A DNA stretch of 64,000 nucleotides from Paraspadella gotoi. Taxonomy: Eukaryota; Animalia; Chaetognatha. Under the pieces are notes generated by a model. The model searched no databases, had not been told where the DNA came from, and saw only the letters and a program-made list of their open reading frames with translations. The translations under genes were made by a program, and so were the position numbers. Positions within the stretch are counted from its first letter, which is position 1; every line of letters begins with the position of its first letter. Below are positions 1 through 64,000 of this stretch, in pieces. The stretch is taken from positions 5,997,621 through 6,061,620 of the forward strand of contig CM119264.1 of assembly GCA_051294375.1 (NCBI GenBank). Direction: 5' to 3'.

Positions 1-105
1 CTATAAATTATCCGTAATAAACCACGCCTAGTTTCTTCGTTGTGGTGACAGGAATGGATTAGACTCACCACACCAAAATTACGCTACCCTTCATCAAAAA
101 TTACG

Positions 106-3100
106 CTACCATTTATCATAGACTACGTCATCACCTCTAAATTGGATTTCTTCATTCCCGAATGAACATTTCTACATACCGATTAATAATAATAATAATA
201 ATTCAGGGCCCCTTTAAATCTACATTACCATCACGATGCTACTATGAATATACTGGGACTTATTTACTTCCCCCCCAAGCTGAAATTTTTATTTTTAACA
301 GATTTTAAAGGGAAAACGTAATGATTATTATCAAGTATTATTTATATTATAATTTTTTTTTAAATAATCTGGTTTATGATACATATGACACAATGAAAAA
401 TAACGTGGCGTTACTGTTCCGTGCATAAAAAAAATTCACTGTTCAATATTATTATATTTCTTTTTATTTTTTGAAACATTATAGTTTCATATGTCGATAT
501 CCAAAATATCAATGCAAAATCTTTTTTTGTTTTTTAGATATGACCGAATATAGGGTGAAAGATGATAATTTTTTTAAAAAAGTTACTTATTCATATTTAT
601 TCTTAGAATTGTAATAGAAAAAAATAAAAAAAAATAATAGTACCAATAGTTAGTGTTATGTCTCAAATAGATGGAAAAAAAACCTCATTTAAAAATTTGA
701 TCGGGAAGTGGGTAACTAAGGCTTACCAATGGCATCCTCCACGCCGATTGTTCTCACAAATAATTTTTTTTATTTAATACATTTGAAAGGGAAAAAAAGA
801 AAATTCAGAATGCAGGTTGTATAAAGGGTACAGATAATCTGGACTTACTGACATGATAACCATGACCTTTTATATCTTGTGAAATGGGGCAGTAAAGATA
901 TCTAAAAAATTAGATCATTAAGTCAGTCAATGAACCCTTTCTAATGGGCTATTATGAGAAATATTTTTATTAATTAAAATGGATAATAAATAATAGAATT
1001 AAATTCCTTGCTATATTTAAAAAAAAATTATCAATACAATTTAACATAATGATGTCTTGCTTTGTCAAATATATTGCCAGTTATATAATTTTTAAAACTT
1101 TATTATGATAAACAAGCTGTGTGTCAAGCTTTTAGTTTGCAGTTAAAGATAATAAAAAATACCAATTTTTTTTTCACAGAAAAGAAGGTAGATGTCCAGA
1201 CTGTTTATATCAAGCTGAAAAACATTTTTGTATTTATCATTTTTGATATTTAAAAAGACATTTTGTCAAGCTACAACATAAATTTTTGCTTGTTTTTTAC
1301 TTTAACTTAAAAATATAAGCAGTTTTATGGAATAAAAAAAAATTAATAATAATCAAAATGTAATTCAGTCTTTCCTTTTTCAAATTACAAAAGAAAAATA
1401 AAAAAATTCATATGCCTTCATTGAAATTTTTAAAGCAAAAAACTGTTATACTTTTAACTCTGATTTAAACAAAAGCTGTGTAAATATTTATGGATTTAAT
1501 TTAATAAAACTTTTTTAGAAAGGTGTCCCATGATTAGGGCTTTAATTTGATACCACACCCATCTTGCTAGCTCTTTTCTTTCAAAAGTTATTTAAAAAAA
1601 AAATTTTTTTCAAACTACGCAGTACAAATCTTAAATAAAAATTTTGGCAAAGCAGGAGTATCTCACTTATTTCTATTGATACAATACTTAAATTTTAAAA
1701 TAAAACTTGAAGAAAATTTTTTTGTCATTTAGAGACGTATCACTTTCAGATGTACCCATCGTATAATAATTGATTTATTTATTTCCCCAAAAAAACCTAA
1801 CTAAAAAAGTTGAAATTTTTTTAAATTGTTGAAAAAAAATTTCCTCCGACCTATGCTCATTGAGAATAATGGTTTTGCATAGAAAATCAAAATATCAAAA
1901 AAATAAAAAAATCAGCCTCTAGAAAAATCGAAAGGCTAGAGGCTGATTTTTTTAGAATTGCAAAATTTTTTTCCTAACTCGAAATCCATTATTCTCAAGT
2001 TTCAAAATATTTTTTTCCAAAATCATTCAATCAATTTTTTTTTATTAATTTAAAATGTTTTTATGATGTTGTTTTTGTTTGAAAGAATTGAAAAAAAAAG
2101 AAAAATATAGTAATTATATAAGGTTTTTGGAAATACCTCTAAAATATTAGATAATTAGACACAGGGGGAGTAAGCAGAGAAAACTTCCCATTCATAAAAA
2201 AAATTGAAAATGAATTTGTCATATTGTTATTTAGATTAATTGACTAATTACAAACATATGATTCATATAAATTGAGGAAATGATGGGTAAAAAATATTCA
2301 TCTTGGTCTCGGTTAACTATTAAGTTATCGTTAAAGTTTTGTTTTAATAATATTAATATTTTTTTTGCATTTATAAAAGCAATAGTCTAAAATTTTGTAA
2401 GCGTTTCAAGCTATATTGCTTCATCTTTTTTACTATTTTTGATCTAGTTAGCTTTTTTGTTGATGGTCAAGGGTTATGGTCAGACACAGTAATGTCCAGT
2501 AGTGTATATCACACATATTACCAAAAGTAATAATCAATTAATTTGGTTCAGAAACAATTTTAAAGGAACAAAATCAGCACGAGACAGTAACGCCACGTTA
2601 TTTTTCATTGTGTCATATACTACAGCATCTTATTAATCATAAAAATGAAGCATGAAAAAAATTCAATTGTTTTAATGGGAACCTAAGGATTGATAATATA
2701 TTTTTTTTTTAAATAAAAATTTCAAAGTAAAAAATTTTTCTTCAGAAATTTACTCTCTGAGGAAAATGTTTATAACTTAGCAAGAATGTTACGAATAGGT
2801 GGGGAAAAAAGTTAAGAATTTTTATATTAATATTAAAAAATTTTATAACCCGATTGCTCTTCGTTTCGATTATATTACAACTTTTTTCGTATCACTCCAG
2901 ATTGAAGTCCCTGTATTATATAAAAAACAACGCGAGCAGAATAAAAATACCTTTTATATTTGTGACGAAGATATATACCAATTTTTTCACTAGAAAAAAT
3001 TAAAATACTTACATTTTGCTCATGGGCACCGGAGCACAGAAACTGTAGGGCAAATGAGGTAACATCTCCCTTCCTATCCACCTCGGCTGTCACCTCGACT

Positions 3101-6100
3101 TTCCCACTCGCGAGGGCGCAGGTTGGATGAAAAACCCTTTCGCAAGTTAGGTCCTGGCAGGTGACGCAAGCGCCTTTCGCATGCGACGCGGTTGCAGCGT
3201 CAACCACGTCCACGCAAAGACTGCACGTCCGACGGACCACTTGCGGCAAAATGCGAGAAATGTCGTAAACGACGCTCGCCGACGGGCGGCTCGAGGCTGT
3301 GTCTGCGGCTGCAGCGGCAAAGAAACAGAAAGAGTGAACCCATTCGCCTGAAATGGCACGCTTCAGCGGGCCACCGCGCAAAGCGCAGAGGCAGCAGTCG
3401 AGACCACCTGGATGCAGCTGACAGGCGTCGCACTCCCAAGTAATTTCCGAACCACGAGAGTTAACGACCTCGGGGGAACAGTAGCAGGAGGCATGAACGA
3501 CCAAGAAGCAATTTCGGCACTGCAGCAAGGGGCTCGCGACTTGGGCGCCCGATCTGGCGGGAGAGAGTCGTCGTTTACGGGTTTTGTGCTTCTCCAAGGC
3601 GTTTATCACAGGGACGCTTTTAACTGGGATCGAGCGGCGAGACGAGGTCGAAGAACGGCATGTCTTTTTTTCGTCGCCGCCATCGCCGAAGCGTCCGCCG
3701 ATCAGAAACTGACAAACGGCACAATGAGGTTTCCGCTCGGCCAGTGACCAATTAAAGTTTTTCTCCGCATCCAAGCTTTCGCGCTCTTGAAATTGCCATA
3801 AACCAGAGAGGCGCTTGGCCCAAGACTCTTTGAAGACGATCTTTGGTTTTTTAGGAGTCCTCGCCGACGTATTTTTACCACGAGGCCTTTTTGCGGGCGA
3901 TGTCCTCCGTTTTAACTTCTCGACTAAACTGTCCAAACTGAGGGTTTCGTATCTGACGTCTTGCCCGGCGCTGCAACCGTTGAGGTCTTCAGATTCGAAA
4001 GAGAGAGTGGAATCCCCAACAATCTTTTCGTTTCGATCACCGACGTCAATACGGGCGTCCGCTACTGAGAAGGCCGACGTCTCGGCAGGTAGGGTTTCGG
4101 CGGAGGAATTGAACGAAAAATGTTCGTCATTTTCCCCTCCGAGCTTAACAAAATTAATACCGTGAATCTCGTTGGGTTTGTCCACCGGCTCAACGCCGCC
4201 GCCGACCAAAGAAGACTTTTCGGCGACCGTATCGCCACTGAGTGTGACCGAAGAATCTTCGACGGCGGATACGGTGAGAGTTTCTTCAATTTGCTCATAA
4301 CTCGTGTTCGTGATCGGTCGATTCGGCGTCGAAGTCATTTCCGGCTTGAATTCCGCGGCCGAAGGGCAATAGAAAGAGTCAACCCCGGCGGCGTTTTTCC
4401 CTAGAGTCGAATCATTAGCGCCGACGGGATGAGCAGATGACGACGTGGGCTCTGGAAAAGACGGGCGCGTCATTATCGCGGGCGAAGTGGAGGCACGGGC
4501 CTTGAGCGAACGCGGAAGAGGCGAATGACTGGGAAAGCTGAGATGTCGAGCTGCGGCACCTGGATGCTCCGGCAGACAGCAGACAGAGGAAGTCAAGAGC
4601 GTCCTACCGCCGATCGGGGTCTGCGCGGAACTCGGGATAGAAGACTTTGTCCTTGGGTCCGAAGAAAATTTGGATTCGTCAAGGGAAATTCGTTCACCAT
4701 CGCTGAGCGTTATGTGGCGGCTGTCGAAAAGATTACAGGCCGAGTTGGCAATCGCCGAATTAAGCGCGGAAAAATTGTCGGACGGAGGTTTGGCAGACGC
4801 AGCGGCAGGATCGTCTTTGAGGGTCACGGTCGACTCGGAATAAAGATTCGAGTGGAGGAAAACTCCGTCCTCGACGATTTCCTCAGCCGACTCTTCGGCG
4901 CTTGCGACGTCCGCAAAGTCGTCGGCCGGCGTAGCTCTCACTCCCTCCTCTCCGTCACAACCGCCGCCTGGAGAGGAATCAACCCATTGGCTCGGGTTTT
5001 TCGAATCTAAATTGTCGACGCGAATGTCGTAGCGATGATCGCAGAGAACTTCTTTCTGGACGCTGGGCGCGACGGGGTGATCGGCGGGGAGGACTTGGAA
5101 TCGCGTCGTCGAAGATATTTCCGAGCGAGGCTCCGTCGTTAAAAAGTTGTGGTCAACGTTGTTGTAGTAGATGCTCTTCTCGTCGTTTAAGTGAGTGTTA
5201 TCACAAATGGCCAACAATACTTTTTGGGCCGTTTCAATTGTCGGGACTCCTTTTATGAAAGAAATTATCTTAAATACACAAGAATGGAGTTTTAAAACTA
5301 TGTTTTAAATTTAACTTACCCTGAGAGGGCCGTGGCGTTTTCGCCATGATGCTCCAGCTGGACGAATATCCGCAATTTCGTCTGTATCTTTCGTAGATAC
5401 TTTGAACCGAGTCGCTTGTCGAACAAAAACCGGACAACCTGATGAAAAAAATTCTGTAATATATATGTACTATGTAGTGTATAATAGTGTCGTGTACGTA
5501 GTTGTTTAGAATAAAGTCCGGAAAAATAATTACTTGGTCAGTTCTTACCCAACAACTTTGTCTGGACCAGGCCGTCGCTGCTTTAAATTCGTCAGATGAA
5601 AGTCTGTCGGATGCGGGACGTGCTCCGGCTGAAAGAGAATTGAAAACGATACGTAAATCACGAATTCTCGATTCAACATTAACACTGGAAGAACGAACCT
5701 TGGCCTCTGCCATCGCATGAACACGACGCTCCCCCAAACTTGGCATCCGATGATGCAAAAGAGAATGGAGGTCTACGGGTTCGACTCGCGTCGATTCAGG
5801 AGTCGCTTCGCAATCCACCATAGTTGAAGAGCTATCGAGAGAAATTTACGGCCTTTTACTCGACAATATTATGAATTCGTTTATAATATTTATCATTGAG
5901 AGCACAAATTGAGAGCCAAACTTCGTCAATGGGGTGGGTCAGAAGTTTGATTTGGGAACCTTTCCAAATGAAACTTCATACATTTCTGACAAAACTTTCA
6001 ATGGACCAAAATTTTCTAAAATGGCAAGAAGCATTAGTAATTAATTTTTTAATAATTATTTATAGATAGGAAATGTCAAAATATTTTTTTGGAATTTTTT

Positions 6101-6852
6101 ATTTTTAAAAGCAGATTTAAATAGCTCATGAAAAGTTATCTACACAAAGTATAATTCTTTTTTTCAATATTTTGATGATAAGTGGGTTAAAATTGAGAAA
6201 AACCTTAAAAAAATTATCATCATCATCATCATCCGATGATTTTAGCAGTTTTTACTAATTTTTAGTAATAAAACATCAAAATTTTAAAAAGTTGTAATTA
6301 TATTTTTTGCTTAACTTTTTAAGCTCTATCAGAATCAATTAAAAAAACTTAAAATATAAAAAAAAAATTTTAACATTATATAGCAATATAATAATATTAA
6401 TTAGCGAATTACTCATGGTTCGGAACATTTTTGTAAAAAAATATTTTAACACAATAATTAATACCAATAATGGATTAGTTTAACTGCTGTTCCCATTAAA
6501 ATTTGAATTTGGTCGGCTACCGCTATCCATACTCATGGATATTTAATATCTATTTCCCCAAATTTCTTAACTTTTTTTGTTGCATCGTTGGTTGCAGAGA
6601 AAACCATGAGATAATCAACTAAATCTTTTGCTAATTTTACTATCCTTGTATTCACTCAACTTACCGAACATCCGGCTCCCTCTCGTGCAACTCGTCAGAA
6701 ACCCCATAGGTTGAAGTATCCGGTCTTGTCCAAGAGGATGTCAATGCAGTTGGGCCATCATAATTTGACGTCCGGGATTCACTTTTGATATTGACATGTT
6801 TGTTGCTCTTTTGTGAGTGGTCTTTTTTATTATGATTGGAAAACGCCTTCAG
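106..6852 (-). CDS. KDM4: KDM4/JMJD2-type PHD + extended-PHD protein, apparently lacking JmjN/JmjC (multi-exon; main exon 3013-5249)
   Basis: Main exon encodes SWAKRLSGLWQ...AEKNFN...PHCAVC, CRNCFLVVHASCY...WECDAC, CCLCALRGGPLKR...WVHSFC, CVTC...CERVFHPTCA, the PHD/Zn-knuckle/ePHD block typical of KDM4A-C. Candidate extra exons with AG/GT ends: 6665-6852, ~5540-5831, ~5320-5440, 229-279, 106-171 (stop). Phasing of the 5' exons is not fully resolved; ATG at ~5347 (MAKTPRPSQG) is an alternative start. Confidence 0.7.
383..2618. mobile_element. Non-autonomous TIR DNA transposon (~2.2 kb) in an intron of the KDM4-like gene
   Basis: 35-bp perfect inverted repeat ATATGACACAATGAAAAATAACGTGGCGTTACTGT at 383-417 and its reverse complement at 2584-2618; AT-rich interior with no ORF. 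Confidence 0.8.
5911..6525 (-). mobile_element. ~600-bp interspersed repeat family A, inverted copy
   Basis: Reverse complement of the copies at 22217-22800 and 32397-32995 (shared AGCGGTAGCC...AATGGGAACAGC start and GGAAGGTTCCCAAATCAAACTTCTGACCC...AAGTTTGGC end). Confidence 0.85.
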
Positions 6853-6894
6853 CTACAAAAAAGTTAATCATCACTGTAATAAGCGTCATAATGT

Positions 6895-7950
6895 TGATCA
6901 CTTATGAATAGGAACTAAAATAACCCAGACTACGCAAACTACTACGCGTTGACTTATCAAAGAAAATTACTAAAAAAATCTGAAAAAAAAGAATGATTGA
7001 TGTAATAATAATAGATTGATTGATTGATGTAATAGTAATTGATTGATGTAATAGTGATTGATTGATTGATGTAATAGTAATAGATTGATTGATGCGTTGA
7101 TAACCAATTATTTATGCGATGATAACCAAAGGATTGATGCGATGATAACCAAAGGATTGATGCGATGATAACCAAAGGATTGATGCGATGATAACCAAAT
7201 GATGGACGCGATGATAATCATTCAATGATGCGATGATAATCATTCATTGATGCGATGATAATCATTCATTGATGCGATGATAATCATTCATTGATGCGAT
7301 GATAATCATTCATTGATGCAATAATAATCCTTCATTGATTCAATGATAGTCATTCATTGATTCAATGATAGTCATTCATTGATTCAATGATAGTCATTCA
7401 TTGATTCAATGATAGTCATTCATTGATTCAATGATAGTCATTCATTGATTCAATGATAGTCATTCATTGATTCAATGATAGTCATTCATTGATTCAATGA
7501 TAGTCATTCATTGATTCAATGATAGTCATTCATTGATTCAATGATAGTCATTCATTGACGCGATGAGTCATTCATCGTAAATAAAACAAACAAATGCGTG
7601 AATTGATTGTGAAAGAAAGAGAGAAAGAGAGAGAAAAAAAAAATAGAGAGAAACTGGATATCCGCTGCAGAGATGAACTCGTTCTTAAACGAATCAGAAG
7701 AAGCTGCAACGGAAAAAAAGAGAGAGAGAGAGCGCGACAAATAATTAAAAGAGAAAAAAAGAGATGAAGATAAACTAGACAACAACTGGACACGGACAGC
7801 CCCTACAAATAAAACAAACAAACATATGAAACATAACAATTTAAAAGACCTCAATGATGAGAAGCCATATCAAAATTTTCAACTTCTTATGGTTACACAC
7901 TTGAGCTATTTCCAATGGTAAAACAGCGTGACGACTACGTCGACGGTCAA
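6895..7950 (+). mobile_element. Interspersed repeat family B carrying an internal ~22-bp tandem array
   Basis: Array of GATGCGATGATAATCATTCATT / GATTCAATGATAGTCATTCATT units (~7120-7570), then ATCCGCTGCAGAG.TGAACTCGTT and TATGGTTACACACTT...AGCGTGACGAC motifs shared with 25985-26615 and 16300-16440. Confidence 0.75.
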
Positions 7951-8779
7951 AGAAGCAGAAACGAATTAAAATCTCGCCCAAGTCGGGCTTTCGCCCGTCT
8001 GGCGAGAGAAAAACATTTGAAATGTAAATGGGACACACCAGCGAAAGATGACTCGGCCAGTACTCGCGGCCCAACTAATTATAAACTAGGAGTCTACGTC
8101 GTTCTTAGAGATCGAGGAAGACTTTTTCAATGGAGATTTTCTTTAAAATCTGACTACCAAACAATATAAACGCTCCTGGTAAAAATTCGGGTAAAATATC
8201 GATGTAAAACCACTTGATATCAAAACATCTTGATATCAAACAAGCCAGAACAAATAGACTGCTTCTGGACGGGAAAATTTTCTATCTCTGATTTTATATA
8301 GAAATGAAAGGGATTTTTTTCCTTGAAAACGATATAAACGTGACTGAGGTATGTTCCTGTTCAACAAATGACGTCTAATTTTGGAATCCTTTGGCAAAGT
8401 GTCTGAAGGGCTCTCAAAATTTTTCTTTACATTTTATTTGGTTATTTTGATATGATACGATCCTGGGAAAGTGAATTAGTCCATTTTGGTGAAATTTTTA
8501 TTTAAAGTAAAAGTAAAAGAGGAGCTAACGATCGGAATTCTAAGAGTTTTCAACCGGGAGTCAGATTCGGGAAAAATCTTCTATGGCGAAAATCTTCCAA
8601 AGAAGGGTTGATTTTCCGAAGATTTTGGTTAATATTTTCTATATTTATAGTCGGATTTTTTGGAAACTTAATATTAACAATATTGCCATCATTCTACCTT
8701 GGCCGGTATAAGAATATATTGAAAAAAACTCGGGCTTTTTTCATCAGAGCTTAGTCCTATATAAACATGTCACACCTGA

Positions 8780-8960
8780 TGAGAGAGTCGACCGATCCCG
8801 TGTCGAGGCTCCGCTCGTGAAGACCCTGATGCCGCGAGAAGGTTATAAACCGGCAGGGATTCGCGTCTCAGCGGTGAATCGTCCCGAGAGAGAAAGCGCG
8901 CGGAAGTGTGGGTCCCAACCGGCCTCGCCGTCATTCTCTTCGGCGATTCGCGCGTATTTA
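8780..8960 (-). promoter_or_regulatory. CpG-rich putative promoter/5' region of the KDM4-like gene
   Basis: GC/CpG-rich island in AT-rich background between the CDC73 stop and the first KDM4-like exons; position-based inference only. Confidence 0.35.
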
Positions 8961-9289
8961 AATATGTTGATTTGGAAGAGTCTCTGTTTTAAACTCATCG
9001 CTGGATGGAGATAAGACGGACCTTTTACAAATACCATTGTCCAATACGGTTTATATAAACGCATAAGAGGAAAAAGTTCATAAAGAAACCCCTTTATATT
9101 AATTATCAATTAAGAGTGCGCCGATAGCAATACGACAGAAAAAAAAACTTTTTATAGAAGACACGATTAAAAATTGTACAATTTCTGTAGCTTATTCGGC
9201 GAGCAAAAAGTAAGTTAGGCACTTTCATTGTGCAATCACCATTAAAATTAAAAGGAAACAACAATCTAACCAAACAGAACAAAAAAAAA

Positions 9290-10948
9290 TTAGAACCTCA
9301 GGTGAGATTTGTTTTTCACCATAAACTTATCGAGTTCCTCCCAAAAGGTGATGAGGACCGCCCTGTCCATGTGTCTTTTGTACTGATCTAGATTGATGAC
9401 GTGAACGTTCCACTTGCCGATATTGGCCTCGAGCCGTTGCTGAGCCCATTTGAGATGGAAGGCTTGGATTCTCACGAAGATTTCGACAGGGTTTCCGTCC
9501 CAAGGCCAGCCCTTGAATTGCCAAGCGGGCCCCTGGGCGAAGACGGCCACGACTCGGTCCCAGTCTTCAGTGGACAACTTGTTGGGGTTGTCGATGACCC
9601 GATAGGGAACAGTGGAGGAATCAGTCTTGCGCCTTTGAATAAGGACCTCGTTGTCTCTTCGTATTTGCGACGACTTTTTTTCTTCGGTGCTTACGAATTT
9701 CAAATCCTGCAGTAACTCTTTGACGTTATACATGGTGATCAGAGAGGTGGTGGCGGCGGGGATGATAACGATCGGAGTGCGACTGCCTTTTTTGTTCGGC
9801 GTCGCGCCCGACACGACTCGAGCGGCCGATGCGGGCTGGAGCGGGCGAGACACTGGTGGAGTTTTAGGGACGACGGGCTGAGGCGCCGGAGGAGCCGCGG
9901 GCGCAGGTTTTGCCGCATCCTGGGTCTTTCGGGCGACTCCCTCGGTTACGTCGCGCAGGGTCCGTCCGTGATACGTGCCCATGGTGTCGATGTTGAAGCC
10001 TTCCGATTCCGGATCGACGCCAAATCCCTCTTGCGCGTATCGATTGTAGGCGATCTGGGTCTGCGTTTTGTTGGCCGTCGCTACAGGAGCCGCAATGGCT
10101 GGCGTTGCGTTGGGCGGCTCTACAACTGGAGCGTTGGAGCGACCGGCAAGTCCATCTTCGCGAGCCTTGATGGAGCTGAGAATGGCAAAGACGTTTTTGG
10201 CGAAGTTTTTACCGGAGCTTTGGAGAATGGTTGCCCGAGTTCGCCAGAGTCGCTCCCTCGCTAAAATCTCCTTGGTCGTCTCCACCTCCGTGTCTAGGTA
10301 GGTGCGCTGCTCCAGGTTGCCGGCGCTGATGTCCCCGTCGACGGTAGGGATGGTCGTTCTCTTTTTCGCCCACCGTTTGGCCTTGATGGCGATGATACGT
10401 TCCACGGACATGGCCTCCACGAGGGAGGACTTGCCAGTGATCTGGTCCGTTGTCAGTGCACTCTCCTTGGGAGCATCCAGCTTGGAGGCGAGACGTTCCC
10501 GCTCTTTTTGCAGCTGCTCCTCCTCGATCCGGGGCTTTTTCGGCGGCTCCTTGGCAGCGATGTCGGCAACGCGCTTGATCTGGGTCGGTCGTTGCAGCGC
10601 GATCTCCAACGGGGCACTTTTGTCAATGGCTGCCGACGTGGCCGTCTCGCCTTTGAGATAGGCCAGAAGATCTTTCCGGTCAGGTCGTCGGACGACGGGC
10701 ACATTGGCTGAAGCCGCTTGTCGAACGTAGACCGGATGCGCCAAGTCAACATTTTTGAGGAAGTAGAGGATGCATTCCAGAGTGTAGTATTCTTTAGGGG
10801 CATTGTCTTTGCCAGTTCCCCAAACAACATAATTAGTCTTGACGTTCTTGGGCCAAACAAACTCCCCAAAATGGACTAATCCATCACGAATTTCGATGGG
10901 TTTTTTGTTAACATTAAACTGACGGACAAGACTTAGCACATCCGCCAT
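9290..10948 (-). CDS. CDC73: Parafibromin / Cdc73 (PAF1 complex subunit), 552 aa, intronless CDS
   Basis: [12 protein letters not shown] start, [69 protein letters not shown] and C-terminal KSHLRF match animal parafibromin; ATG at 10948 within ORF 9290-11020. Confidence 0.97.
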
Positions 10949-12165
10949 TATGAAATTATTAAGACTAAAACAACACAAAATTAATATTCCATATATGAGC
11001 TTGTGTAGGGGGCAAGCCAATCAAACAAACAAATGTACAATCACTAAATATTGAATAAAGAATAAATGAAACTTTATTAGTGGCATTGTGTATTGTTTGT
11101 TAATGTTTGTTAAAAGAGCATGAATTAGCAAGATACATTAGCTTGATACAATTTGAACATTTTGTACTTCTTTTAATCGTTGGCAACGCGGATGTCTCCC
11201 ATTTTAAATAAGCCAAAACGTTTTTTCCGGTCAGGACAATAACGGACTCTGCTTTGCGAACAGGCTGGATGCGTAAGGTCCTCATTTTCGAGGCTTCATG
11301 GCAACAGCCGGGATGCCTGTGATGCTCATTAGGTCGGGGCATCTCAATTAGCCGATTTTCAATTTCCTGCTTAAAAATATAGTTTTTTATAATTTTAACC
11401 TACTTAATTATATAATTTAATAATAAAAGATTTATATTTTCTTTTTTCTTAGAATTAAAAAAAAATTATATTTTAACATTATTTAAGGGTAGTACTATAT
11501 ACTATAAACTGGGCTACTATATAATATATATGTAAAAGAAGAAAAATAACTACAGATTAGTATTCAGTAATATGATTGTTTTCAAGATATAACTGCTAAA
11601 TTTTGATTCCAAACTTTCACTTCACCCTAATGCACATGATGGTTTCAAAATTTTTTTAAAAATGAAGAAACACAGTTTTTAGCCTTTTTTAGCCCAACAG
11701 GGGTCCAGCCCCATGGCCCTGTATCTCCTTTCAGGGGTCGAATATCAAAATTCGTCCCGATAGTTCCATTTATAACGTCATAAAATTCGATCAGGTAATT
11801 TTCTGGAAACCGATTCTGGTCACAAAAAGGCACGACCTCATTTTAGAATATGAAGCCTTCTGTAGAGGTACTAGAGGTAGCATTTCCAACGGTAGTATTC
11901 ATGAGGGGCATTGTTTTTGCTAGATCCATAAAACATAGTTGTTCTTGGGCAAACATCAAATGCTCCAGGAAGGAAATGAAGCTGAGAATTAATTAGAGTT
12001 GTGATATTAAAATACGGCACAAAGACAAGAGTTTTTTTTAAACAACAAAAGTAATCGGCATCAATAAAAAAAACATGTAAAAATAACTTTTATGTAATAA
12101 ACAATAAAATTTAGTCCCCGAAAATCCTGCAATATTCGTTCGTCTCTTTAGCAAGGGTTTGTCCC

Positions 12166-13941
12166 TTATTCGTCAACTTTGATCCGCTTGGGTTCCGGCG
12201 TGGACTCTGCGTTCCCGTTGGAGACGGTGGGAGCGGCCGAATTTGCGTCGACGGCGCCGTTTTTGACCTCGCCGTTTTTAACGTCGCCGCCCTCGCCGGA
12301 GGTACATGCCGTTTCTTGCGAAGAGACACCGTCTTCAGTTTTGCGCTTGCGCCGGACGAGCGACGAAATGTTGTTGACGCCTGATGTAGAGAGGGAGGGG
12401 GCGGCGAAAGAGGATGAAGAAGAGGATTCTTTGTTAAGGTTTCGGCGAACTGGAATTCTTTTGACTTCGTTCGAAGACGACGACCCGAAAGTGATTTTTT
12501 GTCCATCTTCTTCACGAGGAAATGGAAGGGTGAAGAAAGAATTTACGGATTTTTCGGTTGCGGTTTTGCTTGAGCTAGAATCCGAAGTCGACGGAGCCTC
12601 CATTGTAGTCGTCGACGGGGCGGCCGATGCTGCCGAAGACCCCGAAGACCCTGCTCCGACCGATTTAGATGGGCTGCGGTGAAGATTCTCGGAAGCCTCC
12701 TTGACGGCTTGCGAAGCTTCGGAGTGCTCGGCCTCCATGTCTCTCGCGTCTTCGAATTTAGCGCGAATTTCAGGGAGCAGACCCTTCAAATCTTTCGCCT
12801 CCTCATCGGCCTTACGAACGGCCTCGTCGGCCATCGCCTTTTCCCTCGAGCCCCCTGCCGTGGCTTTGGCGACGCGGACGATCTCCTCGCAATTACCCAC
12901 GCGCGTCTCCAACACCTTCAGGGCGTGGCGAAAGTTAAGGCGCGCCTCCGAGTAATTCTTGTCAAAAGAGTAAGTCAATCCGAGCTGATAGTAAGTCTCG
13001 GCGATGTAGCGGTCGTCCTCGGGCAGGTGGCGCCGCTGAATCTCCAGGCAGCGGTTGAAATCATCGATGGCTGCATCGTAGGCCTCGGTCTCAAGGCTGA
13101 TCTCGCCCAGGGTCATGAAACAGTCGGCTGCCTTCATCTGCCGCTCCTTCGATGACGAGTCCTTGAGAAAGACGAGTTTGGCCAGCTCTACCATCTCCCA
13201 AGCCAATTGCAGGTTGGAGACGTCGTCGTCTACCTCGTTTTCTTCTTCATCTTCATGATCTTGAGATCCGTTCGCCGTCTCTCCGGCCTCAGTTTCAGTT
13301 TTTCTCTTCTTCGGCGCCGGTCTTTTGCCTTTGTCCTTTACGTCGACACCGACTGACTCTTCTTCTTTAGCCGTCGCTTCCAAATCCTCAACTTCCTCCT
13401 TTTCTTCGTCCTCTCCCTCTTTATTTTCATTTTCTCCCTCTTCTTCATCCTCTCCCTCCTCTTCTTCATCCTCGTCCTCCTCGTCATCGTCCTCCACTCC
13501 CGCGGCGGACATTCCTAGTACCCCGTTCTCGGTTCTGGCCAGTTCCAGCAGGGCTTGTCCGTATTGGAGATAGGCGTCGCCGCACTGCGAGGCCATCTGT
13601 CCGTAGACTTCGTCCATGATACGGCACGCCTCTTGGTAGGCGTTAACGGCTGAGTAAACGTCCTTGACCAGGAGATGACGTTTTCCCTGCATCATGAGCA
13701 TGGCCGCCTCCTGTTGCCGTTTCTGAGGTGTGACGGCGTCTTTGGGTCCAGAGCGTGAACCCGATGGCTCGGGGCTTGCCGGCGCCGTGACCGCGGAAGG
13801 GACGCCCGAACCGCCGACCCCGTTCATCTCCAAGAGGGCGTCGATACCCGCGTCGTCCATGGGTGGCTCTTCTTCTTCGTCGAGGTCGTCGACAGTGCCG
13901 CCAGGAAGAGAGTCAACGTTTTCGTCCGAATCCTTGAACAT
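12166..13941 (-). CDS. NASP: NASP / N1-N2 histone chaperone (SHNi-TPR family)
   Basis: QGKRHLLVKD...YGQALLELARTENGVLG, acidic tract interrupting TPR2, VSNLQLAWEMVELAK, LGEISLETEAY, IAETYYQLGL, NISSLVRRKRK NLS. ATG at 13941; a 13-nt upstream exon (14258-14270, MLLD, phase 1, acceptor ~13966) could extend it in frame. Confidence 0.95.
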   Translation of the reverse strand: MFKDSDENVDSLPGGTVDDLDEEEEPPMDDAGIDALLEMNGVGGSGVPSAVTAPASPEPSGSRSGPKDAVTPQKRQQEAAMLMMQGKRHLLVKDVYSAVNAYQEACRIMDEVYGQMASQCGDAYLQYGQALLELARTENGVLGMSAAGVEDDDEEDEDEEEEGEDEEEGENENKEGEDEEKEEVEDLEATAKEEESVGVDVKDKGKRPAPKKRKTETEAGETANGSQDHEDEEENEVDDDVSNLQLAWEMVELAKLVFLKDSSSKERQMKAADCFMTLGEISLETEAYDAAIDDFNRCLEIQRRHLPEDDRYIAETYYQLGLTYSFDKNYSEARLNFRHALKVLETRVGNCEEIVRVAKATAGGSREKAMADEAVRKADEEAKDLKGLLPEIRAKFEDARDMEAEHSEASQAVKEASENLHRSPSKSVGAGSSGSSAASAAPSTTTMEAPSTSDSSSSKTATEKSVNSFFTLPFPREEDGQKITFGSSSSNEVKRIPVRRNLNKESSSSSSFAAPSLSTSGVNNISSLVRRKRKTEDGVSSQETACTSGEGGDVKNGEVKNGAVDANSAAPTVSNGNAESTPEPKRIKVDE

Positions 13942-14279
13942 TGCGAGGGACGCAATGCAATTCGCTAGATTATCGAAGAATGGCAACGAGTTTATTTTCA
14001 AGTTCGACGCATAAGATGACTCTCTATTCCGCGATATTTTGTTACTAAAAATTTATAAGAAGCAACAATAACATCTCAAGAGAAAATAATTAATTTAAAT
14101 TGTACACGTTCAAAAAACCCCTTCGACGAGACTCCGACGAATCGGAAACAGAAAAAAAAATTGTATGTTAACTTAAATTTTCGCCGTATAATCTTAATTA
14201 ATTGCAATTTTAGCAAAGGCGATAAAAAACAGGAGGAGAGAGTCTAGAAAGGACTACCGTCAAGGAGCATGGTCGGGAA

Positions 14280-14640
14280 CAAAGCTGCGAGGTTCACATA
14301 AGACGACGACGATGACTGATTAACAGCGTCTTAAAATAACGGCGACGGCGTAATTTCTCGACTTCAACCGGACGTCAACTTAAAACTAGCCTCCCAGACG
14401 CTAATAATTTTTTTCTTTATTGGCAACGGATGGTGAAAAACCAACCATCTTTCTTAATCGGCGAGTTGGCGCAGAACGCGGCGATGTTCGCGATTTAATC
14501 CTCGTTTGGGCGTCAGCGAAGAATTCCTTTGTATACATTCAACAGAATTTCCGTTACAAATTAAGGCTCTAAGCAATGGTTTAGCAAAAGCGACCTCTTT
14601 GCAAATGTTCCATTGTTTCGGCTCGATTCGACCTTATACT
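14280..14640 (-). promoter_or_regulatory. CpG-rich putative NASP promoter
   Basis: CpG-rich stretch immediately 5' of NASP with GACGTCA/CGTCA (CRE-like) and CCAAT motifs. Confidence 0.4.
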
Positions 14641-14984
14641 GCCTTAGCCTTAATAGCATATATTTCATAAACCTTTAGAACGATTTAAAATCTTGGAAAA
14701 TTTTGCCTAATTAATATAATTATTTAAAATATCATTAATATTATAATTATTTTTTTTACAATTATTAATTTTTATTTATTCTTAAAGTAACCCGGAACTC
14801 TTCCCTAAACTCTATTTCCCAAGTTTTTTTCCCTTAACTAACTTGCCCCTAACCTCGAACTCGTCCTTTTAATTTAATTCAATCTGAAAATTAAATAATT
14901 TTCTGCCTTAAAAATAATAACAAAAAACTCAAAAGCATAAGGATCGTCGCAATCGCATAAGAAAAAATCTGGATTGACGACCAA

Positions 14985-15320
14985 AAAAAAAAAAAAAACA
15001 AAGAAAAAGAAGAAAAGAATAAATATAAAGAAAGAATAGAAAGGAAAAAAAGAATATAAAGAAAAAAAAATAGAAAAAGAAAAAAGAATAGAAAGGAAAA
15101 AAGAATAGAAAGGAAAGAAAGAATGAAAGGAAAGAATGAATAGAAAGGAAAGAAATAATAGAAAGGGAAGAAAAAATAGAAAGCAAAGAAAGAATAGAAA
15201 GGAAAGAAAGAATAGAAAGGAAAGAAAGAATAGAAAGGATAAAAAAAAAAAAAAGAATAGAAAGGAAAGAAAGAATGAAAGGAAAGAAAAAATAGAAAGG
15301 AAAGAAAAAAAATAAAGAGA
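14985..15320. repeat. Purine-rich tandem repeat (~18-20 bp unit GAATAGAAAGGAAAGAAA)
   Basis: Visible tandem units; source of the spurious Phe/Leu-rich ORFs 14874-15382. Confidence 0.85.
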
Positions 15321-16047
15321 GAGTGACGAGAAGAACGAAATAAAAATACGATGTTGCGATAACAAAATGATAACATGCACAAATGCGATGCCGAATTTTA
15401 CGAGTTCAATCCTAATTCAATTTTTTTTTTAAATAAAAACGCAGAGAGAGAGAGAAGCCAAATCGTTTTCGGACGAATCATCAGCGACAGCAGCAGAGGC
15501 AGCCAGAAAAAAAAAAAAAGAAATCAAAAGACAACAGCAGAAGCAGGAGGAAAGAAGAGAGAAAAAGAAAAAAGCCCCTGCGGAGCCAGCTGCAGACTCA
15601 GACGATAAGAATTATACTTTCTTTTATCAACTTTTTGCAAGAAATTCAAATCCGATCTTAAAATTTAAAAATTTGCATTTTGAAATTTTAGCCTATTATA
15701 TAATTATTACTATATATAAATATAGCTCACTGGTGCCCACTAATGTATAAAATTAAAAAATAAATTTACCAAAATATTTTTATTGGTTTTTATCTTCATA
15801 TTTTATATGCTAAATTTTAATTTTCTAAAAATTTATCATTTTCACATGACTCTATTGCACAATGTATTGTTTTCTAATATTTTCTCTCTCTCTTTCTTTC
15901 TCTCTCTCTTTCTCTCAATTTTTTACCATTTAATTTCTTTTCACAATCTAGCTCAATCTGTCTTCACCTTAACCTGTCCTCACATCTGACCACTGTTCTT
16001 TTCTCAACTCTGTGTTGGAAATTTTGCCCTCTCTCTATTTATTTATT

Positions 16048-16093
<46 letters not shown>

Positions 16094-16299
16094 TTTCTTT
16101 TTCACAAATGTTTTTTAAAAATTCACAAATAATTTTGACGCTGATGAAGGCTTGTACATCTCTAAAGCCAAAACATGTACGTCTTGTTACAATAAAAATC
16201 GTTGTTGAAACCAATTTCAAACGTCTTTTACTAATTCAAAAGACAACGAAACGAAAGGGAATTCACGATGAATAATAATATAATTATAACGTAACAATA

Positions 16300-16440
16300 T
16301 GAAATAGATCTTGCTGATTAGAAACTATATCTAAATTTTTTACTTCTTATGGTTATACACTTTTACTATTTCCAATTGTAAAAAAGCGTGATGACAACGA
16401 CAACAGTCACAAAGAAGCAGAAGCGAACCAACATCACGCA
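16300..16440 (+). repeat. 3' fragment of repeat family B
   Basis: CTTCTTATGGTTATACACTTT...TTTCCAATTGTAAAAAAGCGTGA matches 7880-7935 and 26540-26600. Confidence 0.65.
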
Positions 16441-17183
16441 AAGACAGGGTTAGGGTTAGCGAGATAAAAACGTCTAGCGAGATAAAAATAAAGAAGACCA
16501 TATGTAACATTTGCTTCCAAGAAATTTTAAAATGAAATGTCTAACTTCTAACCCACCACTGTCTTAAAATTTTCAATTTCCAGTATTTTCTTCGTCTAAT
16601 AACTTTTTCCTAACGTTTCCGCATCTAAATTAATTTTAACTAATGATTAGGTTTAAATTAACGCACAATTCTAATATAATACGCCCCTGTGTACTACACA
16701 GTGTGTAGTGTGTACAATGTAGCTCCTATTTTAAACTTGTACATAATGTTGTACAAAGTACATATCGTTTATCAAGAGGGAAAGTGACTGTTTTTCTCCT
16801 TAACGAATTGTACAATAGTATAATTGGCAGAATACAGGGAGCGAAGTGCTTGTAATTCGTTCGATTTAAAAAACACCATAAAATCTCACAATATAAACTT
16901 GTATCTCAAAGTCGCAACATATGTAATTCCAAGGTATGAAAAAAGGAAAGGGGGAAGTTTGCAGTTTAGCTTGTAATAACTACTATGTAGGCTACTAAAT
17001 AAATAAAGTTTTTTTCTTTAATTCATTTTTTTTTTTTCTGAAAGGAATCATCTGGAATGGACGGCCGTCTCCGGGATGCCCCTGAAATCGCCGCCGGCTG
17101 ACGTATATCAAGTTTTACCTAACGACTTCCGACTGACGTAAATCGACATCTCAGAGTCGGAAGCGGAGAGGATCGTCTCTCTC

Positions 17184-20100
17184 TCAGAGGGCATCGAAAA
17201 TTATCGGCGCGGCGGCTGGGGCGGCGTGGGCGGGGGCGGCTGTGGAGGAGGAAGAGAGGAGGTGGTGCTGATGTTGGATCTGCTGCAGCGGCTGGAGCTG
17301 CGGCGGGGCCGATCGGCGGCTGCAGACGGAGGAGGTGCTAGTGCGACGAAGCGGGGAGGCGATGGGAGTGGAGCCGAGGGAGCCAGAGCCGAAGCGGCGG
17401 GAAGGGGACGACACCGGCGTAGACCTCAACGATCCTGGGCAAATAAAGGTGGAGGTGAGAGAGAGATTGCGATCGGGAGAAGTCAATAGCGAATTTCAAG
17501 AACCCTGGGAGCGAGAGCCAAAAAAAGGGAGTAGGAGTCGACAAATTTCGGTCGGATCATAATTTCCGAAATTCGAAGCCAGATTATGTAAATCGAGAGT
17601 CGCGTAGGAGTTTTTTAGTTGCGCCGAGAGTCCTCGTAGACAACTCTATAAGTCACTTTTTATTTTTAAATATTTATAATTCCAATAATAATAAATTTAT
17701 ATTTGTTAAAAAGTACAGCACAATAAAAATTTAATATATTAATGTTAAGAATCATACTGGTTAATAGTGGTTATATGATTACTTAAAAAATAATTTTAAG
17801 ACCAAAAATCCATTATAAAGTAGTTTATAAAAATATATAATCACTTTAGTTAAAACTTAACAGACTGATAAATTATCAATAAATGTTATATTATATATTT
17901 TATTTTTATATAATCATGTAACCATTTAAATTAAAAATAGGGTTAAATGATCAGAAAATCAAAATCAATTAAAATAATTATCTTTATTTTTATAATTACC
18001 TAATCATCGAAATAAACGTTCAATGAAAGAAAATTATCACGGCGCAACACCTTAAACTTGCCGGTTTTTTTTTTTTAATTTAAAAGTCTCAGTGAGGGTA
18101 AGTTAATCAATGATCCCAGAAAAGTAGGGGGAACCGAGGATAGGAATAAAAAAAACCGCAAAGCGGGAGTAGATTAGCGACAAATCTTCGACAATCTCCC
18201 AACCCCACTTCCGGCATCAGTAATATCGATTATCCAATCGCGAATAATCTCGCGTCGTCACCAGAAATATGAGCCGGCCGGAAATAAAAGTAATCAATCG
18301 CTCACTCTCCTGACTCACCTCTCCAAGTTATTTTTTCGGAGTTGAGAAACAAAGAAAAATCACTCACCCCCCTTCTGCGAGCCCGAATCGTCGCTCCCCG
18401 CAGCCACGTACGAAAATAAACACAGAACCGCATAGCAGATCTCATTGGCCTGAAAGAAAAAGTAAAAGTCGGTTTACAAAGTACTTTTAGACCTGTTTAA
18501 GGGACCTATTAGTAGTATTAGTAAGTAATAAATGATAATAAACCAAAATCGAGATAAACAGAAAATTAAACTGATGTTAAACTGAAAATGGACCGAATTG
18601 CGTCAAAGATTATAAATGGTCGCAACACCGATCAAGCATATTCTAAAACCCTGAAGGGGTGTGGGAAAGATACCTTGGCCGACGTCGTTGCAGATTTTTC
18701 CGCTCGGCAAGACGCCGTTCAATTTGAGTTTCTCTGACGAGGTGGAATCCCAATAAAAGTTTAATACGTGACACCTTAAACTAATCACTTTCAGTTACCT
18801 TCCATTTTAACCCGTAGAATATCGTCATCTTTATTAAAGCCAGATCCGTGAGGGCCCCCTTTAGGTTCTACCACATTAGAATTGAGGTCATTTTCGAAAC
18901 TGCTCTGGGATTCGCTCCCGACTGATTCTGAACTCGGGGTCTCCGCCCCACGGGAGGAAAACGATTGGCGTTTTCCCTTTGGTGCCAGAAGTTTTCTTTG
19001 CATTCGAACGGACATGACACGAATGTAATGCAACAAGATTTGGTCAGCCTGACGCGATAAATGAATCGGATATAAATAAAATTAACGAAACTTAATAAAA
19101 CGTAAAATGGAAACGAAAATAAGAGTGGCCAGGGATATTACACTACCATTTTAGACTTGAAGCGACGATGAATTACCACTTTAGTTCTTGGATCTGAAAA
19201 TAAAAGACAACATTCGATTTTTATCATTCATCATGTGATGTGTGAAATGGCAAGTTTGTGACAGGTTAATTGAATTTTTTCCCCGACCAAAAATAAACAT
19301 GCAAAATAAACCCAGTTGGGTGCATAAAAATTATCTAGACCTCAAACATCCAATATCTAGTTTTGATAAAAACGTTTCGAAAAAGGTAATTTTTTACAGC
19401 TAATTAGTTATCAAAGGCTAGATACGGATGAACGTGCAAAATGCAACAGCAACAATCCCAATGCCTTAACTCGGGCAATGAATGATGTACAAACTGTAAA
19501 AAATGTCATAAAAAATGCGTAATAGATTCTAGACTAACGAGTGAACAATAAATTTTTCATGCAATAAGTAAATACGCATAATCGTAAACATTTCTAATAT
19601 TAAAAGACAAATTAAAAGAATTTTATTAATTGATTGACAATTTTACTGCATGTTCGAATCAAAAAATAGAAACTTGAAAAAAAAAATCACTAGTAACCAA
19701 GAAACCCAATAAAAAAATACATCAAACAAATTTATTAACTACACTAGAAAGATGAACATGCAGAAAAACACCAAAAAAGCTCGGAATATAAGTTATAAAA
19801 AAGTTTTTTCTGACACATTTTTTATTTGATGCTTATTTTAACAAAAATAAGAGATACTATAAAAGTATCAGAGAAACATTTAAAATAAAGGCTTTAGCTT
19901 ACCAAATTCATCTAACACAAATATGCCTCCCTTGTTGGTTCCGCATTTCTTGATTCTATTCAGCTCAATAAAATACTTTTGGGAGGAATATAAACAGAAA
20001 AGAAAATCAAAAGAATTAGTTTTCTTTTTAGCAGTGATTCATATGAAAATAGAAATTTGTATCATGATTTGTAATAAATTTAAATACCTCCCCGGTTGAA

Positions 20101-23100
20101 AAGCCTTTAAAACAATTTATAGCAGAATATGGTTTTTAACCTTTCAACCAAAGAAAAGTCTTCTAATTCAAGCATAAATAAACTGTGCTGTTATCTATTG
20201 CACTGCAGAAAAATTGTGCATTAACTTTACATGCATCTTGAACGGTTCCTTGAAGTCATTACAAATCATGGTATACTATGCAATTTTTTTTTAGTTTTAA
20301 TAAATAAAATAAAAGGAAAATTTTGTGAAGGGTTGAAATAAACAGACGGTGATGATTAAGAAAATACCAGAAGAGAAATACACCTATAAAGAAATTGATG
20401 CTGTTGCAATGAAATAAAATTAAGTCGCCTAGCTTAGCAACAAAAAACACGAGACTTCGCCAAATACGACAGCACAATCAGACACACAAGTGTAGCTAAT
20501 CGTTCGGTAAAATAGATAAGAGGTTTCAAGTGCCGGGTTAGATATTTTAGCTTAGATGTACTTAAGAATTCATTTTTCACATTTTTCTATACTGACATGG
20601 GTTATATTTTCTATACTGACACGGGTTGAATAAATATCTCTTTCTGAAAATACAACTGGGTTACTCAAATTCGATTGACATACGTGTCAATTATTAAGCG
20701 ATGCAAGAGTTTCCTCATCAGATATACATCCTGACCATTTGAAACCCACCGCTATAAAAAATTTACCATACGAAAACGTATAATTATTTTAAAATTGTGA
20801 CAAAATATACATAGAAAAATAATATACAAAAACAAACAACAAAGAAAGGAAAGGAACAAATACGAGCTTTTAAATCAGAAATAAAAGGAAATTCGTCACC
20901 TTAAATTCATGGCTCTTTTAAGCAATCATGAACTCACGAATTTGTGCTAATATGGGTATCACAAGAAAGTCCATTAAAAATTGATTCAGGAATATCGATC
21001 ATAATTTCTTAAAAGTAATATACACAGTAATATACCTTGCCATTAACTATTCTTAAAACTAATATCTTTGTTATTTTCCTTTCGTTTCGCTGATATAAAG
21101 TTTAAATATAAAAAAATTCGATTTTCACAACGAATTTGTTTTAATAATGCAAACATGTTTCGAATAGTATTCCATTCTTCTTCATTATATAATTTTCTTA
21201 TGCTACAGAATCAAAAAATATATCATAGTATTCAATTTTTGTGGGCTTTCATGCAATATCAACGTTTATTTTTAAATTTTTCACTTTAAAATATTAGGCT
21301 ATTGAGAGGAGAGATCATTTTCCAAGCAATCCAAAATCTCTCATTGTTTAAATAAAAGTAAACCAAAGGACATGAGATTTTAAATTTATTAATAGAGATA
21401 AAACATATACATTTTATATGTATAAATATCGTCACGTTTTTGTTTTGTGAATTTTTTCTAGTGGCGGGTTTCGAATTGTCACATAGTATTAAACTACACC
21501 ATTTTTTTTTTTTTCGGTTTCCACGATTTTTGAAAACGAAATAAATAGCAATTAGCAAATATTATTGAGCATTAAAAGTTTCGGTCTTGGTATTTTACGG
21601 ACGCGTGCCAATTGAGGGAGTGTTTTTTCTTCGGAAGATAAGAAATATTACGTCATCCGTTTCGACTCTCTATAAAAGCGGAGTTAGAAGCTTAGATGGA
21701 AAGTCGATTTTAAACCACCGAAAACTTTTTACTCGAACGAGAAACTTCTCTATTTTTGAAAATAAACTTGATCTCAAAGCAATTTGAAGACATCTCAACC
21801 TAAAATGAAAATGAACCAAAGTGCAATACTTCTTGTTGTTTTCTCTATATATTTATTGATCTCAACTGTGACCGCAAATCCACTTAAAAACTCTAAGGAA
21901 AGTGAAATCTCTGTTCTTGGAAAAATAAAGAAGTATAAAACATCTCGAAGTGATTTTTTGAACCAAAAGTATATGGCAAATTACCTTCTGAAAAAATACA
22001 TACGCCCTTTTACATTAATGAAGACGAAGTTCAAAAACAAAATTCGACATTCCAGAAAGAAGAGAAATCTACTTACCGACCTAATTCAACCTCACTTAGA
22101 CCGGTAATTATATTTTGAAACCAAACCAAGGACACTAGGATGCAATAATAGAAAGTGACTGGGGAGTGGGCACCGTTCTGATTACAAAATTTAAAAAAAA
22201 AATAAAGTCACTATGCTAGCGGTAGCCAACCGAATTTAAATTTTAATGGGAACAGCATTAAACGAATCCATTATTGGTATTAGTTATTGTGTTAAAATAT
22301 TTTTTTGCGAAAATTTTCCTAACCATGAATAATTTGTTAATTAAAATATTATATTGCTATATAATGTCAAAATTTTTTGGTTGATATTTTAAGTTTTTTA
22401 ATTGATTCTGATAGAGCTTAAAAAGTTAAGCAAAAAATATAATTACAACTTTTTTAAATTTTGATGTTTTATTACTAAAATCATCGGATGATGATGATGA
22501 TGCTGATTTTTTAAGGTTTTTCCCAATTTTAACCCACTTATCATCAAAATATTGAAAAAAGAATTATACTTTGTATAGAAAACTTTTCATAAGCTATCTG
22601 AATCTGCTTTTAAAAATATTAAAACAATTTTTTTACAATTCCTATCTATAAATAGATATTAAAAAATTAATTACTAGTGCTTGGAGCCATTTTAGAAATT
22701 TTTGGTCAATTGAAAGTTTTCTCAAAAATTTATGAAGTTTCATTTGGGAAGGTTCCCAAATCAAACTTCTGACCCCCCTAATTGACAAAGTTTGGCTCTA
22801 AATATGCAATACTATACGATGAATGTTAATATATTTTATATAAATTTTTTTTTGTACATATTTTTTAAGAGTAAAAGTTAATTGTATAATACGTTTAAAA
22901 AGTCTGCACTCAAAAGGTTCTTATTTAAATTTTTTTTTACAAAAACTTTCAGTGTGATCTCCGAAGTGGGGGACAAAGACCAACTATCCGAAGTGGTCGC
23001 CACGGAAATATTTCAAGTGTTGAAACCGATAATAGAAGAAATGATTGCGGCTCAAACATCGCAATTAGAAAGTTTGACGGGGCCAGCGAAAACTCGAGCG

Positions 23101-26100
23101 GAACTCATAATAACAACTTTACAAGGATTGCTCGACGGCGGAACTGCTTTGTTACAACAACTTTTAGGCTAACTTTTTCGCGTGTGTGCTTTAGGTGTCA
23201 ATTTCATTTATTTATTCTTCATCACTCTGAAACACTACATCTCATGAATAAAAAATTCGAAACTCACGCCTAATTTAACTCTCAGTATTCAAAACAAAAG
23301 CCAGAATTTGATACAGATTGTTGGAGCGTAATTCTCGTCAACGGACATTAAAAACAGATTGTTTTCCCCTTTTATAAACTTAGTAAAGGAATGTTAGGGA
23401 AGAATAACGTTTTCACTTATGTGCGGTTTTTGAAGCATTTTAAAAATAATACAGGTGGTCACACGTACAATATATATTAAACGGACGTATTAGTGAAAAT
23501 GACTCACGTCTCATCTGGCTGCTCTTCTAGTAGCTTTTTCTTTCCTCACTGGGAGAGTTGTCTAACCAGCGAGCCTAAACGGTCGAAAGGACTCAAGTGC
23601 TTGGAATTTTCGCGAGCGGGTTCCGCCGTCGCGTTGTCCGGCTGGACAGTGGCGCCACGTTGAAGACGCGGGCGTAGCGCCGGCGACGAAGACACAGACT
23701 TGACTGTATCGGTAAGACCTTATTCGAGGTTTTAATTTAAAAGATATATTATGGGGCTGGTCAAAATTAAACTCAAATATGTCACATATTCTCGCAACCA
23801 CCTTTGGGCAAAGCTTGGGGGCCCAAGCTGGCCAAAAACGATGGCGGCAAGAAAACACCGTCGTTGTTATCTTTGATAACAAATTCTCTGACGACTTCAT
23901 CGATATCGCTGTCGTCCGTTTGTTTGGTGGGCGGGCTTTGCTGGGCCGGAGGTGCCGTCGACTCCGAGGAAACGGCCACGGGGGAGTGGACGGACGAGGA
24001 GACCGCCTCCGATGAGGGAGGCGGCTGGTCGTCGTCCAAAGATTCGCTCTACAAAATCAAGCGCGGGCGTAAATACACCGCCTGCTGATCCCCCCAGCCC
24101 ACAAGAAACCGCCCCTTTTAAAACATCCTATACCAAATTCTCTCTTGAGTAAAAAGTGCATCTGCGAACCTTCTGGTCGAGGCTTAAGGGACTGGAAACT
24201 GGATAGAGTTGGGCCTGAGGGTCCGAGGACTAACGCATCACGATGTGCATGGAGAACGAAGAGCGATAAAAAGAGGAAAATATATAGGGAAAGAAAACAA
24301 AGGAAATACGCTATTCTAATAAAGTTGTAAAAAACTTATTTCGAATCGTGGTCTAGCTAAAGTTTAGCTACTCTAACTTTATATATTTATAAGCGAGTTT
24401 TTTTTTTTTAAATACGGTCATTAAGAGTACCTCGGCGTTCTAAAGGATATCGATTAGGGGTGGTGAGGAAGGGAAATGGAGCCGAGATGACGCAGTGACG
24501 TACAAACAATCGACAATATATAGAGAGAATTAAGGCGAATTTCAATCGACGAACCGATCATAAAGAAATGGAATGCAAAGGAAAAAAGAAAAAGAGCAAC
24601 GAGGTAAAAAAATGAACACATTGAACATTTAGAAATAAGAAATAAAATAATAATGATAAATGTAGAAAGCTATCGAATGAGTTTTGTCTTCGAGAAGGAC
24701 GAAGAAAAAACCCATCGAGTTCGAGTTCTAATGGATCACAAGTCAACAGGATGATAAAAAAAAAAAAAAAAAAAAACACAGATACAATCGATGTATCGGT
24801 TTAGGTTCACATTGTCATCGAGTTTTCTTTCTCACTTAAATTCATTTTACAGAAATTTTGGGGTTTAACGGCTTCAAATGTGAACCAGAAAGTAGGATAA
24901 GACTAGTTTCATAATTACCTTGCTGTTGGCAAAGAGGAGCCCAATTCCTTCCAGACAAACTTGCAAAAGTCCTCCCTCTCCGGTTTTCATATCCTCGACC
25001 GGAAATTCCCCTCCAAGTTCGGGTCCTGCTCCAGCCAAAATCACGGGGATAAATAAAAACAATCATCAGTCGCTTGTCTCTTAATATCAATTACAGTAAG
25101 ATGAACTTAGAACAAAAAACGGATCATAAATTTTTTTAAAACTAAGGAAGGAGAGAATCAGAAGCGCACCAGGAAGTTTTCCGTTCATTCTGGCGGCCGC
25201 CTTTTCCATCGCCTCTTTGATGGTAACGTAGAGTTCCCGACATTTTTTCGTGTAGAACTTGTTAAGCTGAGTATCTCCACCGGATCGGCGCCATAAACAA
25301 AGGACCTTTGTCTTGGGACAGAAAGTCATGTTGACCAAACGTTCGTACCTATGATCGAAGAGCCGAATAAAGGATAAAACTGAAAATCGATTAGTTGACA
25401 AATTCGAAAACAATCTTCCTCTAACTTACCACCACCTTTCCACGATGGCGCCATTGACGCTCCTTAGAATGATGCAGTCGTCGCAGACTTCCATGAACAG
25501 CATGTCGCCTGTGATAAAAAGATATGAAGATGGTAGTTCCCTAAGAGACATGATCATTCGAAGAAACCTTACCAGTGTTGTCAGTCCCCCAGTGAACGGT
25601 AAACGACTGTTTCTGCATCATCCGAGATTGCAGCGGCTGTAAATCTACGTCGTTGCCATGCTAGTGATAAATAACAATAATATAAATTTAAAATAAACTT
25701 ATTAAGCATGGAAAGTTTTTTTCCTATGAAATGAACAATATATTTTTAAAATTAACAAAATGTATAAATCTAACCAAATTGTTAATGGAGTCTAATAAAG
25801 CGTTGATTTCCTGCGAGAACTTGAGTCCAATGTGACATTTGCCAACCATTCTTCTCGATTTCTTTTTTATTTCCGTTTTGTCCACTCGCATCATTATCAT
25901 GAAGGCAATCATGTTGAAAAGCATGCTGAAACATGGCACAAAAACAAAGTAGGAATTAAAAGAAAATCCTAAAAGTATAGTGATCTCGCCAGACGTTACT
26001 ATCAAAAAAAATTAATGAAAAAATCCGGAAAAAAAACGAATGATTGATATAATAGTAATTGATTGATGTAATAATAATTGATTGATGTAATAATAATTGA

Positions 26101-27845
26101 TTGATGTAATAGTAATTGAATGAGATAATAATAATTAAATGATATAATAGTAATTGATTGATGCGATAATAACAAAAGATTGATGCGATGATAATCATTC
26201 ATTGATGCGATGATAATCATTCATCTTAAATAAAACAAATGCGTGTATGAGTGAGAGAGAGAGAGAAGGAGAGAGAGAGAAAAAAAGAGAGACAAATAAA
26301 AAAAGCTGGATAACCGCTGGACATCCGCTGCAGAGCTGAACTCGTTTTTAAACGAATCAGAAGAGGCAGCGACAGAAAAAAGAGAGAAAGAATGAGCTAC
26401 ATATAATTAAAACATAATTTTAATTCTTAATTATTTTTATATAAAATTGTTTTGTAAATAAAACAAACTAATGCGTGTAGCAATATGAAACATGTGATTC
26501 TAAAAGATCTTGACGATGAGAAGCTATATCTAAATTTTTAGCTTCCTATGGTTACACACTTATACAATTTTTAATTTTAAAAAAGCGTGACGACGACAAC
26601 GGCACAAAGAAGTAATTTTAAACGATTATATCGCCAAGACGCCAAAACTGGTATCAAATTATTACTTGGTGAGCAACTTGTCTTCCTCCAACTCTAGTCT
26701 TTTCCGGTCGCTATCGCATAAAGAGTTGTACCTTTCAATAAAAGTAAAAAAATACCGCGAGATCAGTTAATTAAAAACAGAGGGCAGAATTATAGAATTT
26801 CAATATTACAACTATGTAGAATTATTTCATATTATTTTAATAATTTGACTGAGTAAACCCGACCGACCTTTTAGAACTGTTGGGCTTCCGATATTATAGA
26901 CTATTTTTTAAAATAATCGGTCACACGATTGGCTCCTATGTTAAACAATACACATAAGCACATTTATGCAATAACCGACTGTCTTTATTTTAACTATGTT
27001 TAATTCATTGAGTATTTATAATGATTTACGTGTCGCAATTTATCATATTGTCATTATTTGGCCGTTTGGAGGAGGAAGAGAAAACTCTAAAAGCTGAAGA
27101 AGACTAATAAACTGGCGAAAGTATGAAAAAAATGGGCACGCGATGGACGGTCGCTGGGCAAAAGATTTTTCATGTTATTTTGGTTTCCATGTTCAGCAAA
27201 GCGGCAGAGCCAGAGGGAAGAAAATTTTTTTTTTTTCTACTTGAAAAATGAGCGAATTTCCGTTGTCATAACTGAGACCATGAATTTCTCGACAAAATTT
27301 ATTTTCACCTTTATTGCATTAAGCTTTTCAAGTAAGTTAAAACACCGCTAATTTAGCTCGCTTAAAATTCTTTGGAAAAAATATTTTTTGCAATAGGTAC
27401 TTTCGTGACGGGCTGTAATTATAAAGAAGACGTGGTCATGTGCTACAAATGCGCTCAAATTAGAACGCCCGAGCACGACTGCTACAGAGCCCCGCATCTC
27501 CTGCCAATGGAACAATGCGCCGCCGGGCAGAAATACTGCGCCACGATTATCACAAGAGAATCAGGTAAGCGAAACGAAAGTCGAATTTATCAGAAATAAA
27601 CTTTTTTGCTTAATTTGCTTTATTTTTCTCTTCACACTTTTAGACAATAAAACGGTCAGATCAGTGAGAAGAGAATGCAGCGTAGCCGGAAGCGACATAT
27701 GTATAGCAACTAACATGGAACACTGGTGAAAAATCTAAGACTTAAATTTAAAACAGAACAGTTTAAAAACATGTTTAAAAGTGAAGAAATATCATAATAA
27801 TAATATAAATACTAATAATACCAATAAAACCAACATAATAATACC

Positions 27846-27882
<37 letters not shown>

Positions 27883-30800
27883 CAACATGTTTAAGAGTGA
27901 AGAAATATCATAATCTCATCTTTCAGGTGCCTGTACAAAACCTGCGACTTCAACCTTTGCAATTCCGGAATTTCAACACCAAAATACCCAAGTTTACTAT
28001 TTTTTATATTGTATGAATTTACGGCAGTTTTAAACTTCTTTTATGAAATAAATAATATATAAAACTTCAAAACCTGGATTTTTTCGCCGCTACCCCATTA
28101 ACCAAAAAACAACATTATTACCTTTCCAACATTTCCGAGGGCCCACTGTCCATGCCTATGATGTCCCTCTCTTGAGCGACGGCATCGAGGAAGGCGTCCT
28201 CCCAGTATTGAGTGTAATCCCAAAGGTGCGACCGGTCTTTGCCCGCCAGACCTGAAAAATAAGACGCAACACATTTTACCAACATTTATTTCGAACTTAA
28301 CGAGCAGCGCGCTTTTGTTTCAAAAGCTTACTCTCGAAGAGATAAAATCGCCCCCCATCGGGAGTCGAGGATCGCGAGACGTTAATCATCTTTCCACCGT
28401 GATATCTGAATCCAGCGGAGAGGGAGCTCTTTGAGTGGGTCACCGAGTTAGTGACGGGTGCCGACGTCACTGAGGCCGACGAACCGCTGGGGAATCGACC
28501 TCGTGGACGACCGAACTGGACCAAGGATAAAGATAAATGAATGACGACATATCAAGAAATAAAAACAGGTCCTCTTTTAAAAGTGGCAGATGAGCTTTCG
28601 AAATGTTTGGATTGGTCGTCAAATATAAGGCCAATTATTTGGGGGAGATCTTTACTCACTTCTAATTCAGTATCAGAGACGGTAGCCCGAGAGTAGCCAG
28701 GCCCCAAGTTTCCACCGACAGGGGCGCTGACTAAAGTGCCACTTGATTCTGGAGAAGCGGCGCCATCTGTACGCAATTAAAATCAAATTTTTACATTTCC
28801 AATCTGAAGTAATAATACATAAAACCAACAAAATACGTGAATTTAATAATCATGTTGTGAAAACAAAGTCGATGTAATAGGATTTGTTTCGCCTTTAAAC
28901 GCATCATTTACTAATTACGAGCCCAGTTAATTCCAGCTTACAAGAGTCAGAGTCCGCGCTGTTAAACTGTTGCAAGCGCGACGGCAGAGTTCGTCGAACC
29001 TGAATGAATTTCCATTTATAGATTTTGAATCTTTTTTAGGGTGGAGTGATGAAAAGATTGAGCGATTGAACATTATTTTTTTGCTGCCTATGGACATATA
29101 ATTAACCAATTTTAAATCTTTTTAAAATTTGTTTTTGCATAACAGTATAGTAAATTCAATTATTTATTTATATCCTTATAAAATCGTTAAATTTTAAAAT
29201 ATTTTTTATTTATTTTTAAGAACAGATTTGGGTTCGCCGTAAAAACTAAGAAACTTTTATAAAATATGTTATATAATATTTTAATGTTTAAACCGCAAAA
29301 AAGACAAACGTTTTAACATATATAAGTTTCTACTACAAATAATAAAAAAGTCATGAATTTTCACCCTTTTCCCCCGTTTTAAATGCTGAAGATTACAGAA
29401 TTTTTGATAACATGTTTTATATTTTTGATTTAAATTTTTATGAAGAATCTGAATTTTTATTAACAGTTTTTAAAAATTTATTATTTTATAAGAATATTAC
29501 TACAATTATCTTGTATTTTACTATTCTGTTCCCGAAACAATATAAACAAAATATTTTTTATACTAGTTAATCATACTATCTTACAACTAAATATCCTTGT
29601 TCGATCATTCAAATAAATTTTTTGTTCTTGAGTGCTCCACTCTAATGTACATTGTACACAATAATGATTATGTACCTCAGAGGACGAGGACGAGGACAAG
29701 ACTTGCGACGGAGTAGGAGAATCACAGCTCGATAGATTGGAATTATCACAGACGTTGACTCCCGAAGAGGGATAACCTATCGTTTCAATATAAAAAGTAA
29801 TGAAGTTAACTTATTGAAGATTTTTTTGAAAGCGAAACTGATTTATACCTGAACCCATATCAAACGAGGATTCTGAGATGCCATCGAGGCTACCTTGTCC
29901 TCCCTGTAATATCACAGGCTGAGCTCCTATAATTAAGAAAAGTGAAACGAAAACGCGTGAACTATTACATTTGTCCTTTTTCGCTAACAATTGTAATTAT
30001 TTTACCAATTACCATATGACTAGGAGCTCGAAAAATAAAATATTTTCACTTAAGTTTTAAACAGATTTTTGTTTTAAAAATAAAATAAAAAATAATATAA
30101 AAGTTTTTTGATTTTTTTTTGTTTTTCAAATTTTTTCAATATGTTATTTTAACAAAATAATATGAAGTTGGAGAAACGTATTAAATTCTAATGAAACGGT
30201 GTTGGAAGCCTTAATAATCTCCGACAAAATAAATAAGTCATATCAATATTCAAAATTTTTTACAATTAACTAAAAATAGTATAAAGCAGTTAATTAGTCG
30301 CCAACATGCCAGCATGCTGTAAAATAGGTCCAGAGGCTGTGAAAAAACTGTCAGAAAACCTGTCAGAACTCGATCAACAGTCAACATAAGCCATACTTAT
30401 TCAATTCTAACCTAATTAGTCCAACAAAATTTGTTCTCATAAATAAACAAAAACTATATTTTTACAGGATTAACACCTGCATTTTTGTAACAGGTAATAT
30501 ATTTAAAAATAAAATTAACAAACAAAATTGAAAGGTTATTATGATCGATCCCATGGTCCCATTCTAGTTCTTTTGTACAAAACCTATATGAAACGTCTTG
30601 TATATTGGAGCTTGCAGACAACGACACGCAAAACCGGTGACAGAATGTAACACTTTTTAGTTAAAATTCTTTTAAAATCTTTTGCAATTCTGTAATTTAC
30701 TCGAAAATATCTGTGAAAATTACCATTGCGTGAGCATTATGTTACATTCAGACTCACCAATGCCTATTATAATATAAGATAAAAATTTAAATTAAAATAA

Positions 30801-33800
30801 ACTGGGGGACCATGAAATCTACTTGAACAGATACCCTAGCTAAAACTGAAAATTTAGCGATAGTGCGCACTACTTAACATGAAAATCAAGTGGTAAAATC
30901 AAGGAGATGCCTCAGTTATAAATACGACATAAAATCTATCACATGCAGAAAATAAAAATATGCTTTGAAAAATATGTCTGAAAATTCAAGAACTGAAATA
31001 ATCTTAGATCATATTCGCTAAGAATCTAAATTGCGTTGAATATAGAAGTAGTAAAAATGGACACGCCTGTTTCAGTGCTGGATGAAGGTGTAGACTGATC
31101 ACTGGATGAATTCGAGCTTAATTTTGCCCTATATGGCGATGAACTTCCAGCCGAAGTTGCAAACTAAAAAGAGAGCAACGTTTAAATCTAGATATCTCTA
31201 AACATGAGAATAGATCTCATAGTAACCTGTTCATTTCCTCTGCTTAAATGATCTTGAAAAGCTTGGCTCTCCTGCAATCGGAGAAAATAGTAGTAAACTC
31301 TCAATATTGAATAACTACTAGATTTAACTAAACCTACGCCGTTTCTTTTTTATGTTTACCCGCGTTTGCGTTAAAGACTGGCCATTATAGCCTAGCTTGG
31401 TCCTCGTCAGTGGTTGAATGAAATGGAATGAGGATCCTATGGGACAATCAATTTTGGCCAAATTAAATGTTAATGACTAGCTTACGGATTATCTAATTTA
31501 ATCTAATTTAAGCTTTCAGTATAAAACTGCTTGCAAAACCCAATAAATTTACGTAAGTAAAAAATTATTATTTAAAACTTTGTCTGTATGTCTGCAGGCT
31601 CAAATATTAAAAATGCGAAGGTTAAAAAAAAATTGTTTTACAACAAAAGCTCAATTATGATAACTTACCACCAACTTCAAAAGGCATTTTTTTATTGGAA
31701 GCTGTTGAACATGGTTGACTGTCAAAAGAATTTCTTCCCGATTGAACGATAGAGCCTACATAATAATGTAAAAACGTAAAAATGTTAAGTTAAAAACAAA
31801 CGTTGTCAATTAATGGTAATTCTTATAAGATGGTTCTGGTTTTTTAACAAAATTTAATCGTAAATTGGGTAACCTTGTTTAAGATTGGGATGTGACTGTC
31901 CCCCGGGAATGTTCACTACGGCCGATCCTAGAGTATCTTGGCTTTTATAAATGGAAGAGTTCTGTAAATACCATTAATAGAGCAGACAATTTAATAGCGA
32001 TCTTGCCTATATAATCTCGAATAAGTTTATGAAAAATAAAAACTTGCATGTGAAAATGGACTCGAGATGCTCGCTATGGGATCTGAATCTCCACTTTGAG
32101 AAAGTCCCTTTGCAGCCAAGGCTACCGCCGTCGCCATGGTTGTCCCACCATCTCCCTAAGGAACGAGTTTCTTCTAAGCTCAAATTGAGCAATCGTTTTT
32201 CGAACCTTTTTACTACGATATCTTATTATTTTATATTTACCGTCGGCAGGGAACTACCAGACGAACGATCGGTGGACCAAAAATGAGTGTGAGAAATTTC
32301 CAGAACTTGAAATGCGGACGCCATACCGCCGGAACAATGTGTAAAGTAGGTATGCTCCAAACCCTGCATGGACGTTAAAAATATTTACTCTTCAGGGAGC
32401 GGTAGCCGACCAAATTTAAATTTTAATGGGAACAGCATTAAACGAATCCATTATTGGTATTGTGTTAAAATAATCTATTGCAAAAATGTTTCGAACCATG
32501 AGTAATTCGTTAATTAAAATTATTATATTGCTATATAATGACAATTTTTTTTATATTTTAAATTTTTTTAATTGATTCTGATAGAGCTCAAAAAGTTAAA
32601 CAAAAAATATAATTAAAACTTTTTAAAATTTTGATGTTTTATTACTGAAAATTGGTAAAAACTATTAAAATTATCGGATGATGATGATGAGGATTAATTT
32701 TTAAAGTTTTTTCAAATTTTGACCCACATATCATCAAAATATTTAAAAAAATTATACTTTGTGCAGACAACTTTTCATAAACTATCTGAATCTACTTATA
32801 AAACTAAAAAATTCTAAAAATTTTTTTTGACATTTCTCATCTATAAATAAATATTAAAAAATTAATTACTAGTGCTTCTCGCCATTTTAGAAATTTTTGG
32901 TCCATTGAAAGTTTTCTCAGAATTGTATGAAATTTCATTTGGGAAGGTTCCCAAATCAAACTTCTGACCCACCCCATTGACAAAGTTTGGCCCTACTTCA
33001 GGTTACTGTAAAACATTAAATAAAACATTCGAGCAACAATTAAATTTAGTTTTACCTGAATAATACTTTGCAACATTTTTAACGCCCCTTTGAAAATACT
33101 CTTCGAGATAAGGACGTCGTCGATGTGAAGAACGTCGTCGGACAGCTTCCGTTCCATATTGCGGTTGAGTCGAGAGACAGCGAAGTTACGATAGTTTTCG
33201 TCTTCCATCAGTTTTTTCACTCGCGGAAGTTTGAGCCACCCGATTCCTTGCCCCTCCAACACTCCATCGATCACTTCTTTGAGAAAATGTTGTTTTTCGC
33301 TGAAGAATAACAAAGAAACTCGGATACCCTACTGAATAGCAAACTTATCAAGTTAGATGACATTAAAAATACAAAAAGGGCAAAGATTCGGCCCCCTCAT
33401 AGCCCTCGTACCTATTCGACATGGTTCGATGCTCCAAGTGCTGCCTCTCGATGAGCTTCTGTCCCTTCCTCGCTTGCACGGCGGCTGCGTTGAAAGCCGC
33501 GTTTCTAACGTCTTGAATTCCGCCCGGAATGGCGGATGAGACGGGGTTTGAGCTGCTGGCTCCGCGTATCAGGGGAGATTCTATCTTTCGCGGCGCTCGA
33601 TTAGGGAATGGCGCAAATTGAGGTTTGAGCTTCTCACGAGCCGCGCGCGCCGAAGCTGGGAGGGACATGACGCCGCTCGATTTGGCGCTCGTTTTTGCGG
33701 AGCCTGGTAACGTTGAGGGCAGGAGAGTATGTGAAGGTGAGGTATCCGCATGGAAAAGACCGTAATGGAATAAAAGCCAGTTTTATACATAGTAGTAACA

Positions 33801-36800
33801 TCACAAACACGTAATTCTTTATAAGCACATTCATATTTATTATTTAATGTTTATACGATCAGTCGAGGCTTTAGTACGTATAATATACGTACTAAAGCCT
33901 CGACTGGTCGTATATATTAGCTACAAGTTGTGCTATACATGAGCATTGAGCAGTCTAGCCTACTAGCTAATGGCAAAGTAATGTTTTCTGAACTAATGCT
34001 AGACATCAGTTTTTAAATTTTGGATAAATCCCGAAAACTTGTGGAATTCAAGTGATATGTAACATGACTGAAAAAAATACTTTCTTTAAAATTTAAAAAA
34101 TTAGTCTTCAGACAAATGAATATTCCCTTTAAAGTGCAACAAAATAAATAGCAGGCATCCACGAGCAACGCATAAATCATTTAATCATACCGTCTGCACT
34201 CTCGTAGGGTTCCTCCCCTCCTTTACCTAAATGTTACAAAAACGAAAGAAAAAAAACTGAATTTTTAAACAAAACACCAACCCGATATCCAACTACAATA
34301 AAAAATTAGTTTTAATTTGTACATAGAATAAATAATTGTAAATGCGGTCGTTACATAACACAATATCTTGAAAAGGTGCAAAATCGCAAGGACAAGACAA
34401 GTCAAAACATACTTACCAAGAAAATTAGCAAACGCATCCGACGCTAGGAAAGCATTAATTATCAAGAATTATGATTTAGCAAGAGTTTCAGCGGACTGAC
34501 GTTCCCATCAGCAAAGCAGACAACCGCCCGGGGTCTCACCAGTTTTTGCGCCGTCGAGCAATTCATCAGTGACGCTAGAAAGAATGGATGAAGAGGGATT
34601 TCGGGCGCCGGAAGAGTCGTCGTCTTGAAAGTTCCTCGAGTCGCCACTATCAAAGCTTTTGCCTGGCGAAAGATCAATATCTTTCAGTTTCATGGAACCA
34701 AAACTGCTACTGAAACTCCTTTACAAATTATCAATAAGGAGAGCAACAAATTAAAAGAAAAAAAACATAAGCTATTTGTATTTCTCACCCAGAGATTTTA
34801 AAGTTTTGGCTCCCATCCTCGACGCGCTGTTGACGACCGAGGTGAGAGGGTTGGTAGCCATGGGTGGGTGAGGAGGGTGGGGTGCGTGGGCCGGACGACC
34901 CGGAACGGGATCGAGGGGAGTCCGGTGAGTGGGAGAGCGACTCTGAGTTCTTAAGGAGGTCGGGCGCTGAATTCCATCTGTCGATGATCTCCCTCCGTCA
35001 GGAGAGGATCCACCTGGATCTAAAGAAATGATTAAATGATAAAATATAAATAAAATAATGATGTAAATCCATGGGATGTTTAATTATAACATTTTTACTT
35101 TATAGTAAATATGAACAATATTGATAACAGTTCTACCAGTAAAAGAAAGCAACCGAGAAAGAAAAAAAAAACTTACCCGTAATTGATGGCGGGACGAGGA
35201 CGGCCCCGTGGGGTGATGCCGAAAGAGGAGGGGTCGAAGAGATATCCAGCGTTTCTCCTAAATTCCAATCAATCTAAGGTTTGAAATCTCTAAAACTAAT
35301 AAAATTTTAGGTTTTATTTTTTAGGTATTTGCAACGTTGTCAAACAATAACAACACGCAACCTCGGTAATACCATTGAACATACGTACCCTTTTCTCGGG
35401 TAGGACTGCTGTGGGGAGAAGAGGTAGGGGACGTTCCGTAACTCGAGTCCGAATCGAAACTCTCTTCATCCGTTCCTTTGCCGCCACTTCCGCTTACGCC
35501 TCCGCCACGTCTAATCAATAAATAATTAGATATCTCTTAGATATGTACTCAAGGTTTAGTATATATTTAACAATTTAGTTTATTATTTCCATACAAAGTA
35601 ATGTTCTCCTGCGCATTTTAACAATAAAGCCCGCCTCGCCCTCATTGAAATTATCGACTCGCCTCGTTTTGACCCAGCGACCGCTGGGAGTTCGGCGAGG
35701 CAGCCTCTTCGTAACGTCTCCCCCCGTGGACCCCCCGGCCGCAGAGTCCTGCCCCCCGGGTCCGGGGGGTCCAGAGGCTCGAGAGCCGAACTCCGGAGGA
35801 TATTGCAACTCGGTCTGCGGTTTGAGGATCCCGCCGAGGTCCATGATGGGGTGGTTGCTGCGGAGAGGAGGAACCGGGCCTGGAGTGGTGTCGCCGCCGC
35901 CGCCGGCAACGCCGGTCGCGACGCCGACGACAGAACTGGAATGTTGGTCCGAGAGAACCAAGTCGCTCAGGGACGAGAAGGAGGAGCCCGTGGAACCGCC
36001 CTCCTCACTCCCGTCCGCCTCGGAATCGCTGCCCGATTCGTCTGTGATTAAATTTTCTTTTTTTTTAAGTATCTGTATTTTTTTAAGTATTTTTTTAAGT
36101 ATTTTTAAGTATTTTTTTAAGTATCTGTATTTTTTTAAGTATCTTTGTTGAGTTGTCCGTCCGAAGTCTCCACGATTGAGTCATTACCAGTCGGTAGATT
36201 CGCTTCTTCTTCCAGTTGCATCGAAAGGGCGGCTCCAAGCGTGGAATTTTTCTCGTAAACCGGAAAACTGAAAGCGCTAAGTTCAGCTCTGTACCATTTC
36301 GGTTTGTCGCCTGATTGAATAACGTTTGATAAGCTATTTTTAGACACTTCCAATCCAAAAAATAAAAAAATATATTTCAAACAGTTTTCACTTACCGATT
36401 AGCGAGGGATCAAAGACTCCTGTGTGCACGCGGAGAAAGGCAGAGTTGGTTGGAGAAAGAGACCATTCGGCAAAATATTCTACTGCCTGTCACCGGTAAG
36501 CAAGCAAACATGTTTAATTTTAAAAAATTAAACTCATCAGACGAAATAAACTTATACCTGAGTCCTTATAAGCCGATGGACGAAATGTGTTTTCACCGGC
36601 CGCGACCTTAGGAAGCTGTTGACCTAAAGTACCAATTAAAATACGGGATTTAAATTTACCAACGTGAGACCGTTTTAAAATAATTAAATGAACCAGCCCG
36701 CTAACTTGAAAAGCTACGACGGGTCGCGGGTAAAGCCGTAACGTTCTCGTGTGCTCCGCGAAATTGGCCAGGACGTTGGCAGAATTGAAAAATCGAACCA

Positions 36801-39800
36801 TAGCCACTCGGGTCGCGATGTCCACCGAATCTGAAGCGAGAAAAGTCGAAGCGAAAAATAGAACCACCCCGACTTCCGCAGTGAATCAAAACGACATACC
36901 GACATCGTTGCCGTAAATCAAGGGATTAAATCCTGTAGCGAAAGGGGCAGTATTGACTGGCCCACCTAAAAAAGTAGATTTTACGCATTTTCCATTAAAT
37001 AATAAAATGTGTGAAAAAGAATATTAAACTCAAAGGACCGACCGTGAAATGAGTCGAAGTCGGCGATCGGCTGCGGGTTGACGCTCATGCTGGCCAAAGC
37101 CTAGTGGAGGGGAGTGAGATAATCAGTGGTAGATTTAAGAGTTCACTAACGAGGACAGTTCTAAAGTCTTCATAGGCTCCGTAGCAGTCGTAACTTAAAA
37201 AATCTCAAAAGGAGCATGGAGACAATGTCATAAGTTTAAAAACATTAGTATCTTTTTACAAACTCACCACACTCCTTTCGAACTAAAAAAAAAAGCAAGG
37301 TATGGAAATAATTCTGATTTTATCTGAAATGGATAGTGTAAAGATTTGTTTGTGAGTGCTCACGACAATCTACCTGATGGTATGTACAAACTATTCGAAA
37401 CCAATATAAATTATTCTTTTCTTCACTATAATATGTCGTGCTTCGAGGACAGCACGTTTCAAGCTTACTTTGAAACAAAAAGTTAACTACTGAACCGACC
37501 AGTGTGTTAGTATTCACTCGAACGAAAATATACGAATAATTATAAATTAACCACGTTTCACAACCAAAATATATCAGTTTCATACCCCTACGTGTGCCTC
37601 AGCTTCTCTTTTAGCGGCCGTCTCGTCTTCAGCGACGCGATGAGCTAGCATCGCCGCTTCGAACGAGGCGGCGGTTATGTCGAGAAGCTATTTTCGGTCA
37701 CAGATAAAAAACGGAAGATGGAAAAAAATAAAAAGAACGACGAAAAATGAGTAGAAGTTCAAAACCATGAGATTAGAAAAATGGGCGATTTTGTCACCAA
37801 ATAGCGAAAACATATGTTTCGTTTGAAACTAGAATTCTAGATTCTAAGAAAGGAGGAAATTGTTAGTTCAGATGACATTAATGACAATAAGGTAGAAAAC
37901 TAATTTTATTAAATAAAACATTCTGAACAAACAATTCCTACACGATTTCAACCAAAAAAAAAAAAAAAGACCTAGCCTATAACAAAGCATAACGTCGTCA
38001 AAAAATGACGATCATCATGAAAGATATTAAGGCCAAAAAACTCGCCACACCTGCTTGAGATGATTTTTTAAGGCCGTTCCCTCGGGTTCGGGCAGGAGAG
38101 GAATGTCCTCGGCGTTGACCTGCGGCGCCGTCATTCGATTTGAGTCTAGATCAATGAGCCAAACGTCGCGAGGTCGCTCGAACCCGCGCTTGTGAACCTA
38201 TTGCATTGAAAAAAAATTTCAGTAGTAACTTATTATGTACATGCATTTGCGGGTAATCACATTATTACACAAATATTAAATATATGTGCAATAAGCGTTA
38301 ATTTAAATATCTATCTATAAAATTTTGACTAAAACAATCAAGCATTTAACCGTGGTTATAAAACCATAAAACATCTACCCCTTAACTTAAGCAACTAAAA
38401 TAATGCAGTATTATTAAAATTTTTTAAAAATATGGTTGCTCCGAGAGTACTCGCGGCTCAACTAAAAATCTATTAAAAAATAAAACTTGATTACTTGAAA
38501 AAAACTGGAAGGAACGCCGATAATGTACGGAGTTGGCGCGAGAAGCAGCTGCGCGAAAGGAAAATTAAATTACGGTCTCAACTTTGACTCAACTTTGAGT
38601 TAAAATTCCCCTAAAAAAACAACTGACTTGCTCGGCTCCGTTCATACAAGCAGGTAGCAATGGGATGACGGGAAAGCAATATTCGAGCGGATATAACATC
38701 GACACGAGAGCTAAAACGCTCATGGAGAGAGCGCTGTAGTCTTGAGACTGAAAAATTATCTGCAAAAGAAATGGGAGAAATATTTTTGGCTTGATGAAAA
38801 TAAAAAGAGTCTCGTTAGTCGTTACTATCGTCTTTAACATTTGTTCACCTTTTGCTCGAGCATGATCGCTGTCAACACCTTCAAGCAGGTGTCGACGCCG
38901 AGAAGCTCGAGAGGCAGATGCAGGGGGAAGTCGACGAGCTCGAAACGCTTTGGGTCGGGAAGCGCAAAGGTCAGCGGCAACGCCATCTCTCGAGGCAAAA
39001 CCTACGTATTTAGCGACGTATTAAATAATAAAGTATAAATAATGAAGATAGGTGATTGTTATTAAAAAAATACCTCGACTTCGACTTTTGTTTTTCCAGG
39101 TACGGGGACGGGGGCGCTGAGGAGTCGCGCAATCCAAGTCTCGATCTCTCGGATTTCGTGCAACACGAGCGTCGTGGTAGAGTCGCTGGCGCCCGCAGCG
39201 CACAACACGTTCCAAACGCTATCTCTGCACGATGAGGAATTATGTAAATAAATTTAATCCAATCTAACCGAATTTTTTCGGAAAGTGACGAATTATCGTA
39301 TACTAACAAATTAAACAAGAATATGAAAATCGCTAAATTAGCAACAATCAAGTTACACAGAATAAAAAAATGTCAAAGCTGATATAATCCGATGAGATAG
39401 AATACCAGAAGAGTAGAATTTATGTATTAATATTATATGAAATTGGTACAACTAATATATTATGATATAGAAGCTTTAATTTTTTTCGAATTGAACTAAA
39501 GAAGTAGTAAACATGGAAAGTAAACATGGAAATTAAAAAAAAAGGTGCTTCTCTCTTTTAATCCGTTGCTCAATTACTCTTTATTTTGATAGTTAATCTA
39601 TAAAAATTATTGGTGTTGAACACTCCGACCTAAATAATGATCAAATCTATATTTTTGTCATCACCTTGCCTTCGATCCCCCGACTCTCCTCGTGCTTGAT
39701 CTTCTGTTGCTGGCATCGATCAGTTTCCTGGAGTACACAAAATGATACAGATTATATTTAATTAAGGAATATATAGGAGATTAAAAATTTATGAGGAGGA

Positions 39801-40974
39801 AATGGGGGGGGGGAATTGTAAATAGAAGGCGGACCAATACCTGAGTATATGCAAACATTCTCGAAAAGTGGAAAAGAAGGGATGATGACTGACGATGCAC
39901 AACGACGTCAGAGTTTTACTCCTTTGAATCTGAATTCCCCCGGAGCGCGAAGCCGCACCGCGTTGCCTTGGTAGAGGGATTACAGAAATTAAGTACGATA
40001 ACTTTAATAAGCGAAATATTTATGGAAGGTGGTTCCTTGTGCCCACCTTCGATTCCGAAACGGCGACTTGCGAACTTCTGGTTCTTTGGTGTCAATGAAG
40101 CCGCCCTTGGCGCCAATGGACGGACTCAAACGTTGAAATCCTGAAAGGAAAACGGAAAAAAAAACCCCAGAAATAGCAGTTCAGTTTCAGTTCATTTAAT
40201 TCAGTGGGGGTAATACCTCCGTTGGAGTTATTGCTGTTGTTGTTCTCCTGGTTGAGATCTCCACTTTGCGGGAGGGGACTGCCAGACCCGGGGGTCGACG
40301 GGACGCGCTTTTCGTACGTGCGATAGAAATTGAGGCAAATTCCGTATCGCGTTCGGCCGCTGTCCTTTTCGGAGAGGGTGAAGACGAAGGAAGTCGATTC
40401 TCGAAGTCCTGGAGGGGATGAGATGTCGAAAAGAATTTGATTAATCAAAATGAGGATTAATACTACTAAGCTATTAATAATAGCCGCGAGGAAATAATTA
40501 TATCGTCACCACCAGTAAAACAATTTGTTTTCGCACTATTCAACTCGCCTGTTCGTTTTTGTCCGACGCTGAAACAGCCTTCCGGTTGACAGAAGAAAAC
40601 GACATCGGGCGGCAGCTTGAAGTCTTTGTGATCTTCGGCCGGATAACGCCTGATCAGTTCTGGTATTTGAGCCGCGCTCCCTAAAAGCCCAATAATTGAT
40701 TGGATTTACCAAAACCGGTTTTTTCTCTCAATGAATGTGGTTATAATATTTCATAACGCGGTCAATTGGAAAAGTAATTCTCGACTTAGTCATAGTAAAC
40801 GTCAAAAATCAATTGGAAGTGATAATTGCCTAATCAGCATCTCTCCAAAAAAAAAAAAACGCTGACGCTTTATAAAAAAATTTTACCGACTGCTGGAGGA
40901 GTTCGGTTTCCCACGACGACCACATAGTCCAGCAGTCGTGGGCAGAAATGCTTTCTATGCAATTCTGCCGTCAT
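17184..40974 (-). CDS. MADD: MAP kinase-activating death domain protein / Rab3-Rab27 GEF (DENN/MADD, AEX-3), ~50 coding exons
   Basis: Exons joined by hand give [22 protein letters not shown] (ATG 40974), u[38 protein letters not shown], c[49 protein letters not shown], d[62 protein letters not shown] and [17 protein letters not shown] (18368-18449); last exon 17184-17434. Confidence 0.96.
18791..19048 (-). CDS. MADD: Candidate alternative terminal exon B of MADD
   Basis: CAG acceptor at 19049, phase 0 compatible with upstream ...FKSKM|GT; encodes [19 protein letters not shown]...KMEGN*. Confidence 0.55.
   Translation of the reverse strand, partial: ADQILLHYIRVMSVRMQRKLLAPKGKRQSFSSRGAETPSSESVGSESQSSFENDLNSNVVEPKGGPHGSGFNKDDDILRVKMEGN
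21671..21677 (+). promoter_or_regulatory. TATA box of nested secreted-protein gene
   Basis: TATAAAAG ~130 nt upstream of ATG 21805, with TTACGTCA (CRE/PAR-like) ~20 nt further upstream. Confidence 0.55.
21805..23172 (+). CDS. Orphan secreted prepro-protein (172 aa), nested antisense in a MADD intron; exons 21805-22103 and 22953-23172
   Basis: Signal peptide [26 protein letters not shown], Lys/Arg-rich segment, RKKR site, phase-2 GT-AG intron that restores frame, C-terminal LLQQLLG*, upstream TATA, AATAAA at ~23247. Confidence 0.8.
22217..22800 (+). mobile_element. Repeat family A copy filling the intron of the nested secreted-protein gene
   Basis: TAGCGGTAGCC...TTTGGCTCTA, flanked by ACTATGC / AATATGC (6 of 7 match, probable target-site duplication). 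Confidence 0.85.
23546..24229 (-). CDS. MADD: Candidate alternative 3' exon set A of MADD (24134-24229, 23802-24048, 23546-23718)
   Basis: Three GC-rich segments with AG/GT ends and compatible phases (0,0,1) continuing from ...FANSK|GT at 24918 to ...[10 protein letters not shown]. Confidence 0.6.
25985..26615 (+). mobile_element. Repeat family B copy in MADD intron
   Basis: Same ATTGATTGATGTAATA array, ATCCGCTGCAGAGCTGAACTCGTT and TATGGTTACACACTT motifs as 6895-7950. Confidence 0.75.
27280..28062 (+). CDS. Ly6/uPAR three-finger GPI-anchored protein (quiver/sleepless-like), nested antisense in a MADD intron; exons 27280-27331, 27397-27564, 27644-27725, 27927-28062
   Basis: Signal peptide [22 protein letters not shown]...DC...C...YC...RREC...C...C...TCDFNLCN-S followed by a hydrophobic tail; all three introns GT-AG with consistent phases. 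Confidence 0.88.
32397..32995 (+). mobile_element. Repeat family A copy with perfect 7-bp target-site duplication
   Basis: Flanked by CTTCAGG at 32390-32396 and 32996-33002. Confidence 0.88.
33852..33914. repeat. 31-bp-arm near-perfect palindrome in MADD intron
   Basis: TATACGATCAGTCGAGGCTTTAGTACGTATA-A-TATACGTACTAAAGCCTCGACTGGTCGTATA; one T:G mismatch. Confidence 0.9.
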
Positions 40975-41749
40975 CTTGGATGACAAATATAATTGGCGCT
41001 GCCGAAAAGAGAATCTTCTAGGAGGAGGAGGTGGCTAATCAACGTGTACATGCAGGAGTCATACTTCGCCACTTATAGCTCTGAATCTGAAAAGAAATTC
41101 GCAGTATTATTAAACTACTAATAGAAATCTACTATGAAATTAAATTCAATAGTCTACTTTCAGGTAAAAAAAGAATTTTTAAAAAAGGTTCAATTTTAAT
41201 GCTATTAAAATTACAATATTACTATATAATGATAAAAAAATATTTTTTTGATGGATTCTGATAAAACATAAAAAGTTAAATAAAAAATATAACTACAACT
41301 TTCATAAATTCTTATGTTTTCTTGGTGAAAATTAAGAAAAAGTAATAAAATTATCGACAGATGATGATGATAATTATTAGTAGTTTTTTTTTTTTTTTCA
41401 CCTACTTATGTTATGATCAAAATATTGAGAAAAAAAATTATACTTTGTGTAGACGCACTTTTTGCAAGCTACCTGAATCTGATCTTAAATTAAATTAAAT
41501 TATTATATGGGGTATGGATTAATATTAAAATTTTTTGCTTAATTCAAATTTCTTAACCACTTTACTGAGTTAGGCTACCCCTACTACTAATACCATATTA
41601 GTTTCTTATCGCAGATTGATTAATATTTTTTTTCTCTCAATTGAGTTTTTATATTTTGAGACGATTTTTAAAAATTTACCACCATAGGGTTGTCGAATAT
41701 TGACAGCTGCCACAGCTGCACAATAACTTTCGAAAGACTCAACAATTTC

Positions 41750-42200
41750 TCACCTTCGCTTGACCGCGGCGCGCGCAGAGCGACCATAATCCCAACATTT
41801 CGACGCACATCGGTGAGTCCTTTATATAATTAGTATGCAGGTATTAGTGTAGTAGTAGGTAAGGTTAAGGTTTAGAGGCGACGAGGTTGTGGCAGAGGGA
41901 AGGTGGCTAGCGCGCGCCGTCGCACCAGGGAGACGGAGATGGCAGGTGAAGGTTTTGGCTCGCCTGGCGGACCTCGTCCTTGAAGTTGAACCGAAATATA
42001 AATCGTAACGCCTCTGTGGCAGCGGAAACAGAAGACGCAGCAGCGGCGGCCTGGCGCCGTGGCATCGATGCCCGTGCAGCGCGACTGCATTGACGCGCGC
42101 ACGAGACGAAATCTCCTTCGCTCCGATTGGTCGAAAGGGTCTTAGTGCTTCGACCCTATTAGACGTCGGTCCACAGCGACGCGAGAAAGAAAATTCTCAA
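41750..42200. promoter_or_regulatory. CpG-rich promoter/non-coding first exon of MADD, possibly bidirectional with the ADAM gene
   Basis: CpG-dense island with GATTGG (CCAAT) and GACGTC; minus-strand donor AG|GTGAGA at ~41753 and acceptor at ~41087 upstream of the MADD ATG. Confidence 0.5.
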
Positions 42201-43418
42201 ATCGCTCTTTGGAGGAGGATGAAGAGGATGCTGGTGCGGACTTCTGAGCAATAAATGACACCAATGGCAATGTATACGTCAATCGTTTTAGTAATAATGT
42301 AATTGTCTGGATAAGTTCGAGAAAGGGTCGAAGTATTTCCTTTCCTTAGCATAATTTTATTTCGATGTGACCTACAACATGGGAAGAGCAACAGTTTCCA
42401 CTAAAAGCAAAAATAAGAGATTGGGGGATTTATTATGAACCTAAAAGTCTAAAACAATAGCAAACATTAGCACAAATAATTTTTTTAACCCTGAACTAGA
42501 CGGACGTGTCTTTAAATAATTAAAGCTTATTTAGAAAAAAATCATCAGGATATGCGTAGAAATTCCGAGAGGGAAGACAAAGAGGCCCCTTTTTTCCCAA
42601 ATTTTAGTAATTATTTAAAGAATTTTAAGCAGAAGCGGAAAAAAAAAACAAAACAAAACCTGTGGTTGTCCTTTGATGACGATAGAAATAGTTGAAATAT
42701 TACTCTTGTCAATCGGTTTTTTTTTTCAATGAAAACAAGACTCGGCTGCGAACGGAACAAGTTGTCAGTAAAAAAATCCACGTAAATTCTAAATCGATCC
42801 GGCTGAGTGAGCGACGAGATTGAGCAATGCTATCGGGAACACGATCGGCGAGTTGCGGCATTAGGAAAGAACCGGCCGTCCCTATCAAAATCGGGTTGGT
42901 AACTAAACCGCGTGGTAATAAAATCAAGTCGTTTAGCGAGTTTGGATTCGGCTTCGCTCGCAAAAGGCGAGGGAGAGCGAGAGAATCTCGGAATATTGAG
43001 GCCAGCCAGCCAGTATCGTTGATTGCACCGAGTAATCTTTCGATCCACGCAGTAACCTTGCGAGTTGTTGCTACACAGCGATTCGAAAGACTTAACTCGA
43101 ATCGGGCCAAGTAAAGGAGTTTCGTGTCTTGTCACACACATTTTTGATTCGATTAGCGCGCTCCAGGATCTAGACTCAAGAGAGAGCGGTAACCTTCCCG
43201 TTCGTTCCCGAAAATATAGACTAATTTTTCAAAAGGTTTGTTACTTTAAAAAAAAAAATTTGACAAGACTTTGGGAGGTTCAATTATCTTTGAAACAATG
43301 AGCTTAAAAAGCCTTAATTGCTAGATCTCAAGCAGGCCTAAAAATATGTTAGTAAATCCGCCTCGTAAAGTTAACTACCAACGATAGTCTAAAAAATGTG
43401 TTAACATGAACAACCGCT

Positions 43419-46400
43419 ATGAGTTTCGAAATTTGGTTCTTTTTAATTCTTGTCATAAACTTTCCGCGAGCGAAGAAGAGTTATTTCCTTCCTCCGAGAT
43501 CTCTTACCGGATCCGCGGATTCGAGACGACACGTTTTCGGGTTCGAATCCCACCCGCTCAGGGGCAGGTAACCAAGAATGTCCCACTATCGAATCCAGTC
43601 GCCTCTCCTTGTCCTTAACCCACCGAGCCAGACGCATTCCGATTCCCCCATCCCCCGTCGGTCCCCTGCCGCAGGGACACCGAAATCACCGAAGATGCCA
43701 GCGAAAACGAAGTGCAGCCAGTCTTCTCCGAGCCGGTCCTAATGACCGAATTCGGGTTGAACAAACGAGGAGAGCCGAGATTTGTCTACAACTATCCCAA
43801 GCAGACCGTCTTGTCCTTCGAGGGCCAGGGAGAGAAAAGAAAACTATTCCTGAAGAGAAAAGACAAGGTCTTCTCCAAGGGGCTAACGTTGGCCAACTAC
43901 AACGTCAACGAGCGCGACGAGGACGTCGCAGGCGAGGACGACACCAAACAGTCCGTCGTCGACTCCATCTGCGTCTACTCCGCCCGAATGGGAAAGAACT
44001 CCACTATCGAAGGTGTCGTCTCTCTCTGCGAGCAGCGGATAGAGGGCGCAGTCATGAATTCCGATGGCGCCTACCGACTGTGGACCGAGGTCGAAGTCGC
44101 GAGCAAGAACGCGGTGACGATGCGTTACTTTTTCGCGAAAGAAAGGTCGAATCCAAATTCCAACTTCGAGGTCGACACGGCCGACGACGAAGAGATCGAC
44201 CCGACGACTCTCAAGAATCTTTCCCTTCTCTTCGAAAAAGTCGCGCAGAGTGAAAAGACGCGACAGGCTGCGCCAGCTGGAGCCACAAATATCGTCACGA
44301 GATTCGTCGAAGTTTATATTTTAGTTGACAAAGACATGTCGGATTCGTTCGACGGCGACCAGAAGAAGGTGATTTTTTTTTTGTCGGATCTGCTTATCAG
44401 CAGAATCCGACTCTATAAATGTAATCCACTTTGTCGGTCCGTCGGTCTCCCCTTCAAATCTTGTTAGGCATTCATTTAAATCATGTCAGAACCTCGAATT
44501 ATGATAAATTATGCAAAAAAAAATGATGTCCGTCCATCCCCGCTAAGCATTAGTATTGTTTACTGTTACTACTTTGTTATCATTATTATTTTCCCTTTCG
44601 CCCCTTTTTTTAAAACTTATTTTGCATTTTGTATGTTTTGTTTTTTTTTCAACCTTGTTGTATTCAAATAAAACGCTTATATATTAAACTCCAATTACTC
44701 GTGATTGGATGGATGGACTAGAATGACATTTTGTGTGTGGGTAGGAAAGTGTGTGATTAAGCTGGATATAAAGTTTCGATAGAATCATGCGAGTGGAAAT
44801 GAGTTTAAATGGAAGTCTTATTTACGTTAAGTATTTTTACTTATATTTACTCATAATTATTACATTTATCAAAAAATTACTAAAAAATTGATTTGAAATT
44901 TTGTGTGTGTAGGAAAGTATGTAATTATGCTGGAAATAAATTTTTGATGGAATCGTTGGAGTAGAAATAAGTTTAAATTAGAAAATTTAAATTTTTAAAA
45001 AAATTCTTTCTCTCTCTCTCTGATTGATTTATTTGTTGAATGATTGATTGATTAACCAAATTATGCCAGTTGAACAATTTATGCCAATTAACCAAATTAT
45101 ATCAGTTGACCAAATTATAGCAGTTTACCAAATTATGTCAGTTGACCAATTTAAGCAAGTTGTCCAAATTATGCCAGTTAACAAAATTATGCCAGTTGAT
45201 TAAATTATGGAAGTTGGTATTGGCGCTGCTACTGGTAATGATTGATAGATTAATTGATTTATTGGTTTGTTCATAATTTTTTGAGAAGTCTGTTATGATT
45301 TGTTATGTTACAATTTGTTATAATATGTTAAAATCATAAATTGAAAGTCAGAAAAATCTTTCGTGATTTATCATCGGATTAGCGTATTACCGCTTAATCA
45401 TAGTAGGCAGATCCGACATTGTTTGCTCAAACTTATTTACTATAGTTTTAGTTGTGTAGCGACGACATTAATTAGTAATTAATTACTCCCTATTAATTAC
45501 AACCAAAAGTCTCGTTTATTCACTCCCAGAGCAACCGGCTTCCCTATAAATGAACGGGTATAAGTCTATTATAAATATATAGTCTAGTATAACATTTTAA
45601 AGTATGTTTTAATTGTATAAAAGAAACTACCCCTTATGCTTAAGTATTAGATCTTCTCTCTATTCAAATGCTTAAAAAAAGAATATGCCATATTCACAAC
45701 CCACCGTAGCTAATTGATAATAATTTAAATGCCGCAAGGTCAATTTTCTATAAAAAAATCGTCGACTTGCTGAGTAATTTGGCATCAATTACTCATTTAC
45801 TGGTTGGTTCGATCGCTATTCTAATTGGCATTCATTGGTTTTTACAAAATGGATGGAATGTCAAGATCCGCCCTATCCCTCGAGCAAATTGGTTAAATGT
45901 TAGAGGCAATGACTTTAGGCTTTTAATTTCATTTTTATTATATAGTTAAAATTAGTTATACATGTTGAAACCACTTTATCTTTCATTATTTTTCTTTATT
46001 ATTTCATTTTTCTTGAATTAACCTTCTCCCAGATACGTTATTCGTTTCTATCGATATTCATCTATCGTCTATTCATACTTTCGACGTGTTACGTTATTGT
46101 TGACGGTTAAAACAACGACAAGGACGATGACGATGCTAACGATAATATAACAACGGAGTTCCTTTCCATGAAATTGATACAACCGTCGGATGGTTCAACC
46201 ATCGAATAAAAGCAATTTTGCCTCCGGGATTGGATTGGTCTGAATTTTCCCCTGATTCATGAATAATGAATATTGGGCGAAATGCTCTTCGATGCCCCCT
46301 TGCCGTATGACGGAGCAGCGATTCTATCTCGCTCTCTCTCTGGCTGGAAGACTCAGAGTCAGGATCGGGATCGATAAAAACGAGGTCGATAATTTGAACG

Positions 46401-48053
46401 ATGGATTATTTGTTTAGGGTTTCGGTAAGGGATAAGGTTAAATTAGGAGATTAGGGTTAGGGATTAAGGTCTTTCCCTAAGCTACTTTTACAATAAAAAA
46501 TTTTTGGCTTGCTGGGTGACTTATCAGTCGGGATCGAGATCGACAGAAACGATGACGATAGTTTGAACGATTGAGGAAGCAGTTGCGACGACGAAGGGAG
46601 TAACGCATAAAGCGACAATGGAAGCAGCAAAAAAGAAGTTTTGTGCGCTCCTAGAGCCGCAGCAAGGGGGCATCGAAGGAAAAAAGTGCCGAAAAAGAAA
46701 CTTTCGGTATAAATTTGGTTAATCCATAGCTATCCGTTACTAAGCAGTATTTTTTAAAAGTAACTACTCAGTTACAACCATTGTAAAGTCCTGACGACCA
46801 CTTATTATTCAATAAGTACTCAAACAAAATGTCATGGCAGAAAAATATTAAGGTATTTTTAACCTTTTAGGTGCTGTCGCTCAGGAATAACTGGACCAAT
46901 TTTTTTTAATATTGATATATATGGATTCCTTTTTCAAAAGTCTTTATATCCTATTCACAATTTTTTCAAAAAACATAAATACTATGCCCATAAATTAAGG
47001 CTAAAAAATAATTTTGGTTTTTTGAAGCGACTCAAATGATGAATATTTTGGGAGCTATAATTCTCGAATGCTTGGACTAATTTTTTAAAAACTTATTCAT
47101 ATTTATTTCTCATTTCTAAAGCTATATTTATCATTCATAATTTTTTATAATATGTGCGTAAAACGAGCGCAACTTAAGTATCCTTTTTTTTGCACAGGAC
47201 TGTAGTTGTCCTACTTTTGCTATTACTAATATTAATTTAATTTATTATTCCCGTCTGTTTTGATTTCAAAAACATCAATATTTATGAGTGTAGATTGATT
47301 TTTTCTGTAAAAGTGATAAATATTTAATATTTGGACATAACTGAACAAATAAGGAGATTCAGAAAATATGAAGCCGTTATTGAATTTAATTTAAATTTTA
47401 AGGTTCAACAAAAAGTTACCGGCATGATTGGATTTCTCAATGAATTCTATCGGCCATTCAATATAAAATTTTTGATTATTCACGTGGAATATCAATTTGA
47501 TGTCTGTGGAAATAACCCTACCGGTGTTGCCAAGAAAGACGTTATAACTTATCTAAATTGTGTGAAAAAATACCGAGCAGATCAAATTTGTGCAGAGCCA
47601 AATGGTAAGCTTTAAGTATAAAAATTTCATGAGTCTCGCGTCATGACTATATTATAGTACATAATGATTAGATTAGATTAGGAGGCCTGCATATTTCTCC
47701 AACGATCCTTGTAAAAACATTATTATAGGACCGATGAAACGGTCCGACCACACGCTCGCATTGACTGGTCTTTCCTTTTGCGACGATAACACCTGCATTA
47801 AAGGCGTCGCCAAACTGTACACTATTTGCAGCTGGGAAAACTCGGTAAGTCTTTCTAGTGCTGGAAAAAAGGCGGCGTTGTGGGAGTCAGGGTTAACTCT
47901 CGCCCACGAGCTGGGTCACAGCTTCGGCGCCAATCACGACTGGGGCATCAAATCTAAATCTATCAAGACTTTGCTCAATAAAGCTGGAAACCGGCCGGCC
48001 AAGTGCTCCTGTAAACAACCTGATGGATCCATCGCCTCTGGAGAAACGAAGAG

Positions 48054-48095
<42 letters not shown>

Positions 48096-51000
48096 AAAAA
48101 ATACTGTGTTAGTATCTATTTCTGTTCTTCAAAAAACAATTAATCAAGGAATAAAAGCGATATACAGTAAGGCGAACTAACAGAACTAACAAAAGTCCAG
48201 TATAAATATTATTAATGTGTTTATTAAAGATCGTGAAAATAAGAAAACAAATTTTATTTTATAGTTAAATGCATGGAAGCTATTTTATATTATCCAAATA
48301 CTATATAATAAATTTTTGTAAATTTTAAATTTTTTTATTGGATTCTGAGAGAGTTTAAAAAATTAGATTAAGGTTATTATTACAACTTTTTTTTCATGAT
48401 GTATTATCCTTTCTTTTTTGTTGTTAGTTTGATAGTAGAGAAAACAAAGTTTTAAAAAAAAATTTATAATTTTAATGATTTTTTAAAACTTTACTTTCTT
48501 TACTAACTTTTTTTTCAAAATTTAACTCATTAATCATTAAAATTTTTGAAATTTGTAATACTAACCTTTCTCTAACTTTTTAATCTTTATCCAAATCCAT
48601 TTTAAAAATTGAAATTTTTTAAGGAATTTTTAAGCATTTCTTATATATTGTTAAATATTAAAATGCTTCCATGCATGAGGAAAATGAATTTAATCAAAAT
48701 GTAATATCATAAGTCAATTTGGTTATAAAAGGATAAAAAAATTTTATTCCAGACTGTTTCATATTGTAAAAAATATTAAATTCTAGCACCCCGAAATTGG
48801 TCAAATAAACCTATTTCAGCATAAAAATAATCATTTTGATTTTTTTTTGAAAGGCATTATTATTATTATGTTATTGCCTAATTTATAAAAAAACATTGGC
48901 TTTTTTTGCAAGATGTCTGATGTCACCGATCATAGACACGACCCTCACTTGGACGTGGAGCGACTGCAGCTTCGCAGATATGGACTTTAGCTATAGAGCT
49001 CACCTGCACCGCTGCCTGACTGACCGGAACGACGGCTACATTGAATTGCAGCGCATGATGCAGGGGACCTGCGGCAACGGGATTGTCGAGCCCGGGGAGC
49101 AGTGCGAGAACATGGGGACCGGATGTTGTGGAACAAACTGCTTGTTAAAAGAGGGAGCTGAATGCAACGAGGGAGCTTGTTGCAAAGGTCGGGCGGTTTA
49201 TTTTCTGAGTGTGCCGATTTTAACTCTAAAAATTAACCAGTAGGCCTTAGTAAATTTTTAAACTTTGTTACAGAATTCAGTCCCCTATATGCTACTAATT
49301 TTTTTCTATCTTTGTTTTTTTGAAATATCAATCAATAAGTGTTTGCAACTGTTCAAAATTTTTAAAAAACGGTTTTTTTTAGTTATAAGAGTTAAACTTA
49401 AGAGTTAAACTTAAAGGAATCAGAGAGAGAGAGAAAGAAAGAGTAAGAGAGTGAGGGCAAAATTCAAAAGGAATTATGGGGACAAACAGAGGACAAAAGA
49501 AAAATATAGGGCTAAGCCATGGTTAAGCCAGAATCGAAATAAAAAATCGTTGTTGAACTCAATTTCAAACTTTTTTCTAATCATACTAACTTAACGAAAA
49601 GAAAGGAATACATCGCGATAGTTTTTAAATAAAAAAAACTGTAAAAAAATTTTTATTCTAACAAATTTCTCACTATGGCGTTTTCCCTTTTCATTTTTTA
49701 GCTTTGAGGATTTTTGACTGAAAGCTGGGGTCAAGCAAGTTTTAAAAATGTTGCCCGTTTTATTCTTCATTCGTCTAATCTCAAATTCAAAAAATCTGCC
49801 AAACCCTGTAGCTTTGGTCAATCTACTACTTTAAAGGGTTGCGAATAAGGATAAAAAGGGTAAATATTATAAAATAAAAGCTTAAAAAAATTTTAACCTT
49901 TTTTCATAGTAAATTTTTTAAAAAATATTTTTTTATAATTTTTTGAATATTTAAAAATTCATAGTTCCTGAACAAATTAAAAAAATTAATACTTATTTAC
50001 GCTAATAGAAAGCCCAAAGTTTACTCTAGAGAATATAGTCTGTTTTTTACATTATTCTATATTATTTTCAAAGTTATAAAGGGCAAATTAAAAAATGTAA
50101 CTTTAAAATGCTAAGAATTCGGTTTTTTAAACATCAATTATTGGAAAAGCATTTTTTGGATTTTTAAAAATATATGATGTAAAATAAAGTATTTTGTTGG
50201 CTCTTGAAGTTGATGCAGGTTAAATTTAATTCCGACTGATATTTAGTAAGATATATATCTTGTTTAATGAAAAACCGTTTTTTTACTAATTTTGAAGAGT
50301 TGCAAGTACTTATTTATTGATTTTTCAAAAAACAAAAATAGAAATAAATTAGTAGCATAAAGCTAATTTGTACTATAGTGCTAAATTCTTTAAAAATGTT
50401 TTAAAAATTTGCTAAGGCCAATTAACCAGTCTCTTTTCTGTCATGTTTTTATTTAAAATTTAAACATTACTAATGTCATTAGTGCACAAAAGTTTTTATG
50501 CAAAATGCATTTTAGCCAGATATGCATTTAGCAGATTCCGTCTCTTTGATTCACTTTTTCGGTCCATCGGTCTCACCCCAAAATTTTGTCGTTAAGTTAC
50601 TTAGATCCTGTCAGAACATCAAGTTATGATAAATTATGCAAGAGAGTGAAAAATGTAAGTGGAAAGATGGATAAATTTTGCAAAAAAACCGATGTCCATC
50701 CGTCCGTCCGTATCTGTCGGTCCATCCTACCTTAGCTTTAAACGCCAATAACTAATGAGTGGAAGGGGCGATTGACTTGAAATTTTGTGTGTTAGTTAAA
50801 AAGTGTATGATTAAGCTGGAAATAAAGTTTCGATGGAATCGTCCAAGTGAAAATGAGCTAAAATGGAAAAAAATAATATCTCAATCTTTTATCATGCTTT
50901 TTTAAATTTAAAAGCAAGCTGTACCAACTCTCATTAATCAACTCTAATTATTTAATTAATTGATGAGTGAATTAGTGAATTAAAGACGAAAAGAAATATA

Positions 51001-54000
51001 AAAAAGAGAAAAATAAAAATAGATATTAATTAAAATAAATTAAAAAAAATATAAAAAGAAGGAATAATTAATTAATTAATCATCTGACCAGCTGCTTACC
51101 GCTTATGATCGTGAGCAGATCCGGCATTCTTTGCTAAACTTGTTTTTTTTTCAAGACTGTCGTTTGGAAGCCAAAGGTACCGTCTGTCGACCTAAATTAA
51201 AAGACGTCTGCGACACCGACGACGTTTGCGATGGCAAGTCCCCCCAATGCGACGTCAGGCACAAGCCTAATGGTACACCTTGCAAGGTCGGTGAATCTTT
51301 TTCTTTTTTTTTTTTTTTGATTCATACATCATAATTTTTTTTTTCATTCTTAAATATCAATTATTTACTTTAGTAGGATCGGACTTAAGTTTTGAATTTG
51401 ATAAAACGAATAAGAAGCGACCTTTTTTGATCATCAGACGAAAGAATGGGAAACGGCGTTTTGTTATCGTGGCGCTTGTCGGTCGCAGACCAACGGATGC
51501 CAAGACCTCTACGGAAAAAATTGGGTAGCCAATATGGAAATGATGAAGTATCCTCTGAAGGCGGGCGGTGGTAAACAACGCGCCATCAACGGCTGTCGAG
51601 CAAAGCCTTGCGTTTTCGCTATCAAGAAGTCTTGGTTAGATTTCGGTCATCCGGACATATCGGGTTTTCGAGCTCTTTCTTAACTATATTCGATAATTCA
51701 TTTAAAGTAGTAAAACTTATTATTTTTCATAGAAATTGATATCAATGTAAAATAATGTTTGAGGAACAGATTTCAGTCATTGAAATCATAATCATAATCA
51801 TAATCATAATCATCACTGAATGGCTCTTGAGGGAAGCATACCCTTTTGCAATTATGCTGCTGTAATGAGCCTAGTGCTGCAGCATTGATGTGTTTAGCGA
51901 TAAAATAATGGTGCGACAAAGTTGACGGATGTATCCCTTAACTATTTCCAGCATAAAATCCTTTCCAATTATACGGAACTTCATATTCCTCTGGGTCTTC
52001 TACAAATACTTTTCATCTTTGACACATAAAAATAGTACAAATTATTCTTTCAAATAATCAATAAGTCATGCAATCTAGGTTGTAAATTAGAGGCGAGATC
52101 AAGCAGATTCCAAATATTGAATTTATATATTTATATTAGTTTTTGATTTGGGTTGGTTTTAAAAACAGTAAAAGTCAACTTGCATTTCCTCGCGCGAGAA
52201 AAAAATGACTTATGACAAAAAAGTGGTAATTACGTCATTTTACCGTCACTTTTGGCAGCCATTATTGGAATATAACGAAAGCTAAGATAAGGAGGCCTTA
52301 AACCACCAAAGCCTGTCCAAAGTCAGGGGCAAGATAGCTTATTTATTAAATGAATGGATAATTTTTATATTGGTTGTACCAATTTCATAAAGCGGATTCT
52401 CCAAATGTAGTGGGTTTTAATCTACAATCAACTGTTCTCTCGTAATAAAGGCGCGAATTTAGTCCAGAAAGAGCGAGAACACCCGGTACAAACAATGACA
52501 ATTTTTTAAAAATAATTTCAAAATACTGATATTGATTTTTCTCGTTGTATTCAAAAAAGGACTGTTCGCAAGCTGCTCACCGAAGCCATGGAACCCTGCC
52601 CGAACGAAGGAGCCGCCCTCTGCGGGACTCTCATCTGTCGGCCAAAAACTGGCAGAATGCGTCGGTCGATCCAGGACGTGGGCGCCTTCGAGAAGAAAGA
52701 GGAGGAGGAAGAACTTAGGAACGCAATGCTGACCCGATTCGATCGACAGTGGGCGCGACTGCGCGTTGATTTTTTCGACGTGATGAAGGATCGCTACGGG
52801 AACAAGAAGTGGCTTCGGATGTTGGAGAGATCCGGATTGATGGAGACGCACCGGACTAAGAGGATCAGAGAGGGTGAGGAGAGAAATTTAATAATAATAT
52901 AGCAGTCAATAATCAGGAGGCAAGATAGGTTATTTATAATTAATCATTATTTATTAATTATTAATTAATCATTAATTATTATTATTATTATTATTCATTA
53001 CTATTCAGTATTCATTCATCTTTATTTTAAAAACTTTTTTAGTAGTGTTTGTAAATATCTCAAAAAAGCTGACCGGAATGTGTTGTTTTCAATCAATAGG
53101 ATTTGTTTTGAAATCAGTTGGGAACTTTGGAATGAAGTAGGAAAACTTTTGTTTTCAATGATTTGTTTAAATATTTTTTTTGATTCTGTCGATATTTCCA
53201 AAGGCGCATCGACGGACGCGGAAAAAGCGGATTTGGTGAAGGGCTACTCGAATCGATTCGTCATGAACGTGTATCGTGGCAAAAGCGAAAAGTTTGTTTA
53301 CTTTCCTCTTCACAAAAACAATCCGGCGTTAGCCCCGTCAGGTGTTTTAAAAGATTAAAATCGACGTCAGTTGTGAATTATACTTAATAATGTAGTTATA
53401 GATACTTTGACGATACGTGTGCTCATTAAGATAACTTATGGAATCATTTTTCTCTAATGAATCATTGTATTTAAAAGAATATGACCAGTGAAGTCTTTGA
53501 ACGCGACTAAAAACTATTACTGGTTTGGTGCCAGGCTCTCCATGCGCCAACTCGAGCGTTTGCCACAACGGGCGCTGCATCTCCGTGGAACAGTTCGTCA
53601 ACGAGACCTACGATCCAGCCAACGAGCCGCTGGAGGAGATCAGCAATGTCGTCGTCGGTAAAAGATTGTTGATGATGAATGTTGGAACGTTGGAGAATAA
53701 AATTCATCAGAATTACCTCTGATAAATTGTAGCAAAGAAAAAGTATAATTATAAAGAGCTTTTCTTTCTTTTTTCATTTTTATTCATCCTTCTCATTGGC
53801 TTTTTTTTTTCCTTCTTTCTTTCATTTTTTTTTTCATTCTTTCATGAGACTTGGTGATAGGTTTATTTTCCTTTTAGTGCGGTTTGGAATGAAGGCAAAA
53901 GCCCAAATTCTCGTAAGAATATTAAGTGAACGTCACCGGCGCTGATATACGTTTATTTTTTTCCCCTTATGGATTTTTTAAAAAAAATTTTTTTATTACG

Positions 54001-54593
54001 ATTTATTTATTTAATGAAAGAAATGATTATTGATTTGTTTTAGTGAAAGAAAATTGCACAGCTCCTGATCTTCTAAGCTATTGCAGCTCTTTTGTCGCCA
54101 CTTCCGTTATACTCCTCGTAATCGTCATCATTCTTTGCGTATATATTTACACCGTAGCAGGTAAATATCGGCAAACTAATATTTAGACCGTTGAAAAAAA
54201 CTAGCGGTTCAAAAATCATGTTTGTCAAAACCATTTCTTTCATAGTGGGACCTATAACCCTTAAAAATATTAGACCGATTAATTTTTTGTGTTACAGAAA
54301 ATTTTAAATTTCTAGATTCTCTCTCTTTTGGTTTTATTCTTGGATCTTTTCCCATTCCGTGTCGTAATCATATATATCTTATATATATATATATCTTCTA
54401 TACAAATAATTAGTTTATCACTAGTCACTATAACCAATTTAACCAATCCATCTCAGACCCGACGGAAAGGTTTAAATCCAGCATCAAAATTGACGACGAG
54501 AGCGACGAAGAAAATGAAATTTACTTAATGGGGGTGGAGAGTAAGGGGCAGGCGGCTCAGGCGGCTCAGGCGGGCCAAGCAGGATATCGCTGA
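43419..54593 (+). CDS. ADAM family membrane metalloprotease (M12B), 12 exons
   Basis: Exons 43419-43567, 43675-44368, 47403-47604, 47729-48053, 48913-49187, 51156-51286, 51438-51634, 52560-52873, 53204-53341, 53535-53657, 54044-54160, 54457-54593. Signal peptide MSFEIWFFLILVINF, RFVEVYILVD, zinc motif HELGHSFGANHD, Met-turn CLMSP, disintegrin CGNGIVEPGEQC...CDGKSPQC, Cys-rich CGTLIC and GSPC...VCHNGRC, TM SVILLVIVIILCVYIYTVA, short acidic tail. Confidence 0.92.
44383..45425 (+). mobile_element. DINE-1/HINE-like non-autonomous element (family C)
   Basis: 5' CGGATCTGCT...AGCAGAATCCG hairpin after a T run, GTCGGTCCGTCGGTC, internal AAGTTTCGAT.GAATC..GAGTGGAAATGAG repeats, 19-bp array at ~45060-45215, 3' GCAGATCCGACATT subterminal repeat. 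Confidence 0.7.
48269..48676. mobile_element. ~410-bp foldback MITE
   Basis: ATGCATGGAAGC ... GCTTCCATGCAT termini with degenerate inverted arms. Confidence 0.6.
49241..50421. mobile_element. Non-autonomous TIR element (~1.2 kb; hAT- or Mutator-like)
   Basis: ~140-bp imperfect TIRs (GGCCTTAGTAAATTTT / AAAATTTGCTAAGGCC); direct repeat AATTAACCAGT on both sides, giving an 8-11 bp TSD depending on terminus choice. Confidence 0.8.
50515..51135 (+). mobile_element. Family C (DINE-1/HINE-like) copy ending next to an ADAM acceptor
   Basis: AGCAGATTCCG, TCGGTCCATCGGTC, (CCGT)n, AAGTTTCGATGGAATCGTCC, 3' AGCAGATCCGGCATT. Confidence 0.7.
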
Positions 54594-54899
54594 CCATCGA
54601 GGCTGACTGGTGCCTGGTGTTTTTGGCGGGGTAAAGACAGAAAAAGGTTTCTCTAACTGTTAGGCAGTTAGCACGATATCGATTTCCTATAGTTGCTCCG
54701 TTTTTTATAGTTACATATTTTGATGAAAGTATTTTGTGGTTTAAGTTACAATACAATTTTTATCTTTTATTAATCTCAACTCGACTCAAGGTAAGGATAT
54801 AATGGCAGTAGATAATTAATTAATTAATAAATTAATGAAGGTGGAATTTAGATTTAATATAAAAAGAAAAAAAACATAATCAAATAGTGAAATAATTTT

Positions 54900-55165
54900 T
54901 TTGTTATTTCCATTTTAACTCGTTTCCACTCGGACGATTCCATCGAAACTTGATTTCCTTGTCAATCACGCACTTTCCTAACCACATATACAATTTTAAG
55001 GCAATTGCCCAATCCACTCATTAGTAATTGACCTTCAAATAGTGAAATATATTTTTTTGTTTTTTTCCATTTTAAATAATTTCCTCTTTGACGATTCCAT
55101 CGAAACTTGATTTCCTGCTCAATCACACACTTCCCTACCAATATACAAAGTTTCAAGTCAATCGT
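54900..55165 (-). repeat. Inverted partial family C copy
   Basis: Two GACGATTCCATCGAAACTTGATTTCCT units, reverse complement of the family C internal repeat. Confidence 0.7.
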
Positions 55166-55692
55166 CCCATAAACCGAAAACAAGAGCTTTTCGTCGCCCT
55201 TTATTTGCCAACAGAACGGACTTAGCCCCCTCGAGGTGAACCACTTTACATAATTATCGTTCCAGGAAAAAATTGATCCACCTTGACAAGAAGTAACTGC
55301 GTTTACATGCAACGCCCTTTTTTAATCGAAGTTTTTGCTTGAACTATTTCAATAATCGGGCCAAGGCAGCTGAAAGGCTTTCCAGAGACTTTCGACTTGC
55401 AAAACGCAGATATTTTATCATTTTTTTCAAAGCCTGCGTCAATTCATGCATTAATTAATGACCTTTTTATAATAAACTTTATAAATTCGTCCCCCCCTCT
55501 CTTCTTTCAAAAGACAATGTCAATAATCATTAAAAAAATTTGAATTCTGCCACTTTCTATCATATGAAACTAGGTAACTCTAGATGAGATCAGGGCTTGC
55601 CCGGATTATTATTATTATTATTATGCGATTCATAATTTTTATCATAATTTAGGCACTATTGTTGTTGTTGTTGTTTAGAGCGCTAAACTATT

Positions 55693-56378
55693 TTAATTTC
55701 GCCGACTAGAATCTGCCCAGTCGATTATTTTTCTACACGTATCATTACTCTTTTTCCTTATGTATGATGTATTCAGGTATTCAGGGTTAGGGGTGGTTAG
55801 GTTTAGGGGTAGTTAAGGTTAAGGGTTGTTAGGAGTGGTAACTGGTTAAAATATTTGTTTTTATTTTCGCGAAAGAAATTTTTTTTAAGTTTGTGCTCAG
55901 AAGGAGCAGAAAAAAACACCGACTGGAACATGTTAAACAGTAAATGTACAATTTTACCATTATTTATTATTAATTATTGTTAATATCAATTACTATTAAT
56001 ATGGTAAAATTGAATATTCACCGTTTAGGATCTTCCCGGTCAGTGATTTTTTTTCTGCTTCTTATAAGCACAAAAGTAAAAAAAAAATTTTTGTGAAAAA
56101 AAGCACAATAGTTTTTTTGAATATTACCCCAACAACCCTTGAGCGTAACCAGTAACCACCCCTAACCTTAATTACCCCTAACCCTCACTACCTCTAACCC
56201 TCACTAATACTAACCCTAACCACCTTTAACCCTAACCATCTTAACCCTAACCACCACTAACCCTAACCCCCAACCCGAAATACCCCTCCATAACCAAATT
56301 TTATTTTTTTCTTTATAATATCAAATCAAGGTTATGATATATGCAAATAGAAAAATAACCAACCGGTCGGCGAAAGTA
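55693..56378. mobile_element. ~690-bp foldback element with telomere-like arrays on both arms
   Basis: TTTCGCCGAC ... GTCGGCGAAA termini; GGGTTAG-type repeats at ~55785-55850 mirrored by CCCTAA-type repeats at ~56125-56290; inner arms also inverted around ~55980. Confidence 0.75.
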
Positions 56379-58045
56379 CAATTATTCCATTAATATTTAT
56401 TATCATATTTATTGTGATCATCATTAATCACCAAAGACTTTCGTTCTAAATCTATTCCAGATAGTTATTTTTATCTTACCGAGCAGGGCAAAACTTTTGT
56501 TTGTAATATCTTATTTTATTTTAGCTGACACCTACCGAACATTTTAAAATTAATAAATGAACAAATGATTCTCCAGGATTCTCCATTTGATAAAATAAAT
56601 TTTGAAAAAAAAAAAAATTAGAATAAATTTCCGAATACGGTATACAAATTCTAATATAATCATGATTAAAATTACGTCTTAAAAAAAATTATGAACCTTC
56701 ACGCTTACATTCTTGAATCAACAAAATATTTAAAATCCTACAAATCAAAAGAATTTAATCAGTCTAATAATTATATGAAATATACTTAAGTATCATCCTT
56801 TTTTCCGTCTGTTTTGTCATTGCAAAGTTTTGCAAATACTATTAGAAGGAACGTAGTCGCGATAACAACAACACCAACTACCTCCATTATTTTGTGAATA
56901 CTCTTAATATGAATGAGTAACTAAAATTCATTACACATCCGTAAACGTCCAAACAAGAAGCCGAAGTTGAAACGTTGATCGGCAGTATTAGGTCATTGCC
57001 TTCGATGATGTTGTTCCCAAAGTCAATGGCGTCAAGACTAAAAAAATTAATTAACGATTTTCTGATGACTATTACGATGTTCAGCTTACGAACCTTCCAT
57101 CGATTAATATCTAAGTCTTATGTACATTTTTCACTGGGCAAGGACGGAGGCCCAAGGCAAGGACGGAGTGTTCGTTTCGAGCGTCTGTGCGACAAAGGAG
57201 GCGGCGTAAAGTGTGACGCTAATAATAAGGCGTCGATTTAAGATGCTTAAACGCGCGAATGTAGATTCGCGATTCCAATCGCTCGAAGTTTTTTAACGGA
57301 GAAAAAAGGAAGAAACGATGTGACTGTGGACGAAAAATAAAAAAAAGAGCAATAACTCAAACAGTTTTAAAAAATTTAATGACAAAGAGTTAAAGATGGT
57401 AAAAATCCAAAGGTATTTCTGGTGAATATTATAATTCGCAATGGTTAGAGAATTTGAGGCATAAAAACTGCTGAGCAAGTCGAATCTGAACTGAAAAAAA
57501 AATCAGAAAACCTGTCGTCAAGACGTGTCCCACCTTTCTCTCTCTCTCTCTCTTTTAAAACCAGTTTCCAATAAAATTTAATTCCTCGTAAAAAACGAAA
57601 ATAGCTTTCAATTCTTTGTGATTGACATCCTGTCTAAATCCTGGCAGCGACTACGACTTGCTTATTATCTTTGGTCAAATTTGAAGTTTTTACATCCAAT
57701 ACATCCATATATTAAATATGACCAATTAATGGACTAAGAGAAATCGGTGACTGTTAGTAACACAAAAATTTTATAATTAATAAACTACGGATAACCATAA
57801 ACCCCCCTAAACCCAAGCCGTTGGAGGTAATGTCGCTAACTTAACCATTGCTTATTAAGCAATGCTTTAAAAAGGCCTGAAACAAAAAAGAATAAAACAG
57901 CAATTAAAAGCAATTGTACATAAAGACGAGAGAAAAGTTTGTTAAATTGAGTTTCGCCCCTGGGTTACTTCCGTACTTATTAAAAAAAAATATTATACAG
58001 ATTCCACAGATGGCACATAAATTTTTTTTGTGTTCTTGGAACATA

Positions 58046-58105
<60 letters not shown>

Positions 58106-58274
58106 AATCTACGAACCCAGGAATGATTGATTTTCTCACCGACAGAGGCGGACTTGTGGAATTGATGTTTTCCCAAAACAAAATGGAAACGCGTTCTTTT
58201 CCTTTTATTAAAGGGAAGATGGCTCCTTTATTGTTTTTTGATGTACATATTATTTCGTTTCAAATCATATACTG

Positions 58275-58550
58275 TTATGAAATTGGTACAACCAATATAA
58301 AAATTATCCATTCATTTAATAAATAAGCTATCTTGCCCCTGACTTTGGACAGGCTTTGGTGGTTTCAGGCCTCCATCACTCTTACAAGATAATGACATAG
58401 CAGGTCCCTGCAAGCTTTCAATCAAGACTCTCTCACAGTCTCGTTTATTCACTCCCAGAGTACCTGGCTTCCCTATCAATGAAGTGGTATAGTATTTCAA
58501 AGAATGTTTCAATTGTATGAAAAGACCACTCCCTTAAGTATTAGATCGGG
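58275..58550. repeat. Interspersed repeat family D
   Basis: 58275-58375 is the reverse complement of ~52290-52390; 58438-58547 matches ~45510-45652. Confidence 0.75.
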
Positions 58551-58924
58551 GAATACTTATTGTACTCCGCACTAGCATCAAAATACAAGGAGCTGAATTT
58601 TTTCATTGAATGAAAAAAAATATAGCGTCATATCATAACTCATATTTTTCTATTTTCATAATTCAGTCGATGATTTCATCGGTTCACTCGTCATTGAAAA
58701 CAAAATAATTAATCTGATTTGAATCCGTTTACTGATTATCTTCTTTTATCTTTCTTCTCTTTGTTTAATATTCTGTTTATTTTGCTTTGTATTATTTATG
58801 GGGAACGAAAGGTAAATTATACAAGAGAAGAAAACTATCGACTGGTTTGATGGCGGGAAACAAATGGGCAAATTATGGAATGGTGAGGGTTAGAAGGTCA
58901 TTCAATGACAAGGAGACAAATGAA

Positions 58925-58960
58925 GCGACAGAGAGAGAAAAAAAGGGAGAGAGAGAGAGG

Positions 58961-59040
<80 letters not shown>
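58925..59040. repeat. (GA)n microsatellite (similar tracts at ~16050, 48055, 58047, 60803, 61720, 61950, 63975)
   Basis: Direct inspection. Confidence 0.95.
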
Positions 59041-59041
<1 letters not shown>

Positions 59042-60819
59042 GGCGTCATATTTCGTACGATATGCCGTTGTTAAAACAGAGAGACAGAGACATCAACCAA
59101 GCGACATTGCCTCCCACAAATAATTTTTTCATGCTAATGAGAATAACAACGACGACGACGACGACGACGACGACGACGTCTCGAGTCGCGTCACCGTTGA
59201 CGTCCGATTCTCTTTCAACCATTGACGCGTCCGTCTAATGATCTCGCGGTCGTCGCCTCGAAAAAAAATATGAGAGATTTTCAATTCAACTTCTCTCTAA
59301 TTCTGTGCGACGCAACTTCTACTTTTCGCGCCTTCCACGTCGTCTATGCTGGCGTCGTCGTCGTCGTCGTCGGCGTTAAGAGCGTCGTCGTCGTCGTCGT
59401 CGTTCTCCTCGTCGTCCTACTCGTAGCGCCCCCCCTCGTCCCCCCGCGCTCCCCGCGCCCAGGATTCGTTCGGTTGGCGAAAGAAAACAAAGACAAGAGA
59501 AATGGTTTCCCGTTTTCTTCCGAATCTGTTACGACTTTGCGCTCTCAGTTTTATCTCAAACTTTTCATAATAAATTAGTTCGAATGCGGTTTTTCGTCAT
59601 GACGTCTCGGAAATAACAACTTAACAAGAAACAGCAATAAATTTTTAAAAAAATGTGATTTAAAATATAGATTTTTCATCTTTTGGAAAATAGAAGAAAA
59701 AGGAAATATTTTAATCTCTCCGCGGGTGAGTCTTTTTATCATCTCGATAGAATTATCTTTGGCTGCTGTCATTATTGTCACCAGCGACGTAAGCATCACC
59801 ATCAGGGTCACGTCGACGAAAAAAAAAAGTTAAATTAAGTCCATCGCAGGATCGCAGGAATAAAACATTAAGAGCTCTTTCATAAAAACAAAATGATTTT
59901 AGTTATTCTTATTCTAAAAATTGCGTGGAATGCAAACTTTTAAGCTTTACATACTTCTCTTTCCTCTTTTATTCTTATCATTTTTTCTCTTTTCCTCATC
60001 GCTTATTTTTTTTGATTTTCTCCTTTTCTTTTTCTCTTTTCTCCTTTTTCTCCCCCTTCGATTTTTTTAATTTTCCCTTTCCCCGTACTATTTCTTCATC
60101 TCGGAATAAGATTCCATTAATCCCGCTTCGATCCGCGCCTGGGGCCGGTTCCATCTCCCGCCATTCCGGTTCCATCAGTCACCCTCGGCCTCGGCGAGTT
60201 AATCGTCGTCGACCGCGAGAGACGAGAGACATCGTCACCGCTTCCGTCCTCGTCAACCGTCACGCCTTTTCGAAGCGTGACAGTTCGTACTGTATTACGT
60301 AGTCACGGGTTCCATGCGATTAGGAAGAGATGAGCTTCGATGAGTGAAGCGCGGGAACGGGAAAGTCGAATCACAGAGTGAATTTCTTCTGTAAAAATTC
60401 GAGAGAAAAATAACTGATCATATATGTTATTATGTATATTAATTACATATTATGCAGTGCCGATAAAGAACGATTACATTTTTAAAGAAATAACGAGATA
60501 GTAAATAAGTTTGTACAATATTCAATTTGTACTAATATGGTATAGCTTCCCGGGACCATAGCCTCTCAACTTCTCAGTCAACTTTACTTAATTATCTTGT
60601 TGTCCTTCTTCAAGCAAAGGTTGTGTGAAAAAAAATTCCCTCTAGTAAAGTCTCGCCCGAGAAAGAAATACATATTTTATGTCTTCGTTCCGCCTTCCGG
60701 AATCCCAGAGTGCCGGAGTGCCGGATGGGAGCCCAGAGAAAATGTAAATATAACAACCATTTTTTTTACTTCGCGTCGAAAGAAAAAAACAAAAGGGAAA
60801 AGGGAGAGAGAGAGAAAGA

Positions 60820-60924
<105 letters not shown>

Positions 60925-61718
60925 TAGATTTAGAAACTGCAATCATCCGATGCTTCGCCTCAAGAATCGGAGATAATAAAAACAAAAGGCGTTCGAATCT
61001 CATATTCAGTTTTACGATTTCTTCGCTAGGGTTAGAATTTCTCGCCAAATGGTAATCTTGAAAGCAGTTTTCCCGTTGTAGTAGTAGTAGTAATAGTAGT
61101 AGTAGTTGTAGTAGTAGTAGTCGTTATACGTAGTAATACAAAGTGGTCTTCATAGAAAGTTTTTGATCTTAGTAGTTCTGAACAGCAGATCAAACACAAA
61201 AACAAAATAAACCAAAAAAAAAAGAAACAAAATTAAACCACGAATTTTTCTTTTTAATGTATGATTTAGTAGATCCCTCGGAGTCACGAATTATCAAAGG
61301 TCTGACTGTTACAATTTCGTCCCGTTATCGTTTTTTGTCGTCATTTTGTAATTTTTGAATGATAATTCGACAAAAAGGTCGTCTTTCTCTAGATATGCGG
61401 CGAGGGAGAGACATCACGCACCATCACGCCATCAACTTTCTGGTTTTTCACCAGAACTAATTGCTCATTTGTTTACGATTCTCATCTACATTTTTTTTAA
61501 AATTGAAATGTTCACCCACAATCTACATCAGGACCACATCCTCACGGGTCACGATGCTCACAACCTCAGTCTTCGTAATGACCACATTTTCATGATGCCC
61601 ACGTTTAACCTCTGGACGCTTTCACCTTTCAGCCCGAGTCACGTCCGTTGCGATGTCCCTCGCCCACCTTCCTTTCCTAAAATAAATCTCATCCTTTTTG
61701 TGTTTCTTTCTTTGCTCT

Positions 61719-61773
<55 letters not shown>

Positions 61774-62637
61774 CCTCTCTCCTCCTCTCAACAACTGCGA
61801 CATTCACAAAAATCCAAATTTCACTGAGGACGATTTTGATCATTCCGAACCGTTCACTCTCCGCATTTCACTCGGTTTTTCTTCTTCTTCTTTCGGTCTT
61901 CTTCGGACGTCAGCCATAATCCCTGGAACCTTTTAGAAACTCTGATTCCTCTTTCTCTCTCCTTCTCTCTCCTCTCTCTATCTCTCTTCTCTCTCTTCTC
62001 TCTTCTCTCTCTTCTCTCTCTCTTCTCTCTTCTCTCTCTCCCCTCTCCTCCCCTCGTCTTATCCCTAATCTATTGTCTTTTATTTTACTCTTTTAAAAAC
62101 CCCGGTCTATGCGGCTCTGGCGCTATGGTGCCGTCCATTATCGCTGCGGAGGTAGGGATTCTCGTAAAAATCCTTGGGATATTCATTCCTCCGGAAGGAA
62201 TCCGCTGCCAACGTCTCTTCAGGGCCTTTTTTAATCTGGGTAAGTTATCGTCGCTATTTTACGTTTGCGTTGAAATTCGCTGCAGAGTATATGATAAGGA
62301 AGAGGAATGCAAAGAAATATTTTACTCTTCCTTTTTTAGTAAGCATTCCCTCCGTAAAGAAAAGCAAGCTCCAGGAATATTTACTCACTATATAATATAT
62401 ATATATATATAATAATCATCTATAGATGTATTATTATTAAATCGACGGCTCGACTCAAATGGCTGATAATATTTTTACTCTCGAAAAATATTGACGTTGT
62501 CTCTCATTCATTTACGTCGCACTTAAGTTTTTAAGTTAACATAGTTACCCTACAATTACTGGCAATTGTATTTTCGTACTTTCGAAACTTCGAAGCCATT
62601 AATAGTTATCTTCTGATTTCTTTTCCCCTTTCTTTAG

Positions 62638-63900
62638 GGTCGGATCTGCTTATCCAGCAAGATCCGACCTCTATAACTCACTCTTTTCGGTCCGTCGGTC
62701 CCGCCCCTCAATTATTGTCGCGGGCACACACTTATATAACTGTCAGAAACATCGAATTATGATAAAATATATTGAACAAAAAATGATGTCCGTCCCGTCC
62801 CGTCTGTCATGTCTGTCCGTCCGTCCGTCGTCCGTCCGTCCCGCGCGTGCCGTCCGGTCCGTCCGTCGCGTCCGTCCGTCCGTCCGTCGTCCGTCCGTCG
62901 TCCGTCCGTTCCTCCGTCCGCTCCGTCCCGTCCGTTCCCAACCTTAGCAAAAAAACACACCAAGTTACTCGTGATTGGATGGCATGGATTTTGAATGAAT
63001 TTTGTGGTGAGGATAAGGTAAGTGTGTGATTGGAGCGGATATGAAGTTTCGATGGAATCGTCCGAGTGGAAATGAGTTTAAAATGGAAAAAACAAAAAAA
63101 ATATATTCACTATTTTGAACACCAATTGCTCATGAGTGGATTGGGCTTGAATTGACCTGGAATTTGTATGTGGGTAGGGAAAGTGTGTGATTGAACAGGA
63201 AATCAAGTTTCGATGGAATAGTTTGAGTGGGAAATGAGGTTTAAATGGAAAAAAACAAAAAACCTGTTTTACTATTGATTATGCTTCTTTTTCCTTTTTA
63301 TATTAAATGTATATGCAGGAATGTCATTAATAATCAAATAATTAATCAGTTTAATTAAATCAATTAGTAATTAAATTAACACAATAATTAATATAATTAG
63401 TCAATCATCCGTCCATCCGTCTTAATCTTAGCAAAAAGCGTCCAAATAACTCGTGAATTGGCTGGTTGGATTGGAATAATTTTGTGTGTGAGTAAGGAAA
63501 GTGTGTGGATAAAGCTGGATATAAGTTTCGATGGAATCGTGTGAGTGGAAATTAGTTTTAATGGAAAAACATAAGTCGGAATTTACTAAAATCTCTTTTA
63601 CTTATTTTAACCAATAAATACTCTGATTAAATCCTAATTGGATGGATAGATTGGAATGAAAATTTTGGTGTGTGGGTTAGGAAAATGTGTGACGAAGGCT
63701 TGATTAAGTTTCAGTGGAAACGTACGCAGTGGAAACTGAGTCCTCTAACCATGAAAACATATCGACGTCACCATTACTTGAATCTTTTTATTTATTTTAA
63801 CGCGCATGATAGATTGAGATGAAAATTTTGTGGCCAGTAGGAAAGTGAGTGAAGAAGCTAGATATAAAGTTTTGACGGAATGCAAGTTGAAAAAATGATT
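62638..63900 (+). mobile_element. Family C (DINE-1/HINE-like) copy with expanded (CCGT)n microsatellite and tandem internal repeats
   Basis: TCGGATCTGCTTATCCAGCAAGATCCGA hairpin, (CCGT/CGTC)n at ~62790-62935, about five AAGTTTCGATGGAAT-type units. Confidence 0.75.
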
Positions 63901-64000
63901 GCAAGTTGAAAAATGATGCAAGTTAAAAACAAATCTTTAAAAAAGAATAAGGGATCGTCGCCTATTTGCATAAAAGAGAGAGAGAGAGAGAGAAAGAGAG

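What the first reader, a model, noticed from the sequence alone, without database searches (positions are those of the whole stretch)
21805..23172. Orphan secreted prepro-peptide gene nested antisense inside MADD
Seen: two ORFs that the track lists separately join through a phase-2 GT-AG intron into 172 aa: signal peptide, ~60-aa strongly basic segment, RKKR, then an 85-aa cysteine-free, acidic/hydrophobic segment ([18 protein letters not shown]...[18 protein letters not shown]) with helical periodicity and a terminal Gly; own TATA box and AATAAA. Established: R-x-K/R-R is the furin consensus and a C-terminal Gly is the PAM amidation donor. Inference: a processed, amidated amphipathic helical bundle (toxin, antimicrobial, lipid-binding or hormone-like). 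The charge layout (basic pro, acidic mature) is the reverse of typical antimicrobial precursors, so either half could be the active one. I recognise no family. It sits inside the gene for the Rab3/Rab27 GEF that drives regulated secretion.
Basis: partly seen in the sequence, partly recalled or inferred. Interest (0 to 1): 0.8.

Follow-up and report, generated by a model that had tools for sequence, protein, structure and literature searches.

The report
Orphan secreted precursor inside MADD intron
A two-exon gene lying backwards inside an intron of the MADD gene, in what is likely an arrow worm, encodes a predicted secreted precursor with no family match; its few unnamed relatives keep the same predicted cutting site and the next 16 residues unchanged, so cutting likely releases an 85-residue helical protein whose new front end likely binds a conserved partner.

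Summary
The gene is real. The 21805-22103 / 22953-23172 join gives 172 aa in frame and lies antisense between two exons that split MADD's PH-like domain. A search of 1.84 billion proteins found one true relative, P0001 (E 8e-10). Four of its six cluster members read straight across the predicted junction; two stop exactly at the exon-1 end, which indicates the same intron. No RNA of this species was seen.

The basic pro-segment is unalignable, whereas RHSRKKR plus the next 16 residues are invariant and the 85-aa tail keeps its length, hydrophobic pattern and terminal LLG. The C-terminal half is therefore the likely product. No family was found. A weak histone H4 likeness fell to E 2.9 with a correctly registered profile.

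Best reading (0.35): a furin-activated secreted ligand whose invariant N-terminal helix binds a conserved partner. Membrane-active, structural or gamete, and lipid-binding roles remain rivals. The host is probably a chaetognath, a phylum rich in orphan genes. No earlier scan note on this family was found.

The parts
21671..21677 (+). TATA-like box (TATAAAA), 134 nt upstream of the ATG
   Evidence: sequence; function inferred
21805..22103 (+). Coding exon 1 (299 nt): signal peptide, basic pro-segment, furin-type site, first 13 residues of the predicted mature protein
   Evidence: relatives P0003/P0004 end at the same residue
21805..21876 (+). Predicted signal peptide, residues 1-24 (V at -3, A at -1, Pro at +2; the relative has V, S and Pro at the same places)
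   Evidence: hydropathy maximum 2.24 over 19 residues; alignment; no SignalP run
21877..22044 (+). Basic pro-segment, residues 25-80; sequence and length not conserved (56 vs 74 aa), charge kept (net +17 vs +12 including the cleavage motif)
22045..22065 (+). RHSRKKR, furin-type site, identical in all relatives whose sequence was seen
22066..22103 (+). Start of the predicted mature protein; with the first three codons of exon 2 it forms a 16-residue invariant amphipathic stretch
   Evidence: 16 of 16 identical; 8 of 8 polar positions
22104..22952 (+). GT-AG phase-2 intron, 849 nt, GC 0.25
22217..22806 (.). High-copy interspersed repeat inside the intron
   Evidence: copies at 5905-6525 (87%) and 32398-32995 (84%); summed contig depth in the thousands against 5-10 on the flanks
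22953..23172 (+). Coding exon 2: remaining 72 residues, predicted helical hairpin, terminal LLG and stop
23247..23252 (+). AATAAA, candidate polyadenylation signal
24919..25005 (-). Part of the host MADD exon on the upstream side (PH_MADD positions 1-41)
19903..19975 (-). Host MADD exon on the downstream side (PH_MADD positions 33-62); joins the previous exon in frame

Best explanation
The gene encodes a predicted secreted precursor that is likely cut by a furin-type enzyme after RKKR, releasing an 85-residue, cysteine-free, acidic, predicted helical protein whose invariant first 16 residues likely bind a conserved protein partner, as a hormone- or pheromone-like ligand would. The basic pro-segment would be a disposable spacer that may shield the acidic domain or aid sorting. 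The C-terminal Gly may be an amidation donor. Shown: gene structure, nesting, homology and the conservation pattern. Inferred: secretion, cleavage, amidation and the partner.
For: Junction and intron position conserved in a relative. Against P0001 the signal matches at 7 of 24 positions, the pro-segment is unalignable, the cleavage motif matches 7 of 7, mature residues 1-16 match 16 of 16 and residues 17-85 match 29 of 69. A run of 16 arises in 74 of 200,000 permutations of the 45 identities. Polar residues are kept 8 of 8 in the block against 6 of 31 in the rest (Fisher p 5e-5; the block was chosen after seeing the data), while the rest keeps hydrophobic/polar class at 59 of 69 positions and Gly/Pro at 7 of 8. 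So the tail behaves like a scaffold and the new N-terminus like a specific contact surface. Same mature length (85) and LLG end in window, P0001 and P0008. AlphaFold2 on exon 2 alone: two helices, mean pLDDT 90. No paralog in the 64-kb window. The pattern is the reverse of the conserved-pro, variable-mature layout typical of toxin and antimicrobial multigene families (recalled).
Against: Only two independent sequence types were compared, and whether P0001 is an ortholog or a paralog is unknown. No expression, tissue, receptor or activity data. An invariant amphipathic helix fits membrane insertion or self-assembly equally well (bindin's conserved B18 core is membrane-fusing; PMC13672419, passages). 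The block straddles a splice site inside MADD's alternatively used 3' region, so DNA- or RNA-level constraint cannot be excluded without the relatives' DNA. No peptide-hormone Pfam family matched the mature part. At 85 residues it is longer than most amidated neuropeptides (recalled).
Confidence: 0.35

Rival explanations
1. The mature 85-mer is a membrane-active effector (venom component, cytolysin or anionic antimicrobial): cleavage removes a basic shield and frees an N-terminal amphipathic helix that inserts into membranes.
For: Amphipathic helices with a Leu/Ile/Val face; protease-activated precursor layout; conserved terminal Gly; the likely host is a predator (recalled).
Against: Net charge -7 and -4, almost no aromatic residues, no 19-residue window hydrophobic enough to span a membrane (maximum 1.18); polar residues invariant; no tandem paralogs in the window.
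Confidence: 0.2
2. It is a structural, adhesive or gamete-surface protein that self-assembles or sticks after cleavage, in the manner of sea urchin bindin.
For: Bindin is cut at a conserved RKKR and has an invariant helical core with variable flanks (PMC13672419, passages); chaetognath-specific genes mark epidermal, spine and ciliary cell types (PMC12460157, section 7); predicted helical hairpin.
Against: No repeats or low-complexity segments; much smaller than bindin (238 aa mature); the invariant part is the N-terminus, not a central core; no sequence match to any such family.
Confidence: 0.18
3. It is a small exchangeable lipid-binding protein (apolipoprotein-like) that carries lipid in body fluid or eggs.
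For: Size, acidity, Pro/Gly-punctuated amphipathic helices with acidic residues mostly on the polar face.
Against: Basic residues are not consistently at the polar/non-polar boundary; an invariant polar N-terminus and a long basic pro-segment are not expected; no Pfam match.
Confidence: 0.12
4. The basic N-terminal segment is the active cationic antimicrobial peptide, diverging under selection, and the conserved acidic half is its neutralising chaperone.
For: Net +17 and +12, pI 10.7 and 11.7; fast divergence is typical of antimicrobial peptides (recalled).
Against: Not more amphipathic than shuffles (315 and 302 of 1000); different length and composition in the relative; predicted low-confidence or coil over much of its length; a chaperone would not need an invariant polar N-terminus.
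Confidence: 0.08
5. On origin rather than function: the mature domain descends from histone H4, with the H4 basic patch turned into the furin site and a signal peptide added.
For: H4 chains were the top PDB sequence hits for P0001 (best E 0.021) and for profile A1 (best E 0.0016); 16 of 52 aligned positions identical with one gap for P0001, 13 for the window model; 0 of 5000 and 8 of 5000 shuffles reach the pairwise scores; helix lengths in the P0001 model resemble alpha1 and alpha2 (low confidence).
Against: A1 had lost a column, which flattered the match; a correctly registered profile gives E 2.9 at the same database size. The best hits appear to be fungal-type H4; the most-deposited H4 entries score E 0.27-0.28. 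hhalign probability 12.9%. Window exon 2 has no PDB hit at E 10. The R-x6-D motif at loop 2/alpha3 is absent, a conserved Pro sits in the would-be alpha2, and no Pfam histone model matched. The shuffle tests were run on a target picked as best of 177,635.
Confidence: 0.08

Closest known systems
ECRG4/augurin precursor (PMC10088197, passages)
   Same: Small secreted precursor: leader (1-30), short N-terminal piece, putative furin-like site (68-71), 78-residue C-terminal product.
   Different: Vertebrate gene; no Pfam match of this protein to any such family; no second cleavage site here; ends in a conserved Gly.
Parathyroid hormone-type precursors (recalled)
   Same: Basic cleavage motif followed by a roughly 85-residue cysteine-free chain whose conserved N-terminal helix carries the activity.
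   Different: Much longer, strongly basic pro-segment; no family match in Pfam; no receptor known; resemblance is of logic only.
Sea urchin preprobindin (PMC13672419, passages)
   Same: Cut at a conserved RKKR; invariant helical element with more variable surroundings.
   Different: Bindin is 485 aa (238 mature) with a central core; here 172 aa with an invariant N-terminus; no sequence match; expression unknown.
Linear helical venom and antimicrobial prepropeptides (recalled)
   Same: Signal, pro-segment, basic cleavage site, cysteine-free amphipathic product, terminal Gly.
   Different: Charges reversed; pro-segment variable and mature N-terminus invariant; no tandem paralog in the window.
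Histone H4
   Same: Weak sequence likeness over the basic patch, alpha1, loop 1 and alpha2.
   Different: Not significant after correct registration (E 2.9); acidic; alpha3 motif absent; signal peptide present.

Membership tests
Furin-processed secreted pro-protein (class) | N-terminal signal peptide | tested here: met
   Hydrophobic core and -3/-1 pattern in window and P0001; heuristic only, no SignalP
Furin-processed secreted pro-protein (class) | R-X-K/R-R site between pro-segment and product | tested here: met
   RKKR in window, P0001, P0003-P0008
Furin-processed secreted pro-protein (class) | Actual cleavage and secretion | not testable with these tools
   Needs peptidomics or in vitro cleavage
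Amidated peptide precursor | C-terminal Gly donor | tested here: met
   LLG at the end of window model, P0001, P0005-P0008
Amidated peptide precursor | Amide observed on the product | not testable with these tools
   Needs mass spectrometry
Nested antisense gene in MADD | Host coding exons on both sides, opposite strand, joinable in frame | tested here: met
   PH_MADD 1-41 and 33-62 exons flank the gene and join without stops
Calcitonin/CGRP/IAPP (PF00214) | Pfam gathering score and the N-terminal disulfide ring of the mature peptide | tested here: not met
   13 bits against 22.3, over signal and pro only; no Cys in the mature part
Augurin, PTH, CRF/ELH and other peptide-hormone families | Match to the family profile | tested here: not met
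   No such Pfam-A model listed for P0001, P0008, the 85-mer or exon 2 at E 10; HMMER filters hide weak matches
Saposin-like proteins | Six conserved cysteines | tested here: not met
   No Cys in any mature sequence; Foldseek rows for open saposins had E above 1
Histone fold (H4-like) | Significant profile match | tested here: not met
   E 2.9 with registered profile; hhalign 12.9%; no Pfam histone model
Histone fold (H4-like) | R-x6-D salt-bridge motif at loop 2/alpha3 | tested here: not met
   Present in the H4 of L008, absent at that place in window, P0001, P0008
Histone fold (H4-like) | Three-helix handshake fold | tested here: inconclusive
   Models built without a deep alignment; exon-2 model lacks helix 1, full model pLDDT 48.7
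Linear cationic antimicrobial/venom peptide precursors | Cationic amphipathic mature peptide after an acidic pro-segment | tested here: not met
   Pro net +17/+12, mature net -7/-4

The most novel reading that the evidence does not exclude
A histone H4 gene copy was converted in arrow worms into a secreted pro-protein: it gained a signal peptide and an intron, its basic patch became a furin site, and the released, now acidic histone-fold remnant acts outside the cell.
Probability: 0.08. Interest if true: 0.8.

Novelty: new member of a known kind. Interest (0 to 1): 0.36.

Why it matters
It defines a small, apparently undescribed family of processed secreted proteins in a poorly studied animal lineage and points to the exact 16 residues likely to carry the activity, which makes synthesis and assay straightforward. 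If it is a hormone, pheromone or toxin it would be an early molecular handle on chaetognath secretion, for which my searches found no protein toxin or neuropeptide-precursor study (listings only). The kind of gene is ordinary: furin-cut precursors and nested antisense genes are common (recalled), and chaetognaths are reported to carry up to 2,250 phylum-specific families (PMC12460157, section 7). That keeps the score moderate.

Tried and rejected
Expression: no RNA holder listed. Run X1 (RNA is a guess) gave contigs running unspliced from exon 1 into the intron and from the intron into exon 2, with no joint at 22103/22953; X2 and X3 laid nothing. It looks like genomic DNA and says nothing on expression. 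A wider lay to test whether X1 is RNA gave no result, so that stays open. No whole genome is held, so copy number outside the window is unknown. Word-index search with exon 1: 0 of 4 candidates scored (length-limited). DNA loci of relatives: none confirmed in metagenome contigs (0 of 201 and 0 of 593 pattern matches), viral contigs (0 of 14) or prokaryote genomes (0 of 123), so synteny and dN/dS are untested. P0002 (E 1e-6) rejected: a 760-aa tandem-repeat protein scoring by six summed stretches, without signal or cleavage site. ESM Atlas: no usable hit for exon 2 or P0001, which shows neither absence nor novelty. Fold searches: Foldseek no match at E 0.001 for either model (best E 0.92 and 1.4); VIA-align best Z 9.0 (rmsd 2.1, 72 aligned) and 7.9 (rmsd 3.6, 66 aligned), a flat list of generic hairpins; no family is excluded by this. 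Homodimer prediction of the P0001 mature domain: no answer, score 0.00. Pfam weak rows (Phasin_2 E 0.03-0.08, DUF2520, Calc_CGRP_IAPP) are below cut-off. Rfam: 0 matches in 19900-25000. The idea that presence in JGI assemblies implies high expression was dropped: the close Cdc73 relatives are in JGI too. IQ-TREE run did not finish; FastTree was used. Text search for the mature N-terminal 13 residues: 0 papers. Supplements of PMC12460157 were not read and bioRxiv supplements are closed; they may list this family among chaetognath-specific or cell-type marker genes.
Full report
Observation. The model is as described. Exon 1 runs 21805-22103 and exon 2 22953-23172, separated by an 849-nt GT-AG phase-2 intron, and the product is 172 aa with one terminal stop. 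TATAAAA lies at 21671 and AATAAA at 23247. Residues 25-87 are strongly basic (20 K+R, 3 D+E); the 85 residues after RKKR are acidic (5 K+R, 12 D+E), cysteine-free and end in Gly. The signal peptide rests on hydropathy and cleavage-site pattern only.

Host gene. Minus-strand exons match uDENN and DENN at 38.6-40.7 kb. PH_MADD positions 1-41 lie at 24877-25062 and positions 33-62 at 19883-19990, and the two exons join in frame. The gene therefore sits antisense in an intron that splits MADD's C-terminal PH-like domain. The same intron holds a candidate alternative MADD 3' end (24048-23802 and 23703-23546, in frame with a single stop) pointing toward the nested gene, with a minus-strand AATAAA at 23207 inside its likely 3' UTR. 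This isoform is inferred, not shown.

Relatives. phmmer with exon 2 against 1,835,955,588 representatives gave 2 hits at E 0.001 or better. P0002 is a repeat artefact. P0001 (191 aa, E 8e-10, 44%) has a hydrophobic N-terminus, a basic middle, RHSRKKR and an 85-aa tail ending LLG. Its cluster has 6 unnamed members on contigs of 0.9-1.5 kb: 4 are full length and continuous across the predicted junction, and 2 stop at exactly the last exon-1 residue, as the window's own unspliced exon 1 does because the donor creates a stop. The simplest reading is spliced transcripts plus unspliced copies with the same intron; the contigs themselves could not be fetched. A search with P0001 added only P0008 (94% identical; 2 of 187 candidates). 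No DNA loci were recovered.

Organism. The window's Cdc73 is 54-62% identical to named arthropod, mollusc, annelid and deuterostome proteins and 75-81% to two unnamed ones. In a FastTree of 56 rows (the window plus 55 of the 120 listed hits, picked for taxon spread) these three form a long-branched clade outside the sampled arthropods, deuterostomes and spiralians. An earlier unreviewed note on this genome calls it an arrow worm from nuclear ATP6. My tree fits that but holds no named chaetognath, so the assignment is likely, not shown. Whether P0001 comes from the species behind those Cdc73 hits is unknown.

Which half matters. Against P0001 the signal matches at 7 of 24 positions; the pro-segment differs in length (56 vs 74) and aligns no better than shuffles (1007 of 2000); the cleavage motif and next 16 residues are identical; the remaining 69 match at 29. 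In the invariant block 8 of 8 polar residues are kept, against 6 of 31 further on, where hydrophobic class (59 of 69) and Gly/Pro (7 of 8) are what persist. A run of 16 occurs in 74 of 200,000 permutations. The mature part is amphipathic in P0001 (0 of 1000 shuffles) and borderline in window exon 2 (58 of 1000); neither pro-segment is. AlphaFold2 gives exon 2 a two-helix hairpin at pLDDT 90 from a single sequence and P0001 three mature helices at low confidence (mean 48.7). The C-terminal half is the likely product and its new N-terminus the likely functional surface. The caveat is that this rests on two independent sequence types and that nucleotide-level constraint near the splice site is not excluded.

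Mechanism. Most likely the precursor enters the secretory pathway, a furin-type convertase cuts after RKKR, and the freed N-terminal helix binds a conserved partner while the rest forms an amphipathic scaffold, possibly amidated (0.35). Invariant polar residues favour a specific contact over plain lipid insertion. Rivals are a membrane-active effector (0.2), a structural or gamete protein (0.18), a lipid carrier (0.12) and an active cationic pro-segment (0.08). None was tested functionally.

Histone H4 lead. H4 chains topped the PDB sequence searches with P0001 (E 0.021) and profile A1 (E 0.0016), aligning the furin motif with the H4 basic patch. Pairwise shuffles against an H4 from locus L008 looked strong (0 of 5000 for P0001, 8 of 5000 for the window model), but the target had been picked as best of 177,635. 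A1 had dropped a column; a correctly registered three-sequence profile scored 11.3 bits, E 2.9 (above all 300 column shuffles, not significant at database scale). The mature part alone gave E 0.44 or worse, behind designed armadillo repeats; window exon 2 gave no hit; hhalign gave 12.9%; the alpha3 R-x6-D motif is missing. After the invariant block, H4-identical positions were kept in the window more often (7 of 11 vs 4 of 18, p 0.048), but over all 52 columns they were not (p 0.53). I keep this at 0.08.

Comparison with what is known. No Pfam family matched. Architectural analogues are ECRG4/augurin (PMC10088197, passages), preprobindin (PMC13672419, passages) and PTH-type precursors (recalled); none passes a membership test. 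PMC12460157 (passages and section 7) reports up to 2,250 chaetognath-specific families, many of them cell-type markers, so an unnamed secreted gene is expected there; its main text has no occurrence of 'secret', 'venom', 'toxin' or 'neuropeptide'. The Spadella atlas preprint 10.1101/2025.01.31.635879 (12 of 19 passages) showed nothing resembling this protein. Searches for the motif, chaetognath antimicrobial peptides (40), venom (41, 82), Spadella peptides (44), lineage-specific secreted genes (45), neuropeptides (54) and secreted H4-like proteins (77) were read as listings only and showed no description; subscription papers and supplements were not covered. Earlier scan notes held no look-alike by sequence, words or place.

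Verdict. A real, conserved, nested two-exon gene for a predicted furin-processed secreted protein of an undescribed small family. New member of a known kind; interest 0.36.

Noticed in passing
window 23546-24048 (-): Candidate alternative MADD terminal exons that would cut the PH-like domain short; in frame with one stop; a minus-strand AATAAA at 23207 would make its 3' UTR overlap that of the nested gene.
   Followed up: partly
window 18794-19056 and 18363-18456 (-): Two candidate alternative last exons for the long MADD form, both starting with a similar helix; only the distal one has a weak PH_MADD match (E 0.07).
   Followed up: partly
window 22217-22806; copies at 5905-6525, 32398-32995, weaker at 41244-41499: High-copy AT-rich repeat with a 17-bp hairpin near its end (22734-22769); Helitron-like end is a recalled resemblance.
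   Followed up: no
window 43459-53400 (+): ADAM-type gene (reprolysin M12B and disintegrin matches) divergent from the MADD 5' end; not nested.
   Followed up: no
window 2875-14052 (-): Closely spaced same-strand genes: SHNi-TPR (NASP-like) and Cdc73, each one long ORF, then a PHD-finger gene (KDM4-like, recalled); spacing would fit an operon, not tested.
   Followed up: no
window 21696-21713 (+): Short upstream ATG-initiated frame 25 nt after the TATA box, probably at or before the cap site.
   Followed up: no
L004, L006, L008: Histone H4 genes on contigs of the viral collection; L004's frame runs about 100 residues past the usual H4 end and L006's has an N-terminal extension.
   Followed up: no
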